Assembly (NCBI GenBank): GCA_963803145.1
Contig: CAWDLW010000018.1
Span: 64,001 to 128,000 of the forward strand
Direction: 5' to 3'
Source of the DNA: Methanotrichaceae archaeon
GTDB lineage: Archaea; Halobacteriota; Methanosarcinia; Methanotrichales; Methanotrichaceae
Length of the DNA stretch: 64,000 bases
In this document: positions 1-64,000 of the stretch, piece after piece
Layout of the letters: every line of letters begins with the position of its first letter
Position numbering within the stretch: position 1 is the stretch's first letter
Notes under the pieces: generated by a model
The model's database searches: none
The model's input: the letters and a program-made list of their open reading frames with translations, nothing else
Told to the model about the DNA's origin: nothing
Made by a program: the position numbers and the translations under genes

Positions 1-63
1 TCTTGATTGGCAGAAGCAACCTTCATTTTAGTCAGTCCTTATTTCAATCAGCCCTCATTTCAG

Positions 64-1677
64 TCAGCCCTTTATCTGACTTCGAACTGTAGTGAACATA
101 GGACCACGCATATCGATCTTATGCTTATGGCTTGTGATGTACCTTTCAAGCACAGGATAGATCCTGATATTTATATCCCCTGGACTGCGAACAATCCTGA
201 CGCGTGTCTCAGAGTCCTTCCCTGAGGAAGTTGCAGCCTCGATTTCGCTTGCTGCGAGCTCAGCAAATGCATCGATGTACCTGATGTCGGTCGTCACGCC
301 TTCCTGGAACGCCTCCTCCCAGCGCGATGTATGCGGAATTCCCATTATATTCTGCTTGTGGACTACTATCTCATTAAGATAGGCAGGTCCGCACAGCTTC
401 GTGTTCTCCTCAGGCTCGACTACTGATATCTTCACAATCTTGCCGAAAAGCTCGCCCTCCCAGGCAACGAATTCACAGGGCGACGGCGTATCGCCGTGTT
501 CTAGGCTTGTGTTAACAATTGCCTTGAAGATAGCCCTCCCAGCCTCTGTACACGGACTCTTATCTACAAGAATCATCTGAGCCATCTCCCTTAAAGTCAG
601 CTCAAAGTCCGTCTTGAACTGAGGATATGAGAGTGCACGAACATCCTGAGAGTTATGAAGTATCATAGCAATTCTCTCGACTCCTAGGCCGAGGTTCATA
701 ACAGGATAAGGTATATCATACTGCGATAGGGCCGTTGGCGAATAGATACCAAATGTAGCAACCTCAACCCAGCCGCTCTGGTACTTTGTAGCTGATCCTA
801 TCAGGCCTGGATGGTAGGCGTAGACCTCAATCTGAGTATCCGGAGTATAGTATTTGCTACGCTTTTCGTCAGGCTGGAACCTGAACTTCTGAAATCCGAA
901 CTGGCTCAGAAGCCCGTCTGCCACTGCCTTGCCATCGTCGACCGATAGATCCTCATCCATTATTACACAGCTCGCCGAGTGATAGCTCATAAGCCTGGCA
1001 GCATCCTCCGCCTGCTCTCTTCTGAAGCAGCGGTCTATTGAGAAGAGCTTTACAGGCAACTTCTGCCTATAATGGAGGCTCGATAATGTCAGGAACCAGC
1101 CTGATGTCATGTGGCTTCTAAGGGTTCGTGTCGTGGCCTCAGCCTTTAGCGCCCTGAACTCCGGGAATACGTTTTCAATCACAGCTGCAACTTGTGCATC
1201 TGGCGCCGCGATTGCCTTTGCGATTTCCTGAACTAAATCATCGCCCTCAATCCTGCCCTTCTTGTAGCCGTGGAGAATTTGGCGCACAGCCTCTACCTCA
1301 TCCGGCGTAAGAGAACGGCCGATGAGAGCATTTATCTGGGCAATTCTCTCGTCCGAGATTCCAATATCCGGCCTTGGGAGGCCTGCCAAGTAGAAGCATC
1401 TATCCAGTACTGCAAGTGCCTCTGATCCGAACTGCTTGTAAACATCCTGGGCCTCGACCATGACAGGATTCATTGCCTCGGTGAAGCCCAATCGAAGATA
1501 TGCCTCCCTCAGCCTCTGGATAGTGTCAAAGATGGGATGAGGTGTGCCGTAATGGAACGTCTTTCTGGGATAACGCTCGTTCAACGGCGGCTTCTTAAGA
1601 TATTCCCTCCCTTGTCGCCAAGTCTTATCAAAATCTGCCAATGCTTCTTCTCTCACCCGTGCGGGATCAAATTTCAT
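64..1677 (-). CDS. sepS: O-phosphoserine--tRNA(Cys) ligase (SepRS)
   Basis: Motifs TLRSHMTSGWF, FSIDRCFRREQ, EVATFGIYSP and MNLGLGVER. Start placed at MKFDP, downstream of GGAG. Confidence 0.96.
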   Translation of the reverse strand: MKFDPARVREEALADFDKTWRQGREYLKKPPLNERYPRKTFHYGTPHPIFDTIQRLREAYLRLGFTEAMNPVMVEAQDVYKQFGSEALAVLDRCFYLAGLPRPDIGISDERIAQINALIGRSLTPDEVEAVRQILHGYKKGRIEGDDLVQEIAKAIAAPDAQVAAVIENVFPEFRALKAEATTRTLRSHMTSGWFLTLSSLHYRQKLPVKLFSIDRCFRREQAEDAARLMSYHSASCVIMDEDLSVDDGKAVADGLLSQFGFQKFRFQPDEKRSKYYTPDTQIEVYAYHPGLIGSATKYQSGWVEVATFGIYSPTALSQYDIPYPVMNLGLGVERIAMILHNSQDVRALSYPQFKTDFELTLREMAQMILVDKSPCTEAGRAIFKAIVNTSLEHGDTPSPCEFVAWEGELFGKIVKISVVEPEENTKLCGPAYLNEIVVHKQNIMGIPHTSRWEEAFQEGVTTDIRYIDAFAELAASEIEAATSSGKDSETRVRIVRSPGDINIRIYPVLERYITSHKHKIDMRGPMFTTVRSQIKG

Positions 1678-1681
1678 ACTT

Positions 1682-2335
1682 TCAGACTCCGGCACTTCTA
1701 TCTTTAAGTTTATCCTCTAACTCGCGTAAGCATGATTCGACCTTTGCCATCTCGATGGCATTTGTCAAATCGCCCCTCGTTCGCTCAAGCATCGATCTGG
1801 CCAGATCGCTCTTCCTGCGCAGGCCCCTTGTAATGGCTTCAGGATAGTCAAAGAGCATCAAAAGATGATAAATTTCCTCCATTATATCGAGGAAATACTC
1901 GCCCTCCTCGGGTTTGCCGAGCCTAATCAGGTCCAGGATATGTCGACGGAGTTCACCCGTCGTATCACCGAGGCCAGATAGGTAGTTCACGAGGTCAACG
2001 CCAATCTCCTCAGGCATCAATACCTCATGTCTCGTTGTTATCGAGTAAACGCTCCTGGCTTCGGCATATTCCTGCTCCGCCACATCGATAAACCCTGAAT
2101 ACCGAATATCTTGGTGGTCTTTAAGAATATCATGAACATTATCGAGGGAGAGATGGGCCTTATCCATAAGCCGCTGTGCCTCATCGAGATCATTCCGATG
2201 AATTGACTTGATAGCCGCTGAACAGAAGCGCACTATCTCGCGGGATATCACAAGGGCCTCTTCCCGAGCTCTATCCTTGGCCTTGAAACTGTCAAGCATG
2301 CTTCCAGCTAGACCATTTAGGGATGGGAATGGCAT
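1682..2335 (-). CDS. Translin-family RNA-binding protein
   Basis: Helical protein with QEYAEA and YLSGLGDTTGELRR motifs typical of archaeal translin homologs. Confidence 0.85.
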   Translation of the reverse strand: MPFPSLNGLAGSMLDSFKAKDRAREEALVISREIVRFCSAAIKSIHRNDLDEAQRLMDKAHLSLDNVHDILKDHQDIRYSGFIDVAEQEYAEARSVYSITTRHEVLMPEEIGVDLVNYLSGLGDTTGELRRHILDLIRLGKPEEGEYFLDIMEEIYHLLMLFDYPEAITRGLRRKSDLARSMLERTRGDLTNAIEMAKVESCLRELEDKLKDRSAGV

Positions 2336-2347
2336 AAGTATAACTCT

Positions 2348-3118
2348 TTAGTCCTTGTTCATCAATTTTTTCAAACGTCTGAGTGATCTCTGTCCCTCTT
2401 CAAGGGATCGAGATTCCGTCACCATACGTCCCTGATATCCATCCAACGCCGCAACAACCTTGTTCCAGGGAACGGTTCCAAAGCCTACGGGGAGATGCTC
2501 ATCCCTTACGCCATGGTTGTCGTGAATATGCGCATGAATTATGATATCTCGGAGTTCAAGAAACTTATCGAGACACCCATTTGTATTCGCGTGCCCGACA
2601 TCCAAGATAAAACCCACATTGTCTCTATTTACGGTTTCCAATATGCCTGTTATCTCCTCCGGCCTTTTGCCGAGGATTGCAGGCATATTTACCATATTCT
2701 CTACAGCAATTGTCATATCCAGACCGCTCGCGTGATCGCAAATCTCCTGGATTCCTAAAATGTTCTGGGACCATGCCTTATCTGGCATTTGCATTCCTAG
2801 GGGCGAGAGGTGTCCCGGATGGACGACCGCCAGGCGACTGAAATCGCTTGCCATATCAAGGCAGCTCTTCATCTGCCTGACTGTTTCATCCCATATCGGC
2901 TGATTCATGCTCGCCAAATTCAGATCGGAGTATGGCAGATGAATGGTAATAGTTAGATTAGTAGTTTCAGCTATCTTCTTCGCCTCTTCAATATTCTCAA
3001 GAGTAAGCTTTTGTTTGCCCTCGTTCACTATCTCCCAGCCGGTATATCCCAGATCCTCGAGCTGGTAGGCCCAATCAAACGGTCTATCAACTAATGCGCT
3101 TGATGAGAAGCTAAACAT
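2348..3118 (-). CDS. Sugar phosphate isomerase/epimerase (xylose isomerase-like TIM barrel)
   Basis: VVHPG, AVENM, LDVGHA and HIHDN..DEHLPVG metal-binding motifs. Confidence 0.85.
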   Translation of the reverse strand: MFSFSSSALVDRPFDWAYQLEDLGYTGWEIVNEGKQKLTLENIEEAKKIAETTNLTITIHLPYSDLNLASMNQPIWDETVRQMKSCLDMASDFSRLAVVHPGHLSPLGMQMPDKAWSQNILGIQEICDHASGLDMTIAVENMVNMPAILGKRPEEITGILETVNRDNVGFILDVGHANTNGCLDKFLELRDIIIHAHIHDNHGVRDEHLPVGFGTVPWNKVVAALDGYQGRMVTESRSLEEGQRSLRRLKKLMNKD

Positions 3119-3539
3119 CCTCTGTTACCTCGCTGATATCCAATTCTCTGATAGGTATGCCATTCTCAGTCTTAGGCGCAAGCCAATCGATAACGCGATC
3201 TCCACCGGTAATCTGGACATGAATTGATCCTAAAGGCTCCTCCTCAGGAGGAAAGTTAACCTTTCCCATGAGTGCCGCCTGCTTGTTCAGCCTGAACTGA
3301 ACTACATCGCCCAAAAGCCCATCAAGCATTACGGAGCGCGCTGTATCGAGGATCTTCTGCTCCCGCAGAAGCATATGAAATGTCTTTAGGGATTCAAGGC
3401 CATTATATGCTTCAATCCTGTCCTCTCTAATATCCATTGTGAGACCCGGAAAAATCATTTCAATTGCAGAGGCAATCAGCTCTACGCGCTCTGTGGTTCT
3501 GACAAGAGAATATATTGAGACCTCTATCGTCGCAATCAC
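3111..3539 (-). CDS. UPF0201/DUF54 putative RNA-binding protein
   Basis: LREQKILDTAR, LNKQAA..GKVNF and IDWLAP motifs. A GTG start at 3539 avoids overlap with prf1. Confidence 0.8.
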   Translation of the reverse strand: MIATIEVSIYSLVRTTERVELIASAIEMIFPGLTMDIREDRIEAYNGLESLKTFHMLLREQKILDTARSVMLDGLLGDVVQFRLNKQAALMGKVNFPPEEEPLGSIHVQITGGDRVIDWLAPKTENGIPIRELDISEVTEDV

Positions 3540-3546
3540 CTGAATT

Positions 3547-4788
3547 TTAGTGGCTGCTGGTCTTATATCTGAGGATGGCAGCGATTCCACCAAATGCCTT
3601 GTAAAGCTGGGCACCCTCCTCAAACTCCGTGGATATTATCTTGACTGTAGATCCATTCGCCTCAGCCAGCTTTGAGAGATCGGCGACTATATCCTCCTCA
3701 CTTTCAATGCTGAGGGGGTTGCCGCACTTTAGGCAGTTGCCCAATGGCGATGAGCCGGAAGATCTCGTCTGGCTCTCTGAGAAGTCGCAGCTCCTGTTGG
3801 TGCAGATGATCTTGGCGCGGGTCTTCCTCAGATCCTCCGATAACAACAATGTATCCACTGCGCCGAGCTCAAGATCGTGCCTTACCTCCTTGTCGCCATA
3901 GGACGCGAGGCCGGCATCGCTCACCAGCTCCTTCATGAACCTTCTCATAATGAGCTTGTCCTGAGTAAGCTCCAGATCCAGAAGCCTATCCTGCGCGGCA
4001 TCAACAAGCTCAAAAAGCCCAGATTCGTCAGTATAAGATACATCCAGTGCATCCAGCACCTTTCGCTGCAGTTCATGGTGCAGGAACCCGCCCTCAACGA
4101 ACTCCTCCTTTGTAGGCGATGGCCCACCAACCAATATCCCCTGAAGATCTTTGGGATCTATCGCTAGGAATGCATCATTGGCAGAATCGCCTATTCTACC
4201 GTAGAAGTCATGTATGGCAATCAGACGAAGCTGCTGGAACCTGTGGCTCGACTGACCGCCCTTCCTCTGCTTTCCGGGAACAGTAGATGTGAGATGTTTC
4301 ATCGGCTCTATAGTCTTTCCCCGGAGGATTCCTATCGCCGCCTCCCTTCTATCCAGGACTATCAAGCCGAAGGTCTTCTTATCTGCCAGCATCTCCTCCA
4401 GGGGTTCGAGCAGGAATGCCGAGTCACAATGATACCTATAAGTTACAATCGGGTCTGGTGGCTCAAGTGCAACGCTGTACATATCAGTTCTATTGCCACC
4501 AATATCCACGTTTCCGATGAAGATCACTACGCCGTTCTGCGGTGGCTTTGGGATGAGCTTGAGCCTTGACATAGCGGACTCAAGAGCGCTCTGCACGCTC
4601 AGCCTTGTTACCCTGGATTTTATGTTTGAGGCCTGGCCATACTCCTCACGAAGCTGGGACGTCACATCAGATATCTGCTTGTCCGGAGGAATATAGAGCG
4701 AAATCAGCTCTGTCCCTCTTCCGGTCTTGCTCCTCAGATCGTCGAGCAGGCGCTTGAACTCATACTTTTCTTGTGCAGTGAACTCCAT
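3547..4788 (-). CDS. prf1: Peptide chain release factor aRF1
   Basis: NIKS, YHCD and GGQS motifs. Confidence 0.97.
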   Translation of the reverse strand: MEFTAQEKYEFKRLLDDLRSKTGRGTELISLYIPPDKQISDVTSQLREEYGQASNIKSRVTRLSVQSALESAMSRLKLIPKPPQNGVVIFIGNVDIGGNRTDMYSVALEPPDPIVTYRYHCDSAFLLEPLEEMLADKKTFGLIVLDRREAAIGILRGKTIEPMKHLTSTVPGKQRKGGQSSHRFQQLRLIAIHDFYGRIGDSANDAFLAIDPKDLQGILVGGPSPTKEEFVEGGFLHHELQRKVLDALDVSYTDESGLFELVDAAQDRLLDLELTQDKLIMRRFMKELVSDAGLASYGDKEVRHDLELGAVDTLLLSEDLRKTRAKIICTNRSCDFSESQTRSSGSSPLGNCLKCGNPLSIESEEDIVADLSKLAEANGSTVKIISTEFEEGAQLYKAFGGIAAILRYKTSSH

Positions 4789-4976
4789 TTCCGTGAATCT
4801 CCTAAAATTCGTCACGGCCATGATATAAAAGGCTTCTTAGAAGGGTTATCTTATATAAGCCTGAGGCCGAAAAACCATCTGCAATAAACTGTTTGTTGGA
4901 TGGCAAATTCCATAAGCTGGGCTTTACCGATCCAACCAAATGCATAGGGCTTGTCTTGCGCGAGAATTGATCGGAT

Positions 4977-5273
4977 TTAATCGATCTTGAGCCTTATGCT
5001 TTTCTCCGAAGTTCGTTTATATGGTACATTAACTATTAGCATGCCGTCTGAGAACCCACCAAGGGCCTTTTCGGGATCTACCGGACCTGGCAATGCAAAA
5101 GCACCTTTAAAGGTTATATCGCCGGCCTTTGCTATCATGTAGAATCCATCGCCAAGGAAGCTAAATTCGATATCTTCTTTTTTTACACCGGGCAGATCTA
5201 CCTGAATGTTAAGACTCTCAGAGTTCTCATCGTTATACATGCATACATCTGGAGCTACAATTCTTTCTACCAT
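4977..5273 (-). CDS. Small heat shock protein, Hsp20/alpha-crystallin family
   Basis: VDLPGVKKEDI and FSDGMLIVNVP motifs. Start placed at MVERI. Confidence 0.85.
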   Translation of the reverse strand: MVERIVAPDVCMYNDENSESLNIQVDLPGVKKEDIEFSFLGDGFYMIAKAGDITFKGAFALPGPVDPEKALGGFSDGMLIVNVPYKRTSEKSIRLKID

Positions 5274-5766
5274 TAAACATCTCCAATAAAGTATACGCGC
5301 AGATACCAATTAAAACTTTTTATTAGAGATCCGTCACAATAATGCAATCAATGGCTAAAATATTCTTTAAATGCTTAGAAAGAACCCCATCCTCGAAGAT
5401 GAAATAATCCCTGTCAGGGTAATATATCGGCACAAAAGCGAAGTGTCAGATAGCCAATCTGGAATATATTTTTTAGAATGTATTGCCCGTTTATCAGCCG
5501 ATATATACATCCAAATATACACTTATATAAACCACTAACACCGTTAGTACACTCATAATACAATTTCATCCTAACATGCCAATAATAGCAAGCGAAGGTG
5601 CATTAGCTCATGTGGTAAAGATCACTGATGTTTTTAAATCGTGATATTATTTTATTTTCTTACTTTACTAATCTGCATTTCAGAACAAAGAAGTCCAACT
5701 TTCTCTTGAAATTCACGGAGACATATAGAGTAAAATTTATATATGATAGATGATAAGATACAATTT

Positions 5767-5832
5767 GGATCCGGGGTTATTCAAACGACTTTTATAGTCA
5801 TCCATCCCCTCAAGATGAATAGACCCGGGTCC
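5767..5832 (+). ncRNA. Candidate small structured RNA
   Basis: TTTATATA box about 25 nt upstream. 17-bp closing stem GGATCCGGGGTTATTCA/TGAATAGACCCGGGTCC with two G-U pairs, plus an inner GACT/AGTC hairpin. Confidence 0.4.
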
Positions 5833-5945
5833 TCCCCTCGAATAATCTTCTCAAAAACTCTCATTGCCTATAGCCATCTTTTTATATCCTGCTTATCATA
5901 AATTCCCTAAATTATTAAGGTTTTGGTGGGGGCTCGGTTGAACCT

Positions 5946-6338
5946 ATGATAGAGATTGATACCAGGAAGCAGGCTGAGGTCATAGATATAACCTCGTCTG
6001 TAGAGAGAGCACTGGCTGAGAGCAAGGTACAAAGTGGAATATGCCTAATTTATACACTTCATACAACTACAGGAATAACTGTAAACGAGGCTGAGGGAGA
6101 CCTTACTCAGGATATTATGAGGCTTATGGCTACACTCGTTCCAGAAGGCGCTGGCTACAGACACGACAGGTCGGATGGGAATGCGTCAGCTCATCTTCGA
6201 GCAGTTCTCATTGGAAACAGTGCCGTTATACCCATTGAAAAAGGAATGCTGGTGCTCGGGACATGGCAGAAAATACTTTTCATTGAGCAGGATGGCCCGC
6301 GGCATCGCAGAGTTTATGTCAAGGCCATCCCGGATTAG
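5946..6338 (+). CDS. YjbQ/UPF0047 family protein
   Basis: HTTTGITVNE, NASAHLR and LGTWQ motifs. Confidence 0.9.
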   Translation: MIEIDTRKQAEVIDITSSVERALAESKVQSGICLIYTLHTTTGITVNEAEGDLTQDIMRLMATLVPEGAGYRHDRSDGNASAHLRAVLIGNSAVIPIEKGMLVLGTWQKILFIEQDGPRHRRVYVKAIPD

Positions 6339-6376
6339 AGAATATCTACAATTTATGATATTGGCAATTAAGGCTA

Positions 6377-7243
6377 TCAAATAGGGGTGCCGGTTGTCTG
6401 AGTCAGCTCCCTAAAGGCTGCCATGAGATCCTTCGTAATAGGTCCGGGCTTGCCACTCCCAATGACCCTGCCATCAACCTTTGTAACAGGTGCAACCTCC
6501 GCCGCAGTTCCCGTGACGAAGACCTCATCCGCTGTATAAAGATCAAAAAGCCCTAGGTCGCGCTCAGAGATGTTATAGCCCAATGCCCTGGCCAGCTCGA
6601 TAACCGCCTCGCGAGTTATACCCTTCAGATTGTTGATGGTGTATGGGGTGAAGATTTTGCCATCCTTGATAGCAAAGATATTATCACCGCTACCCTCAGA
6701 GATCCTTCCCTGTGCGTCTAAAATTATGGCCTCATTGCCGCCTTTGATATTTGCCTCTATCTTGGCCATGACGTTATTAAGGTAGTTCAGACTCTTTGTA
6801 TTTGGAGGCAATGAATCCGGCGAGTTCCTGCGGACAGTGACTGTAACTGCAGTTAGGCCAACCTCGTAGAGGTTTCCATACATCGCACCCCATTCGACTG
6901 CCATAACTATGACTGTTGGAATGCTACATTTATTTGGGTCCAGGCCCAGATCACCAATGCCTCTGGTGACTATGGGGCGGATATAAGCATTTTTTAGGTT
7001 ATTCTTGCGCAGCGTCTCCAATATGATCTCTCCCATCTCCTCTTGGCTGATGGGAATGCACAGCAGGATTGCCTGAGCTGAATCAAATAACCTCTTAACA
7101 TGTTCCTTTAGTCTGAAGACACGCCCCTGATAAGCTCGGATGCCCTCGAAGACACCATCGCCGTACAGGAGACCATGATCGAAGACCGAGATAGCCGCCT
7201 CTTCAGATGGGACGAATTTGCCATTTATATAAATTAGACTCAT
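6377..7243 (-). CDS. ilvE: Branched-chain amino acid aminotransferase
   Basis: [31 protein letters not shown] and GTAAEV motifs. Confidence 0.95.
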
Positions 7244-7389
7244 ATGAAGTTCTCCCTTCAAACACTTGCCATGCACACTGCTGCCGAGAATATATGCATT
7301 TTGATAGTGAGGATACTTAAGGAGGGAATCGATGGGTTTATTACCCAAGGAAAGAAGGTTGTTGCCTACTCTTCGTGGGGTCTAAAGCT

Positions 7390-7800
7390 ATGGCTAGACT
7401 TGGTTTCGTTGTTTCTGAGTTCAATAGGGATATAACTTATCAGATGGAGCTGCTGGGCAGGGAGCATGCCAAATTCCTGGGAGCTGAAATCGTATCGACC
7501 ATCTATGTACCGGGCGTATATGATATGCCGATTGCTGTCAGGAAGCTCCTTCATAGAAGTGACATAGATGCTGTAGTAACAATTGGCTGTGTAATCCAAG
7601 GCGATACCGGGCATGATGAGATCGTAGCCCAGCATGCTGCGCGGAAGCTGATGGACCTATCACTGGAGTTTGATAAGCCTGTGACGCTGGGTATAACTGG
7701 CCCGAGGATGTCCAGGCCAGATGCCAATAAGCGCGTGGATTATGCCAAGAGAGCCGTCGAGGCGGCGGTTAAGCTGCTGGAGCGACTTGGTGGTGAATGA
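7390..7800 (+). CDS. ribH: 6,7-dimethyl-8-ribityllumazine synthase
   Basis: VSEFN, VPGVYDMP and GCVIQGDTGHDE motifs. Confidence 0.93.
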   Translation: MARLGFVVSEFNRDITYQMELLGREHAKFLGAEIVSTIYVPGVYDMPIAVRKLLHRSDIDAVVTIGCVIQGDTGHDEIVAQHAARKLMDLSLEFDKPVTLGITGPRMSRPDANKRVDYAKRAVEAAVKLLERLGGE

Positions 7801-8938
7801 GTTGGTGTCCGCGAGGCTTGCATCCATTCAGGAGTCAACGACTCTCAAGATCTCAGCGATGGCAAAGAAGCTCAATGCGAGCGGGCTCGATGTAATAGAT
7901 ATGGGAGTTGGTGAGCCGGACTTCAATACTCCGAAGCATATTGTAGATGCTGGCTGCAACTCAATCAAAATGGGCGAGACGCATTATGCCCCCACTGCAG
8001 GCATACCTGAGCTTAGAGAGGCCATAGCAGAAAAGCTCTGTACCGAGAATAAGCTAAAAGTCACAGCAAACGATGTGGTCGCCACTCCAGGTGCAAAGAT
8101 GGCAGTCTTCTCCGCTATACAGGCACTGCTGGAGGAGGGCGATAATTGCGTTCTAATTGGGCCTTCCTGGGTGAGCTACGAGCCATGCATTGCTTTTGCT
8201 GGGGGCAAAGTATCCTGGGCAAAGGTGGATGAGAACTTCATGCCCCTCAATCTCGCTGATGCCATAACCCCGAAGACAAAAGTGATATTGGTGAATTCGC
8301 CCTCGAATCCTACGGGCGCGGTTTTTGATAGATCGATTCTTGAGGAGATTCGTGATTTAGCGTGCGACCATGATCTTTTTGTTATTACCGATGAGATCTA
8401 TGAGAAGATAATCTATGGACATGAACATATCAGCATTGGTTCATTGCCGGGAATGGAGGAGAGAACGGTTACCATAAACGGCTTCTCGAAGGCTTATGCA
8501 ATGACTGGCTGGAGGCTCGGCTACATGGCGGGACCAAAGGGAGTTCTGAAATGGGTAACGAGGCTTCTCTCTCATTCAGTCTCCCAGGCAACGACCTTTG
8601 TACAACGTGCAGGCGTAGCAGCTATACACGGGCCGCAGGACGAAGTCAAGGCCATGGTAAGGGAGTTTGAGGCTAGGAGGGATCTGCTTGTCTCGGGCCT
8701 ACGAGGCTTAGGTATAGGCTGCAATTTGCCTGGCGGCGCATTCTATGTGTTCCCAAATGTAGCAGAGTTAGGCGGAGGAGATGCCTTTACTGATAAGCTT
8801 TTAAAGGATGCACTGATTGCAGCAACGCCCGGATCTGCCTTTGGGCCATGTGGAAATGATTATGTGCGACTGTCCTATGCTATTTCCCAGGAGCGGCTGA
8901 GGACCGCACTGGAGAGGATTGAGAAGATACTGGGCTAA
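7793..8938 (+). CDS. PLP-dependent class I/II (aspartate) aminotransferase
   Basis: GEPDF, NSPSNPTG, DEIY and GFSKAYAMTGWRLG motifs. Probable GTG start overlaps the ribH stop. Confidence 0.92.
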   Translation: MNELVSARLASIQESTTLKISAMAKKLNASGLDVIDMGVGEPDFNTPKHIVDAGCNSIKMGETHYAPTAGIPELREAIAEKLCTENKLKVTANDVVATPGAKMAVFSAIQALLEEGDNCVLIGPSWVSYEPCIAFAGGKVSWAKVDENFMPLNLADAITPKTKVILVNSPSNPTGAVFDRSILEEIRDLACDHDLFVITDEIYEKIIYGHEHISIGSLPGMEERTVTINGFSKAYAMTGWRLGYMAGPKGVLKWVTRLLSHSVSQATTFVQRAGVAAIHGPQDEVKAMVREFEARRDLLVSGLRGLGIGCNLPGGAFYVFPNVAELGGGDAFTDKLLKDALIAATPGSAFGPCGNDYVRLSYAISQERLRTALERIEKILG

Positions 8939-9126
8939 AAAAGGATAATACTATAATTGGGAAATTGCCAATTTTCCAAACCAAAATGTTTTTCTTTTAT
9001 CGTTCTATAATTTAATCCTGGTTGCGCCAGTAGAATTTACATGGCATTGCTACAATATATCCCAATCAAATCGTAACCGCTATAGATTGCTCAAAGCTAT
9101 AAATACAGCCCATCATATCCATATGC

Positions 9127-9678
9127 ATGTCCGGGGAAACTAATGCAGTACGTATAGTCGCAGAGCTTATGGCGCTCTCCGCCCGCACGGCTCCCAAAGG
9201 AAGAGGGCAAGATTCGATAGTAATAAGATTAGTAATAGGTGAGGATTTGTTAAGGCTCGCCGGAGAGATGCGCCGACTGGGCGAGGCAACTGGCATCAAG
9301 ATACTGCTGAGGGATGGGGGCAACATGGATAAGAGCGATGCATGTGTCTTGATCGGATGCATAAGCGCGGATATTGCGGGTCTTGATTGTGGCGGCTGCG
9401 GTTTTGCTACATGCAAAGATATGCTTTCGGCTCAAAAGGCAAATGCCTCCCAGAAGAAGCTGTTCCGAGGCCCGAACTGTATCATTAAAATGGCGGATCT
9501 TGGGATTGCCTTAGGCTCCGCCGCCAAGACTGCAAGCATTCATAATGTGGACAATCGCATTATGTTCACTGCCGGAGTTGGCGCACTGTCCCTTGGGTGG
9601 ATGGAAGGCTGCAATGTAGCCTACGGGATTCCTTTGAAAGCGGCAGGAAAGAGCATTTATTTCGATCGATCTGTTTGA
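9127..9678 (+). CDS. DUF2148 ferredoxin-like domain protein
   Basis: ARTAPKGRGQD, CGGCGFATC, DLGIALGSA and VDNRIM motifs. Confidence 0.85.
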   Translation: MSGETNAVRIVAELMALSARTAPKGRGQDSIVIRLVIGEDLLRLAGEMRRLGEATGIKILLRDGGNMDKSDACVLIGCISADIAGLDCGGCGFATCKDMLSAQKANASQKKLFRGPNCIIKMADLGIALGSAAKTASIHNVDNRIMFTAGVGALSLGWMEGCNVAYGIPLKAAGKSIYFDRSV

Positions 9679-9693
9679 AACAGGCAGATTAGG

Positions 9694-9765
9694 GAGCCAT
9701 AAAAGTCATAAAAGTTACAGAAGTTATAGAAGCTACAGGAGTCATAGGAGTTATAGGAGTTATAA
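9694..9765 (+). repeat. Degenerate 9-bp tandem repeat (8 units, consensus near RAGTYAYAR) ending at the start codon
   Basis: gagccataa aagtcataa aagttacag aagttatag aagctacag gagtcatag gagttatag gagttataa. Confidence 0.85.
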
Positions 9766-10844
9766 TGACCAAAATGAAGATACGCGGCGGTGACCTAGAT
9801 CTCGTCGAGTATGAGTTTGCGCCCTTCCGGCCAGGGGAGAATATCAACACCTTGGGGCTTGAGAAGGATTATAAGCTCACCCCCTGTGAAGGCATAGTCA
9901 GAGTCATTACACCTGGGAGAATTCACCTCACAGTGCTTGATATGAACCGCTTTGCTCCCAATAGGCCTGGCGGCGGTGGGGTCGGCTTTGCCCTACAGAT
10001 ATACTGCACTGCAGAGGTCGAATGCATACCATCAGGCCTTGAGATCGATTACTCAAGGGAGCCGATAATCCGCCATTTTGCAGAGGTTTTCAGAAAGACC
10101 GTCGGCTACAATGGCGGATTTAAAATAAAAGTCCGGGATCACCAGAAGAAGCACGTAGGCCTCGGCTCAACCGGCTCTGTTCTGCTGGCGCTTGCACATG
10201 CAATGAACACCGCGCTTAGCTCGCCCTTAAATTCAGAGCAGATTCGTCTTATTCTCGGCAATAATTATATCGAGGAGACTGATGATGGCCGAGTAACTTT
10301 GGGTTTTGAAACTGGAGTAGGCCCCGCAGCTGCAACCTATGGCGGCATGGTAATCACTGGCGATGGACTGGCACTCGCATATCGCCATAAATTCGCAGAG
10401 GAGAAGAACGTATTCATAATCATCCCAACAACAGAGGTTTCATCAGCTGGCAGATCTGAGTTTGATCTTTTAATGAACCGCGCCAGGAATCTCGATTATC
10501 AGGATAGAGAGCTGAAAGCATACCTTCTGCTCATGGACCTTATCCCAGCCCTTGAGAGAGATGATCTAAGGAAGATTGGCGATGTCATATGGGAGATAGA
10601 GTTCAGAGGATCAAAGAGAGCTGAGGTAGAGCATCATAGCTTTAAGATTTACCACTATATGAGCCAGCTTCGAGAGAGCGGCCTTGAGTTCGTGGGCATG
10701 AGCTCTGTTGGGCCATCTATTGCCATTGTAACTGAAAGAAGCGAGAAGGATATCACAGATCTGATAAACCCCATGGGCTTAAAGGTCGCGATAGCTACTA
10801 AAGTCGATAACGAAGGGCTAAAGATCATAAGACCTGAGGACTAA
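9765..10844 (+). CDS. GHMP-kinase fold protein, beta-RFAP synthase family
   Basis: RIHLT, HVGLGSTG and GMSSVGP motifs. Confidence 0.85.
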   Translation: MTKMKIRGGDLDLVEYEFAPFRPGENINTLGLEKDYKLTPCEGIVRVITPGRIHLTVLDMNRFAPNRPGGGGVGFALQIYCTAEVECIPSGLEIDYSREPIIRHFAEVFRKTVGYNGGFKIKVRDHQKKHVGLGSTGSVLLALAHAMNTALSSPLNSEQIRLILGNNYIEETDDGRVTLGFETGVGPAAATYGGMVITGDGLALAYRHKFAEEKNVFIIIPTTEVSSAGRSEFDLLMNRARNLDYQDRELKAYLLLMDLIPALERDDLRKIGDVIWEIEFRGSKRAEVEHHSFKIYHYMSQLRESGLEFVGMSSVGPSIAIVTERSEKDITDLINPMGLKVAIATKVDNEGLKIIRPED

Positions 10845-10867
10845 GCGAGCTGAAAGAAGTACGATTA

Positions 10868-12265
10868 CTGTACTCTCCAAGTTTCTCACCAATTTATAAT
10901 CTCCATTCTATATCAAGTCATATCTTATATCCCTGTTCTTTGATTAGATAGAGTAAACCACTATCAGGAACTGGCAAATTAAAGTATTGTAATACATATA
11001 TAAAGGCATCAATGAATGCTTGAGCCTTTATACTATCTATCATATCTCCAATCGTTCTATTTTGTTGATTTCTTTCCACTGGTGGGTTTTTGAGTTCATA
11101 TAAAACGATAGCTGTCCAGACTGAGAAAACCATCTGAATAAATCTTTCAATTGATCGTTTTCCTCTTAATTGATAATCCTTGAATCCCAATTTTTGATTT
11201 GACTCTCTATGAGCAGTCTCAATATCCCACCTATCCTCATAAATAGAAAGGATTTCTACCAAAGATAGTGAACAATTGGTGCTAATAAAGTAGTTGGCGT
11301 CACCATTTTTCTTTTTCTTTGAGATGACTAGCTTTACTTTGCCAATCTTATCTAAGATGACTTCTTTTTCGATTGCATAATATACCTTCTTCTTGCCGCG
11401 AACTTGGACTGTAGTTCTTCTATAATAAATTTCGTCAATCTGATTTGCCAAGTCCCTGACCTGAAAGGACATATCCTTATTTATCCATACCTTTTTATTA
11501 GACTTAATTTCACAAACGACTTGATGACCTAAGTTCAGGCATTTAGTTATAAAATCAGCAGAAAACCACCAGCTGTCGAAAACAACATAAAGACTCAAGC
11601 CTTTTGGTATTTTTAAGGGCTCGATGATATCTTTATAAGCGATTTCTATTTTAGTCATGAAATCTTCACTGCTGTCTATCTCTTTAGTATACATTTTTGC
11701 TTTATGTGGTATAAATATACCTCTAGATTGGAGGACTGAGGTAACAAAGTTGTTACCCATAATATAGTCATCTTTGCAATGATCGTAAAACTTGCCCACG
11801 CCATCAGTACATTTCCCTTCCTTTTCATTATATGTATCGTCTATAATTAATAATATTTTGTCGCTTGCACTTAACTGAAGAGCTTCTATAAATAGATCCG
11901 CACTGCGCTGAGCTACTTCGTTCTCATCCCAGATTGCATCACTAAAGAACCAATTATAGGAAGAGCGTGATTTCGTACATTCTCGATCCTTTGCCATAGC
12001 ATCACTAAGGTGTGCGATGGTCTTAGATTTATCACATACGCTCAGTGCTGAAATCATATCACAGAAAGAATTATAGCTCGGTATGGTGAATAAATCTTTA
12101 AATTCTTTTAGAAATGGCTCTAACTGTAATGGAATCTTAACTAATTTGATCATGACATAGTAAAATACTTTTATAAATAAATCTATTTTGTATCAAGAAT
12201 TAATTTTAATGGTAAAAGAAAATATAGCTATAAATATAAAGCTATGAAAAAGTTGGAGAGTACAG
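10868..12265 (-). mobile_element. Complete IS701-like insertion sequence (1398 bp)
   Basis: 21-bp TIRs CTGTACTCTCCAAGTTTCTCA / TGAAAAAGTTGGAGAGTACAG (19/21 match). 8-bp TSD TACGATTA at 10860-10867 and 12266-12273. AT-rich interior. Confidence 0.92.
10918..12153 (-). CDS. DDE transposase, IS701-like
   Basis: IIDDT, VVFDSWW and Y..RWDIE..HR..Q.LG catalytic motifs. Confidence 0.92.
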   Translation of the reverse strand: MIKLVKIPLQLEPFLKEFKDLFTIPSYNSFCDMISALSVCDKSKTIAHLSDAMAKDRECTKSRSSYNWFFSDAIWDENEVAQRSADLFIEALQLSASDKILLIIDDTYNEKEGKCTDGVGKFYDHCKDDYIMGNNFVTSVLQSRGIFIPHKAKMYTKEIDSSEDFMTKIEIAYKDIIEPLKIPKGLSLYVVFDSWWFSADFITKCLNLGHQVVCEIKSNKKVWINKDMSFQVRDLANQIDEIYYRRTTVQVRGKKKVYYAIEKEVILDKIGKVKLVISKKKKNGDANYFISTNCSLSLVEILSIYEDRWDIETAHRESNQKLGFKDYQLRGKRSIERFIQMVFSVWTAIVLYELKNPPVERNQQNRTIGDMIDSIKAQAFIDAFIYVLQYFNLPVPDSGLLYLIKEQGYKI

Positions 12266-12480
12266 TACGATTATATACAAAGGAAAATTACATACAATCC
12301 AACCTTATACCTGAAAAGGAGTTAATAGGAATCTCGATTAAAAAGTAGTATATTATTTTTATGATATATTGGAGTACCTCCAAAGGGTTTAATGTTCGTA
12401 AAGCGTAGACATCAATCACAGACTTTTAGTACTTAATAATTGAATCAGCTAGCAATATTATTGGCCTATGGGATAGGGAT

Positions 12481-15400
12481 ATGAGGACCACTAGACTTAG
12501 CTCGCATCAAACAGCTTTGATTGCTTTCATCGTTCTGCTGATTATATGGTGGCAAGCGAGCATGTTCTACCAGTCCCAACTAATTTTGGATAAGCAGGAT
12601 CAGGTCTATTCGCAGCTGGATCCTTATGGAAATGCATTAACTATAGCGATAAACCAACGCATTGATACGCTCAACGGCATAGAGGCATTTGTAAATTCAG
12701 AGATGTATCCCTCCGACTCATCATTTGAAACTAAATTCGAAAGATTCGCTAGTAGTGTTCACAACAAAAGTGATGGAATCAGGAACATAGCTGTGGCTCC
12801 AGGAGGAATAGCCAGCTATGTTTACCCCATGAAGGGAAACGAAATCGTTAAGGGTGCCGATTTCTTGCATAGCCCCGAGCCCAAGTATCGCGTTGAAATG
12901 CAAAAAGCCATCGAATTGCATCGTGTAGTTCTGAGCGTTCCTCACCAAATGAAAATTGGGACGCTCGGAATTTTCGCACGGAAAGCCATCTACAGAAATA
13001 ATACCTTCTGGGGGATTATATCATTGGTCCTCGATATTCCTCCAATCATCAAATCAACGGGGTTAAGCTCCAGCACAAACAACTTGGAGCTTGCATTGCG
13101 TGATAGTTCAAAACAGGTATTTTTCGGAAAGGTTTCAGTCTTTAATGCAAGTCCCATCATTTACAGCATTAAGCTTCCAGATGGCAACTGGGAACTGGCA
13201 GGAATACCCACTGGCGGCTGGAATAAATCCATCGAAGAACCTCTAATGTTATTTCAGGCCTCTGGACTGATCATTGTGGTTCTTCTGACATGTCTCATAT
13301 ATTTTATCAGCAGCCGTCAGCATTTTCTATCAATGGCCGTAAAGAAGCAGACATCAGATTTACAAAGAGAGCTTACTGAGCGAATGACCGCCCAGGATGC
13401 GCTTCGAGATTCTGAGGAGATATATCGGCTGGTTGTAGAAAATGCCAATGAAATGATAGTTATCGCTCAGGATGGACTTCTTAAGTTCTTTAATCGTAAA
13501 ACAATCGATTTTACTGGTTATTCAAGAGAAGAACTGATATCCAAAACTTTTTCAGAAATAATCCACCCCGAAGATAGGGAAAAAGTTGCCAAGAACCACC
13601 TGAAAAGACTCAAGGGAGAGGATATCCCAGGGACATATGATTTCAGGATTATTGATAAAAAAGGACGGATCAAGTGGGTAGAGATCAATGCTGTATTGAT
13701 AACATGGCTCGGACAGCCAGCCACATTGAACTTCTTGAATGATATCACTGAGCGTAAACATGCAGAGGAGGAGCTATATAGAAAAGACCATCTGCTCGGA
13801 GGAGTAGCCCTCGCCACAAACATCCTTCTCACTGAAACGAATATAGATTCTGCGATCACTCAAACTCTGGAGATTCTAGGCGCATCCGCAGATGCAGACA
13901 GGGTTTACATCTTCGAGAACCGTGAATCTGGAAATGATGAATATCTTGCAGATCAGCGTTATGAATGGGTCAGAGACATTGGCCAGCCTTCAAAGGATAA
14001 ATCCGATTCCAGGAGCTTTGCCTATTACCCGGCTATGCCCCGTTGGTATGACAAGCTTTCGATAGGATATCCTATCAAAGGCTTGGTTCGAGAATTTCCT
14101 GAATCTGAAAGGAAGACGCTTGAGCATGAAAATATTGTATCTCTCTTGGCTATTCCAATCTTTGTAGCAGGCAAGTTCTGGGGTTTTATCGGCTTCGATG
14201 ATTGCCACTTTGAGCGTGCCTGGACGGGAGCTTACGTATCTATTCTTCAGGCCGCCGCGACCTCTATAGGCGGAGCAATTGCCCGAAGGCAGGCGGAAAA
14301 TAGCCTTAGAAAAGCCAAAGAGGCTGCGGAGTCCGCAACTATAGCCAAATCAGAGTTCCTCGCAAATATGAGCCACGAGATAAGGACTCCGTTAAATGCA
14401 GTTATTGGCCTAACTGGGCTACTTCTAAGAACTGACCTGACCCAAGAACAATCTGATTATGTAGAAACTATTAGAAGCAGCGGTGATTCACTACTATCGC
14501 TTATAAACGATATTCTGGATTTTTCGAAGATAGATAGCGGCAAAATGGAGCTCGAATCCCAGCCGTTTGATCTGCGTTCTTGCATCGAGGACTCCCTAAA
14601 TTTGGTGGCTACGAAGGCGTCTGAGAAAGGCATAGACCTGGCCTATATCATCGACAGCAGCACTCCTGAAATAATTATGGGCGATCCTACAAGACTTCGC
14701 CAGATATTGGTCAACTTACTTAGCAATGCAGTCAAGTTCACAGAAAAAGGCAAAGTAACAATATCAGTCTCTGGCCGGAAGCTTGAGGACAGCAACCATG
14801 AAATCCACTTTGCGATTACAGATACTGGGATCGGTATCCCAAAGGATAGAATAAGCCTCCTTTTCCAATCATTCAGCCAGGTTGATGCCTCCACTACACG
14901 TAAATATGGCGGGACGGGACTTGGCCTAGCCATAAGCAAGCACCTCGTCGAATTGATGGGTGGAAAGATTTGGGCTGAATCAGAGATAGGTAAGGGTTCC
15001 ACCTTCCATTTCACGATTCAGGCTGCAAATACAACCATAAAGCCCAATGGTTCTCAAACAGCTGTTACTCAGGTTCAGCTTGATCCGAAATTAGGCCAAT
15101 CAAATCCTCTGCGTATCCTTCTTGCAGAGGATAATGCAGTAAACCAGAAGGTTGCGAGGTCGATGCTCAAGAAGATCGGATATGAAGCGGATGTTGCTGC
15201 CAATGGGCTTGAAGTGCTCCAGGCATTAGAGCGTCAGCCCTATGATGTGGTTCTTATGGATGTGCAGATGCCAGAGATGGATGGCATTGAGGCAGCCAGA
15301 AGGATACGCGAGCGATGGCATAATGGGCCGAAGATCATTGCTATCACTGCCTACGCCCTTGAGGGTGATAGGGATAGATGCCTCAACGCAGGAATGGATG

Positions 15401-15486
15401 ATTACATAAGCAAACCCATAAAGATAGAAGAGCTGCAGAGCAAACTTATTAAGATAGGCATCGGCAATAGGAAATCCAAGCTCTAA
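12481..15486 (+). CDS. Membrane hybrid histidine kinase (TM-CHASE-TM-PAS-GAF-HisKA-HATPase-REC)
   Basis: Two hydrophobic segments flank an extracellular sensor. DITERK PAS end, GFIGFDDC GAF, MSHEIRTPLN H-box, GGTGLGL, and VLMDVQMPEMDG receiver. Confidence 0.93.
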   Translation: MRTTRLSSHQTALIAFIVLLIIWWQASMFYQSQLILDKQDQVYSQLDPYGNALTIAINQRIDTLNGIEAFVNSEMYPSDSSFETKFERFASSVHNKSDGIRNIAVAPGGIASYVYPMKGNEIVKGADFLHSPEPKYRVEMQKAIELHRVVLSVPHQMKIGTLGIFARKAIYRNNTFWGIISLVLDIPPIIKSTGLSSSTNNLELALRDSSKQVFFGKVSVFNASPIIYSIKLPDGNWELAGIPTGGWNKSIEEPLMLFQASGLIIVVLLTCLIYFISSRQHFLSMAVKKQTSDLQRELTERMTAQDALRDSEEIYRLVVENANEMIVIAQDGLLKFFNRKTIDFTGYSREELISKTFSEIIHPEDREKVAKNHLKRLKGEDIPGTYDFRIIDKKGRIKWVEINAVLITWLGQPATLNFLNDITERKHAEEELYRKDHLLGGVALATNILLTETNIDSAITQTLEILGASADADRVYIFENRESGNDEYLADQRYEWVRDIGQPSKDKSDSRSFAYYPAMPRWYDKLSIGYPIKGLVREFPESERKTLEHENIVSLLAIPIFVAGKFWGFIGFDDCHFERAWTGAYVSILQAAATSIGGAIARRQAENSLRKAKEAAESATIAKSEFLANMSHEIRTPLNAVIGLTGLLLRTDLTQEQSDYVETIRSSGDSLLSLINDILDFSKIDSGKMELESQPFDLRSCIEDSLNLVATKASEKGIDLAYIIDSSTPEIIMGDPTRLRQILVNLLSNAVKFTEKGKVTISVSGRKLEDSNHEIHFAITDTGIGIPKDRISLLFQSFSQVDASTTRKYGGTGLGLAISKHLVELMGGKIWAESEIGKGSTFHFTIQAANTTIKPNGSQTAVTQVQLDPKLGQSNPLRILLAEDNAVNQKVARSMLKKIGYEADVAANGLEVLQALERQPYDVVLMDVQMPEMDGIEAARRIRERWHNGPKIIAITAYALEGDRDRCLNAGMDDYISKPIKIEELQSKLIKIGIGNRKSKL

Positions 15487-15735
15487 TCGTAATCCTATAT
15501 GAAATTCTATATAAAATTCGATATCAGCATTTAGATGATTCTGTAAAAGAGTTTCGTGTGCTGCTGCTGCTTTATGGGGGCGGTGATGACAGAAGAACCG
15601 CTATTCTTAAACTACCATCTCCGTTGCAGCAGCCCTATATACAACAGTTCCCTCCCTGCTAACCTCAACCCACTAACCTTAATATCCTCGCTAACTTTAA
15701 TAAAGAGGGCTGCAAAGTGCTTTATGTGGAATTAT

Positions 15736-16986
15736 ATGTCCTTCGAGATTGAAAGCATTCATGCTCGTGAGATACTTGATTCACGAGGAAATCCAACTGT
15801 GGAAGTCGATCTCTATACCTGCTGCGGCTTCGGAAGGGCCGCTGTTCCCTCTGGTGCGTCCACTGGAACCCACGAGGCCCTTGAGCTTCGTGATGGAGGA
15901 GATAGATACGATGGCAAAGGCGTTCTGCAGGCGGTTAAGAATGTTAATGAGGTAATTGCTCCAAAGCTCATAGGAATGAATGCCTCAGCCCAGAGAGAGA
16001 TCGATAATTTTATGATCGAGCTTGACGGCACGCCGAACAAGTCCAACCTGGGTGCAAATGCAATTCTGGGCGTATCTCTGGCAGCCGCAAAAGCAGCCGC
16101 CATGTCCTCAGGATCACAGCTCTACAAATACCTTGGCGGCGTAAATACCAACAGGATCCCTGTCCCTTCCTTCAATGTTCTGAACGGCGGACAGCATGCA
16201 GGAAATGAGCTTGCAATTCAGGAGTTCATGATTCTGCCTACGGGAGCCCCAAGCTTCAGCGAAGGTCTCAGAATGGCTGCCGAGACTTATCATGCACTTG
16301 GCAAGATACTCAAGGGCAAATATGGCGTAGGGGCGACAAACGTAGGCTTTGAGGGAGGCTTTGCCCCGCCACTCTCCAAGACACGTGATGCGCTTGATGC
16401 CATTATGAGCGCCTTGGATGCATCCGGCTACAGCGATGAGATCAAAATTGGAATCGATGCTGCAGCCTCAAGTTTCTATATGGATGGCGGCTACTCAATC
16501 GATGGCGACAGGCTGACAGGAAAGGAGCTTGCCGATTATTACGATGATCTTGTGAAGACCTATCCTATAGTTTCCCTTGAGGACCCCTTTGAGGAGGATG
16601 GATTCGAGGATTTTGCAAGGCTTAGGGCTATGCTCCCGGATACAATAATAATCGGAGACGATCTCTACGTTACAAACGTTACGAGAATCGAAAAGGGCAT
16701 ACAGATGTGTGCCACCAATGCCCTGCTGCTCAAGCTCAACCAGATAGGCTCCGTATCTGAGGCATTCGATGCAGCCCGCATGGCTTTCCGGGCAGGCTGG
16801 AAGGTCATGGCCAGCCACCGATCGGCGGAGACTGAGGACTCTGCACTGGCAGATGTGTCTGTCGCACTTGGCTGCGAGCTGCTCAAGACAGGAGCTCCTG
16901 CAAGATCCGAGAGGACTGCGAAGTACAACCAGCTCCTTAGAATTCAGGAGGAGTTGGGAGGCGCGGCAACCTACGCAAAGATCTGA
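15736..16986 (+). CDS. eno: Enolase
   Basis: REILDSRGNPTVEV, LLLKLNQIG and SHRS.ETED motifs. Start placed at MSFEI. Confidence 0.97.
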   Translation: MSFEIESIHAREILDSRGNPTVEVDLYTCCGFGRAAVPSGASTGTHEALELRDGGDRYDGKGVLQAVKNVNEVIAPKLIGMNASAQREIDNFMIELDGTPNKSNLGANAILGVSLAAAKAAAMSSGSQLYKYLGGVNTNRIPVPSFNVLNGGQHAGNELAIQEFMILPTGAPSFSEGLRMAAETYHALGKILKGKYGVGATNVGFEGGFAPPLSKTRDALDAIMSALDASGYSDEIKIGIDAAASSFYMDGGYSIDGDRLTGKELADYYDDLVKTYPIVSLEDPFEEDGFEDFARLRAMLPDTIIIGDDLYVTNVTRIEKGIQMCATNALLLKLNQIGSVSEAFDAARMAFRAGWKVMASHRSAETEDSALADVSVALGCELLKTGAPARSERTAKYNQLLRIQEELGGAATYAKI

Positions 16987-17157
16987 GGATCTGAGCGCCT
17001 ATCTATCGATTGTGGTGGGCTTATATGCCCGCCATAAATATTGCATCGTTTGTTATGGACGGTTATCATAAATTATTTTAGTTAATAGTGCTGGCAGCAA
17101 TGTCATCAGATTGACCACTCGAAAGATCTATAGTAGATCAACACTTTGGAGGAGACT

Positions 17158-17475
17158 ATGGATTACCCATTCAAGAGAGGCTTCAAGCCCGATATCGAGA
17201 GAATTCGAATGGCTCTGGTGGAGGAGTTCCCAACTGAGATCCGCCAGGAGGAGGAAAAGCTTATCCTCAACTACGGCGCCATGAAGAGCATTGCTGTCTG
17301 GATCGAGAACAAGCGGCTGAACGTAGTAACGGAATCTACGCAAGGCTTAAGCGACAGCGTCATTTTAGATACAAATAAACGATTCAGAGATTTCCTTGAG
17401 AAGGCTACGGGCTACACCGCCAAGCAGAGGCTTCAGATGGCGAAGAAGGAGGTTTCAAAGGGAAAGGAGGATTAA
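17158..17475 (+). CDS. DUF5611-like conserved archaeal protein
   Basis: Y.FKRGF, YGAMK and FLEKATGYTAKQR motifs. GGAGG upstream. Confidence 0.75.
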   Translation: MDYPFKRGFKPDIERIRMALVEEFPTEIRQEEEKLILNYGAMKSIAVWIENKRLNVVTESTQGLSDSVILDTNKRFRDFLEKATGYTAKQRLQMAKKEVSKGKED

Positions 17476-17576
17476 GCTGTATCTTTCTCTTTAATGTAAG
17501 GATGATTCGTTTATCTTATCTCCAACAACCATATCGCCTGCTTTCCAGAACATTCCCCCAGCGAGGGGTTAGGGGC

Positions 17577-17772
17577 AGCCCGCGCGGCGACTGAGCGCGC
17601 TAGGAAGAACATTAGGTTTAGTTCCAAAATGCAGAGCGCCAGAAAAATAGCTTAGGCACTATCTTTTGCAGTAATTCTATTCATTTTCCACTTCACATTC
17701 CGGAGCGCCCGCGAGTCGCTTCGCTCCCGCGCTAGCTAAAACGGGGCTGTCGCTCAGTCGCCGCGACGGGCT
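17577..17772. repeat. GC-rich inverted-repeat element (REP/MITE-like) at the left edge of the island
   Basis: AGCCCGCGCGGCGACTGAGCG (17577-17597) pairs with CGCTCAGTCGCCGCGACGGGCT (17751-17772), with one bulged base. Confidence 0.7.
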
Positions 17773-18037
17773 AACGCCCTCCGGGACGGTTCATATGAGG
17801 AGGTACAGGCAGGTTGGTTGACTACCCTTATTGTACAGTGATTTCTGATTTCCATTATAATCAGAAATTCCAAACTCGTTGGCTTACGTTCAGAGAATAA
17901 GAAGATCCAAAACATACTGACCGCTCTGCTCAAAAATTGGTATACATGTCATCTACCAAAACTATATCGTTAGTTACATCATTTGGCTACAATAGAAACG
18001 CATAGATGTTGCAAACCATCAAATAGGTGATGGGAAT

Positions 18038-18788
18038 ATGGTAAAATTGTTATAGTGGATATGGTACAAAATGCAAAGCATGTGGTAAGCAAGTAAGCTT
18101 GAATCCAAAAAGGCTGAAAGAGATAAAAGGTGGTTATACGCTAGATAATGTGATCAAGAAAGGAATCGAGATCGCTAAGCAAAATATACCTGTCTCTCAA
18201 AAATTGACTGTGCCAAAATCCGAGGCAATCAATATTCAAAAAAAGGAGACTGCCCATATTGAAGCCATTGGATTCGTTTATCTATTGCTGGATTGTTCTG
18301 GAAGCATGGAAGGCCAAAAGCTCAAACAGGCTAAGATCGGAGCATTGAAATTTGCAGGTGAAGCGATCGCTAAAGGATATCGCGTGGGATTGATCCAATT
18401 TGCATCAAGAGCCGTCCTTTCATGCGAACCCCAGCGAACACTTTCACATTTAGATAGCTCGCTAAGAGAGATACGGGCCAGTGGATCAACAAACATGACC
18501 GATGCTATCCAGTTGGCAACCCAAAAGCTTTTGGACAAAGGGCCACTTCGGAGTATATACATTGTAACTGATGGCATGCCAGATAATCCACAAACAGCTT
18601 TAGACGCCGCTCAACGAGCAAAGAAACATAGAATTGATATTATCACTATTGGGACAGATGACGCCGATGATGATTTTCTTAAAAAAATTGCCACGCGAAG
18701 AGAGCTAGGAATAAAAGTCTCACGAGATCAATTTGAGAATACAATTTCTTCGGTAGCAAAAATGTTGCCCCTACCTCCCGGCCATTAA
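18038..18788 (+). CDS. vWA-domain protein, possibly frameshifted just after the start
   Basis: MIDAS motif DCSGS...GST...VTDG. GGTGA plus ATG at 18038 is out of frame by 1 nt with the open frame CYSGYGTKCKACGKQ that leads into the track ORF (TTG at 18099). Confidence 0.85.
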
Positions 18789-18800
18789 AGGAGTTAGATC

Positions 18801-20909
18801 ATGTCAGAAGATTGGGAGATGAAGTGGAAGGATTATTACGATATCTTAGGTGTCAAGAAGAATGCTAGTTCAGCTGAAATTGGGAAAGCTTTTAAATTAA
18901 TTTCAAAATTGTTCCATCCGGACAAGGTTGATAAGGAACTTGAAGAATGGGCAAAAACACGATTTCAGGAAATTGAAGAAGCTCGCAGAACTTTAGTAAA
19001 TAGCGAAATAAGAAAGAAATATGATTACGCGTGGGATAAACGTGATTGGGAGATGAAGTGGAAGGATTATTACGATATCTTAGGTGTCAAGAAGAATGCT
19101 AGTTCAGCTGAAATTGAGAAAGCTTTTGAACTAATTTCAAAATTGTTCCATCCGGACCTGGTTGATAAGGAACTAGAAGAATGGGCAAGAACACGACTTC
19201 AGGAAATTGAAGAAGCTCGTAGAACTTTAGTAAATAGCGAAATAAGAAAGAAATATGATTACGCGCGGGATAAACATGAAGACATTAGTACTGGACAGAG
19301 CTATGCAAGTGATTCAACAGCTAATCCTCCGAAATTCAAAGTTGATCCTCCTTACATTTACATTAGTGATTTGGAAGCTGGACAATCAAAAAATTTTCCG
19401 TTCGTTGTTAGAAATGAAGGTGGACCGTACAATGGCCAAATAGATGTCAGTAGTTCTAACTCCTGGATCAAAATAGCCGATAAATATAGGTTAGATCCTA
19501 ATGATGTACTACCTTATAAGGCTGATATAGAGGTCCACGGATCGGAAGGGGACAAAACTTACCTTGGAGAAATCGAAGTCACTTTAGAAAATGAAACAAT
19601 TCGTGTCCAGGTGGAACTTAAAACAAAACCAAAAGCCGAAGCCAGAAAAAGAGAAAAATCTCAAGCGGTTCCAAACATTAATAAATATTCAAATATTTCG
19701 AGGATATTGTCTGGGAAAAGAAAATATCTATTATCAATTCTCGCTGCACTTATGCTTATTTTCGCTGCACCCATACTTATTTTGATTTATTTTGAACATA
19801 ATAATTCATTTTCAAATTCAGTAATAATTCAATCCGATGATGGTAATAAATTGTGGAATGAAATCTTCCCCCATAATGATCTTAGGTGTGTTAGGCAGAC
19901 CAGTGACGGGGGGTATATTGCAGTAGGCGATACAAAGCCTTGGATTTTTCATTGTGCATGGTTGATCAAAACAGACATGTATGGCAACAAGCAATGGGAC
20001 AGATCATTCGGCTCTGTTGATTCTGGACGATCTGTTCAGCAAACCCGCGATGGTGGATATATTATAATCGGCAGCGCCGATTACAGTAACGATCAAAATT
20101 ATGCATGGATAATTAAGACTGATGCTAGCGGCAATAAGCAATGGGTTAAAGATTTTCGCGGACCAGATAATAGTTGGAAAGGTTTGGGAGAATCGGTTCA
20201 ACAGACTAGTGAGGGTGGTTATGTATTGCTAGTAGCACAAGAGAATGATCTATTATTGATAAAGACCGATGCTAATGGCAATGAACTGTGGTATAATAGC
20301 TTGGTAAAATATGAGAAATATGAGAATCCGCCTTATAATCAGCCCACCATTTATGGAAAATCCGTTCAGCAGACTAATGATGGTGGATATATCATAGTCG
20401 GTTCAGTAGTTTCCCAAGATACTGATAGTTTGGATGCGGGGATAATCAAGACTGATACAGAAGGCAAGATATTGTGGGATAGAACCTTCGGAGGACCCGA
20501 AATGGATGGAGGCTTTTCAGTAAGACAGACAAGTAATGGCGGCTACATAATTCTAGGTCACTCGGATTATAATGCTTGGCTGATCAAAACAGATGCCTTT
20601 GGCAATAAACTATGGAACAAATCCCTTGGAATTGATATGATGTGGTCCTGGACCGGAGATGCTCTATGGCAGACTAGGGATAGTGGCTATATTATAACAG
20701 GCAGGTCTCAAGGCAATGCATCGCTGGTCAAAACGAACGCTAATGGCGATAAAATTTGGGGTAAGACTTTTTTGAAAGATCATGATAGCTGGGGCAATTC
20801 AGTGCAGCAGACCGATGATGGAGGCTACATTATTGCTGGATGCACATTTGTAGATACAGGGAAATTTAATGGCATGCTGATTAAGACCGATGCAAACGGA
20901 AACGTGTAA
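18801..20909 (+). CDS. Protein with two J domains, an Ig-like domain, one TM helix and a C-terminal beta-propeller
   Basis: Two DYYDILGV...HPD units, TM segment LLSILAALMLIFAAPILILIYF, and about 7 QQT.DGGYII...IKTD..GN..W repeats. Confidence 0.88.
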   Translation: MSEDWEMKWKDYYDILGVKKNASSAEIGKAFKLISKLFHPDKVDKELEEWAKTRFQEIEEARRTLVNSEIRKKYDYAWDKRDWEMKWKDYYDILGVKKNASSAEIEKAFELISKLFHPDLVDKELEEWARTRLQEIEEARRTLVNSEIRKKYDYARDKHEDISTGQSYASDSTANPPKFKVDPPYIYISDLEAGQSKNFPFVVRNEGGPYNGQIDVSSSNSWIKIADKYRLDPNDVLPYKADIEVHGSEGDKTYLGEIEVTLENETIRVQVELKTKPKAEARKREKSQAVPNINKYSNISRILSGKRKYLLSILAALMLIFAAPILILIYFEHNNSFSNSVIIQSDDGNKLWNEIFPHNDLRCVRQTSDGGYIAVGDTKPWIFHCAWLIKTDMYGNKQWDRSFGSVDSGRSVQQTRDGGYIIIGSADYSNDQNYAWIIKTDASGNKQWVKDFRGPDNSWKGLGESVQQTSEGGYVLLVAQENDLLLIKTDANGNELWYNSLVKYEKYENPPYNQPTIYGKSVQQTNDGGYIIVGSVVSQDTDSLDAGIIKTDTEGKILWDRTFGGPEMDGGFSVRQTSNGGYIILGHSDYNAWLIKTDAFGNKLWNKSLGIDMMWSWTGDALWQTRDSGYIITGRSQGNASLVKTNANGDKIWGKTFLKDHDSWGNSVQQTDDGGYIIAGCTFVDTGKFNGMLIKTDANGNV
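18810..19277 (+). repeat. Near-identical 234-bp tandem duplication encoding the two J domains
   Basis: Copies at 18810-19043 and 19044-19277 differ only by scattered substitutions. Confidence 0.95.
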
Positions 20910-20972
20910 TCTTGTTCGCACCTAAATTAGTGTTAAGATAGAAGACCCATACTTTTAAATCAATATCGTTTA

Positions 20973-21145
20973 CTGTAGTCTCCAAGTTTTTGATTTTGCA
21001 TACAAAATATAAACAATCGGCTGATAAAATAATACTATATTTTATGATGATAGCACGAAATAGGTATACAACATTATCTAATTATGTTAAAATTAAATTC
21101 GGTTTATAAAGTTGGCGGTTGCAGCTAAAAACTTGGAAACTACAG
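20973..21145. mobile_element. 173-bp MITE related to the IS701-like element
   Basis: TIRs CTGTAGTCTCCAAGTTTTT / AAAAACTTGGAAACTACAG (18/19 match). 7-bp TSD TCGTTTA at 20966-20972 and 21146-21152. No ORF inside. Confidence 0.9.
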
Positions 21146-21436
21146 TCGTTTAGTTAAATATTCAAGCTTTCTGTAAAAATGAAGCGAAGTGGTATCATCT
21201 CATTTTTATGGCACGGCCTGGTATTTTAATCTCTAGTTTTAGGCAGTAGAATAAGATTCTCGTATTTTATATTTATATAACAAAATGGTGATTTTTTAAG
21301 CACATATTTCATTACTTGCCTGAATTTTTGATCCAAGACATATAGTAAACTATAATTACCAATTGCTATACTTGCTTTCCATTAGGATAGAGACGCTCTA
21401 TAAACGAGCGATGATTAGATGGAAAAAGAAGTAACT

Positions 21437-21628
21437 ATGTCCACAAAATTCAATCATTGCCCAAACTGAGGGAGAATACCAGGCAAAAGCCTCTTTGGCG
21501 GTACACATATTAACATATTTGAATGTAAAAAATGCGGCTCTTGCTATTGTAATAAGTGTGGTGATGGGCGATGCCCTAATTGTGGTAGCAGGGAGAACAA
21601 GAAGGCTGGAGAAGTTTATGAGAGATAA
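21437..21628 (+). pseudogene. Small Cys-rich RING-like Zn-finger gene with an in-frame TGA at a Cys position
   Basis: Translation MSTKFNHCPN*GRIPGKSLFGGTHINIFECKKCGSCYCNKCGDGRCPNCGSRENKKAGEVYER. TGA at 21467-21469. Confidence 0.75.
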
Positions 21629-21640
21629 GGAGATAGGACT

Positions 21641-21757
21641 ATGGAGACACAAACTAAGGGGATATTAGCCCTTGCCCTGTTTAGTATTGGGACCATATCC
21701 ATGTGGCGGCAAGCATTTCGATCAACTATAATTAATGTTGCTCCTCCTCAGAGGTGA
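21641..21757 (+). CDS. 38-aa hydrophobic micro-protein
   Basis: AGGAGA RBS. Translation METQTKGILALALFSIGTISMWRQAFRSTIINVAPPQR. Fills the operon gap. Confidence 0.45.
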   Translation: METQTKGILALALFSIGTISMWRQAFRSTIINVAPPQR

Positions 21758-21763
21758 TCAAAA

Positions 21764-22333
21764 ATGGGATTCCTAGATAAGCTCAAAGGCAAAGAAACAA
21801 AGAAGGATAAACCTCAAACCGAAGCGACAAACGCAAATTCCTCATCTGAATCAAAGAGCGATCCCTACGATTTGAATCTTGATGGAGTTGACAGAGGATA
21901 TTCAGCCGTGGTTAGAAGAGATAAACAAGGAAAATCAAGTGGTGACTGGCAGCTAGATGGCATTGGGATCGTTTATCATGGGGGCAGTATTGATGAGGCC
22001 ATCGAGTGTTTTAATAAGGCATTAAGAATTGACCTCGAAGACCAAGGCGCTTGGTTAGGCAGAGGATACTGCCTGATGTCACTTGGGGTCTATGACAAAG
22101 CAATTGCTTGCTTCAAAGAGATCATTAAACTAGATCCAGATGTAGTTGCAGATTGTTGTTTTGCAGAGGCATGGAACAAGATGGGGCAATGTTATGAGGC
22201 TATGGGTAACGAAGGAGAAGCAAGAAACGCTTATTCTAAGGCTAGTGAATGGGGACACACAAAAGATGGCGATACATATCCTGAACCATATCCTGGGTTA
22301 GACAGAAGCCCTCTAAAAAAGATCCCTGATTAG
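21764..22333 (+). CDS. TPR-repeat protein
   Basis: EAIECFNKAL, AWLGRGYCL..LG.YDKAI and AWNKMG repeats. GAGGTGA RBS. Confidence 0.85.
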   Translation: MGFLDKLKGKETKKDKPQTEATNANSSSESKSDPYDLNLDGVDRGYSAVVRRDKQGKSSGDWQLDGIGIVYHGGSIDEAIECFNKALRIDLEDQGAWLGRGYCLMSLGVYDKAIACFKEIIKLDPDVVADCCFAEAWNKMGQCYEAMGNEGEARNAYSKASEWGHTKDGDTYPEPYPGLDRSPLKKIPD

Positions 22334-22704
22334 ATCATCCAACGAATTTGAGTATGTATATCTTCTTTTTTGTATCTTCGGAGCCAGAATACTATTTTAT
22401 AAATACCTTCTTCGATTGCAAAGGCATGGGTTGGCGCTCCAGATTCTATGCCTATACAAACAACGCCCAGTGCTATTATAGATGTGTTATTCACCGCGTA
22501 GCTAAGAATTTCAAGAAAGATACCAAAAGAGATTATTTGGGGGCGCATAATGGCGTAGGTTACGGCGCCATTTCAGTCAAGTATATCCATTCAGGGCCTT
22601 CATTCAATACGAGTTCATATCTTCAGCAGCGCCGCACACCAGACAAATAATCCATGCACCTCCGATTCTTTTATTATTGTTGTAGTAGTATCAATTGGCA
22701 TCAT

Positions 22705-22848
22705 TTAACTCATTTGTTTTCCACATATTTTGCATTTAGAGCCATATTTATAAACGCAATTCTTACAAGCAAAATGTCCATTTAGACATACTTTTCCACC
22801 AGAGACTTCTGTCTCTTTTCCGCAAATATCACATGTTCTTTTTGGCAT
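22705..22848 (-). CDS. 47-aa standalone RING-finger (C3HC4) protein
   Basis: Translation MPKRTCDICGKETEVSGGKVCLNGHFACKNCVYKYGSKCKICGKQMS gives C-x2-C-x11-C-x3-H-x2-C-x2-C-x7-C-x2-C. TATA-like TTTAAATA upstream. Confidence 0.85.
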   Translation of the reverse strand: MPKRTCDICGKETEVSGGKVCLNGHFACKNCVYKYGSKCKICGKQMS

Positions 22849-22920
22849 ATCTGCATCCCTCAAAATATTTATATTTAAATTGTATTAGTCCATAGATGCC
22901 GGTTCTGTATATGCGAATAT

Positions 22921-22943
22921 GTGCGGGGAATAAGACCCCCGCA
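22921..22943. other. Perfect 8-bp GC hairpin between the two RING paralogs
   Basis: GTGCGGGG-AATAAGA-CCCCGCAC. Confidence 0.6.
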
Positions 22944-23013
22944 CCAACTATGCTAGGCATGACCTAAAGCACACTAACTAGCCGGATCGAGGTAATTCAT
23001 GTTCAGGCCAACT

Positions 23014-23153
23014 TCACCTTATAATGGTACCGCATATTTTACATATATTACCGTGGTTTTTTCGGCAACTTTCGCATGCAAAATGGCCCTTGGCACATAC
23101 TCCGCCGCCCCATGCCTCTCTCTTCCGCATATATCACATTTTCTTTTTGTCAT
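23014..23153 (-). pseudogene. Frameshifted paralog of the C3HC4 RING protein
   Basis: Translation MTKRKCDICGRE..[frameshift]..GGGVCAKGHFACESCRKNHGNICKICGTIIR*. Length 140 nt (3n+2). Confidence 0.8.
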
Positions 23154-23224
23154 GTTTTCATTCCCCTCATACGTTATATCTAGACTACATTTCTTTTATA
23201 ACTATAAACTAGATACTATAAACA

Positions 23225-23584
23225 TCAGGTGGCACCAGGTTTTATAACTTCTTCACCATTCCATTCTTTGGCTAGCTTTAAATGCCATGCAAGTTTATCA
23301 GGCACTTTCCTAATATCGCCCTCTAAATTAGCTATTAAAGCTATACGATCACGTTTAAATTCTATTCCATTCACAAAATCGTAAGCATAAAAATATTTAG
23401 TCTTTCCAGTTTCAGGATCGCTCGGCTCTATCCAATATAAAGCCGGTAAACATACGTTATATTTTTCTAGCAATTGTTTTTCATCATCAGTCAAAGTTAA
23501 TTTTGCATTCAATACAAATTCCAAACCCGATCCAGATAAGATGCCTTTCTTTGAGTTTTGCGTCCTGCGAAGATGCAATTCCAT
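23225..23584 (-). CDS. Hypothetical protein
   Basis: Open frame MELHLRRTQ...WNGEEVIK, co-oriented with the RING genes. GAGG upstream. Confidence 0.7.
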   Translation of the reverse strand: MELHLRRTQNSKKGILSGSGLEFVLNAKLTLTDDEKQLLEKYNVCLPALYWIEPSDPETGKTKYFYAYDFVNGIEFKRDRIALIANLEGDIRKVPDKLAWHLKLAKEWNGEEVIKPGAT

Positions 23585-23639
23585 ATAGACCCTCAATTGA
23601 TTTTTTAGGCATGTTCAACCTCAATTAAAAGCGGCAAAC

Positions 23640-23772
23640 TTACCTCGCCGAAGTATTACAGTGTGGGCATTTTCCATTTCTCAGGTGTGTAGCATACCCA
23701 AGCTTCACAACGCGGACAATATTTTATACTTATCTCACGTTCTTCGCTACAGTAAAAATACTTATGTCTCAT
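23640..23772 (-). pseudogene. Frameshifted small RING-like Zn-finger gene
   Basis: GAGGGGAG RBS. Translation MRHKYFYCSEEREISIKYCPRCEAWVCYT[frameshift in ACACAC run]LRNGKCPHCNTSAR*. Confidence 0.65.
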
Positions 23773-24249
23773 ATTTCTCCCCTCTTGATGTAAAATATTT
23801 CCTTTTTGGGTTTATCAGTAATAATACGGTATATTTAAACCTACGCTAATCTAATTATCTATAATAAAAGTATGATAAAAACTCATTTATATAAAATCCT
23901 TACCTGGGGTAGAATAGCTGGAATATACACGTTGATCCTACCGCCTTGAGTATGTATAACCTGTAAACTTTCCTTTTATTTTTAGCGTCTTCAAAGCCAA
24001 GATACTGTTTTTATAAACATCTTTTCGACCTACAAAGGCATGGATTTGCGCTCCGGATTATACAGTGCATTTCTATTTTAGCCGCTGTCGAAAAATCTCT
24101 ATCGGTCAATTATCGAAAATTCGTTCTATAAAGTATATGAACGATAAGTTAGGAAGAGGGCTAGCTAGGTCAATCTTTAAGAATTCTGCGAGTTGTATAA
24201 CCTGCTACGGTTAATTGGCGAGGTGAGTATGTTTAACATCAAAATAGCT

Positions 24250-24301
24250 AAGAGTCTGAAGTTCCTTGCCTCTCCAAATCCCATACCTTGAGCATTTTAT
24301 C
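24250..24301 (-). pseudogene. WD40-repeat remnant
   Basis: DKMLKVWDLE[frameshift]GKELQTL matches the WD40 blade consensus DKTLKVWDLxxGKELxTL. Confidence 0.55.
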
Positions 24302-24391
24302 CCATAATTCGATACCGTATCGTAAAAGCCGAGGGAGCGCTTCATATCAACATGGTCGGAATACGAGCCAATTCGCTTCTTAGGATGTTGA

Positions 24392-25492
24392 CTAGAAAAT
24401 TCTCAGCCCCCCTCTCACAAACTCTTCCACCAGTTCGTCAGTGCTCTCGAGGTAGTAATCGATGATAGACTCAATTTTTGATTTCAATGCCTCTGTGAGC
24501 TGAAGATCTCCAGCAATCTTCACGCCTTTCAATAGAGGTTGATCAATCGGCGAGCCGATCTTACTCACCAAAGTCACGTAAGCCTCTTTTACCCCCTCAA
24601 GCTCCGCAATGTCCGAAGCTGCGCGCATCCCCAAGACGTTATAGATCTTTCCAACATGGCTGACTGGATTTTTGCCAGCTATCGCCTCCATCGTCATCGG
24701 CCTCATGGGAGTTATCAGGCCATTTCCGCGATTGCCCCTGCCAGTTGCTCCGTCATCGCCCATCTCAATTGATGTGCCTGTAACTGTGAGGTAAAGGTTA
24801 TCTTCTGTATCTGCTGCATTCACGCTCACATTCGCATCTGCGGCATTCTTTAGAACCGCCTCCCTAACACGGTCCTTGGTTTCGTAATAATCGTCACGCG
24901 ACAGAATATATTTTGAGAGCATTGCGGCAGCTACTACTATATCGAGATCATCTCCCATGCGCACAGCCATAATCTTGGTATCCTCACCCACTCCACGGAT
25001 GCCATGTATCACATCATCCAGATCCAGAACAAGCCTTTCAATAGAATCCAGGGGTGCAAAACCTACGCCGATTGAAGTATCGTTCGCGCCACGACCAATC
25101 AGGCTCCGGAGCTCAGGAGCCCCCTCCGCAATCCTAGGCTCGATCCTGAATTCCTTAAGGCTCTTTAAGGTCGCGCTAAAAAAAGAGGTGACCGCATCAT
25201 CGATAATCTCATTTACAGCTTTCGCAGAGGGAGTTGTTGCTCTCCCTCCAACCACAACCGATGGCGGTGCAAGTATCGATCCTCCTCCGAACTCAGGACG
25301 GCTCTTGCCAGCAATTATGAGAACCTTATCGACATTATAATGCATTATTTGGCCGAACTCCTCCAAATAAAAACGACATAATGCTACAGATATCGATTCT
25401 GAGACCCCATCTGCAAGTGTATCCGGGTGGCCAATGCCTTTGCGCTCAACCGCTTCGAAAGGAGGAACTATATGCTTCTGGATTGTGATCAT
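24392..25492 (-). CDS. mat: S-adenosylmethionine synthetase, archaeal type
   Basis: [34 protein letters not shown] and [11 protein letters not shown] motifs. Confidence 0.95.
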
Positions 25493-25733
25493 CTTATCAC
25501 ATTTTTAATTCTAGCTGTTGAAGATTAATATCTTTCCAAATGATTGTAGAATGACCATTGATTTGGCGAAGCATAATTTATATTTTTATTAATATCACTA
25601 GTTTCGGCAGCTATATAGAGTCTGGAATTAGCATCACATTTATAAATTCCGAAGAAATATCCCACAATTCCAATCGCTGTAAAGGTCTTCCAGGAATGAG
25701 TTTATAAGCTTGAAGATATCAGGCTTATTCTGT

Positions 25734-26969
25734 ATGAGTGAATCAACGACCCTATCAGGTCAGGACACCATTCAGGAGCTCTTCACGAAGAGGATCTCCG
25801 CCCTTGAGACAGAGAACAAGAGCCTTGCAGAGGAACTTGAAACCACGAAGGTTGAGAGAGAGGAGATAAGAGCAAAGCTCTTCGAATCCCTTATTGTAAA
25901 TAAAAAATACCTCCGTGAGGTGGAGAGGCTCAAGAAGGAGAACACTCTTCTCAAGAGGATGCCGCTTTTCCTTGCCACAGTTGTGGAGACGGGAGACGAC
26001 TACATCCTTTTAAGGCAACATGGTAACAACCAAGAGTTTATAACCACTGCACCGCCGGAGCTGATGGATAAGCTTGACCCCAACACCCGTGTAGCAATAA
26101 ACAACTCGCTTACAATTGTGAGGGTTCTCGATCGCTCTGTTGATGCGCGTGCCAAGATTATGGAACTTATTGAAGCTCCCGAGATATCCTACGCGCAAGT
26201 TGGCGGCTTGGAGGCCCAGATTCAGGAGATCAGGGAGACTGTTGAGCTGCCGCTAACACATCCTGAGATGTTCAAGCAAATAGGTATTGAGCCTCCAAGA
26301 GGTATACTGCTCTATGGCCTGCCTGGAACAGGCAAGACGCTCCTCGCAAAAGCCGTTGCACATGAATCAAAAGCAACTTTCATCCACATGTCAGGCTCTG
26401 AACTCGTCCACAAATTCATTGGCGAGGGAGCTCAGCTAGTGCGTGATATCTTCCAGATGGCCAGGGATAAGGCTCCGTCTATAATATTCATCGATGAAAT
26501 CGATGCTGTAGGAAGCATAAGGACGCATGACGGCACTACCGGCAGCGCTGAGGTAAACAGGACGATGATGCAGCTCCTGGCAGAGATGGATGGATTTAGA
26601 ACCAGAGGCGACATAAAAATAATCGCAGCCACCAACAGGATCGATATCCTGGACCCGGCGCTTCTTAGACCCGGAAGATTCGATAGAATCATCGAAATCC
26701 CAATGCCTAGTATGGATGCGCGGCTCAAGATCCTGGAGATCCATGCATCCAAGATGAAGAAGTCCGAGGATGTGGATATTGTCGAGATCGCCAAGGCAAC
26801 AGATAGCGCAAGCGGCGCAGACTTGAATTCTATTGTTGTTGAGGCGGGTATGAACGCCATCCGTAGAAACGCAACATGTGTAGCTCGCGACGACTTCGAG
26901 AAGGCTATTAAGAAGGTGCTCGGTGACGAAGAACAGAGCACGGAAGAATCGATGAGAATGTTCTCGTAA
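25734..26969 (+). CDS. pan: Proteasome-activating nucleotidase
   Basis: N-terminal coiled coil, Walker [16 protein letters not shown], and [19 protein letters not shown]. Confidence 0.95.
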
Positions 26970-26993
26970 AAGGGAACCACTCTGATTATCAAA

Positions 26994-27010
26994 GGCGGCC
27001 AATGGCCGCC
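26994..27010. terminator. GC hairpin between the convergent pan and engB genes
   Basis: GGCGGCC-AAT-GGCCGCC. Confidence 0.4.
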
Positions 27011-27092
27011 GGAACAATTTTCTTAGAGGGATTTTTTCGAATGGGCTTATTAGCATCAGATGCATTATTGGTAACTTTTGCTATGACAGGTT

Positions 27093-27162
27093 CTAGCATT
27101 AGCTACTAGCATTAACTGCTAGCGTTAACTACTCACGTTAACTACTCGCGTTAACCGCTAGC
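27093..27162. repeat. Degenerate 13-bp tandem repeat (5+ units) overlapping the engB stop codon
   Basis: ctagcattagcta ctagcattaactg ctagcgttaacta ctcacgttaacta ctcgcgttaaccg ctagc. Confidence 0.85.
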
Positions 27163-27720
27163 TCTTGCCAGTCTCTTATTTATAATTATTTTAATCGGCT
27201 CAATCTGGCCTCTTTTGGCACTCATCGGCGCGATTTTATCTACCCATTGGCGCCACGGAGGAAGCATTCCCAATCTTTCAACAATCCCATCCAGGGCCTC
27301 ATCTTTATTTGAGATTCTATCCATTTTGTTTGCTGCTACTACCACGTCCAACCCTAGATCTTTTAGGAAATCATAAAGCTCTATCTCCAAGGGCACCTCG
27401 CCTCGTTTCTCCCATCGATCGGCAATGTCGAGGAACGAAGCAGCATCTATGATCTGAATAGCGAGGAGAATGTTGTCCTTGTTTTGCTCAAAGTATTCAA
27501 CGACCAAGTTCTTTGTCATCTCCTGCTCCTCCTTAGATAGAGATTTCATAAATCCGTAGCCAGGCATATCTACGTATACGGCATTGCCGATTTTAACCTT
27601 GAAGGGCCACCTTGTCATACCCGGCCTCCTGCCTACATTGACCTTTTTCCCAGTAAGCTGCCTGAATAGGGTTGATTTGCCCACATTTGACCTTCCTATC
27701 AGGACGATCTCCTTTGGCAT
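27151..27720 (-). CDS. engB: GTP-binding protein EngB
   Basis: GRSNVGKS, DMPGYG, NKMD and PPWRQW motifs. Confidence 0.93.
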   Translation of the reverse strand: MPKEIVLIGRSNVGKSTLFRQLTGKKVNVGRRPGMTRWPFKVKIGNAVYVDMPGYGFMKSLSKEEQEMTKNLVVEYFEQNKDNILLAIQIIDAASFLDIADRWEKRGEVPLEIELYDFLKDLGLDVVVAANKMDRISNKDEALDGIVERLGMLPPWRQWVDKIAPMSAKRGQIEPIKIIINKRLARASG

Positions 27721-27852
27721 GGCATCTTCAAGAGATGCTCGGGTTGAAAAGGATGTCTATAATTTAAGCGGACTATTTAAGTGGACTCGAATTATCGAGT
27801 AAATTACTGGGCTACTAAGAAAAGGTAAAAAAGGTGTTGATTCCGGTTAAGG

Positions 27853-28536
27853 TCACCCCAGCTTCATATAATTAGAAGTTTTGCCATTGCCGGCACTGGC
27901 ACTGGCACTGGTACCGGTTCCATTGCCTGATTCATTTACCGCTATCTGTAATGCATCATTGAATGTCTTGGATTCTCCTTGCGCTGAGGCAACTAGAGTG
28001 GTATTATAAATCCCGCCCGCAATGGCCGCAGTCCAGGTCCCGACATATTCTCCTCCAGGCGTTTGATCCAGAGTCAAATTGCTAACTTCTACGCCAACGG
28101 AGTTGCTGATGATCGCGTAAGCGGTCATATTCGCTACATCTCCAAGGGTTGCGGTAATCTTAACCGGGCTTCCAGGATTTGCTGGATTGGGGCTCGCGCC
28201 GATATTATTAAGATTGACGTTAAGCTCTGGCGCCTGTACGGGACTATCCGTCATTTCCGAGTTGCTGGCGCTAGTATTTCCATTTTTGGCTGCATTGACA
28301 TTGAACTGTGAGTTCGTCTGCCTGGCAACTGCGGCACTATAGACCTGAGGTCCCGTCTGCTCAGCGGCTGTATTTCCTATATTGTTTAACTCCGCTTGAG
28401 GGTCCCAATTCTCTTCGGCGCCGCAGGTTGCACATCCTGCACTCGCTATAGCCGTTAGGGCATTGATGCCTACTACGGAAACCATGAGGCATAACAAAGC
28501 CAGAATGAGTATCGATTTTGACATAATTTTTGACAT
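27853..28536 (-). CDS. Secreted hypothetical protein with an Ig-like C-terminal region
   Basis: N-terminal signal peptide, CATCG motif and beta-rich C-terminus. Confidence 0.75.
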   Translation of the reverse strand: MSKIMSKSILILALLCLMVSVVGINALTAIASAGCATCGAEENWDPQAELNNIGNTAAEQTGPQVYSAAVARQTNSQFNVNAAKNGNTSASNSEMTDSPVQAPELNVNLNNIGASPNPANPGSPVKITATLGDVANMTAYAIISNSVGVEVSNLTLDQTPGGEYVGTWTAAIAGGIYNTTLVASAQGESKTFNDALQIAVNESGNGTGTSASASAGNGKTSNYMKLG

Positions 28537-28592
28537 AATATCTCCTCTACCACGTCATCGTCTTTGACATAATATCTCCTTTACTACGTCAT
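28529..28592. repeat. 30-bp direct repeat duplicating the RBS and start codon
   Basis: tttgacataatatctcctYtacYacgtcat at 28529-28558 and 28563-28592. Confidence 0.85.
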
Positions 28593-28763
28593 TGGACACC
28601 GGCGAGCGCATTCTATAACGATGCCGCCTCTGCCATCAATCCCTAAAATCGGCTTTCTATATATACTATGTTGTACTCAGGCAGATTATGTTACGGCTTT
28701 CGTCGAAATAGCTGCTTTGATAGGAAAATCGTAATAAATCTATAATAGATACTAAAAGCATCC

Positions 28764-29336
28764 ATGACCGATGCAAAAGAAGTCGCAATCACGCTGATAA
28801 AAGCTATTGCCATATCGGATAATGATATCTTCACAGATTCAACCTCGCCAAAGTATACAACTATCGATTACTATCGTATGGCCTGCCACAGCCTCTTTGA
28901 GTGCAAACACTGCGGAACCTGCTGCACAACCGGTGACCCTATAAGGCTTAAGCATGAGGATATCGCCAAAATTGCAAAGCATCTTAAGATACCCACAAAT
29001 AAGGCTATCAAAAAGCTGACTGTTAAAGATCCAGACAAACCAGAAGTGCTTGATTTCAAGCATATCTTGCCGTGCAAGTTTTACGATATTGAGGCAGAGG
29101 TCTGCAAGATTTACACTGTTCGCCCCTGGTCATGCCGCATCTTCCCTTTTTTAGGAATCTATGGCTCTGAGAATCAAGTCAAAGTAAACGAATCCTGCCC
29201 AGGATCTGTTGAAACCATGAAGATATTGACTGCTGCTATGGAGGAAACACGCTCCAAGATAGCAGTTTCTACATTTGGGGTAGAGGTGGTCAGGCAGGCG
29301 AAGGAGAAGCTGAGGACTGTTCTTGAGAATGTCTGA
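28764..29336 (+). CDS. YkgJ-family cysteine-cluster protein
   Basis: FECKHCGTCC, CKFY and CKIY..RP..CRIFPF motifs. Confidence 0.88.
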   Translation: MTDAKEVAITLIKAIAISDNDIFTDSTSPKYTTIDYYRMACHSLFECKHCGTCCTTGDPIRLKHEDIAKIAKHLKIPTNKAIKKLTVKDPDKPEVLDFKHILPCKFYDIEAEVCKIYTVRPWSCRIFPFLGIYGSENQVKVNESCPGSVETMKILTAAMEETRSKIAVSTFGVEVVRQAKEKLRTVLENV

Positions 29337-29364
29337 GGCTGCATTAACAGGATTCGAAAAAAGT

Positions 29365-30309
29365 TCAGGGTTCCTGCTTGAATACCTCAACAAGCGAATC
29401 TTTAGCCATCTTCATAACCCCCATTGGACAGGTCTTATAGGCTTTGCGCAAATGCTCTATTGCCCTTTCATCTCCGATCTCTCCGAGGCTCCAGGCAGAC
29501 CAGGCGCGGATCTCCTCTTCATCCTCGCCAAACATAATCTCGACCAGATGATCAACGGCAGAGTTTCGGCCAATCTCGCCCAAAGTTGTAACGGCCGTTA
29601 ACCTCACGCCATAATCCTCATCCTTCAGTGCAGTTAGGGCGAGATTGCAGGCATTTTCTCCTTTTATCTGCGCCAATGATTTTAGCGCCTCAGTCCTTAC
29701 TGCGGGATCAGAATCCTCAATGGCCTTGCCAAGAATATCAAGGGCTCTATCGCCAGCACACTCGCCCATGAAGGCTGTCGCCCTTCTCCTGACCTCAATA
29801 TCTTCATCCTCGATAAAGCGAGCGACCTCCTCCTGTGCAGCATTATGCTTTATCTTTGCAAGGCCTGTAATCGCCATTCCCCTTATCTCAGGCTCTGGAG
29901 ATTTGAGAAGATCCATTAATGCATCTGCCGCACCTAGATTCCGCAGCGCAACTCCTGCGCGTAAGCGGACATCCTTGCTGCTATCAGATCTTACGGCCTT
30001 GACGAGATATGGCACCGCAGATGGGTTGTTCATAGTCTCTAAAGCTGCAGCAGACCATTCACGAACCACGTAATCGGAATCATTGAGAAGAGCATTCCCG
30101 AGAGGCTTAATTGCCCTTGGGCTTCCTATCTTTCCCAGAGCCCAAGCAGCTTTGTATCGCAGATCTGAGAACTCGCCAGTCTCAAGCGCATTGATGAGCG
30201 GATCAACAGATGCTTCTCCTAAACTCACGAGAGCCCAGGCAGCCTTCTGGCGCTCAAAATAATCATTGCTATTCCCTAGCTTTTGAATAAGTTCAGCAGC
30301 TCTATCCAT
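29365..30309 (-). CDS. HEAT-repeat (PBS lyase-like) protein
   Basis: Repeated VR..AA.ALG.IG units. Confidence 0.9.
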   Translation of the reverse strand: MDRAAELIQKLGNSNDYFERQKAAWALVSLGEASVDPLINALETGEFSDLRYKAAWALGKIGSPRAIKPLGNALLNDSDYVVREWSAAALETMNNPSAVPYLVKAVRSDSSKDVRLRAGVALRNLGAADALMDLLKSPEPEIRGMAITGLAKIKHNAAQEEVARFIEDEDIEVRRRATAFMGECAGDRALDILGKAIEDSDPAVRTEALKSLAQIKGENACNLALTALKDEDYGVRLTAVTTLGEIGRNSAVDHLVEIMFGEDEEEIRAWSAWSLGEIGDERAIEHLRKAYKTCPMGVMKMAKDSLVEVFKQEP

Positions 30310-30412
30310 GCCCTTTTATTTATTCCGCGGTCTTTTAAGCTTTGCTCAAAAGATAGAGTTATATCCAGTACGTGATAGCCTACTACCAAAGATAACCGAT
30401 AGGACTTGAATA

Positions 30413-31363
30413 ATGGAATACCTCTTTGGCCCTGTGCTCTCTCGCAGGCTCGGCCTATCGATGGGCGTTGATCTTCTGCCCTTTAAGACATGCAATCTGG
30501 ACTGCATTTACTGCGAGTTGGGCAGGACGACATGCCTCGCCAATTGCAGAGATAGGTTTGTCCAGCCCGATAAGATAATAAGAGAGATTCGGGCAAAGAA
30601 AAATGAAGGCTTCGATCATCTCACATTTGCAGGGTCCGGCGAACCTACGCTTAGTTCAGACCTTGGGGACCTTATTCGCATTTCCAAAGAGATAGTAGAT
30701 ACACCCATAGCAGTTATCACAAATAGCACACTTTTTACAAGCGAAAGGGTAAGAAAGGAAGTCGCCTCTGCGGATGTTGTTCTGCCTTCTCTGGATGCCG
30801 CTACTCAGAGGACCTTCGAAGCAATAAATAGGCCCGCGCCTGACCTAAGAATCGAAGACATAATCGAAGGTCTGAGGCTGTTTCGAAAGGAGTTCAGCGG
30901 CGAGATATGGCTCGAGGTAATGCTTGTTAAGGATGTGAATGACCACGAGGCAGAGATGATTGCAAAGGCTGCGAACTCGATAAATCCCGACAGAATTCAG
31001 CTCAACACCGTCATCCGCCCTCCAGCTGAGCCTGTATCGCCTTTGAGCAAAAAAGATATGCAAAGTATGCTCGAGATCTTTGAAGGCGCAGAGCTTATTC
31101 CAGATTGGGATTGGCGTATTCCAGCAAAAGCAAAGTCCAAGCTTCTTGAGCTCCTGTCTTCAGAACCGCACACCCTTGTGGAGATATGCGAGCTGCCCGG
31201 CGCGGATAAAAACGATGTCATAAAATATCTCAAGATATTGGAGAAGGAAAACAGAATTGTAAGACGATGGCATAACGGCAAGCAATACTTCCAAGCAGAA
31301 GATGGTTCGAATGACTCAGAGCAAATGCGAGAATTGTTCTCAGAAAAGTTCGTGCAAAGATAA
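30413..31363 (+). CDS. Radical SAM protein
   Basis: FGPV.SRRLG.S.GVD, CNLDCIYC and GSGEPTL motifs. Confidence 0.9.
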   Translation: MEYLFGPVLSRRLGLSMGVDLLPFKTCNLDCIYCELGRTTCLANCRDRFVQPDKIIREIRAKKNEGFDHLTFAGSGEPTLSSDLGDLIRISKEIVDTPIAVITNSTLFTSERVRKEVASADVVLPSLDAATQRTFEAINRPAPDLRIEDIIEGLRLFRKEFSGEIWLEVMLVKDVNDHEAEMIAKAANSINPDRIQLNTVIRPPAEPVSPLSKKDMQSMLEIFEGAELIPDWDWRIPAKAKSKLLELLSSEPHTLVEICELPGADKNDVIKYLKILEKENRIVRRWHNGKQYFQAEDGSNDSEQMRELFSEKFVQR

Positions 31364-32213
31364 AGATAATGATAGGATGAAGAGCGACGGATGTGCAATT
31401 GAGCGCATGGTCAGAGTAAAGCACAAAATACTCATAGCGAGCGGCAAGGGCGGAGTGGGAAAGAGCACAGTATCGGTGAACCTCGCACGGGCCTTGAAAA
31501 TCAGGGGATACAGCGTTGGCCTATTAGATGCCGATATTACGGGCCCGAATATACCCAAGCTCTTTGGAATCGAGGATCAGAGGATGACCCCTGGGCCTGA
31601 TGGCCTTGAGCCGGGCGATGCAGACGGCATAAAGGTTACATCTATGGCACTACTCCTTTCCAGCCGCGACTCTGCAGTAGTATGGCGCGGCCCAAAGAAG
31701 ATGGCAGCTATAAAGCAGTTCATCCAGGGAGTAAACTGGGGAGATCTGGACTTCCTTCTCGTCGATCTGCCGCCCGGCACCAGCGATGAGCCGCTGAGCG
31801 TTATTCAGCTGATCCCAGATATCACCGGCGCTATAGTTGTAACTACTCCACAGGAGGTCTCACTGCTCGACTCTCTCAAGGCAGTGAACATGATCATGAC
31901 GATGGGTGTCCCTGTTCTGGGGATTGTGGAGAATATGAGCGGCCTGTGCTGCCCCCACTGCGGTGAGACTATCTACATCTTCAGCACCGGCGGAGGTAGG
32001 AAGGCAGCCGATGAGTTGGGTGTTCCATTCCTCGGCGCAATACCTATCGATCCAGATGTGAGCACTCTTGGAGACCGCGGGCTTACATTTGTCGAGATGG
32101 AAAGCAAAGCGGGTCTGTGCTTCCGCGAGATCGTAAATAAGATTCTAGAGATGATCGATGACTTAGGCGATTGTAGTAATGATGAGGGCTGTATCGCACA
32201 GATCCGGCTCTGA
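31311..32213 (+). CDS. Mrp/NBP35 Fe-S cluster carrier ATPase
   Basis: SGKGGVGKS, DADITGP, DLPPGTSD and ENMS..CPHC motifs. Confidence 0.93.
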   Translation: MTQSKCENCSQKSSCKDKDNDRMKSDGCAIERMVRVKHKILIASGKGGVGKSTVSVNLARALKIRGYSVGLLDADITGPNIPKLFGIEDQRMTPGPDGLEPGDADGIKVTSMALLLSSRDSAVVWRGPKKMAAIKQFIQGVNWGDLDFLLVDLPPGTSDEPLSVIQLIPDITGAIVVTTPQEVSLLDSLKAVNMIMTMGVPVLGIVENMSGLCCPHCGETIYIFSTGGGRKAADELGVPFLGAIPIDPDVSTLGDRGLTFVEMESKAGLCFREIVNKILEMIDDLGDCSNDEGCIAQIRL

Positions 32214-32376
32214 TGCCATTTTTGATTCTAAGTTAGCTCAATCCAGGATTGATTGTTGAGTAATATAATTTTATAAAGCCGCTTTATGTAGATAGAGAAA
32301 ATTGAGATAGAAAACAAAACAGTAAGCTTTGGCTACAGGAGATCTTAAAATATAGCCTAAGGTGATCAGGCCGTGG

Positions 32377-32550
32377 CTAAGGCCACAGCCTGAAGGCTAT
32401 GTTCAGCGCCATTATAACTACGCCTGCTCCGGCACCTACAGCAACCACTAATTTGGGGTCCAGCTTTATTGCAGTATCATCGGCCTCGAAGTACCTCATC
32501 AGTCCTGCGGAGGACATAAGGCCGCTGCCCTCATCCTTTTTCTTTGCCAT
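32377..32550 (-). CDS. secG: Preprotein translocase subunit Sec61beta (not in the ORF track)
   Basis: Translation MAKKKDEGSGLMSSAGLMRYFEADDTAIKLDPKLVV..., 57 aa with a C-terminal TM segment. Confidence 0.92.
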   Translation of the reverse strand: MAKKKDEGSGLMSSAGLMRYFEADDTAIKLDPKLVVAVGAGAGVVIMALNIAFRLWP

Positions 32551-32580
32551 GACATTCTCCTTTTTAATCTGCTTCCTTAC

Positions 32581-34683
32581 TTAGATCTTCACAGACTTAT
32601 AATTTATGATCAAACTCGCATTAGAACCGGGAGTAGAACTTGCCGATTTATTAGCCATAAACCAGCCGTTCATATCCTGGAATGGGTAATTATCCTTCTT
32701 CGCTCCACGCAGCAGTTTCTCCCAGCCTGTGCTCGGATTACCAATAGCCGTATGATCGCTCCAGTAGTTTCCTCCTGTTACATTGCCCAGATCCCACCGA
32801 TTATCTCCTTCCTTATCCTCTGCCTGCTCTTTGTTTCCAATGAAGTTATTGTGGTAAATCTCATTCCCCTTGCACTGTATAAGCTGTGCTCCCATGGCGT
32901 TCTTCGAGATATTGTTCTCGAAGATCTTATTATCATTAGATAAATTGAGCCAGATTCCATTCTTTAAATTGCTGATGAAATCGTTGTTGTAAATCGAATT
33001 GCCATCAGAGTATATCGCTTGCATTCCTTGGGGATTATTGGAAACGTTGTTCCTGGAAATTTCATTATCCTTGGATAAATTGAGCCAGATTCCAGTATCA
33101 TAGTTATTGTTTAGAGTGTTATCGCGAAGGATGTTGTTCGCTGAATTTAGGAGAGATATGCCCATCTGATTATTTTTGGAAGCCTCATTCCCGCTTAGGG
33201 TGTTTGAATCGGAGCTGACAAGGAAGATCCCGCTGAAACTGCTCAAGGATACTCTGTTCCGGTCTATGAGATTGGCCTTGGAATTTAGCAGAAACATGCC
33301 GCCATAGCACTTTAATACATTATTATCCAAGATTTTATTGCTATCAGATCCGAAGAGAGCAAGAGCATCGTTGGATATGTTGTTATCCTCCACAGTGAAA
33401 CCCTTACAGTAGGCCAATGTCAGATGTGCCAGATCCCTGTGCTGAATAAGCCCGCCAGATTGGCCGTAGATGTAAGCTATAGGCTTTCCGTCTATCTCAT
33501 TGGACTCATCGATAGAGTTATTGTAGTTTTCAGAGGACTCGCCATCAACATACAATCCATGCCTGATATCCTTAAGCTCATTGTCCTGAAGCTTATTTGC
33601 TGATGAATAAGCTATCAGAATGCCTCTTTCGCCTTTCGAAATTTGATTTCCGGCAAATACATTGTCATCCGAGTAACCTATGTTCATGGCAGTATCCTTT
33701 ACATCCGAGATCGAGTTCCTATCAATGGTATTATTTGAGCTTGAGTCGAGGCTGAAGGCAGTACTACTGTTGCTTACCCGGCATCCAATGACAGCATTAT
33801 CCTTTGAGCTTTCGAGAGTTATTCCAGACACTACATCTTTGATGCTGTTGTTAGTTAGTTCCATGCCGGTTGTGTTCATAAGGTAAATACCCCAGTTGCT
33901 ACGTGCTGCTTTGTTATCCGCCAGCTTGCCAGTACTGCTATTGGTTACCCAAATGCCAAATGTCTTGCTGCTTATATCATTCCCAACAACCTCTGTGCTG
34001 GTTGAATTAGTAAACCAGATACCTAAAGTGGCTCCGGTTAAAAAATTACTTAAAACACTGTTGTTATCCACTTTATCCAGGTAAATGGACACAACGCCGC
34101 CATCTATCTCATTCTTTGTTATTGTATTCTCCCGGGAGCTATCTTTAAGCGCCACTCCTCCGCGGCAATCTATCATAACATTATTGCTTATCTGATTTTG
34201 ATTAGAGTTTTCGAAAAGGAGCGCCGGGTCATCATTCTCGAATTTACAGTTCTTGATGGTATTACCACTCGATAAAACATTTATCCCAGATTTATTAAAG
34301 TTCTTTATAGTCAGCCCTTCTATAGAGCAGCCGTCAGAGGTGATCTTCACTCCGATATCTTTGCCATCGCCCTTTAAAACGATATCTCCTTTCTCGCCTA
34401 CAAGCGGCATGAGACTGAGGCTCTTGTTTAGAGTGAACGATTCGCTATACATACCTGGTTTGACATATATCGTATCGCCGTTGCTTGCGGCCACTACAGC
34501 CTGGCCGATTGTTTTGTAATCCGCAAAGCCGTTATCATCCACCATGTACGTTCTAGATTCTGCTGGCAAGAGACAGATAATTAGGGCTATGCAGATGAGC
34601 ATAGATAATCTGAGCATGTCTGCTACTGTAGCAGACGTCCTTTTAAAGTTGATGCAAGACATACGGCATTCAACCAGTAGCAC
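32581..34683 (-). CDS. Secreted NosD/pectin-lyase-like parallel beta-helix surface protein
   Basis: Signal peptide, GDTIYVKPG.Y, many GI.L..S.NN.I..N repeats and GGNYWSD. Exact start uncertain. Confidence 0.88.
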   Translation of the reverse strand: MLLVECRMSCINFKRTSATVADMLRLSMLICIALIICLLPAESRTYMVDDNGFADYKTIGQAVVAASNGDTIYVKPGMYSESFTLNKSLSLMPLVGEKGDIVLKGDGKDIGVKITSDGCSIEGLTIKNFNKSGINVLSSGNTIKNCKFENDDPALLFENSNQNQISNNVMIDCRGGVALKDSSRENTITKNEIDGGVVSIYLDKVDNNSVLSNFLTGATLGIWFTNSTSTEVVGNDISSKTFGIWVTNSSTGKLADNKAARSNWGIYLMNTTGMELTNNSIKDVVSGITLESSKDNAVIGCRVSNSSTAFSLDSSSNNTIDRNSISDVKDTAMNIGYSDDNVFAGNQISKGERGILIAYSSANKLQDNELKDIRHGLYVDGESSENYNNSIDESNEIDGKPIAYIYGQSGGLIQHRDLAHLTLAYCKGFTVEDNNISNDALALFGSDSNKILDNNVLKCYGGMFLLNSKANLIDRNRVSLSSFSGIFLVSSDSNTLSGNEASKNNQMGISLLNSANNILRDNTLNNNYDTGIWLNLSKDNEISRNNVSNNPQGMQAIYSDGNSIYNNDFISNLKNGIWLNLSNDNKIFENNISKNAMGAQLIQCKGNEIYHNNFIGNKEQAEDKEGDNRWDLGNVTGGNYWSDHTAIGNPSTGWEKLLRGAKKDNYPFQDMNGWFMANKSASSTPGSNASLIINYKSVKI

Positions 34684-35169
34684 AACCTATCGTACAGCGA
34701 TCATAGCCAATCACACGACCCCTTTATTTCCAGTGGAAAAATAAACTTAAAATTTTGACTAATATGAGAAATATCTCAGACTCTTGAGCTGCAACATGTT
34801 CGATATCTTTTATAATATTATTTTATAAGTTATAATTGTAAATCGATTGCCCTGAACGCAGAGCACTTATAGAACCGAATTAGATTAATGAAAAATAATA
34901 ACACGAACTCGTTACTCTATTTAGCATAGTATAGATGCCACAGAACACTCTAGGGCCGTGTACTAATTGTGATAAAAAATAGACTATCGATGCACATAGC
35001 CAGTATTAACCAAGACTATCACCGACATCAACAGATATTATCAACACATATAGCCAATATTATCAGCCGGATAACTAATATTCATCTCACATCAGTGCCC
35101 CCCCAGCAAAGCTTTGCCGTGCAAAACCTTATTTACTCACTGGATCAACCATATTCAATGGGTGATCGC

Positions 35170-35361
35170 ATGGCAGGTATAACGCCTCATAAGCATTGCA
35201 TCGTATGCGGCAATGCCATTGGTGAAGGAAGTTTCTGCGATGAGCTCTGCGAATCCAAATACAAATCGACCCAGAGACGTCAACAGATCATGTTTGGAGC
35301 CTTCGTAGTATTCATGCTGGCAATACTCGTCCTACCTGCACTATTAGGCTTCAAAGGATGA
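35170..35361 (+). CDS. DUF2116 Zn-ribbon membrane protein
   Basis: PHKHCIVCG..I...FCDE.C followed by a C-terminal TM segment. GGTGA RBS. Confidence 0.85.
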   Translation: MAGITPHKHCIVCGNAIGEGSFCDELCESKYKSTQRRQQIMFGAFVVFMLAILVLPALLGFKG

Positions 35362-35852
35362 AGGTTGACAATAATATGTACATGAAGTCTCTTCTGGCAG
35401 CAACAGCGTTTATTGCTATAATAGCACTTACTATCTCCCCTGCGATGTGTGAAAACTACTTCTATGTAAAAGATATTAACATGCGTTTGGATGAAGGTAA
35501 TGCCATTTTTGAGATAAACTATACTTTAGAGACGTTCACTAAGTTTTATGTAATTGCACTGGGCTGTAAATACATTGAGCCTGACCTCATCTCAGTATTA
35601 GGCAATTTCCATAACGTGACAACCATCAGCGCCAACCCAGATAGCGCGAGCTTGATGGCAAGCGGAGCGGGCGAATACAACAGCGGTTACTATTTGTTTG
35701 AATCAAGGCCGCTCGGCATTAAGGTAGATAAGCTTACTGTCGTCTATCCTGAAGGGCGGCCAAAGACGTTCTATAACATGACATCTACGCCAAACGTATT
35801 CTGTATTGCCAAGACGCCGCCCAATCAGTCCAGCAATCAGTCTAGCTCCTGA
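35358..35852 (+). CDS. Secreted hypothetical protein
   Basis: Signal peptide. ATGA overlap with the upstream gene. Confidence 0.75.
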   Translation: MKVDNNMYMKSLLAATAFIAIIALTISPAMCENYFYVKDINMRLDEGNAIFEINYTLETFTKFYVIALGCKYIEPDLISVLGNFHNVTTISANPDSASLMASGAGEYNSGYYLFESRPLGIKVDKLTVVYPEGRPKTFYNMTSTPNVFCIAKTPPNQSSNQSSS

Positions 35853-35874
35853 AATCAAATCATTTATATATCTA

Positions 35875-36588
35875 TCATTTAGCCCGTGTCATATTTTCAA
35901 GTTCGGATATCCTTCTTTCCAGGGTATCCACTTTCTCAGATAGAATCGAGACCTCTTGCTGTAGAGAGCTAACATCGCTCATGCCAGTCGGCGCATTATT
36001 GTATATGCCGGCACCGACAACCGCTACTGCCATATTCATCCTTGTAGCAATCTCGACCTTTTTTTGCGAGATCTTGGTCCAATTATATACCGTCCTAGTA
36101 TCGCCATATACTGCCCTGGTATTATTGAGGTAATCCCCGGCCATCAGGGCACTTCTCAGAGATGAGTTTGCGCTAAGGCTCGCATCTTCCTTTAGAACCT
36201 CAACCCTGGCTTTATCATTCTCGACCTGATCTGCAAATGCAGATGTCTTGTCCAGGAGAACTGCAGTCTCGTTGTAGATGTCACTGGACTGATCCCTCAG
36301 TGATTGCGACTGGTCTCTGAGCCTTTGGGACTGCGTTACCATGGCTCCAGGGTCCAGCTCCATGGGCTGAGGAACAAGAGGAGAAGCAAACCCTTTCATT
36401 CCAAAAGTTGGAGTTACAGAAGATTGCCTTGATCCCATGTCCAGGTTGATTGCTTTATCTACCCTCCCCTGGCCAAGCGCAATAGGCTCTAGCCCAGCCG
36501 AGGTTGAGATTATCACTGAAGTGACTAGTAACAGCATAATAATACTATTAATGGTTGAACCTCCTCGAGATCTGATTTGACCTTTCAC
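35875..36588 (-). CDS. Secreted coiled-coil hypothetical protein
   Basis: Signal-like N-terminus and heptad-rich body. Confidence 0.7.
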   Translation of the reverse strand: MKGQIRSRGGSTINSIIMLLLVTSVIISTSAGLEPIALGQGRVDKAINLDMGSRQSSVTPTFGMKGFASPLVPQPMELDPGAMVTQSQRLRDQSQSLRDQSSDIYNETAVLLDKTSAFADQVENDKARVEVLKEDASLSANSSLRSALMAGDYLNNTRAVYGDTRTVYNWTKISQKKVEIATRMNMAVAVVGAGIYNNAPTGMSDVSSLQQEVSILSEKVDTLERRISELENMTRAK

Positions 36589-36935
36589 GCATATAAAATT
36601 TTCTGAAAAAATAATAGGTATTTCTTTAGGTTCTTATAGATTATTTTTATTATGATATATATGACGGCATATTGCCTCAGGAGTATTAGCATAAGCGATG
36701 GATTATGAGGTTTCTGTATACTGCTTGGGCCGTGGTGCTCCAGCATTTGTACGGCTTCATCGGAACTGAATCCTTTCATCCCTAAGCTGTGACGCTTCAA
36801 TGCCTCATAGCGATTTAAGAAGTCTAAATAAATGAAGAGATTTAATTCATTAGATGAAAGACTTATATCTAAGTTGATAAGTATGTTGTTGTAATGTGTG
36901 AAAGCTTGCATCCAAGACCTAACTTAGTTAATCCT

Positions 36936-37040
36936 ATGGAAGATCGTAATTGTTCTGATGAGGACCTAACGGCAGATCAGATTATAGAAGGTCTTACCAA
37001 GTTAACTGCAGAGTGTTTGGCAGATAAACCCGATTATTAG
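36936..37040 (+). CDS. 34-aa acidic ORF, candidate antitoxin or antitoxin remnant
   Basis: Translation MEDRNCSDEDLTADQIIEGLTKLTAECLADKPDY, ending 11 nt before the toxin gene. Confidence 0.35.
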   Translation: MEDRNCSDEDLTADQIIEGLTKLTAECLADKPDY

Positions 37041-37051
37041 ATAGTGATCAT

Positions 37052-37405
37052 ATGTGTATGTGGGAGGATCTGAAGAAAGGAGACATAGTAAATATACCTC
37101 TTTCTCATTCAGATCTCGTCGAAGGGAAACGCAGACCTGCTTTAGTTCTATATCATGATTTGAATGATAGACAACTTACGGTTGCATATATTACCTCTCA
37201 AACAGATAATATGCAACCTACTGACATACTAATCCCAATTGGTTCACCTATGTGTGATGCAGCCGGATTGCCTAAGACATCAGTGGTAAAAGTGCATTGG
37301 CTGGCGATTGCCAAAAGGATACATGTTAACTTCAAGTACGGGGAGGCAAACGATGAACTCCGTAGACGAGTAAATAAGAATCTGCCCGAATGCCTAGCGA
37401 TATAA
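37052..37405 (+). CDS. PemK/MazF-family toxin
   Basis: KGDIV.IP...SD...GKRRPALVL, VAYITS and GL.KTS.V motifs. Confidence 0.88.
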   Translation: MCMWEDLKKGDIVNIPLSHSDLVEGKRRPALVLYHDLNDRQLTVAYITSQTDNMQPTDILIPIGSPMCDAAGLPKTSVVKVHWLAIAKRIHVNFKYGEANDELRRRVNKNLPECLAI

Positions 37406-37437
37406 TTCTGGCATCGATATAAAACTTTTATTAGCGT

Positions 37438-37632
37438 TTGTGTATAATACGCTGCCAAAGGGTCAAGGTAGATGATACGCTTATCTTGCCAATGAATCAG
37501 ATTTATTATAACTTCATTAGAGGGCATCAAGCTCTTAATGGGAAGACACCGGCAGAAATGGCAGGGATCGGGGTGGAAGGGGAGAATAAGTGGATGGGAT
37601 TGCTTGAGAAGAGCATAAGAAAAGGAATTTAA
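37438..37632 (+). pseudogene. C-terminal remnant of a DDE transposase (IS6-like)
   Basis: IYYNFIR.HQAL.GKTPAE.AGI...ENKW motif. No N-terminal part present. Confidence 0.75.
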
Positions 37633-38552
37633 CTCTGATCTTCTTCCCACATTAGTTCATTATATCGTTTTTTAACAAGAACATCTATCTGATTGATTAC
37701 ATCAATCAACCTTCTCTGGTGATCCCAATGTGCAGTTTTTTCCATATCCTCCGGCTTTGTATGCTCTTCTCTGATCTCGCAATATCGACTTAGCAATTTT
37801 CGCAATTCCGGTTGTGCTAAATTGCCATATTGTTTTATTTCGCCTAATGCTAAATGCGCCCCTTTGATTGGATTGTCATGGTTTGAATCTAAAGACAGAT
37901 ATAAGGGCTTGATAAGTTTCTCCAACTCATCGCTTTGGGGTGCTCTATCGATACCCCCTAGAGAACTTTTTAACTGCGCTCCTGGTTTTTCTGATCCATT
38001 AGTCTCATTATATTCTTTTAGCTTCTGAACGGCTTTATCATATCCCATTTTTCTATGTTCGAAGACAACCACACCATAATCAGTTACTGATCCTCTTTTA
38101 CCTGTCTTTTTTTGCATTTCCCATTTTTCAATCTCTGGCGCAAGGTGATATTTTAGACCTTCGCATATTTCTGCCCATTCCGCAATTTCTTTTCTTGATT
38201 TTTCCAATTTGAGTTCAAGTTCCTTTACCTTTGAATCATCTTCATCAACATGGCTCATATTCTCGATTTTAGTAGATTCATTCTCAGTCGCTTTAGTGTA
38301 TTTCCGTAAAACTAAGGAATTCCAAATAGAATAAGTTATAAATAAAATTATTAGTAAGAAACTCATCACATCTCTTGAAATAATGCCTAAAATCGATCCG
38401 ATATAGCTACCGGCGCTAAGCAAGACGGCGAGGAGCATGCTAATCCACCACGACTCCTCTTTTAGTTTGGCCCGTAGCTCCATGATTTGCATGTTTAACG
38501 CTGAAAGATATAAGCCTTCTTTCGGAGAGCAATCTATTAAATTTTCTTCCAA
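37629..38552 (-). CDS. Hypothetical membrane-anchored coiled-coil protein
   Basis: 307-aa ORF with two N-terminal TM segments, low GC. Confidence 0.7.
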   Translation of the reverse strand: MEENLIDCSPKEGLYLSALNMQIMELRAKLKEESWWISMLLAVLLSAGSYIGSILGIISRDVMSFLLIILFITYSIWNSLVLRKYTKATENESTKIENMSHVDEDDSKVKELELKLEKSRKEIAEWAEICEGLKYHLAPEIEKWEMQKKTGKRGSVTDYGVVVFEHRKMGYDKAVQKLKEYNETNGSEKPGAQLKSSLGGIDRAPQSDELEKLIKPLYLSLDSNHDNPIKGAHLALGEIKQYGNLAQPELRKLLSRYCEIREEHTKPEDMEKTAHWDHQRRLIDVINQIDVLVKKRYNELMWEEDQS

Positions 38553-38714
38553 TGTCTCTTATCACCCAGTAACACGTATTTAGGAAGTTATTTGGTGCTA
38601 ACACCATAGTTGCACCACCATAAACAAACACCAGAGAAAACGACAGTACCTATAAGGAAAAATCTTTTATAGACGAGCAAATACTGTGATCCTGAGATAA
38701 GTGGAGGATACCAT

Positions 38715-40400
38715 ATGGCAGGTCAAACGGCAGGATTAGGCGGTATGCCTGTAATCATTTTAAGAGATACCCGCAGAGAGACGGGAAAAGATGCTATTTC
38801 AAACAACATCATTGCTGCCCGAGCGGTCGCAAATGCAGTTCGAAGCACACTCGGCCCCAAGGGCATGGATAAGCTGCTTGTAGACTCTATGGGAGATGTG
38901 ACTGTAACCAATGACGGTGTCACAATCCTGAAGGAGATGGATGTGCAGCATCCTGCTGCCAAGATGATCATCGAAGCCTCCAAAACACAGGACAAAGAGG
39001 TTGGCGATGGAACAACGACCGTCGCCATACTCGCCGGCGAGCTTCTGAAGAAGGCTGAGGACCTGCTCGGCTCTAACGTTCATCCCACAGTCATAGTCGA
39101 GGGCTACAGATTGGCCGCGGAGAAGGCCCTCAAGATCCTCGATAGCATTGCTATAGATGTATCCGTTAATAACAAGGAAATTCTTACTCTGATAGCTGAG
39201 ACGGCGATAACCGGAAAGATGGCAACTCCCCAGGACAGCAAGATCGACAATTTCGCAGTTGACCTCGTCCTCTCGTCAATCGATACATATGACGGCAAGA
39301 AGAAGGTTGACCTGGACAGGGTCAATGTTGAGAAGAAGGTCGGCGAGAGCATAGGAGACTCTGAGCTTATTGAGGGTGTGGTTGTCGATAAGCCGATACT
39401 TCACAGCAATATGCCCAGGAGGATTGAGAATGCCAAGATTGCTCTCCTCAGCACCGCAATCGAATCAAAGGATACTGAGACAAAGACGGAGTACCAGATA
39501 ACCAACTCGGCCCAATTCCAGGCTTTTATGGAGCACGAAAAGGATGCAGTAAAAGCTGTAGCCGATAAAGTCATCGCCAGTGGCGCAAACGTGGTCTTCT
39601 GCCAGAAAGGCATTGATGACATGGCCCAGCATTACCTGGCGAACGCAGGCATCCTGGCCTTACGCCGTGTAATCAAGAGCGATATGGATAAGCTCTCAAG
39701 GGCTACAGGCGGAAACATAATCACCAGCCTTGAGGAGCTGACTCCCAACGACCTCGGAACTGCAGCAGTTGTCGAGGAAAGGAGAGTCGGCACCGGAGTC
39801 ATGACATTTGTCACAGGGACAAAGAACCCTTCATTCACTCTGCTTCTAAGGGCCGGAACTAAGCAGGTTCTTGATGATCTCGAGAGGTCTCTGGATGATG
39901 CCCTCCATGCCGTGGCAGACGTCGTAGAGGACGGAAAGGTGCTGGCAGGCGGCGGCTCTGCTGAAGTAGAGCTCGCACTAAGGCTGAGGGAGTATGCATC
40001 GACCCTCAAAGGGCGCGAGCAACTGGCGGTCATAAAGTTTGCCGAGGCCATGGAGATCATACCCAAGACCCTGGCAGAGAATGCTGGATTCAATCCTATC
40101 GATAAGCTTGTGGAGCTGAAGAACAGGCACGAGACGGATAAAAATGCCGGCCTAAATGCATATACAGGCCAGATCGCTGACATGTACAAGCTCGGAGTAG
40201 TCGAGCCATTAAGGGTCAAGATACAGGCAATCCGGTCTGCAACCGATGCTGCAAGCCTGATACTGAGGATCGATGACGTCCTTGCCTCCACAAAGAAGAA
40301 GGAAGAGGGTGCCCCTGGCGGAATGCCACCCGGGATGGGAGGCATGCCGGGAATGGGCATGGGCGGAATGGGCGGAATGGGAATGCCCGGGATGATGTAA
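38715..40400 (+). CDS. Thermosome subunit (group II chaperonin)
   Basis: [15 protein letters not shown] and GDGTTT motifs. GGM-repeat tail. Confidence 0.97.
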
Positions 40401-40576
40401 CTTCAATCTCAATACCACTGTATTAAACTTAGCAAAGTAACGGCGACGCATTCAGCCTAAGACGATAGGTTGTTTTGCGCCGTTTTCAAATCTTATTTTC
40501 TCATCCTCATCATCCTCTATGAGATCGTTATTTTCCAATCAACCCAATGAGGACACTTACTCTATTAGCTTCTCTA

Positions 40577-41692
40577 TTAGCCCTTCAATAGATCATTCCC
40601 TTGGCCCAGGCCTATAGTACCATATCCTATATGCCAGTGACGTTTATTATCCGAAGCAGAAATGTAGATCCTGGATCCCACCATGCAAGACCTATATACA
40701 TCTCGCTCTGTCCATCCCTGTTCAGGAGATAGAATTAGAGTAGTCTTTATGGTGGAGTTCAAATCAGGCGCATATCCCAGGTAAAGCTTTGTATGGGCGT
40801 TTTTATCCCCCGGTTGATATGCAGGAACCAAGAACAAATAGCCCTTATTAACTTGTAAAACGCTTACATGCCAAGGAACCATATCCTGCATATCTATATG
40901 TACAATCTCAGGATCTGTCCAGGCGAGCCCCTCCTTTGAAGTGGCGTAGCAAAGCTGTAGTGATGTGAGATTGCAATACCAAGCGATCCAGTTATCTGCA
41001 CTTTTACGTATTATTGCTGGAGATATAGGATAAAAGTTGGTGCAAGTCTCCTCAGCGCCTACAGACATATCCGGGTACACTACCCTGCGGTGACATATGG
41101 TGGCGTGTGCTCTTACCCGCCCCTTTGTGAAACTGTCCCTCATCACATCTATATAGTATACCAGCATATTTTTTCCATCGTATACTAATTCTGTATCGGC
41201 ATTATGTCCATGTGGAGGAGCTGGATCAATAGGGTTTGTTAGCCCCGCAGGCACTACCCAATGAATACCATCATTTGATGCCACAAGAGATGGGTTCTCG
41301 TGGTTAGAATTTCCATCTGGATAAGGCGTGAAGGCCATCCACCACTCATAACCTGCCCATCCTCCATGAATATATCTGACTGAGGGGTGAACACATTGAC
41401 CCTCGTCATCATATGTAGGTATTTCTAATTCCCTAACATCTGAAACACCTACATTCAGCAGAGAGGCATTCGAAATATTATCAATGATAGGGAGAAAATT
41501 GTTCCTGGCGGCTATCGTATCGATAATATTATCGGCTGAAATCTCAGGGAACAAAGAAAAAATATGATTAGATCGGTTCATGTCATCTTGGGATAATGCC
41601 CCAGGCCTAGCAATGATCATTCCTGAGAGAGATTCAGCACAGGATATCGAAACTAGGATAATCCCCAGGATGATGAACGCCAGCAGCTTCAT
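40577..41692 (-). CDS. Secreted beta-propeller, glycoside hydrolase-like protein
   Basis: Signal peptide. HPSV, WWMAFTPYP..ENPS...SNDG..W and HNAD.EL motifs. Confidence 0.65.
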   Translation of the reverse strand: MKLLAFIILGIILVSISCAESLSGMIIARPGALSQDDMNRSNHIFSLFPEISADNIIDTIAARNNFLPIIDNISNASLLNVGVSDVRELEIPTYDDEGQCVHPSVRYIHGGWAGYEWWMAFTPYPDGNSNHENPSLVASNDGIHWVVPAGLTNPIDPAPPHGHNADTELVYDGKNMLVYYIDVMRDSFTKGRVRAHATICHRRVVYPDMSVGAEETCTNFYPISPAIIRKSADNWIAWYCNLTSLQLCYATSKEGLAWTDPEIVHIDMQDMVPWHVSVLQVNKGYLFLVPAYQPGDKNAHTKLYLGYAPDLNSTIKTTLILSPEQGWTERDVYRSCMVGSRIYISASDNKRHWHIGYGTIGLGQGNDLLKG

Positions 41693-41915
41693 ATATCGCT
41701 AAACCACGAGTTCCTAAATAGACGAAGCCCGTATATATAAACTATGGCATAGAAACGCTAGTCCTGGCTGGCAGCGCTATCAGTCTTTGTTGTGCTGTCC
41801 GTATATTTAGACCAATTCGCTGCGATAGCAAACGAGAAACAGCCAATATATACCTTGCCGGTTAGACCCTGAAAAAGGTTATGGGGTCATAATTTCGTGG
41901 ACTGCCTAGACCATC

Positions 41916-42557
41916 CTAGTACATCCCCGTGCCGCCATACTCAGTCCCACCGCCGCTATTATAGTTATAATATGAAGACGTGTCAGTGTTGGGATTACCA
42001 TATACATCACTAACATCACTGCCGTCGGGACCGTACGGCGTGCCGAGCCATGAAGCATCCGGTGTATAACCGGATGGGTTCGATATCCATGGAGGCACAT
42101 TATTGGCAGAAACGCCATTGTCGGACCCCCAAGCAGATCCTGAATTAACATAGACTGGACCGCCGGTTTTCGGATCCATATAGAAGTAATCCGGACTTCC
42201 TGTGTAGGGATCTACGAAGGCAAATACTGGATATCCCGTTTTATTATCCACATAAGCCTGTCCTAACCAGCCATAGGATAAGTTTAGAGATTGCCAGTAA
42301 TAATATGGATTGTTCATCAGTTGTCCATTTATAACCGATCTTCCCTTGGGAGCGCCGCCCCAGCTCCAGAGACCATTGCTTTTGCTAACGTTCTCAGCAG
42401 GCGCTGGGTTCTGGGCCTGGAAGTTATTCAACCAGGTTCTCCCGAAATCCCCGCCTACGCTCTGGAAACTGCCTCCAGACTGTGCATTGCAGACAACCAG
42501 CAGAGCGCTCATTACCAATAATATCATTATTATGAGACTTATGAGACTGCTTTTCAC
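41916..42557 (-). CDS. Secreted Y/G/P-rich hypothetical protein
   Basis: Signal peptide, WSWGGAPKG motif and DP.TG repeats. Confidence 0.7.
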   Translation of the reverse strand: MKSSLISLIIMILLVMSALLVVCNAQSGGSFQSVGGDFGRTWLNNFQAQNPAPAENVSKSNGLWSWGGAPKGRSVINGQLMNNPYYYWQSLNLSYGWLGQAYVDNKTGYPVFAFVDPYTGSPDYFYMDPKTGGPVYVNSGSAWGSDNGVSANNVPPWISNPSGYTPDASWLGTPYGPDGSDVSDVYGNPNTDTSSYYNYNSGGGTEYGGTGMY

Positions 42558-42891
42558 CGAAACCCCACCATCAGGCGATATGATCTGGATCGATAAAAGC
42601 GTTTCGCGTCAGAGGTTCGGTATCCGTGGGATGCTAGTTTCTGAACGCTCCCCCTTGATCTTCAACGCCGTCATGATGCTGCCTCATAATACAATAGTAG
42701 CATATGCTATTCATCCTAAAGGAAAGGTTATGTCATCCCAGAAACGCTAGAGTGATTTGTGACGCCAGTAGGGTTATTTAACTCTGACAACCCGCTGATA
42801 TAATAAGACGCATAAAGAGAATAAAAACTGGAAAATATGAGTTGTCTAGATGGCGAAACCATAAAAGTAATAGGATTTTTTATGATATCTT

Positions 42892-43557
42892 TCAGAGCCA
42901 TCCCAATTTCAACCAGTGCTCATACTCATGAGGCCACTCCTCTTTATTTGCCGTCACTAGATTCTTGAAGCGCTCCCGGATCTCTTTATGTAATGCTTCC
43001 TGGTCTTTGTACACTTTCTTGCTGGCTATTGCATCTACGAGAGCCGCGCCCAGCTCTTTCGCCTTCTTTTCAGCATCCTGCATGGCCTGCGGTCCCTCTG
43101 CCATAGAGGCTCCTACGCTTCCTACCGCATTTGCACCCAAAGTAATGAGAACACCGTTAAGGTAGCTTGTGACTTCATCAGTGGCTTTGCCTCCGGCTGT
43201 TGCTACAGTGCAACAGTACTTTCCCGTAAAGCGCTGGCAGTGTATGGCATCGGCCATGCGATCGAGGAGCGCCTTCATCTGTGCAGTGACGCCCCTGATG
43301 TAGTTGGGGGAGCCCCAGACAAGCCCGTCGCTGGCAAGCATCTTTTCAAAGAGGCTCTTAAAGTCGTCCTCGAATGTGCACTCGCCTTCCTTGTAGCAGA
43401 CGTGACAGCCATTGCAGTACTTTATATCGAGCTTACACACATCGATCAGCTCAACATCCGCACCATTCTCCTTGGCGCCTTCAAGAACAGCCTTAACTAA
43501 CTTCAGAGTATTGCTTCTTGAGCCCCGAGGGCTTGCATTTATTCCTAAAACTTTCAT
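42892..43557 (-). CDS. Iron-sulfur flavoprotein (flavodoxin family)
   Basis: ASPR..SNT, CNGCHVC.....C and GSPNY motifs. Confidence 0.9.
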   Translation of the reverse strand: MKVLGINASPRGSRSNTLKLVKAVLEGAKENGADVELIDVCKLDIKYCNGCHVCYKEGECTFEDDFKSLFEKMLASDGLVWGSPNYIRGVTAQMKALLDRMADAIHCQRFTGKYCCTVATAGGKATDEVTSYLNGVLITLGANAVGSVGASMAEGPQAMQDAEKKAKELGAALVDAIASKKVYKDQEALHKEIRERFKNLVTANKEEWPHEYEHWLKLGWL

Positions 43558-43642
43558 TTCTGTTCATCTCGATGCAGTCTTTATGAACCTAATATAGGTA
43601 AAGGGTAAATTTATGTGTTTCTTTTCGCTTACTATCAAATTA

Positions 43643-44723
43643 TAGTCCAAAACCAAACATTTATTACCTACATCAACAATAGAACTCTTGTGTCCCATCC
43701 AGAACAAATTCATATTAAAAAGCATATGATCGTCGAAGAGCTTGATAGAAGGATAAAGACTTTAGAGATTAGTACAAGAGTGCTAAAACGTTTATACTTC
43801 ATTAAACATAGATACAACGGAAAAAGCGTAGAAGAAGCATGCGATTTAGTCGGAGCAAAAAAGCCTGTTGGATATATTTGGCAAGATCGTTGGAATAATG
43901 AAGGATATAACGGACTGATTCCACGATTTGCTGGTGGTAGGCCATCAAAACTCTCAAAAGATCAAAAGGATAGACTACTTGAGCTTCTTGAACAAAAAGA
44001 CAATTGGGCTTCTGAAGAGGTTAGAGATCTCATCTATAGAGAGTTTAATGTAGAATATACTTTGAAGCAAATAAGAATTATTTTAAAGAAATATGGAATG
44101 AAATGCGCTAAGCCTTATCCTCATGACTACCGCAGGCCAGAAAATGCAGAAGAAATTTTAAAAAAAGATTACCTGCTATAGAGGAAAATATAATAATTGG
44201 TTTCATAGATGAGGCATCTCCTCAGACGACTTCTAACACGCAAAAGTTATGGTCGTTCTATAAGCCAGAAATAGCTAAAAATACCAGTAAATATAAAGCA
44301 AATGCTTTTGGTTTTTATCCTCTTAATGGATCACCTGTAATAGAATTCAAAGAGGAATCAAAAACTTGGGATTTTTGCGACTTTCTCAGAGATATAAGAA
44401 TTGCAAACCCTGAAAAGACAATAATCGGACTTGCTGATAACTCTAGGCCACATAAAACACAAGATACATTAGTGTTCGCTGAAGAATGCGATATCAAATT
44501 GGTATTTTTGCCGCCATATTCTCCTGATTTGAATCCTATTGAGTTTATCTGGAAAAGCATTAAGCGAATTATTTCCCGCAATTTTATCAAAGATGCTAAT
44601 CATTTGAAGGAGATAATAGAAAGTGCTTTCCTTAAATACGCTGCAAAGCTGAGCTTTGCACGAGGATGGATCGAGCGCTTTCTTAGTTCTGAAGATAAGT
44701 CTAAAGTGTTTGGTTCTTAACTA
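43643..44723 (+). mobile_element. IS630-family insertion sequence
   Basis: Imperfect TIRs TAGTCCAAAACCAAACA / TGTTTGGTTCTTAACTA, flanked by TA at 43641-43642 and 44724-44725. Confidence 0.88.
43690..44720 (+). CDS. IS630 transposase split over two frames (HTH ORF and DDE ORF)
   Basis: GGRPSKL HTH region. After the A7 run at 44160-44166 the -1 frame reads GFIDEASPQ...ADN...FLPPYSPDLNPIE. Confidence 0.88.
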
Positions 44724-44816
44724 TAGTCCATCATTCCTCGGACTACTTTCGCCCTATTCTTAGTAATCCCTTGGTCCTGTAAGCGCGAAGCCAATATATC
44801 TCACTATGCTCGGCGT

Positions 44817-45860
44817 TTACTGTTCCTGTTTGTAGTAGAGATAGTACCTCAGAGGATTGTCTGCAGATGTTTCATCCTGGTCGGCGGTTCTGATGTGGAT
44901 GTCATCCATAAGCGTGATATCTTTGTCCTTGCTAAGGGTTATCGGATTGTCCTTGTTATCCATCACGATAGTCATCGTAGCCGGATCAACCGATCTGATG
45001 GACATCTTGTCATATTGCTGGCCCGTTGTGATTGATGTGGACGTATCGGATATCTGGAATACTCCATCGACAGTAGCGATATTGCTGTTAGCGTTACCGA
45101 ACACATTCTTGAAGTGGACTGCAATATTGACCATGCCTTTGGTGTTTCCGAGGTCTTTTTTGTAGTAGTATGTCTCATCGCCGATATTGGCATTTTCTAT
45201 GGAAGGCTGAATGACCTTGGAATCAACGACTTGACTGTTCTTGCTCAGCTCGACGTAGACCTTATTGCTGTCAGCATCTATATTCTTGATGGAGAGGTTA
45301 TAGCCCTCCTCCAGCTCCAGAGGATTCGAAGAGTTGAATGTCTGCTCAGTATCGTCATCGATCAGGATCTCACTGATTTGTCCATTGGCCATTAGGTTTC
45401 TATTATCAGATTTATCATATAGGAATGGAACCGACCGGCCAGTAGCATTCATATCCTCAGTTGCATTGCTGTCATACGCGGCAAAGTAGTCTCCTCCTAG
45501 AAATCCAATCTCCTCATACTGACCCCACTGCCCAAAGCTAAAATCAACCGGCAGGGCCTCTGTAGTATAGACTGCGCCTCTGTTGCCGTTAACATCAGGT
45601 TGATCACTCAGCACAGCGCTTGCCCAATCTTGGCTAATATCGGACAGCCTGAAGGTAAGTGTCTCAGTTCCGATATCGTTATCTATATCGTAGTAGAAGC
45701 CGGGAAATGTGTAGCTGTCCCATGTGACCTCGCTCTCGCTAAGATCATGAATGTCGCTCGGTATGTCCACCTCCTGAGCCCGAACTTCCCTGACCACTGC
45801 GAATAAAATAACTATTGCTAAGATACAAATTAGAGCTGTATTCTTCATTTCCAATCTCAT
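44817..45860 (-). CDS. S-layer domain protein (DUF1608 type)
   Basis: W...FPGFYYDID.....E.L, IGFLG..YFA, LEL.EGY.L and LRYY motifs. Confidence 0.88.
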   Translation of the reverse strand: MRLEMKNTALICILAIVILFAVVREVRAQEVDIPSDIHDLSESEVTWDSYTFPGFYYDIDNDIGTETLTFRLSDISQDWASAVLSDQPDVNGNRGAVYTTEALPVDFSFGQWGQYEEIGFLGGDYFAAYDSNATEDMNATGRSVPFLYDKSDNRNLMANGQISEILIDDDTEQTFNSSNPLELEEGYNLSIKNIDADSNKVYVELSKNSQVVDSKVIQPSIENANIGDETYYYKKDLGNTKGMVNIAVHFKNVFGNANSNIATVDGVFQISDTSTSITTGQQYDKMSIRSVDPATMTIVMDNKDNPITLSKDKDITLMDDIHIRTADQDETSADNPLRYYLYYKQEQ

Positions 45861-46076
45861 TATATAAGAATATCTTCAGTGTGATTGGTTATAAAACCAT
45901 GGTACTACTTTTAATTCCGATTTCAATTGCTTATACAGACTATTCCTGGGCAGCGTATCGGTATGCATTTCTTTTTTATCATCTCATCCAAATTAGCTTG
46001 CCAACTGCGTATAGATATATATCACTAATCAACCAATTGGTAATATACTAAGGTAGAAAATAAATAGTACCAGGTC

Positions 46077-46084
46077 TTTATATT
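46077..46084 (+). promoter_or_regulatory. Putative TATA box for the NRPS operon
   Basis: TTTATATT about 32 nt upstream of the GTG start. No obvious RBS. Confidence 0.4.
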
Positions 46085-46115
46085 ACAGGTACCTATTATA
46101 CTTTAACGGATCATA

Positions 46116-49100
46116 GTGACTATAATACAAGAATCTCACGCAGTACTTGCAAGAGAAATTCCGTCTGTCTTGTATCAAGACACTCAAGTTACGCCTGCAA
46201 TGCTACAGCAGTTGTTCGAAAGAACTGCAGATGCAACGCCCGATCATATAGCAGTCGTCTGCGAAGGAAAAGAATACTCCTATCGAGAGCTGGAGAGCTA
46301 CGCAAATCGCATTGCTAACCATTTGCTCACAAGAGATGTCCAAGCTGGGGATCGTGTCGGCATATTACTTAAGCGTTCAATCGAGACCTACGCCGCAATT
46401 ATCGCCGTGCTGAAGATCGGCGCAGCTTATGTTCCTCTGGACACAAGCTTTCCCATTGAACGCATTGCGTATATCGCTGATGATGCTGAGTTTAGGGTTC
46501 TAATTTCAACCGAGTTGATATCAACCCGTAGTTCCGTGGTCAACTGTCCACAGGTACTGTTGGATATTGAAAGAACTGAAATTGAGAAACAGCCGGATAC
46601 CCGCCCTGAAATTCTATTGGATGATCCTGAAAGGGAGCTGGCTTACATCATTTACACCTCTGGCTCCACTGGCAGGCCAAAGGGCGTTGAAGTCGAACAT
46701 CGAAGCGTTGTCAATTTGATCAATGTCGTCACCGATGTGTACGGCATTCGCCCTGAGGACCGCGTTTTTCAGGGAATCACCGTCGCCTTTGATTTTTCTA
46801 TCGAAGAGATCTGGACGACATTTAACGCAGGTGCGACACTGGTGGCCGGCCCGGCAGACGGAGGCAGCCGTGTTGGAAATGAACTCGCGCGTTTCCTCAT
46901 AGAGCAGCGTGTGACTGTACTTGGCGCCGTGCCGACAATGCTCTCATCAATCGATCAGGATATCCCGAGCCTGCGGCTGATCGATGTCGGCGGCGAGCCG
47001 TGTCCTCCCTATCTGGTCGAACGCTGGGCACGCCCAGGTCTGAGATTCCTCAATACCTATGGCCCAACTGAGACCACGATCACAGCTACCTGGGCAGAGC
47101 TTGAGCCAGGAAGGCCTGTGACAATTGGTCGACCTCTGCCGAGCTATAAGGCCATCATCGTCGACGATGAAGGAAGGCGAGTACTCGATGGCGAGATCGG
47201 TGAGATCTATATCGGTGGAGTCGGCGTGGCGCGGGGCTACGTCAAACGGCCCGATCTGACTGCTGAACGTTTCATACCCGATCCAGATGCCGAGCCGGGA
47301 TCAGACGCCAGGCTCTATCGCACCGGCGACCTCGGCCGCTATACAAAGACTGGTGAGATCGAATACCATGGACGTGCTGATCTTCAGGTCAAGTTGCGTG
47401 GCTACAGGATTGAATTATCGGAAATAGAATCGGTGATCCTGAAATCGGCGGACGTTCAGGCCGCTGCAGTGTCAATAGTGACTTTGCCTGATGGGATCGA
47501 GGAGCTCGTGGCCTACGTCACCCCTAGGCCTGGGCATAGCATAGATCCTTCACGGCTGCACGATCTCCTGCACAACTATCTTCCGCCCTATATGGTGCCA
47601 GCTTACATAGAGCTTATCGCTGCACTTCCGGTTCTTCCTAGCGGCAAGATCGATCGCAAAGCACTACCGAAGCCAGGTTTAAACCGCCTCGGCTCCAACA
47701 AACCCTTTGTTGCGCCATCGGGAGAGATTGAGAATATAATATCGGAGATCTGGCGAAGTGTTCTGAAGCTGCCGCAGATCTCTTCGACTGACGATTTCTT
47801 CCGTGATCTTGGTGGCCACTCACTCTTTGCCGCCTTTGCTGTATCGAAGTTGCGAGAGCATTCTGCGTTCACCCATTTGAGCATGGCCGACTTCTACTCC
47901 AACCCGACTGTGCAAAAGCTCGCACGTCTGGCTGACAGAGCTACAGCTCCCGGTGGAATAACAACTAACAATCAGCCAAAAACAGCTTCGTTCAAGCCAC
48001 ACATATCATGGAAGCTCATAATCACCCAGCCCTTGGCTCTGTATACGATGTTTGGCTTGCCCGGCTTAATGCTAATCCTTTGGCTGTATCTATCGCAGAG
48101 ACTTGTCGTGGGGAGCACTGGCCTACTGCACAATATGCTCATTGATGAAGTGCTCGTTGGGCTGCTTTTGTACTTGATTTATACTCCAGCCTCGATCATA
48201 TTCGCAGTTGCGCTGAAACGCTTGCTGATTGGGCGGTTCAAGCCGGGACAGCACCCACTGTGGGGCGATGCTTATCTGCGCTGGTGGCTCGTAAATCTAG
48301 CCCAAGGCTTAGTGCCTCTGTTCCTATTCACTGGTACGCCGCTGATGATCTGGTATTGTCGTCTCATGGGCGCGAAAGTTGGCAAGGACTGCTATATCGG
48401 CACTAGCCTCATCTCGGGTCATGATCTGATCAGCATTGGTGATGGCACCAGCATAGGCAGTGGTTCGTACATGCTCGGCTACTCCGTCGAGCGCGGGATT
48501 ATTGAATTCGGTAGAATCGATATAGGACAGGACTGCTTCATCGGGGCAAACAGTCTGCTCGGAATCAATACAGTAATGAACGATGGCTCTATGCTTCTCG
48601 AACAGTCTCAGCTCGCTCCTGGAAGTGTGCTGTCACCCCAGCACGCAGCAAACGGTTCGCCAGCACAGGCTTGGCCGGTCGATCAGAAACCTCCGTTCTC
48701 GATGCCCGGGAAGTCGGACGAGCAGCACGAGATGGGGCTTGGGCTGATTGCTGGATTCATGGCTTCGAGCCTTCTATTCCTGCCGCTTGTACCACTCTTA
48801 GCTTCACTTCCAGGGATACTCCTCGTGTGGTGGCTAAATACAGTCTATGCGAACAGCGCCTTGACCTGGATCGTAGGCCTTGTTTTGGCTGGCGCACTCT
48901 TCGTCGTAGCTCTATGCATTCTAGTGGCTGCTTGCAAGCACATGATATTGCCGAACGTCCTGCCTGGAGAATATCCCTTACAATCTACGTTCTTCCTGCG
49001 CAAATGGACAGTCGATAAGCTGATCGAACTCAGCCTGATGCTTAATAATGCGCAGTATGGGACGCTCTACATAGCTCACTTCCTGCGAATGCTCGGCGCC

Positions 49101-50177
49101 AAGATTGGCAATCGAGGTGAGATATCGACTGTTTCCAATATTACGCCAGAGCTGCTCACAATCAAAGATGAAGCATTTGTCGCTGATATGGCATCGATCG
49201 GTCCAGCTCGAGTATACCGAGGTAAGCTGATGGTCGCTCCAATTACAATCGGAGTTCGTACCTTCATCGGCAATGCTGCGCTAATACCTGTGGGCTCAAA
49301 TGTTCCCGATGGCTGCCTTATAGGCGTTCAGTCAACTCCTCCTCAAGCTACGATTGACCCTGGCAGTTCCTGGCTGGGCCTGCCTCCAATGTACCTGCCA
49401 CGCAGACAGGTCGTCAAGGACTACCACGAAGAGCAGACATTCAAGCCGCGTCTTAGCGCCTATGCACTGCGCTACGCATACGAATTCTTCCGTATCACGC
49501 TTCCGCCAGCCTTTGCATTTGGCATTCTATGGACCGTATTTCTGCTATCTCGTGCAGACCTCGCAACACGGGGGCTGGACTCATCGCTGCCACTGCTGCC
49601 ATTATTCTACATTGCACCTGCACTGGCAGCAACGTTCTCAGTCGCAGCGCTCAAGTGGCTGCTGATCGGGCACTATAGGCCACGATTCGAGCCATTGTGG
49701 AGCCATTTTGTACGTCGCACCGAACTCATCACCGGACTGTACGAAAACGTCACTGCGCCACAGCTCCTCGGGTTCTTGCTGGGCACTCCGTTCGTCTGGC
49801 CGATGCTGCGCTTGTTCGGCGTAAAGCTTGGTAGAAGAGTGCTCCTCCTGACGACTTACATGAGCGAGTTCGATCTTGTTGAGATCGGGGATGACAGCGC
49901 AATTAGCTCCGGCGTCTCGCTGCAGACCCATCTGTTCGAAGATCGTGTGATGAAAATGTCGCATGTCCGCATAGGTCCCTCATGCACCATCGGCGAGCGA
50001 AGCATAGTGCTCTATGACAGCGAGATGAAAGCAGGAGCACGCCTTGGCAACCTGTCGCTGCTGATGAAGGGTGAGACGCTCGCAGAAGGCAGTGACTGGG
50101 AGGGCTCTCCGGCACAACCGATGATCAGGATCGAGCCATTGTTGTCTCACGAGTTCATGCTTAAGAAAGCTGCATGA
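46116..50177 (+). CDS. Pls/PosA-family membrane-bound single-module NRPS (A-T-TM/C-terminal repeat domains)
   Basis: A-domain cores YTSGSTGRPKG, FDFS, NTYGPTE, YRTGD, QVKLRGYRIELSEIE and SGKIDRK. Carrier domain LGGHSL. Three TM-plus-hexapeptide repeats ending QTHLFEDRVMK. No canonical C or TE domain. Confidence 0.93.
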   Translation: MTIIQESHAVLAREIPSVLYQDTQVTPAMLQQLFERTADATPDHIAVVCEGKEYSYRELESYANRIANHLLTRDVQAGDRVGILLKRSIETYAAIIAVLKIGAAYVPLDTSFPIERIAYIADDAEFRVLISTELISTRSSVVNCPQVLLDIERTEIEKQPDTRPEILLDDPERELAYIIYTSGSTGRPKGVEVEHRSVVNLINVVTDVYGIRPEDRVFQGITVAFDFSIEEIWTTFNAGATLVAGPADGGSRVGNELARFLIEQRVTVLGAVPTMLSSIDQDIPSLRLIDVGGEPCPPYLVERWARPGLRFLNTYGPTETTITATWAELEPGRPVTIGRPLPSYKAIIVDDEGRRVLDGEIGEIYIGGVGVARGYVKRPDLTAERFIPDPDAEPGSDARLYRTGDLGRYTKTGEIEYHGRADLQVKLRGYRIELSEIESVILKSADVQAAAVSIVTLPDGIEELVAYVTPRPGHSIDPSRLHDLLHNYLPPYMVPAYIELIAALPVLPSGKIDRKALPKPGLNRLGSNKPFVAPSGEIENIISEIWRSVLKLPQISSTDDFFRDLGGHSLFAAFAVSKLREHSAFTHLSMADFYSNPTVQKLARLADRATAPGGITTNNQPKTASFKPHISWKLIITQPLALYTMFGLPGLMLILWLYLSQRLVVGSTGLLHNMLIDEVLVGLLLYLIYTPASIIFAVALKRLLIGRFKPGQHPLWGDAYLRWWLVNLAQGLVPLFLFTGTPLMIWYCRLMGAKVGKDCYIGTSLISGHDLISIGDGTSIGSGSYMLGYSVERGIIEFGRIDIGQDCFIGANSLLGINTVMNDGSMLLEQSQLAPGSVLSPQHAANGSPAQAWPVDQKPPFSMPGKSDEQHEMGLGLIAGFMASSLLFLPLVPLLASLPGILLVWWLNTVYANSALTWIVGLVLAGALFVVALCILVAACKHMILPNVLPGEYPLQSTFFLRKWTVDKLIELSLMLNNAQYGTLYIAHFLRMLGAKIGNRGEISTVSNITPELLTIKDEAFVADMASIGPARVYRGKLMVAPITIGVRTFIGNAALIPVGSNVPDGCLIGVQSTPPQATIDPGSSWLGLPPMYLPRRQVVKDYHEEQTFKPRLSAYALRYAYEFFRITLPPAFAFGILWTVFLLSRADLATRGLDSSLPLLPLFYIAPALAATFSVAALKWLLIGHYRPRFEPLWSHFVRRTELITGLYENVTAPQLLGFLLGTPFVWPMLRLFGVKLGRRVLLLTTYMSEFDLVEIGDDSAISSGVSLQTHLFEDRVMKMSHVRIGPSCTIGERSIVLYDSEMKAGARLGNLSLLMKGETLAEGSDWEGSPAQPMIRIEPLLSHEFMLKKAA

Positions 50178-50866
50178 TGTCCAAGACTTTAACTGAGCTA
50201 TGGCGAACCTGCGGCGTTTCCCCGCCTGAATTCATGACCGATGTTGAGGTTGGACAGATCATAGTACATGTGCTGCGGCTAAATCGTGGATCAATTCAAG
50301 CTGTTTGGCCCTTCCTTTCAAATGATGAGAAGGCCAGAGCTATCAGTTATGGCCGTGAACTCGACGGCTTACACTTTGCCGTCTCACGAGCCTTTTTGAG
50401 GAGCATCCTGGGACTACATACCGGCATTAATCCGAACAAACTTGTCTTTTGCTATGAACCTCATGGGCGTCCTTATCTACCACAGTGGCAATCCAATGGC
50501 CTGGATTTCAACTTAGCACGCAGGTACAACTGCTGTGTGATCGGACTTGCACTAGATCATCGCATTGGGATAGATATCGAGTCTTGCTGCTCTGCAGCTC
50601 TTGTTGAATCGATGCTGACTATGCTACCAGCGGAAGATCGGGCTGTGATAGATTCAGCTCAAGGGCTTGACCGCAGCAGATGTTTGATCACCGCATGGAC
50701 TAAACTTGAGGCCAGAGCGAAAGCAATTGGCATAGGGCTTGATAGCATGGACATATCTACCGATGCACTTCCGTGCCAGCACTTTGCACTAGGTCATGAA
50801 TGGATTGGCTGCGTTGCCTCTGAAGACCATAACTGGCAGATGAAGCTGATTCAATGGAATAAATAG
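50174..50866 (+). CDS. Sfp-type 4'-phosphopantetheinyl transferase
   Basis: LS.DE..RA, GRPYL, IGIDIE and WT..EA..KA.G.GL motifs. ATGA overlap with the NRPS stop. Confidence 0.88.
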   Translation: MMSKTLTELWRTCGVSPPEFMTDVEVGQIIVHVLRLNRGSIQAVWPFLSNDEKARAISYGRELDGLHFAVSRAFLRSILGLHTGINPNKLVFCYEPHGRPYLPQWQSNGLDFNLARRYNCCVIGLALDHRIGIDIESCCSAALVESMLTMLPAEDRAVIDSAQGLDRSRCLITAWTKLEARAKAIGIGLDSMDISTDALPCQHFALGHEWIGCVASEDHNWQMKLIQWNK

Positions 50867-50878
50867 GATATCCGATCA

Positions 50879-51352
50879 ATGACTGCAAAAAATGACAACC
50901 TGAAGAGCGATAATGAGGACCGAACTATGGGAGACATTGATAGTATCAACATCCAGCGGGTAACCGATTGGGATCAAGAGCAGATAATTGAGCTTTGCCG
51001 GGCAGGCGGCTGGTGGAAAGATGATATGGACCCAAGCCTTATTCCCGATATGATCGGCGGAAGCTATCTATTCGCCGTGGCAGTCGATGTTACTACTGGC
51101 AAGTCTGTGGGAATGGGTCGGGTGATATCTGACGGAATCGCTGATGCATATATTCAGGATCTTGTTGTGCTTCCCAGGTGGAGAAATCGAGGGATTGGCA
51201 GTAGGATTGTATCTATGCTTCTCGATGGATGCAAATCCGGCGGCATTACATGGATAGGTCTGATTGCACAGCCGGGAACAGATAGTTTCTACAGATCTCT
51301 GGGATTTGAGTCTTTGAAAGGCCATAAACCAATGCTGTTTCACGACGAATAG
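50879..51352 (+). CDS. GNAT-family N-acetyltransferase
   Basis: VGMGR..SDG..AYIQD..V.P..R.RGIG and FY..LGF motifs. Alternative start at 50927. Confidence 0.9.
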   Translation: MTAKNDNLKSDNEDRTMGDIDSINIQRVTDWDQEQIIELCRAGGWWKDDMDPSLIPDMIGGSYLFAVAVDVTTGKSVGMGRVISDGIADAYIQDLVVLPRWRNRGIGSRIVSMLLDGCKSGGITWIGLIAQPGTDSFYRSLGFESLKGHKPMLFHDE

Positions 51353-51431
51353 AAAATGCTATACTATTGCTTCACTGTTTTCGATAATTGTTAATTATCT
51401 GATAAATAAGAATTGGCTGCCAGGCGTAAGC

Positions 51432-52256
51432 CTAGCAGTCTATACCAGCACAGGGTGCTTGTTCATTTTCAGGAACTGGATTTTCATGGAACTTGATTGA
51501 CTTTTCTGCCTCGAATTGTCCTGTGAACATTTCATGGGCTTTAATATCCTTGTAGAATATCTGGTGCCAAGTTGCGTCGGTGCCCCATGTACCATTGAAG
51601 GTGACCTTAGTATCCATTCCAACCAGGTGCGCCGGATTTGAAACAGTGCCGTCGCCGAAGTTGCTCATGAGCTGGCCTACTGCGTTCTGATCTCGCCCAG
51701 CAGACTTCAGTGCCTGCACAGTTTGCTCTGGTGTTGTGACATATGGATTTGTTACACCATTTGGATTATATGGCGTTGTTGAACTGAAGTATGTGGTCTG
51801 ATCCTTCTCCATTTGATTGACGGAGTACATCTCCTGAACCTGAGCGCCTATGCCTCCATAGAAGGCATCTGATTTCAGAGACTTTCCGCCGGTCAGAGGA
51901 GTATCGCCTTGATAGGTGAGCTTCTCACTCTCAAAAAGGTTCAGAGCAGAGTTATTGCCGCCATTAACTGAAGATACATTCCTCTTAAGCTTATCGGCAT
52001 CCTGCGAGTATGCATGTTCCTGGTCGAGTTCAATATCGCCATCGCCTGACATGGTGTTATCGTAATCCAGGGCGATTTTCTTATCAACAATCGATGTGCT
52101 CACATCGACAACGCCGGTTCCTGAGACTTTCTGGCTATCACAGTACTGTTCGAACTGTGTCGGCGGTATAATTGGCGATGTGGCCACAACAACACCGCAA
52201 CAAGCCAGAAATGCTAGGATGAGAATTAAAGCTACTGCTACTCCCTTCATTTTCAT
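51432..52256 (-). CDS. Secreted hypothetical protein
   Basis: 274-aa ORF with a signal peptide. Confidence 0.75.
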   Translation of the reverse strand: MKMKGVAVALILILAFLACCGVVVATSPIIPPTQFEQYCDSQKVSGTGVVDVSTSIVDKKIALDYDNTMSGDGDIELDQEHAYSQDADKLKRNVSSVNGGNNSALNLFESEKLTYQGDTPLTGGKSLKSDAFYGGIGAQVQEMYSVNQMEKDQTTYFSSTTPYNPNGVTNPYVTTPEQTVQALKSAGRDQNAVGQLMSNFGDGTVSNPAHLVGMDTKVTFNGTWGTDATWHQIFYKDIKAHEMFTGQFEAEKSIKFHENPVPENEQAPCAGIDC

Positions 52257-52684
52257 TACTCCCTATATGTTATTTACCCAGCTTGTATCTGCTGTTTACA
52301 AATATAAAGACGTGGTATTGTGAGGCCATTAGACTTGAAAATGATTAAAAATGAAGGGAGCAAAGGGGCAAAGCCGATGGGTGTAGAAGAGTTAGCCTAG
52401 GAGAAGAAATGAGTAGCCCCTCGCTTTTACCCCCTGATCGCCAATTGGTTTTTTAATATATATAGACGTGGTACGGGATCTCAAAGCTTGTATGGTAGAG
52501 GAGGATAGATTAACCTAACCTTAGAAGGGCATTACCCTTCTGCACGAGAAACGGTCGTGCCTGTGAGTTATTGAAAATCGCTAACGAATTTGAGATAAGA
52601 AGAGTCTATCAGCTTTTATCAGTTCAGCATATAGTCTTTAAGGATATAAGGAGTTGCGCAGTCCATAACGGACTGTGGACTGGT

Positions 52685-52936
52685 TCACTTTGCAGCAGCT
52701 TCTTTGATATCTTCTTTCATCTGCATGTACTGCTCTTTGGTCAGCTCGCCTCTCGCATATCTCTCAGCCAGAATATCCTCTGCGCTTTTGTTAACGGGCT
52801 TGTTAGGTACGAGGATTTTCTCGTTTTTAATGAGCCTATAGATGAGATAAGCTATTACAAGTATGGCGATCAGCCCAATTATATGCATCCCAAAACCCAT
52901 AAAGGGATGCCAGATCATCATATGGTAGTATGGCAA
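52685..52936 (-). CDS. SHOCT-domain membrane protein
   Basis: TM segment followed by AEDILAERYARGELTKEQY. Confidence 0.88.
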   Translation of the reverse strand: MPYYHMMIWHPFMGFGMHIIGLIAILVIAYLIYRLIKNEKILVPNKPVNKSAEDILAERYARGELTKEQYMQMKEDIKEAAAK

Positions 52937-53624
52937 CTTTGCACACCTCTTAGACTGAAGATGGGTAACTGTTCATCGACTTTCGACGATATAGTATTAG
53001 ACGTTCGACGATATAAAGATATGGTTTGCTGGCGAGAATTACGGCTAAAGTTAAGGCTAGAAGTGCATACCAGAGATCATATCTGATCCCGAAATCCTAT
53101 GTTCGTCCTTGAGCACATTTCAAGTTGCCAGGCCCCGTAAAGAATGGTTTCACGACTCGCGTTCTGCAGCCTTATGCTCATCTGGGAGTATGCTGCAAGC
53201 GGAGGTGCAGGCAAAGAGCAAACGCTGACTTCGAAATAGGATATCATGTTTATCGAAACAGTTTTAATGGATCGTGACCTTTTTAAAACACATGGCTATC
53301 GAGAAAGATATAAGAAATCTGTTCCTGCTAGTTCTTGCTATTATAATTGTAATCCTTATTTGGAAAGCTATTTGGTTCTTAGCTGGAATACTTGTGTTCG
53401 CAGTTATAGTCTACATTGTTTACCAACTACTCAAAGGAGCACTCTAGAAAGTCCATATCAGGGCTAGGAGGAAGTATGATCAAGATTTCCTCCTCATCAT
53501 ATCTTAAGCCATGAATTTTAAAGGAAAAGCAAAGTTTTAACGATACCGGGATCCGTATTCAAACCCAATTATCTATTACGTTATCTTTATATAATACTTG
53601 CCCTTAAAATCTACTACAGAGAAG

Positions 53625-54407
53625 ATGGATGATTACCTTGCCGGTCTGACATTTGTGGCTACTCTGGTTGCCGCCTCCACCATCATCCAGCTCAAAAACA
53701 GCCGCTACAGGCAACTTCAGATGGAGCATCAAAGGATTCTGATGAGATTGCAGGCAGCCCAGAATCGGCTCAAAGAAAGAGAAAATGATCTTGACAAGCT
53801 CCAAAGGAGCACTGCGAAACTCCTCAAGTGGAGAGACCGTGCTTATGGTCTTGAGGAAGAGCTGAAGGCAACAAAGAGCACTCAAGAGTATGCATCCGCA
53901 AAAAGGCTTGAATACCTCGAGGGTTTTATTGGATCTATTCCCCAAGAAAAGCCGGATGCCCTTTTCCTTATGACCTTCATGCCCAAAGGCAGACGCACAT
54001 TCGAGGACAAACTTGATCAGATGCTCGAATCAGCAAAGTTCGAGATAATAATAGTATCCCCCTGGATCAAGAGACAGATGTGGGACAGGATCAGGGGGTC
54101 AATTGAGAGGTTTGTCCGCAAGGGAGGGTCTTTAAGGGTATTTATGAGGGGGGCCAAATCAGATTTCACCTTTGGTCTGAGCGATGACATCGGTGAGGAG
54201 ATAGAACGCCTCGGTGGGGTGATCATCTTTATCAGTCAGCTCCATGCGAAGCTATATTTGGTCGATAGAAAAGAGGCGATAGTTGCATCCGCTAACCTCA
54301 CTAAGGGCGGAATAGAAAGCAACTATGAAGCTGGCGTCTGGTTAAATGATCCAAAAATTGTAGAAGATATATGCGAGTTTACAGATGATCTGTACAACTT
54401 GAGATAA
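53625..54407 (+). CDS. Phospholipase D (HKD) family protein with N-terminal TM and coiled coil
   Basis: IVSPWI and LHAKLYLVD...SANLT.GG...NYEAG motifs. Confidence 0.85.
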   Translation: MDDYLAGLTFVATLVAASTIIQLKNSRYRQLQMEHQRILMRLQAAQNRLKERENDLDKLQRSTAKLLKWRDRAYGLEEELKATKSTQEYASAKRLEYLEGFIGSIPQEKPDALFLMTFMPKGRRTFEDKLDQMLESAKFEIIIVSPWIKRQMWDRIRGSIERFVRKGGSLRVFMRGAKSDFTFGLSDDIGEEIERLGGVIIFISQLHAKLYLVDRKEAIVASANLTKGGIESNYEAGVWLNDPKIVEDICEFTDDLYNLR

Positions 54408-55034
54408 TTGAGGGCCGAGGAGATCGTGCAGAAAGGTTCGCCAAATAAAGACGTACATCCTTCGATATGCAAAGACGCAGCTCCAGGGATTATATTTGAG
54501 GAAACTTACGAGCCTGCCGAAGATACAATGCTATTGCTCAAAGCTGCGCTAGATGAGGCCAAGCCGGAAGATAGGGCGATTGAGATCGGCTGTGGGCGTG
54601 GGCTCATATCGAGGGAGCTGTCCAAGAAAGTACGAAGCATTATTGCCACAGATATAAATCCTCATGCAGTTAGATTTGTAAGAAGCTATGGACTTGATGT
54701 CGTCAGGGCAGATATTTTTGGGGGCATTAAGGCTAAATTCGACCTAGTGATATTTAATCCACCCTACTTACCCACAAAAGAGGAAGAAAGGATCAGTGGA
54801 TGGATCAACTATGCCTTAGACGGCGGGGAGAACGGCAGAGAGACAATAAATAGATTCATAGAGGATCTAAAAGATCATCTCGACCCAAATGGCCGATGCT
54901 TGTTGCTGCTGTCAAGCCTAAGCGGTCAGGAAGAGGTGAAGGAAAAGGCACAAGTTGAGGGATTTAAAACCATTGAGGTCGCGAACGAAAGATGCTTTTT
55001 CGAACAACTTCATGTACTTAAATTAGAACGATAA
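54408..55034 (+). CDS. HemK2/MTQ2-family protein methyltransferase
   Basis: YEPAEDT.LL, EIGCG.G, FNPPYLP and ALDGG..GR motifs. Confidence 0.9.
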   Translation: MRAEEIVQKGSPNKDVHPSICKDAAPGIIFEETYEPAEDTMLLLKAALDEAKPEDRAIEIGCGRGLISRELSKKVRSIIATDINPHAVRFVRSYGLDVVRADIFGGIKAKFDLVIFNPPYLPTKEEERISGWINYALDGGENGRETINRFIEDLKDHLDPNGRCLLLLSSLSGQEEVKEKAQVEGFKTIEVANERCFFEQLHVLKLER

Positions 55035-55428
55035 ATAAGGATATGTCAGGTTAGCGAAATATATACAAAGAAGATAATAGATCGCTAGCTTGAGAGCGCA
55101 CTTAATCTAAATAATTATTTTTGACGTTGTGATAAGAAGAAATAACGATTAATCATCTGCAAAAACAAATATTAATGATATAATTTTAGAATAAACTCAC
55201 AGAGCAAGTGTATTTCTTTTGTGTAGAGGAACTGCTCCGAAACTTAACTGCAATTTTATAATTCAATGCGAATCGATAATCTCAGAATATGTATCTGAAT
55301 TGACCGATAGATTATAAGTCGAACCTATTGCTGAGTTCGAGCAAAATTGTTCTAAAACAATAAACTTATATGTAAGGAGCTACAAGCCGACTTTGGAGAC
55401 TGTAATACTATCTATAGGTTGATTTACT

Positions 55429-55830
55429 TTGATGCTTAGGGTAGTGAGTTCAAGAGGCGAGATAGAAGAATTGAACAGGAATGAGCAGATCATTCATCTA
55501 GCCTTTAGGGCATCCAATACAGATATCTTTAAATTACTTCAGAATTGTCCTAGGCTAAGGGTAATTCAGGTGCCAACATCTTACCGCAGGACTCTATCAA
55601 GGGCAAGCGAGATGTTCATTGTAATGCAAGGCATAGAGCTGATAGAAGGGGATGTTTGGGGCCATAGGAAAGATATCAGCGAGTATTACATAATCGACGA
55701 GCGTATCTTCGATAGAATAAGTCAGCTTCGTGCCAACGGGACAGATACAAACGATATTGTATTCACAATATCAAAGGAGATGAAGATATCTCCTGAGCTA
55801 GTACGATATGTAATCAGGCAGAATTCTTAG
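55429..55830 (+). CDS. DUF1699 family protein
   Basis: RVVSS..EI, HLAFR.SN.DI and EGDVWGHRKDI.EYY motifs. Confidence 0.88.
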   Translation: MMLRVVSSRGEIEELNRNEQIIHLAFRASNTDIFKLLQNCPRLRVIQVPTSYRRTLSRASEMFIVMQGIELIEGDVWGHRKDISEYYIIDERIFDRISQLRANGTDTNDIVFTISKEMKISPELVRYVIRQNS

Positions 55831-56737
55831 CATTCAGCATGGATATCAGCTTTTCCAAAATTTCAGGAACCCCAGCGCCTGTCAAAGTAGACATTTTTGG
55901 AACATCCTCATAGTTAGTCAGGTCAGATTTGTTGGCGACAACTAGAACAGGAAGATTTACCCATTCTTTCAAATCCTCCGCAACTCTAAGCTGAGATTCC
56001 AGCGGATAGCCGGAATGCTCACTCGGATCGATTATGAAGAGCACAACGCCCTGCAGGTGGCGCAAGACTGCTACGGCCTGGCGCTCTATCTCATTACGCT
56101 CAGATAAAGGTCTATCTAGAAGCCCGGGAGTATCTACAACTTGGTATTTCTGATTGTCCCGTATAAAGTGCCCAACGTAAACTCCTCTTGTCGTAAAAGG
56201 ATAGCTTGCTATCTCAGGTCTCGCACCTGTGACACTCACAATAAAGCTTGATTTGCCGACATTCGGATAGCCGGCGATCAGTATCGTGGGAAGTTCAGGA
56301 TCTATCATCGGCATCCTTCGAAGCTTATTTCGGGCAACATTTAGGAAGAGCAAATCTTTCTCAATCGACTTGATGACAGATGACATTCGCCCAAATGCTC
56401 CTCTTCTAATAGCAGGCCCTGTTCCCATCTTATCTCGCTTTATCCTGGCAATATGCTCCTTTGTGATATCCTTTATTTGCTTTGAGGCCCATCGCAACCT
56501 AGAGAGGCTGATGCGGATGGCATCAACGCCAACTATGATATCTACCATCTCCCGATAGAATGGCGGAAGGTTTTCAAATGATGGAAATTTCCTTATCAAA
56601 TTTGATAAATTATCGGATAGGATATTACCTGCAGTCTGTATCTTGGATTCATCCGTTTCTGAACGGATTGATGCACGCCTGAATGCCTTATCCAATAATT
56701 CCTGTGAGGTAGGTACTGTCGGGAGTCGTTCAAACAT
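55814..56737 (-). CDS. NOG1-family GTP-binding protein
   Basis: GYPNVGKSS, YPFTT, DTPGLLDR and NKSD motifs. Confidence 0.92.
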   Translation of the reverse strand: MFERLPTVPTSQELLDKAFRRASIRSETDESKIQTAGNILSDNLSNLIRKFPSFENLPPFYREMVDIIVGVDAIRISLSRLRWASKQIKDITKEHIARIKRDKMGTGPAIRRGAFGRMSSVIKSIEKDLLFLNVARNKLRRMPMIDPELPTILIAGYPNVGKSSFIVSVTGARPEIASYPFTTRGVYVGHFIRDNQKYQVVDTPGLLDRPLSERNEIERQAVAVLRHLQGVVLFIIDPSEHSGYPLESQLRVAEDLKEWVNLPVLVVANKSDLTNYEDVPKMSTLTGAGVPEILEKLISMLNAKNSA

Positions 56738-56860
56738 CCTCAATTACTAGCCGGCGGGAGCAGATAAACCTTTAGGAGGGGGGGCGGAAGTGGTAGTTTA
56801 ATAAAATGTTTTCGATAGGTTTAAATATAACCTATAGCACTATATAGATGAGGTGACCAT

Positions 56861-57136
56861 TTGAAAAGGTTGGGCACCGCGCTTCATGTAGTACAGAAGA
56901 GACTAATTGTGCGTGGCGAGCTGTTGGAAGGAAGCGAGGTTATTGCTCCCAGGGTTAATTCTTTGGTAGTCGATCAGAAGAAGACCAAGATCGGGAGAGT
57001 TTTTGATATATTCGGCCCTGTGAAACATCCGTACATTATCGTCAGACCAAACAAAGGAATTGACGCTGCAGCCCACGTCGGGAAAAAGCTCTATGTAGAG
57101 GAGACGTCGGGGAGAGATGGTAAGTGGAAGAGATAG
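56861..57136 (+). CDS. Gar1/Naf1 H/ACA RNP protein
   Basis: MKRLG and IG.V.DIFGPV..PY motifs. Lies directly upstream of tfb. Confidence 0.88.
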
Positions 57137-58137
57137 AGAAGATTCGTGAGATTGAGAGGACTGAGCAAGAGAAGATCCGGGAAAAAACCCGGCTGAAGCG
57201 AGAGAAGGAGAAGGTAGACGAGTTCGAGAAGTTCACTGTGGAGTGTCCCGAGTGCAAGAGCCATACTCTTGTACGCGATTATGAAAGGGCGGAGCTTGTC
57301 TGCGCGGAATGCGGCCTGGTCATAGACGAGAACTTCATAGATCAAGGGCCTGAATGGAGAGCCTTCGATCATGATCAGCGTATGAAGAGATCGAGGGTTG
57401 GAGCGCCCATGACCTACACTATTCACGATAAGGGCCTCTCGACTATGATAGATTGGAGGAATAGAGACTCTTATGGAAAGACCATATCCTCCAAAAACAG
57501 AGCGCAGCTTTATAGACTCAGGAAGTGGCAGAGGCGCATCAGAGTCAGCAACGCCACTGAGAGAAACCTGGCGTTTGCTCTGTCTGAGCTGGATAGGATG
57601 GCTTCTGCCTTAGGTCTCTCGAGGAACGTCCGAGAAACTGCAGCTGTAGTTTATAGAAAGGCTGTTGATAAGAACCTGATCCGCGGAAGATCCATTGAGG
57701 GTGTGGCAGCAGCTGCGCTTTATGCAGCCTGCAGGCAGTGCAATGTTCCGCGAACTCTGGATGAGATAGCTGAGGTCTCAAGAGTCTCCAGAAAAGAGAT
57801 CGGACGGACTTATAGATTCGTATCCCGTGAACTCGCACTGAAGCTCATGCCTACAAGCCCCATAGACTATATTCCCAGGTTTTGCTCAGGTCTGAACCTC
57901 AAGGGAGAGGTGCAGGCGAAGGGAATTGAGATCCTGAGGCAGGCAGCAGAGAAGGAGCTAACCTCCGGCCGAGGCCCAACTGGAGTAGCAGCAGCAGCAA
58001 TTTACATTGCGTCCATCCTCTGCGGAGACCGCAGGACTCAGCGTGAAGTGGCCGATGTTGCAGGCGTGACAGAGGTCACAATAAGGAACAGATACAAAGA
58101 ACTGGCCGAAGAGCTGGATATAGAGATAATCCTTTAA
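57124..58137 (+). CDS. tfb: Transcription initiation factor IIB
   Basis: CPEC..C..CG Zn ribbon, ID.GPEWRAF, cyclin repeats and [13 protein letters not shown]. Confidence 0.97.
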
Positions 58138-58268
58138 ATCTCTATTTCTACTCTATTCTATTTTGTCTTTATTTTAATAGATGTAGAGACTAAAACCTAA
58201 ACCAAAAGCCAAGGACATAAGCCCTATGCTTTTGGCCGAATGTTTATTTATTCTTTTTATAAAGAGTT

Positions 58269-58985
58269 TCACCAGACGTAAATCCACAGCACGTTACTCC
58301 AACCTGATTGGCTTCCCCAGACTGCAATCTGGTGCCAGCCGGATGCATCTCCTACGAATAATCTGTTGATGTATCCAGGGTACAAGTAGCCCCAGTTGTG
58401 CCAATCTACATATCCATTGGGATAAAGCTCATAAGACCAGAGGTACTGGCCCTGATCATTGTTTACAACAATGTTCATCCTGCCGTTGTAATTTACGGCT
58501 GTTGCGTCCTTGGTCCATTGTCCGTTGTAGTAAGCCCACTGCTCTAGTCCGGTAAGAACAAGGTATGCCTTAACCTGGCCGCCTGTGGAGGCCTTCGAGC
58601 TTTGAGGCGCTCCGCCGAGCTGCGCCAATTGATTATTGGTCAAAGCCTGCCCCTGGGGAAGGCTTTCTGCTACCGTGCCTGTGGATGCTGATGGTGTATA
58701 CTGCGGCTGCTGACCTGCTGAAGGGCCAGAAGAAGGATGGTCGACAAAATTTTGCTGATTATTCCCCTGGTTGCCCTGTCCCTGTTGATTTCCTTGTCCA
58801 GAGGGATATTGCCCCTGCTGGCCAGGCGGACTTGGCGGATAGGGCTGATTTCCTGAGCCAGAATATCCAGGTGGATAAGGCGGATTCGAATAGCCGCCGT
58901 CAGGTGGTGGCTGTGCGATAACACAAACTGCTAACGATGTTATGATTACGACTATCATCGCAATCAAAAGCATTGACCTACTCAT
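58269..58985 (-). CDS. Secreted P/Q/G-rich hypothetical protein
   Basis: Signal peptide, low-complexity N-terminal half and WSN...IYVW C-terminus. Confidence 0.75.
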   Translation of the reverse strand: MSRSMLLIAMIVVIITSLAVCVIAQPPPDGGYSNPPYPPGYSGSGNQPYPPSPPGQQGQYPSGQGNQQGQGNQGNNQQNFVDHPSSGPSAGQQPQYTPSASTGTVAESLPQGQALTNNQLAQLGGAPQSSKASTGGQVKAYLVLTGLEQWAYYNGQWTKDATAVNYNGRMNIVVNNDQGQYLWSYELYPNGYVDWHNWGYLYPGYINRLFVGDASGWHQIAVWGSQSGWSNVLWIYVW

Positions 58986-59333
58986 TATATCTCAATCCTC
59001 CACCTACCCAGAAAAGACCGTATTGTAGCATTAAACAGACTAAAGTATTTCGTATACTTCTTGAAATAAATTGCCTTCTGGGTATGTATTAAGATATCCA
59101 TCTTCTGATAATATAAACTTATGCTATAGATTTACATAGACTTAAATTTTTAATATTCGTGCAAGCTAATATCAATAATCTCTTGATTCACATAGCAAAG
59201 GATGACGAAACTCGATAGGCTAATTAATGCTGGTTATAAGCTAGTATTCACTAAACAGGAATGTTACATATGGAAAAGGTTAAAAACTAAGAGATATAAA
59301 ATATATTATTCTATAATCGCTTTATACTCACAT

Positions 59334-59640
59334 CGCTTTATACTCACCGTAGGTTCAGGCGAGAATCTGAACGAGCATATTCTAGGAGACCGCTGGCCTC
59401 CTGCGCCAATAAGAACAGAGATGCTTGAAGAGGCTGTCGATATCATCAGGCAACTCTTACAGGGAGGCACACAGAGTATCATGGAATCTTTTATACAGTA
59501 GAGAACGCCCGCATCTATACGCTCCCTAAGGAGCCTCCAACCATTCTTATGGCTGCTACAGGAGAGATTACTGCAGAGGCCGCATGCAGAACAGGCGATG
59601 ACCTGGTTAACTCAGCAGCGGATAAAGAGGTATTTCAAAG
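59334..59640 (+). pseudogene. Internal fragment of an F420-dependent LLM-class oxidoreductase
   Basis: RF.L.VGSGENLNEHILG..WP....R.EMLEEA...IR.L, then a frameshift near 59476, then YHG.FYTVENARIYTLP..PP. Both ends are missing. Confidence 0.75.
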
Positions 59641-60351
59641 AGATGTTTTATCTCCTATCTTTCTGCAGAAATAAGCACATATAAAGCCATCTTGATACTC
59701 TGCTCTCTCCACATTGAACCCGGCCCGTTCTATCATTCCCTTCATGATCCAATCAAATGTTGAATATTCGTTCTTGATGTGAGCTGCGATGCGATCGGAG
59801 AACTCTGGACCCATGGTCTTAGATGCTTTCGATATATAATTCTCGAAGAAGCTTTCGTACTCCCGAATGTCAAAGGAGTAAATCATATCCCTCAGGCATA
59901 ACTTGCCGCCATCCTTAAGCATATCCGCCACGCGGATCAAAGCAACCTGCTTCCAGAAGTCAGGCAGGTGATGAAGAGCAATCTGGGTGACTACAGCATC
60001 CAAAGGACTGCCATGATGCTGGTATGTCAGGAAACCTCCCTGGATGAACTCTATGTTGTTTATACCCTGCGATTTTGCTTTTTTATCGGCATACATCAGC
60101 ATGCCTGACGATAGGTCCACAGCATAAACTTTGGCGCAATGGCGGGCCGCAGCCAATGCGAACTCTCCTGTGCCTGTGCCTATCTCCAGAACCATCTGGT
60201 CGGGCTGCAGATCGAGGAAGTCTAGAATCTCGCCGATTTCTCCCTGAATATCTCGGAATTTCTGCATATTCCTGTCGTAGGTTTCAGCCAATGCATCAAA
60301 GTCGGCTCCGGGATGACTTGGCTCATTGTATTGCCAACTTGGAATTTTCAC
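59635..60351 (-). CDS. Class I SAM-dependent methyltransferase
   Basis: VLEIGTGTG, AVDLS and ALHHLPDFWK motifs. GTG start at 60351, after the truA stop. Confidence 0.9.
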   Translation of the reverse strand: MKIPSWQYNEPSHPGADFDALAETYDRNMQKFRDIQGEIGEILDFLDLQPDQMVLEIGTGTGEFALAAARHCAKVYAVDLSSGMLMYADKKAKSQGINNIEFIQGGFLTYQHHGSPLDAVVTQIALHHLPDFWKQVALIRVADMLKDGGKLCLRDMIYSFDIREYESFFENYISKASKTMGPEFSDRIAAHIKNEYSTFDWIMKGMIERAGFNVERAEYQDGFICAYFCRKIGDKTSL

Positions 60352-60353
60352 TT

Positions 60354-61151
60354 TTATTTCTCCATCGCCCTCTGCATCGCCCTTGCCACCTGTGCCGATG
60401 CCATTCGCCTTTGCACCGTCGCCGTCAGCATCTTCGCCGCCCTTTTCATCGAGTATTCGTCCACATGCCACTCAATTCCCTCATAGCCCACATCCATGAG
60501 GATCAGTCCTTCCGCCGGAGCCATAGGTGCGCCGCAGTTCAGACCAGAGTTTAGAAGATCGTAAATCCATTCGGGCTTTTTCTCTCCAGCGCCGATCATC
60601 TCCAAAGTGCAGACGATCTTTCGAACCATGTTCCAGAGAAAACCATCAGCTCGAACATCGAACACGAAAAGGCCGTCCTGCTCGGCGACATCCAATCGTA
60701 GAATTCTTCGAACTGTGTCTTCCTTGCATGATGAGAAATTCCTGAAATCGTGCTCTCCAAGAAGCTGCTTTGCGGCTGAACGCATCAGCTCAAGATCTAA
60801 GCCGGGATACCATAAAATATAGCGGTACTCCCGCCAGACTGCGCTCCGCCTTGAATCAAAGCTTTTGGGCACAGTAGCGGAGGCCCATGCCCAGATGTCA
60901 CGCGGCATGCGGCCATTGATGCATCTTGGCCTGGCAAGATTTGCTTTATCCTCATCTATTTTGAAGTCGATGACTTGCCCTAGTGCAGAGACTCCTCTGT
61001 CAGTCCTGCCGGCGTAGTCAAAATAGCCATCTGCAACCCCGATATTTGCCAGCGCCTTTCTGACCTCCGAATCTATTGTCACAAGGTTGGGCTGTCGCTG
61101 GAAGCCGTAATAGTTGTCTCCTAAATAAGCCAGCTTCAATGCGACTTTCAT
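60354..61151 (-). CDS. truA: tRNA pseudouridine(38-40) synthase
   Basis: Y.G..Y.GFQRQ, AGRTDRGVSA, GEHDF.NF and FLWNMVR motifs. Confidence 0.95.
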   Translation of the reverse strand: MKVALKLAYLGDNYYGFQRQPNLVTIDSEVRKALANIGVADGYFDYAGRTDRGVSALGQVIDFKIDEDKANLARPRCINGRMPRDIWAWASATVPKSFDSRRSAVWREYRYILWYPGLDLELMRSAAKQLLGEHDFRNFSSCKEDTVRRILRLDVAEQDGLFVFDVRADGFLWNMVRKIVCTLEMIGAGEKKPEWIYDLLNSGLNCGAPMAPAEGLILMDVGYEGIEWHVDEYSMKRAAKMLTATVQRRMASAQVARAMQRAMEK

Positions 61152-61175
61152 CTTGACCTTGCCAAAAATCCTCGT

Positions 61176-61266
61176 TCTTTGTGTCCTTTGTGCTCTTTGT
61201 GGTTGATTCTTGTTCGTTTGGCAGCAACAAAACTAAATTCACCACGAAGGCACGAAGATACAAAGA
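61176..61266. repeat. Imperfect inverted repeat built from CTTYGTG / CACRAAG units
   Basis: tctttgtgtcctttgtgctctttgtggttga ... tcaccacgaaggcacgaagatacaaaga. Confidence 0.6.
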
Positions 61267-61286
61267 CGCCAGATGATAGAGAGCAT

Positions 61287-62579
61287 TTAGATCTCTCTAG
61301 GATCTGTAATATATCCAGTGATTGCGCTTGCTCCAGCTGTTGCAGGCGAAGCCAGGTAGACGAAGCCCTTCGGGCTGCCCTGTCTGCCCAGGAAGTTGCG
61401 GTTTGATGTAGAAAGGCTGACCTCTCCGGGACCGATCAGTCCAAAGCTTCCGCCCATGCACGGACCGCAGCATGGCGACTCGACCATTGCCCCGGCCTCC
61501 ATGAACTTTTCCACAAGCCCTGCCTTGAGAACCTTCATATACTCCTCACGGCTTGCGGGCACCACTATCATCCTCACGCCTTTTGCCAGCGGCTCTCCAT
61601 GCATCAGATCACATGCGAGCTTGATATCCTCGAACCTTCCATTGGTACAGGAGCCGAGGAAGACCTGGTCGATCTTTGTCTCAGGGACCTCGCTGATAGG
61701 GAGCACATTATCTACTTTGTGAGGAAGCGCAATCTGCGGCTCAAGATTGCTTACATCCCAATGTTTCTTTAAGGCATCTGCATCCTCATCGCCATAGACT
61801 AAGTTCTGCCGTATGGCTGCTTCATCCTTGACACGGTCCCTGAGATAGCTGATAGTAGTATCATCAGGCTCGATGATGCCAGCTTTTCCCCCCATCTCTA
61901 TAGCCATATTGCTCATGGTCATTCTCTCAGGAACACTCATCCTTGATACGGCCCCGCCCCTGAACTCACAGGCCATGTAATTTGCCCCGTCTGCTCCGAC
62001 ATCTCCAATTATCCTGAGAATTACATCCTTCGATGTCACATTTCTGGGGAGCATGCCCTCGATCATGAGCTGCAATGTTTTGGGCACCATGAACCAGAGC
62101 TTGCCGATGGCAAAGACTGCGGACATATCAGTCGAGCCTATGCCTGTTGCAAAAGCACCCAAAGCTCCATAGGTGCAGGTATGAGAATCCGTTCCAACGA
62201 TAATGTCGCCCGGAAGAACGTGCCCTCTCTCAGGCATCACCTGGTGGCATACACCACAGAATATATCATAATTCAATATCCCCTGCTCGTTCGCGAACTT
62301 GCGCAGCATGATGTGGTTCTCAGCCGCCTTCAAGCTATCAGCAGGAACCTGATGATCGAATAATACTACTATTTTAGTTGGGTCCCAAACTTTGGCATCC
62401 CCGCCTGCAATCTCGTAAAATCCCTTTACCGCCAGTGGGCCGGTGATGTCGTGGATCATCGCACGATCTATCTCAGCCATCACAAACTCGCCTGCTCGTG
62501 CAGTCTTGTTTGCCGCTCTGGAAAATATCTTCTCAGACAGGGTTTGGCCAGTCATGGAGTTGGGCATCTCAGCCATCAT
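61287..62579 (-). CDS. 3-isopropylmalate dehydratase/homoaconitase family large subunit
   Basis: [28 protein letters not shown] and STSNRNF.GR.G motifs. leuC versus hacA cannot be resolved by eye. Confidence 0.93.
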
Positions 62580-62700
62580 AAATAAATCTTCACATTCCTT
62601 AGTTAGAGCTGCTCTTCGGCAATCGAAAAGGGTTTAAATAAGATCGTTATAATCAACGATGTACATAAGATGGCATTATAGCAGAAAGTTGGAGATTTTT

Positions 62701-64000
62701 ATGAAGGTCAAGTTCTTGCTGGATGAAGAAGAGATACCGAAGAGATGGTATAACGTAGCTGCAGATCTGCTGACACCCCTTGATCCGCCTTTGAATCCCC
62801 AGACGGGAGAGATATTGAAGCCGGAGGATGCTGAGGTCATCTTTCCAAAGGAACTCATTAGGCAGGAGATGTCTACCGATAGGTGGATAGATATCCCTGA
62901 TGAGGTGCGCGAGATCTACAAGCTATGGAGGCCGACCCCTCTCTACCGTGCAGCGCGACTTGAGAAGGCACTCAAAACACCGGCGAAGATCTACTACAAG
63001 TACGAGGGTGTCTCGCCTGCGGGCAGCCATAAGCCGAACACATCTGTTCCCCAGGCCTACTATAACATGAAGGAGGGCATAGAACGCCTTGCAACTGAAA
63101 CAGGTGCAGGACAATGGGGCTCTGCGCTGAGCATGGCCACATGCCTTTTCGGCATGAAGTGTACAGTCTATATGGTACGTTCGAGCTATGATAGCAAGCC
63201 CTATAGAAGGAGCGCCATGCGCGTATGGGGTGCCGAATGTCTACCGAGCCCGTCCGATAGGACCAACTACGGAAGGAAAGTACTTGCAGAGATGCCGGAC
63301 ACTCCAGGATCCTTGGGAATCGCTATCTCCGAGGCAGTCGAGGATGCCGCTACACATGATGATACCAACTATGCCCTCGGATCTGTCCTAAACCATGTGC
63401 TTATCCATCAAACTGTTGAAGGTCAGGAGCTGAAGAAGCAGTTCGAGATGGCAGATGATTATCCTGATGTGATGTTTGGCTGCTGCGGAGGAGGAAGCAA
63501 CTTCCCGGGCATGTGCCTGCCCTTCATACCGGACAAGCTAAAGGATAAAAAGGACCTGCGCATGGTGGCCTGTGAGCCGACCGCTTGTCCAACATTGACA
63601 AAAGGCATCTATGCCTACGACTTCGGCGATACTGCAGGAATGGCCCCGATATTAAAGATGTACACACTCGGTCACGACTTCGTCCCGCCGGGGATTCACG
63701 CAGGGGGCTTACGCTATCATGGAGATGCTCCGGTGCTCTGTAATCTTGTCCATGACCGCCTGATCGAGGCAACCGCTTTACAACAAAATGAGGTCTTCCA
63801 GGCTGCGACCATATTTGCACGCAGCGAAGCCATCATCCCGGCGCCTGAATCAGCACATGCCATCAAGCCCGCGATAGATGAGGCTCTCAAGTGCAGGCAG
63901 ACGGGAGAGGCCAAGACCATCTTCATATCGCTCTCAGGCCACGGCCACTTCGATATGTCAGCCTACGATGCGTTCAATGATGGGCTGCTGGTGGACTACG
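62701..64000 (+). CDS. trpB2: TrpB2 (TrpB-like PLP enzyme), truncated by the window end and absent from the ORF track
   Basis: Translation [18 protein letters not shown]..., [34 protein letters not shown] and HAGGLRYHG. Confidence 0.93.

Follow-up and report, generated by a model that had tools for sequence, protein, structure and literature searches.

The window (the whole 64,000-nucleotide stretch of Methanotrichaceae DNA that was analysed) contains a low-GC block of 6,916 bp (17476 to 24391) with a GC content of 39.1%, compared to 46.1% in the rest of the window and below every value in 115 sliding windows of equal size (minimum, 0.392). As in the original prediction, made from the sequence alone, this block lies between a DUF5611 gene on the left (PF18446; E = 4.8e-29) and the archaeal MAT gene on the right (PF01941; E = 8.5e-120). 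The two flanking genes are a conserved convergent pair, and the gap between them is 10 to 87 bp in five relatives (G001, G002, G004, G005, and G008) versus 6.9 kb here. The proposed comparison with relatives thus agreed with the description of the block as an island: relative to these five genomes it is an insertion between two conserved convergent genes, and it is absent from both same-genus genomes. It is best read as horizontally acquired, foreign DNA.

Dispersed repeats are found at both ends of the island. The left junction (17476 to 18044) carries two dispersed repeat families (∼17480 to 17640 and ∼17697 to 17890), the first with ∼30 copies and the second with ∼17 among 49 DNA matches in the organism's own genome. 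Most of 23913 to 24243, within the right junction (23913 to 24391), is a dispersed repeat with ∼20 copies, and repeat comparison and own-genome copies revealed a further copy of the same repeat at 22363 to 22448. The right junction also holds a 32-codon frame (24251 to 24346, minus strand) that had been taken for a WD40 remnant. This frame has a WD-like VWDL motif, with no Pfam WD40 match at an E value of ≤1 and no paralogue, and the claim was dropped. The micro transmembrane (TM) protein that had been proposed was likewise without support.

The first gene of the island (18099 to 18788, plus strand) has a TTG start and encodes a 229-aa vWA protein, an assignment that was upheld by a PF00092 match of 71.3 bits (cutoff, 23.8), a family alignment, and a tree. 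The MIDAS residues D65, S67, S69, T131, and D158 are invariant in the family alignment. The family, with 533 homologues at an E value of ≤0.001, is well conserved and spans three archaeal and more than 10 bacterial phyla. Phyla are mixed inside the clades of the vWA tree, in which the island protein is sister to that of locus L033 (SH-aLRT, 98), and no orthologue was detected in 40 relatives (best match, E = 1.8e-7 and 33%). In the best explanation, the protein is cytoplasmic and of the TerY/copine-like kind, its metal-ion-dependent adhesion site being intact. Two metagenome copies (P0003 and P0004) are 79 to 83% identical to the copy here.

The adjoining gene (18801 to 20909, plus strand) encodes a class III J-protein of 702 aa. 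PF00226 matched it in two stretches (108.5 bits), J1 (18810 to 19043) and J2 (19044 to 19277), each with an HPD motif; they stem from a tandem duplication of 234 nt, with 95% identical DNA and 71 of 78 residues identical. The J domains are followed by a conserved middle part, by one hydrophobic segment (residues ∼309 to 331), a single TM segment (∼19725 to 19793), and by an outer repeat or propeller-like domain (19818 to 20906), the C-terminal repeat region of which matches the beta-propeller part of CylK (E, ∼5e-5). Thus, the predicted J-J-Ig-TM-propeller architecture held for the J domains, the TM segment, and the propeller and failed for the Ig domain, for which there was just a PapD-like match (E = 0.14) and an Ig-like family in 1 of 35 homologues. 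Paralogues of the outer part are present in 39 of 41 related genomes. The N-terminal part has no paralogue beyond canonical DnaJ in these 41 genomes, and no orthologue of the J/middle part was found in 40 relatives. The outer domains of homologues are mostly envelope-binding types (PG_binding_1, TonB_C, PEGA, PD40, and others), which makes the proposed surface-sensing role doubtful.

The island was also predicted to contain four RING or zinc-finger genes and to be partly decaying. Zinc fingers are present, as five ORFs or remnants of several types, and decay is evident, with four of the five broken by frameshifts, an in-frame stop, or reduction to a remnant. The intact one, RING1 (22705 to 22848, minus strand), is a 47-aa micro-RING with the full C3HC4 spacing (C-x2-C-x11-C-x3-H-x2-C-x2-C-x7-C-x2-C), and its eight ligands are invariant across four phyla. 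In a 63-member family alignment, zf-RING_5 matched 53 members and Prok-RING_4 matched 21 at an E value of ≤0.01; Prok-RING_4 (best E, 3.4e-6) and Prok-RING_2 were among the best Pfam matches, and every Pfam RING match was below its curated cutoff. The AF2 model of RING1 (pLDDT, 94.3) appears RING-like, and the best Foldseek rows were RING E3 domains (probability, ≤0.99; TMq, 0.54 to 0.72; E, 0.09 to 0.3).

The other fingers are degenerate. RING2 (23014 to 23153, minus strand), 52% identical to RING1 in an own-genome search, has lost 4 nt compared with the close relative L117, in which the ORF is open, and is therefore split into two overlapping frames. A remnant of a RING C-terminal half (18045 to 18098, plus strand) runs in frame into the vWA ORF, with a TAA immediately upstream (18042 to 18044); it is an inverted match to RING1 over 39 nt (77%), and an own-genome protein search aligned it to RING1 residues 29 to 47 with 63% identity and one TAA. 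The plus-strand ORF that had been called RING-like (21437 to 21628, 63 codons) is a Cys-rich finger, although of zinc-ribbon rather than RING type, and is interrupted by an in-frame TGA (21467 to 21469). An intact 62-aa homologue at L036, 230 nt upstream of a vWA gene (50% over 52 aa), has Cys at the TGA position. No tRNA-Sec was present in an incomplete set of 40 called tRNAs, and the ORF is probably a pseudogene. Three of the converging minus-strand genes are zinc fingers as predicted, but RING2 is frameshifted and the third (23640 to 23772) is a degenerate zinc ribbon, another type, in two frames with one Cys lost; its intact 49-aa homologue (E = 1.8e-4) is 340 nt upstream of a vWA gene at L073.

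The predicted TPR protein (189 aa; 21764 to 22333, plus strand) was confirmed by a TPR_1 match (E = 6.2e-20). It is a shortened orthologue of a 313-aa TPR protein, encoded after the RING genes in the close relative (L117/L118), with an N-terminal DNA match, and is inverted relative to it. A TPR-type cluster is the commonest neighbour of RING genes (25 of 80 RING loci), with a TPR_1 match in 19 of its 28 scanned proteins; the island TPR protein had no tblastn match within 80 vWA loci. The remaining gene (23225 to 23584, minus strand) encodes a 119-aa protein of an uncharacterised family, c6 (1,011 representatives at an E value of ≤0.001), with no match in Pfam, NCBIfam, or PADLOC and no homologue in 400 other genomes of the phylum. 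Its AF2 model (pLDDT, 90.8) gave no clear fold match. Homologues of c6 lie beside vWA/J genes in 3 of 80 vWA loci (L033, L049, and L093) and beside RING genes in 8 of 80 RING loci. At L118 the order is c6-RING2-RING1-TPR, with no vWA/J genes within ∼2.8 kb, so the two halves of the island are separable, and c6-RING-TPR exists also as a separate module.

In 80 loci selected by vWA similarity alone, a same-strand J-domain ORF was present within 400 nt of the vWA gene in 68, a count inflated by kin loci (e.g., ∼14 anammox genomes). The J-HMM behind this count was built from the same neighbours; as an independent check, Pfam DnaJ was found in 34 of 35 and 25 of 26 scanned J neighbours, and the families listed for them included neither DnaJ_C nor a DnaJ zinc finger. 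The J gene is downstream with an N-terminal J domain in 40 cases, upstream with a C-terminal J domain in 27, and in frame with the vWA gene in 1, and these two architectures require just four changes over the 68 labelled rows of the vWA tree. The 12 loci without an adjacent same-strand J gene include three at contig ends, one with the J gene on the opposite strand, and two with other fusions. The J-protein of the island matched J neighbours by tblastn in 43 of 80 loci, often up to residue ∼300. The vWA and J-protein genes are a conserved adjacent pair, best explained as a module of two genes that are transferred together among archaea and bacteria. Across Brocadia-type genomes, ychF and a cyclophilin gene are conserved syntenic neighbours of the pair. 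Carriers include archaea, anammox bacteria, cable bacteria, Patescibacteria, and Acidobacteriota. No published description of the pair was found in the literature.

No third family recurs beside the pair among 106 operon neighbours, and RING homologues (L035, L071, and L093), like those of c6, adjoin it in 3 of 80 vWA loci; from the RING side, a strong vWA and J neighbour was found in just 4 of 80 loci (L147, L154, L158, and L171). Nevertheless, RING1, both other zinc-finger types, and c6 all have homologues beside vWA/J genes in other phyla, L093 alone combining J, vWA, J, a DnaJ-type finger, c6, and RING. Because the island parts co-occur elsewhere, the original prediction survives its own refutation test, that homologues never do so. 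Small ORFs on the strand of the pair that carry two or more CxxC motifs numbered 17 in 215.8 kb near the pair versus 11 in 673.2 kb farther away. Small DnaJ-like CxxCxGxG fingers occur near the pair in other genomes.

The proposal that the island recruits Hsp70 is consistent with its J domains and with two other loci: L110 encodes an Hsp70-TIR_2-vWA fusion, and at L091 a J gene, a vWA gene, and an Hsp70 gene with the nucleotide-binding domain only stand in a row. A search of the host genome for extra Hsp70 genes yielded a single dnaK, with dnaJ, on contig C31; the only other J domains in the genome are the two of the island.

On balance we favor, with modest confidence, the interpretation that the island came in by horizontal transfer and carries a partly decayed vWA adaptor module that recruits Hsp70 at the membrane. 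With respect to binding, DnaK dependence, client, and biological role, we infer that the J domain, duplicated here, would stimulate the ATPase of the single DnaK of the host at the membrane, and that the vWA protein would be the client or adaptor arm, gripping its target through the MIDAS, so that the pair would parallel MoxR-vWA chaperone pairs but be driven by Hsp70. The complex would be held at the cell envelope by the outer domain of the J-protein, for which a surface repeat domain of a kind usual in the host's lineage may have been substituted in this archaeon. The 47-aa RING, the two zinc-ribbon types, the CxxCxGxG fingers seen elsewhere, c6, and the TPR protein may be facultative accessories, probably extra client-binding or bridging parts. 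The vWA, J-protein, RING1, c6, and TPR genes are intact; relaxed selection in this genome is compatible with the broken fingers, the TTG start, and the lack of the island in both same-genus genomes.

An antiviral or other conflict function, in which an invader is sensed at the envelope and Hsp70 triggers an effector or abortive response, seems unlikely. Chaperone-based conflict systems are known in multicellular prokaryotes, and the GAP1-N2 systems described in PMC7159879, with vWA, HSP70/GrpE, and DnaJ- or TPR-fused components, are thematically similar. The patchy distribution of the pair across phyla, the strain-specific insertion at a repeat-rich spot, the TIR domain at L110, and a few neighbours (ArdC-N, 2; MPTase-PolyVal, 1; and ADP-ribosylglycohydrolase, 2 of 106) all fit such a role. 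However, the core pair has no effector domain, a PADLOC scan of five island proteins was empty apart from one match (E = 0.003), and no PADLOC family was matched by more than one of the 106 operon neighbours. GTPase, kinase, and PP2C families are missing from the 25 commonest neighbour families, viral contigs gave just two weak matches and plasmid and phage records none, and the ychF/cyclophilin synteny looks like housekeeping. It is still less probable that the island is a set of unrelated fragments, collected at a recombination hot spot, that do not function together at present. The broken fingers, the three dispersed repeat families within and at the ends of the island, the shortened and inverted TPR gene, and the gene order at L118 would suit that explanation, but the vWA and J-protein genes have long, unbroken frames in which every motif residue is present, the accessory homologues that adjoin vWA/J genes come from distant phyla, and the RING remnant 5' of vWA mirrors a RING-vWA-J order that is intact at L158 and L171.

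The protein-tagging role in the original prediction fared worst; a ubiquitin-like version of it, in which the micro-RINGs would be E3 ligases and the island would mark proteins for PAN and the proteasome, is very improbable. The C3HC4 spacing and confident model of RING1, its RING E3 structural matches, and the Prok-RING_4 and zf-RING_5 matches of its family speak for it, and the host genome has one Prok-JAB gene and one ubiquitin-like domain. That domain was rejected as a conjugatable Ubl, none of which was found in the host genome: the protein looks secreted, with an N-terminal hydrophobic leader, lacks a C-terminal Gly-Gly, and is encoded on another contig between transposase-like ORFs. UQ_con and Prok-E2_B had no match in the host genome, which is weak evidence because control genomes were silent too. 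Among the 25 Pfam families seen most often in the 106 neighbours there is no E1, E2, or Ubl family, the commonest RING neighbour is a TPR protein, and the Pfam RING matches are subthreshold. The pan gene, 1.3 kb beyond the island, belongs to the conserved backbone; since it is outside the insertion, its proximity is coincidental, as had been allowed.

Prokaryotic RING finger families (Prok-RING_2 and Prok-RING_4) were reportedly described by Burroughs, Iyer and Aravind in 2011. The micro-RING shares their C3HC4 ligand spacing and has a cross-brace-like model, but it matches them below gathering scores, is a bare domain of 47 to 55 aa, and neighbours TPR, c6, or vWA/J genes rather than E1, E2, JAB, or Ubl genes. 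The GAP1-N2 type of GTPase-centric conflict system (Kaur et al. 2020, eLife; PMC7159879) has as its defining parts GAP1 and a GTPase that bears zinc ribbons at its N terminus, often accompanied by tubulin. Features shared with the pair are vWA proteins, HSP70 (also with the nucleotide-binding domain only), beta-rich repeat proteins fused to DnaJ or TPR, zinc ribbons, an anchor in the membrane, and outer domains of the PEGA or peptidoglycan-binding type. The island differs in that no GTPase ORF is present in it or among the commonest neighbours, and the taxa here are archaea, anammox bacteria, Patescibacteria, and Acidobacteriota.

Anantharaman et al. reportedly characterised TerY-type vWA proteins and the TerY-P triad in 2012. 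The triad consists of a kinase, PP2C, and vWA, according to PMC7159879. Like TerY, the island protein belongs to a family of small stand-alone vWA proteins (∼200 to 220 aa) with copine-like Pfam matches, and L035 encodes a protein with the TerY_C metal-binding domain beside vWA; the island vWA itself has no TerY-C domain, no kinase or PP2C gene adjoins it, and its constant partner is a J-protein. Membrane-anchored class III J-proteins, including DjlA, exist in bacteria. The island J-protein is like DjlA in having a J domain on the cytoplasmic membrane face without a G/F region, zinc-finger domain, or DnaJ C-terminal domain, and presumably also localises DnaK activity. The NCBIfam DjlA model matches the J domain only (E = 8.5e-10), with no homology outside it, and in the island protein the J domain is N-terminal, duplicated, and joined to a large outer domain. 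DjlA is not known to pair with a vWA gene.

MoxR AAA+/vWA chaperone-adaptor pairs, such as RavA-ViaA and CbbQ-CbbO, are a further known system. Such pairs are treated in general terms in PMC7159879. They differ from the island in that no MoxR gene is present in it or in the 25 commonest neighbour families, the J domain would recruit Hsp70 in trans as its ATPase, and the partner of the vWA protein is membrane anchored. What the island shares with MoxR/vWA pairs is a gene for a stand-alone vWA protein, its MIDAS intact, beside one for the engine or activator of a chaperone driven by ATP; by analogy the vWA protein would be the client-binding adaptor.

In five related genomes (G001, G002, G004, G005, and G008, of which G001 and G002 are both genomes sharing a genus with the host), the DUF5611 gene and the archaeal MAT gene were convergent and only 10 to 87 bp apart. 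In the window 6,916 bp separated the DUF5611 stop codon (17475) from the MAT stop codon (24392). The block in between (17476-24391) is therefore an insertion. Its GC content was 39.1%, compared to 46.1% elsewhere in the window, and was below that of all 115 sliding windows of equal length. Other low-GC patches (35 to 38%) in the window were located at 5001-6000, 11001-13000, 44001-45000, and 55001-56000. Three dispersed repeat families of about 100 to 300 nt each, possibly MITE-like, were present at the ends of the island: two GC-rich families with internal inverted repeats at the left end (about 17480-17640 and 17697-17890, with roughly 30 and 17 copies in the genome, respectively) and a third at the right end (23913-24243, roughly 20 copies, with a further copy at 22363-22448). 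The tRNA and Rfam scans and the ORF list revealed no tRNA, Rfam family, or integrase-like ORF in the block. Housekeeping genes in the vicinity encode enolase, the DUF5611 protein, the archaeal-type MAT, and PAN. PAN lies outside the insertion, in agreement with the earlier suspicion that the nearness to pan was coincidental.

Two features of the flanking genes were also recorded. DUF5611 orthologues in two relatives (G004:C134:8483-8794 and G006:C143:1537-1839) each contained one in-frame TAG, which could represent pyrrolysine read-through or a broken gene. The host genome has two archaeal MAT-like genes that are about 47% identical (C4:21763-22773 and 24392-25492 of the window), as do most of the relatives searched.

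The content of the island was largely foreign to the lineage. In a search of 40 related genomes the 229-aa vWA protein had only distant matches (best E = 1.8e-7, 33% identity), and the only match to the N-terminal 330 residues of the adjacent membrane J-protein was the J domain of canonical DnaJ. The 119-aa protein designated c6 had no match in a sample of 400 other genomes of the phylum. In contrast, paralogues of the J-protein's outer repeat domain were present, with up to 56% identity, in 39 of 41 related genomes. Because the outer domain is common in the lineage and the N-terminal part is foreign, the J-protein is considered a chimera of foreign J, middle, and transmembrane regions with a surface domain of the host-lineage type. 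Within the host genome (4.13 Mb in 51 contigs; contamination estimate, 6.8%), the block is a strain-specific island in which an intact vWA/J pair stands amid decaying accessory genes.

The vWA protein matched PF00092 with 71.3 bits (curated cut-off, 23.8), and its MIDAS motif (DxSxS...T...D) was complete, with D65, S67, S69, T131, and D158 invariant in an alignment of 20 members that included the window's protein. The family is tight, with lengths of about 200 to 225 aa and 533 matches at E ≤ 0.001, and members from different domains of life share about 50% identity. In the vWA tree the window's protein was sister to a protein from a Methanosarcinales MAG (SH-aLRT, 98), and clades mixed phyla.

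The 702-aa J-protein matched PF00226 with 108.5 bits over two stretches, both of which retain the HPD motif. The two J domains arose by a recent tandem duplication of 234 nt; the copies are 95% identical in DNA and share 71 of 78 residues. Downstream of them lie a conserved middle region, a single hydrophobic helix, and a domain with a roughly sevenfold repeat that matched the beta-propeller of CylK (E of about 5e-5); the Ig fold originally assigned to the middle region was not confirmed when the domains were checked. PF00226 was the sole Pfam match, leaving the protein without the canonical class I/II features (G/F region, CxxCxGxG zinc finger, and DnaJ C-terminal domain), and its score with the NCBIfam DnaJ models (106.5) fell short of their cut-off (377.2). 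On these two grounds the protein was assigned to class III.

A scan of one genome per species with the vWA sequence yielded 84 relatives, 80 of whose loci, picked by vWA similarity alone, were kept. Archaeal loci came from three groups (a Methanosarcinales MAG, Thermoplasmata, and Altiarchaeota), and bacterial loci came from Planctomycetota (many of them anammox bacteria), Chloroflexota, Acidobacteriota, Patescibacteria, Verrucomicrobiota, Nitrospirota, cable bacteria, Alphaproteobacteria, Actinomycetota, and others. A J-domain ORF was located on the same strand within 400 nt of the vWA gene in 68 of the 80 loci. Forty of these were downstream and had the arrangement seen in the window, an N-terminal J domain followed by a transmembrane helix and an outer domain; 27 were upstream and had N-terminal transmembrane helices, a coiled-coil region, and a C-terminal J domain; and in one locus the J domain shared a single frame with vWA. 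The other 12 loci comprised three contig ends, one J ORF on the opposite strand, six loci with none, one Hsp70-TIR-vWA fusion, and one receiver-receiver-vWA fusion. Pfam confirmed the DnaJ domain in 34 of 35 and 25 of 26 proteins of the two J-neighbour types, and detected the DnaJ zinc finger or C-terminal domain in neither type.

The outer domains of the J neighbours were varied (PG_binding_1, TonB_C, PD40, PEGA, YARHG, and InlB B-repeat), a range that, judging from domain content, looks more like envelope anchoring than ligand sensing. No third family recurred among 106 same-strand operon neighbours. When the two J architectures were mapped onto the vWA tree, only four changes were needed over 68 labelled rows; because relatives shared labels, this pattern shows clustering and is not proof of co-evolution. 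No report of a vWA/J-domain gene pair was found in passages of PMC7159879, PMC8195603, and PMC7824862 or in a wider, nonexhaustive search.

J-domain proteins set where, and on what, Hsp70 acts. To our knowledge, few specialised J-proteins of bacteria or archaea have a known client. Connections between the vWA family and Hsp70 itself were found at two loci. In a Thermoguttaceae MAG, a single 983-aa protein (L110:5637-8585) joins an Hsp70 nucleotide-binding domain (NBD), a TIR_2 domain, and a vWA domain of the window's family. In locus L091, genes for a C-terminal-J protein and a vWA protein stand in a row with a gene for a 418-aa protein consisting only of the Hsp70 NBD. The host genome has one dnaK, with dnaJ adjoining, on another contig; apart from dnaJ, the only J domains that it encodes are the two of the island protein. 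The adjacency of the genes, the occurrence of two gene orders with the same partner, the Hsp70 fusions, and the presence of the pair in more than one domain of life favour a reading in which the vWA protein and its membrane-bound J partner cooperate with Hsp70. The original suggestion of an Hsp70-recruiting module fits the J domains and the Hsp70 fusion and adjacent Hsp70 gene elsewhere, and the adjacency in 68 of 80 loci shows the pair to be conserved. Overall, the original observation was largely correct and its interpretation correct in part. In the most economical mechanism, the J domain would act at the membrane, loading or activating DnaK on whatever the MIDAS of the vWA protein holds.

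The island also encodes several very small zinc-finger proteins. RING domains follow the consensus C-x2-C-x(9-39)-C-x(1-3)-H-x(2-3)-C-x2-C-x(4-48)-C-x2-C, which was fitted by the full C3HC4 set of RING1 (22848-22705, minus strand), an intact protein of 47 aa with the spacing C-x2-C-x11-C-x3-H-x2-C-x2-C-x7-C-x2-C. The eight ligands were invariant in homologues from four phyla; in an alignment of 63 members, C6, C9, C21, H25, C28, and C39 were invariant, and C31 and C42 were kept in at least 90%. No Pfam RING model matched RING1 above its gathering score (Sina_RING, 18.3 to 18.7 bits with a cut-off of 29.3; Prok-RING_2, 18.2 with a cut-off of 22.4). Among the 63 members, matches to zf-RING_5 (53 members at E ≤ 0.01; best, 2.8e-5), zf-C3HC4_3 (27 members), and Prok-RING_4 (21 members) were always below the curated cut-offs. 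As to the cross-brace treble-clef fold of RING domains, the zinc-free AF2 model of RING1 had a pLDDT of 94.3, and the top Foldseek rows were RING domains of the E3 ligases RNF8, TRIM21, TRAF6, and PML (prob, 0.9 to 0.99; TMq, 0.54 to 0.72; rmsd, 2.2 to 3 Å). The E values of these rows were weak (0.09 to 0.3) because the query has only 47 residues.

The RING family was found by a pattern scan of metagenome contigs; a word-index search gave no candidate. The scan recovered 233 relatives, and the best 80 loci were examined. A neighbour belonging to a TPR-type protein cluster was present in 25 of these 80 loci, with TPR_1 matched in 19 of 28 proteins scanned, including the window's TPR protein; c6 was nearby in eight, and a strong vWA and J pair adjoined RING in four (L147, L154, L158, and L171). 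Conversely, RING homologues were found in 3 of the 80 vWA loci (L035, L071, and L093). In L158 and L171 the order was RING-vWA-J, the same as that of an 18-codon RING-gene remnant in the window (18045-18098, plus strand), which has a TAA upstream and runs in frame into the vWA ORF. In a close relative (L117/L118), whose RING genes are 87 to 92% identical in DNA to those of the window, c6, RING2, RING1, and a 313-aa TPR protein are encoded on one strand. RING2, the paralogue of RING1, is open there, and the frameshifted copy in the window (23153-23014, minus strand) differs by a 4-nt deletion. L118, a metagenome contig of 6.5 kb, has a different neighbourhood, with no vWA/J within about 2.8 kb, and in its RING2 an Asp replaces one ligand Cys.

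Two further zinc-finger genes in the island are damaged. A plus-strand Cys-rich ORF of 63 codons contains an in-frame TGA at 21467. A homologue of 62 aa just upstream of vWA/J in L036 is intact and has Cys at the position of this TGA, which was therefore interpreted as a nonsense change. Reading the TGA as selenocysteine was considered and rejected; ARAGORN detected no tRNA-Sec among 40 tRNAs, a set that is incomplete in this assembly. A zinc-ribbon ORF (23772-23640, minus strand) is split over two frames, and its intact 49-aa homologue is just upstream of vWA/J in L073. Together with the RING2 frameshift, these lesions uphold the suggestion that the island is partly decaying. The supposed WD40 remnant, in contrast, did not stand: it did not resemble the propeller repeats (best E, 1.8) and had neither a paralogue nor a Pfam WD40 match.

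DnaJ-like CxxCxGxG mini-proteins were present in L036, L064-L066, L068, and L093. Small ORFs on the same strand that contain two or more CxxC motifs numbered 17 in 215.8 kb within 1.5 kb of the vWA/J pair versus 11 in 673.2 kb further off, a density about five times greater near the pair, with the provisos that the 17 probably include spurious ORFs and that L064-L066 are kin. A nearly complete set was found in L093, from a Verrucomicrobiota MAG, which encodes a C-terminal-J protein, vWA, an N-terminal-J protein, a DnaJ-type finger, c6, RING, and a Clp_N protein. The 189-aa TPR protein of the island (plus strand) has three repeats (TPR_1, 70.6 bits; cut-off, 27.8) and shares its N terminus with the longer TPR protein of L117/L118. 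The c6 protein (23584-23225, minus strand) had no Pfam, NCBIfam, or PADLOC match, and its family has 1011 representatives at E ≤ 0.001. Its model was confident and alpha/beta, with a best Foldseek E of 0.17 and a best VIA-align Z of 4.7 over 48,161 chains, which is within the tool's stated noise; its Atlas features corresponded to unnamed clusters only. The small zinc fingers, c6, and TPR are facultative; because c6-RING-TPR is also found on its own (L118), they were treated as a second, interacting module.

The resemblance of RING1 to E3 ligases raises the possibility of protein tagging, as originally proposed. Neither UQ_con nor Prok-E2_B matched in the host genome, a result to be read with the silence of the control genomes as well, and no E2, E1, or Ubl was among the 25 commonest neighbour families of the vWA loci. 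The usual neighbours of RING were not ubiquitin-system genes (TPR in 25 of 80). The sole ubiquitin-like domain of the host genome is located elsewhere, in a protein that begins with a hydrophobic leader, and it has no terminal Gly-Gly. There is thus little support for a ubiquitin-like reading of the island. The ORF with that domain (C25:48142-49155, minus strand; equivalent to L197:5143-6156) encodes 337 aa, in which the N-terminal leader precedes a ubiquitin domain that is nearly canonical (PF00240, 100.8 bits, E = 1.3e-28), with about 240 more residues after it. It is flanked by transposase-like ORFs and is unusual for a methanogen-type archaeon, in an assembly with a contamination estimate of 6.8%.

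It is possible that the vWA/J module functions in defence. Its spread is patchy, the TIR fusion in L110 is possibly an immune variant of the module, and it is thematically similar to the GAP1-N2 systems of Kaur et al. (2020; PMC7159879). However, no effector was found, and synteny is stable in anammox genomes. PADLOC-DB 2.0 yielded no system match: the five island proteins matched only PDC-M64C (E = 0.003, 15.6 bits), and among the 106 operon neighbours no family was matched by more than one protein. The module was also absent from plasmid and phage records at E ≤ 1e-10, and viral contigs had only two weak matches (29 to 36% identity). GAP1-N2 systems are defined by GAP1 and a TRAFAC GTPase with N-terminal zinc ribbons, whereas no island ORF matched a GTPase family, and the only GTPase among the commonest neighbours of vWA loci was the syntenic YchF of the Brocadia group.

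Taken further, joint action with Hsp70 would make vWA/J an undescribed, widely transferred Hsp70-dependent adaptor system in which stand-alone micro zinc fingers replace the canonical DnaJ zinc finger as client holders, including a 47-aa RING working without ubiquitin machinery. We consider this extended proposal rather unlikely, but if it is true a minimal RING would have a non-ubiquitin role linked to Hsp70 and TPR proteins, the same link as in CHIP-like quality control in eukaryotes. The RING family, with TPR, c6, or vWA/J as partners and no E2, offers a handle on what RING domains did before or outside ubiquitin signalling.

The vWA/J pair differs from the TerY-P triad, which is defined by a vWA protein with TerY-C, a PP2C phosphatase, and a Ser/Thr kinase. 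The window's vWA protein had no TerY_C match, no kinase or PP2C was among the 25 commonest neighbour families of vWA loci, and TerY_C was present only in a separate protein, in L035. That 192-aa protein (L035:1077-1652; Altiarchaeota MAG), encoded between the vWA and RING genes, combines an N terminus like that of the vWA protein with the TerY_C metal-binding domain (E = 7.5e-9). MoxR-vWA pairs are a parallel to the mechanism proposed for vWA/J but use a different ATPase; they need an adjacent gene for a MoxR-type AAA+ protein, and there is no AAA+ ORF inside 17476-24391. The parts of vWA/J are all known domain types, and its logic resembles that of known chaperone-adaptor pairs. As a conserved unit of vWA adaptor and membrane J-protein that occurs in anammox and cable bacteria, Patescibacteria, and archaea of the methane cycle, the pair would allow localised action of Hsp70 to be tested directly and would be a counterpart of the MoxR-vWA theme with another ATPase.
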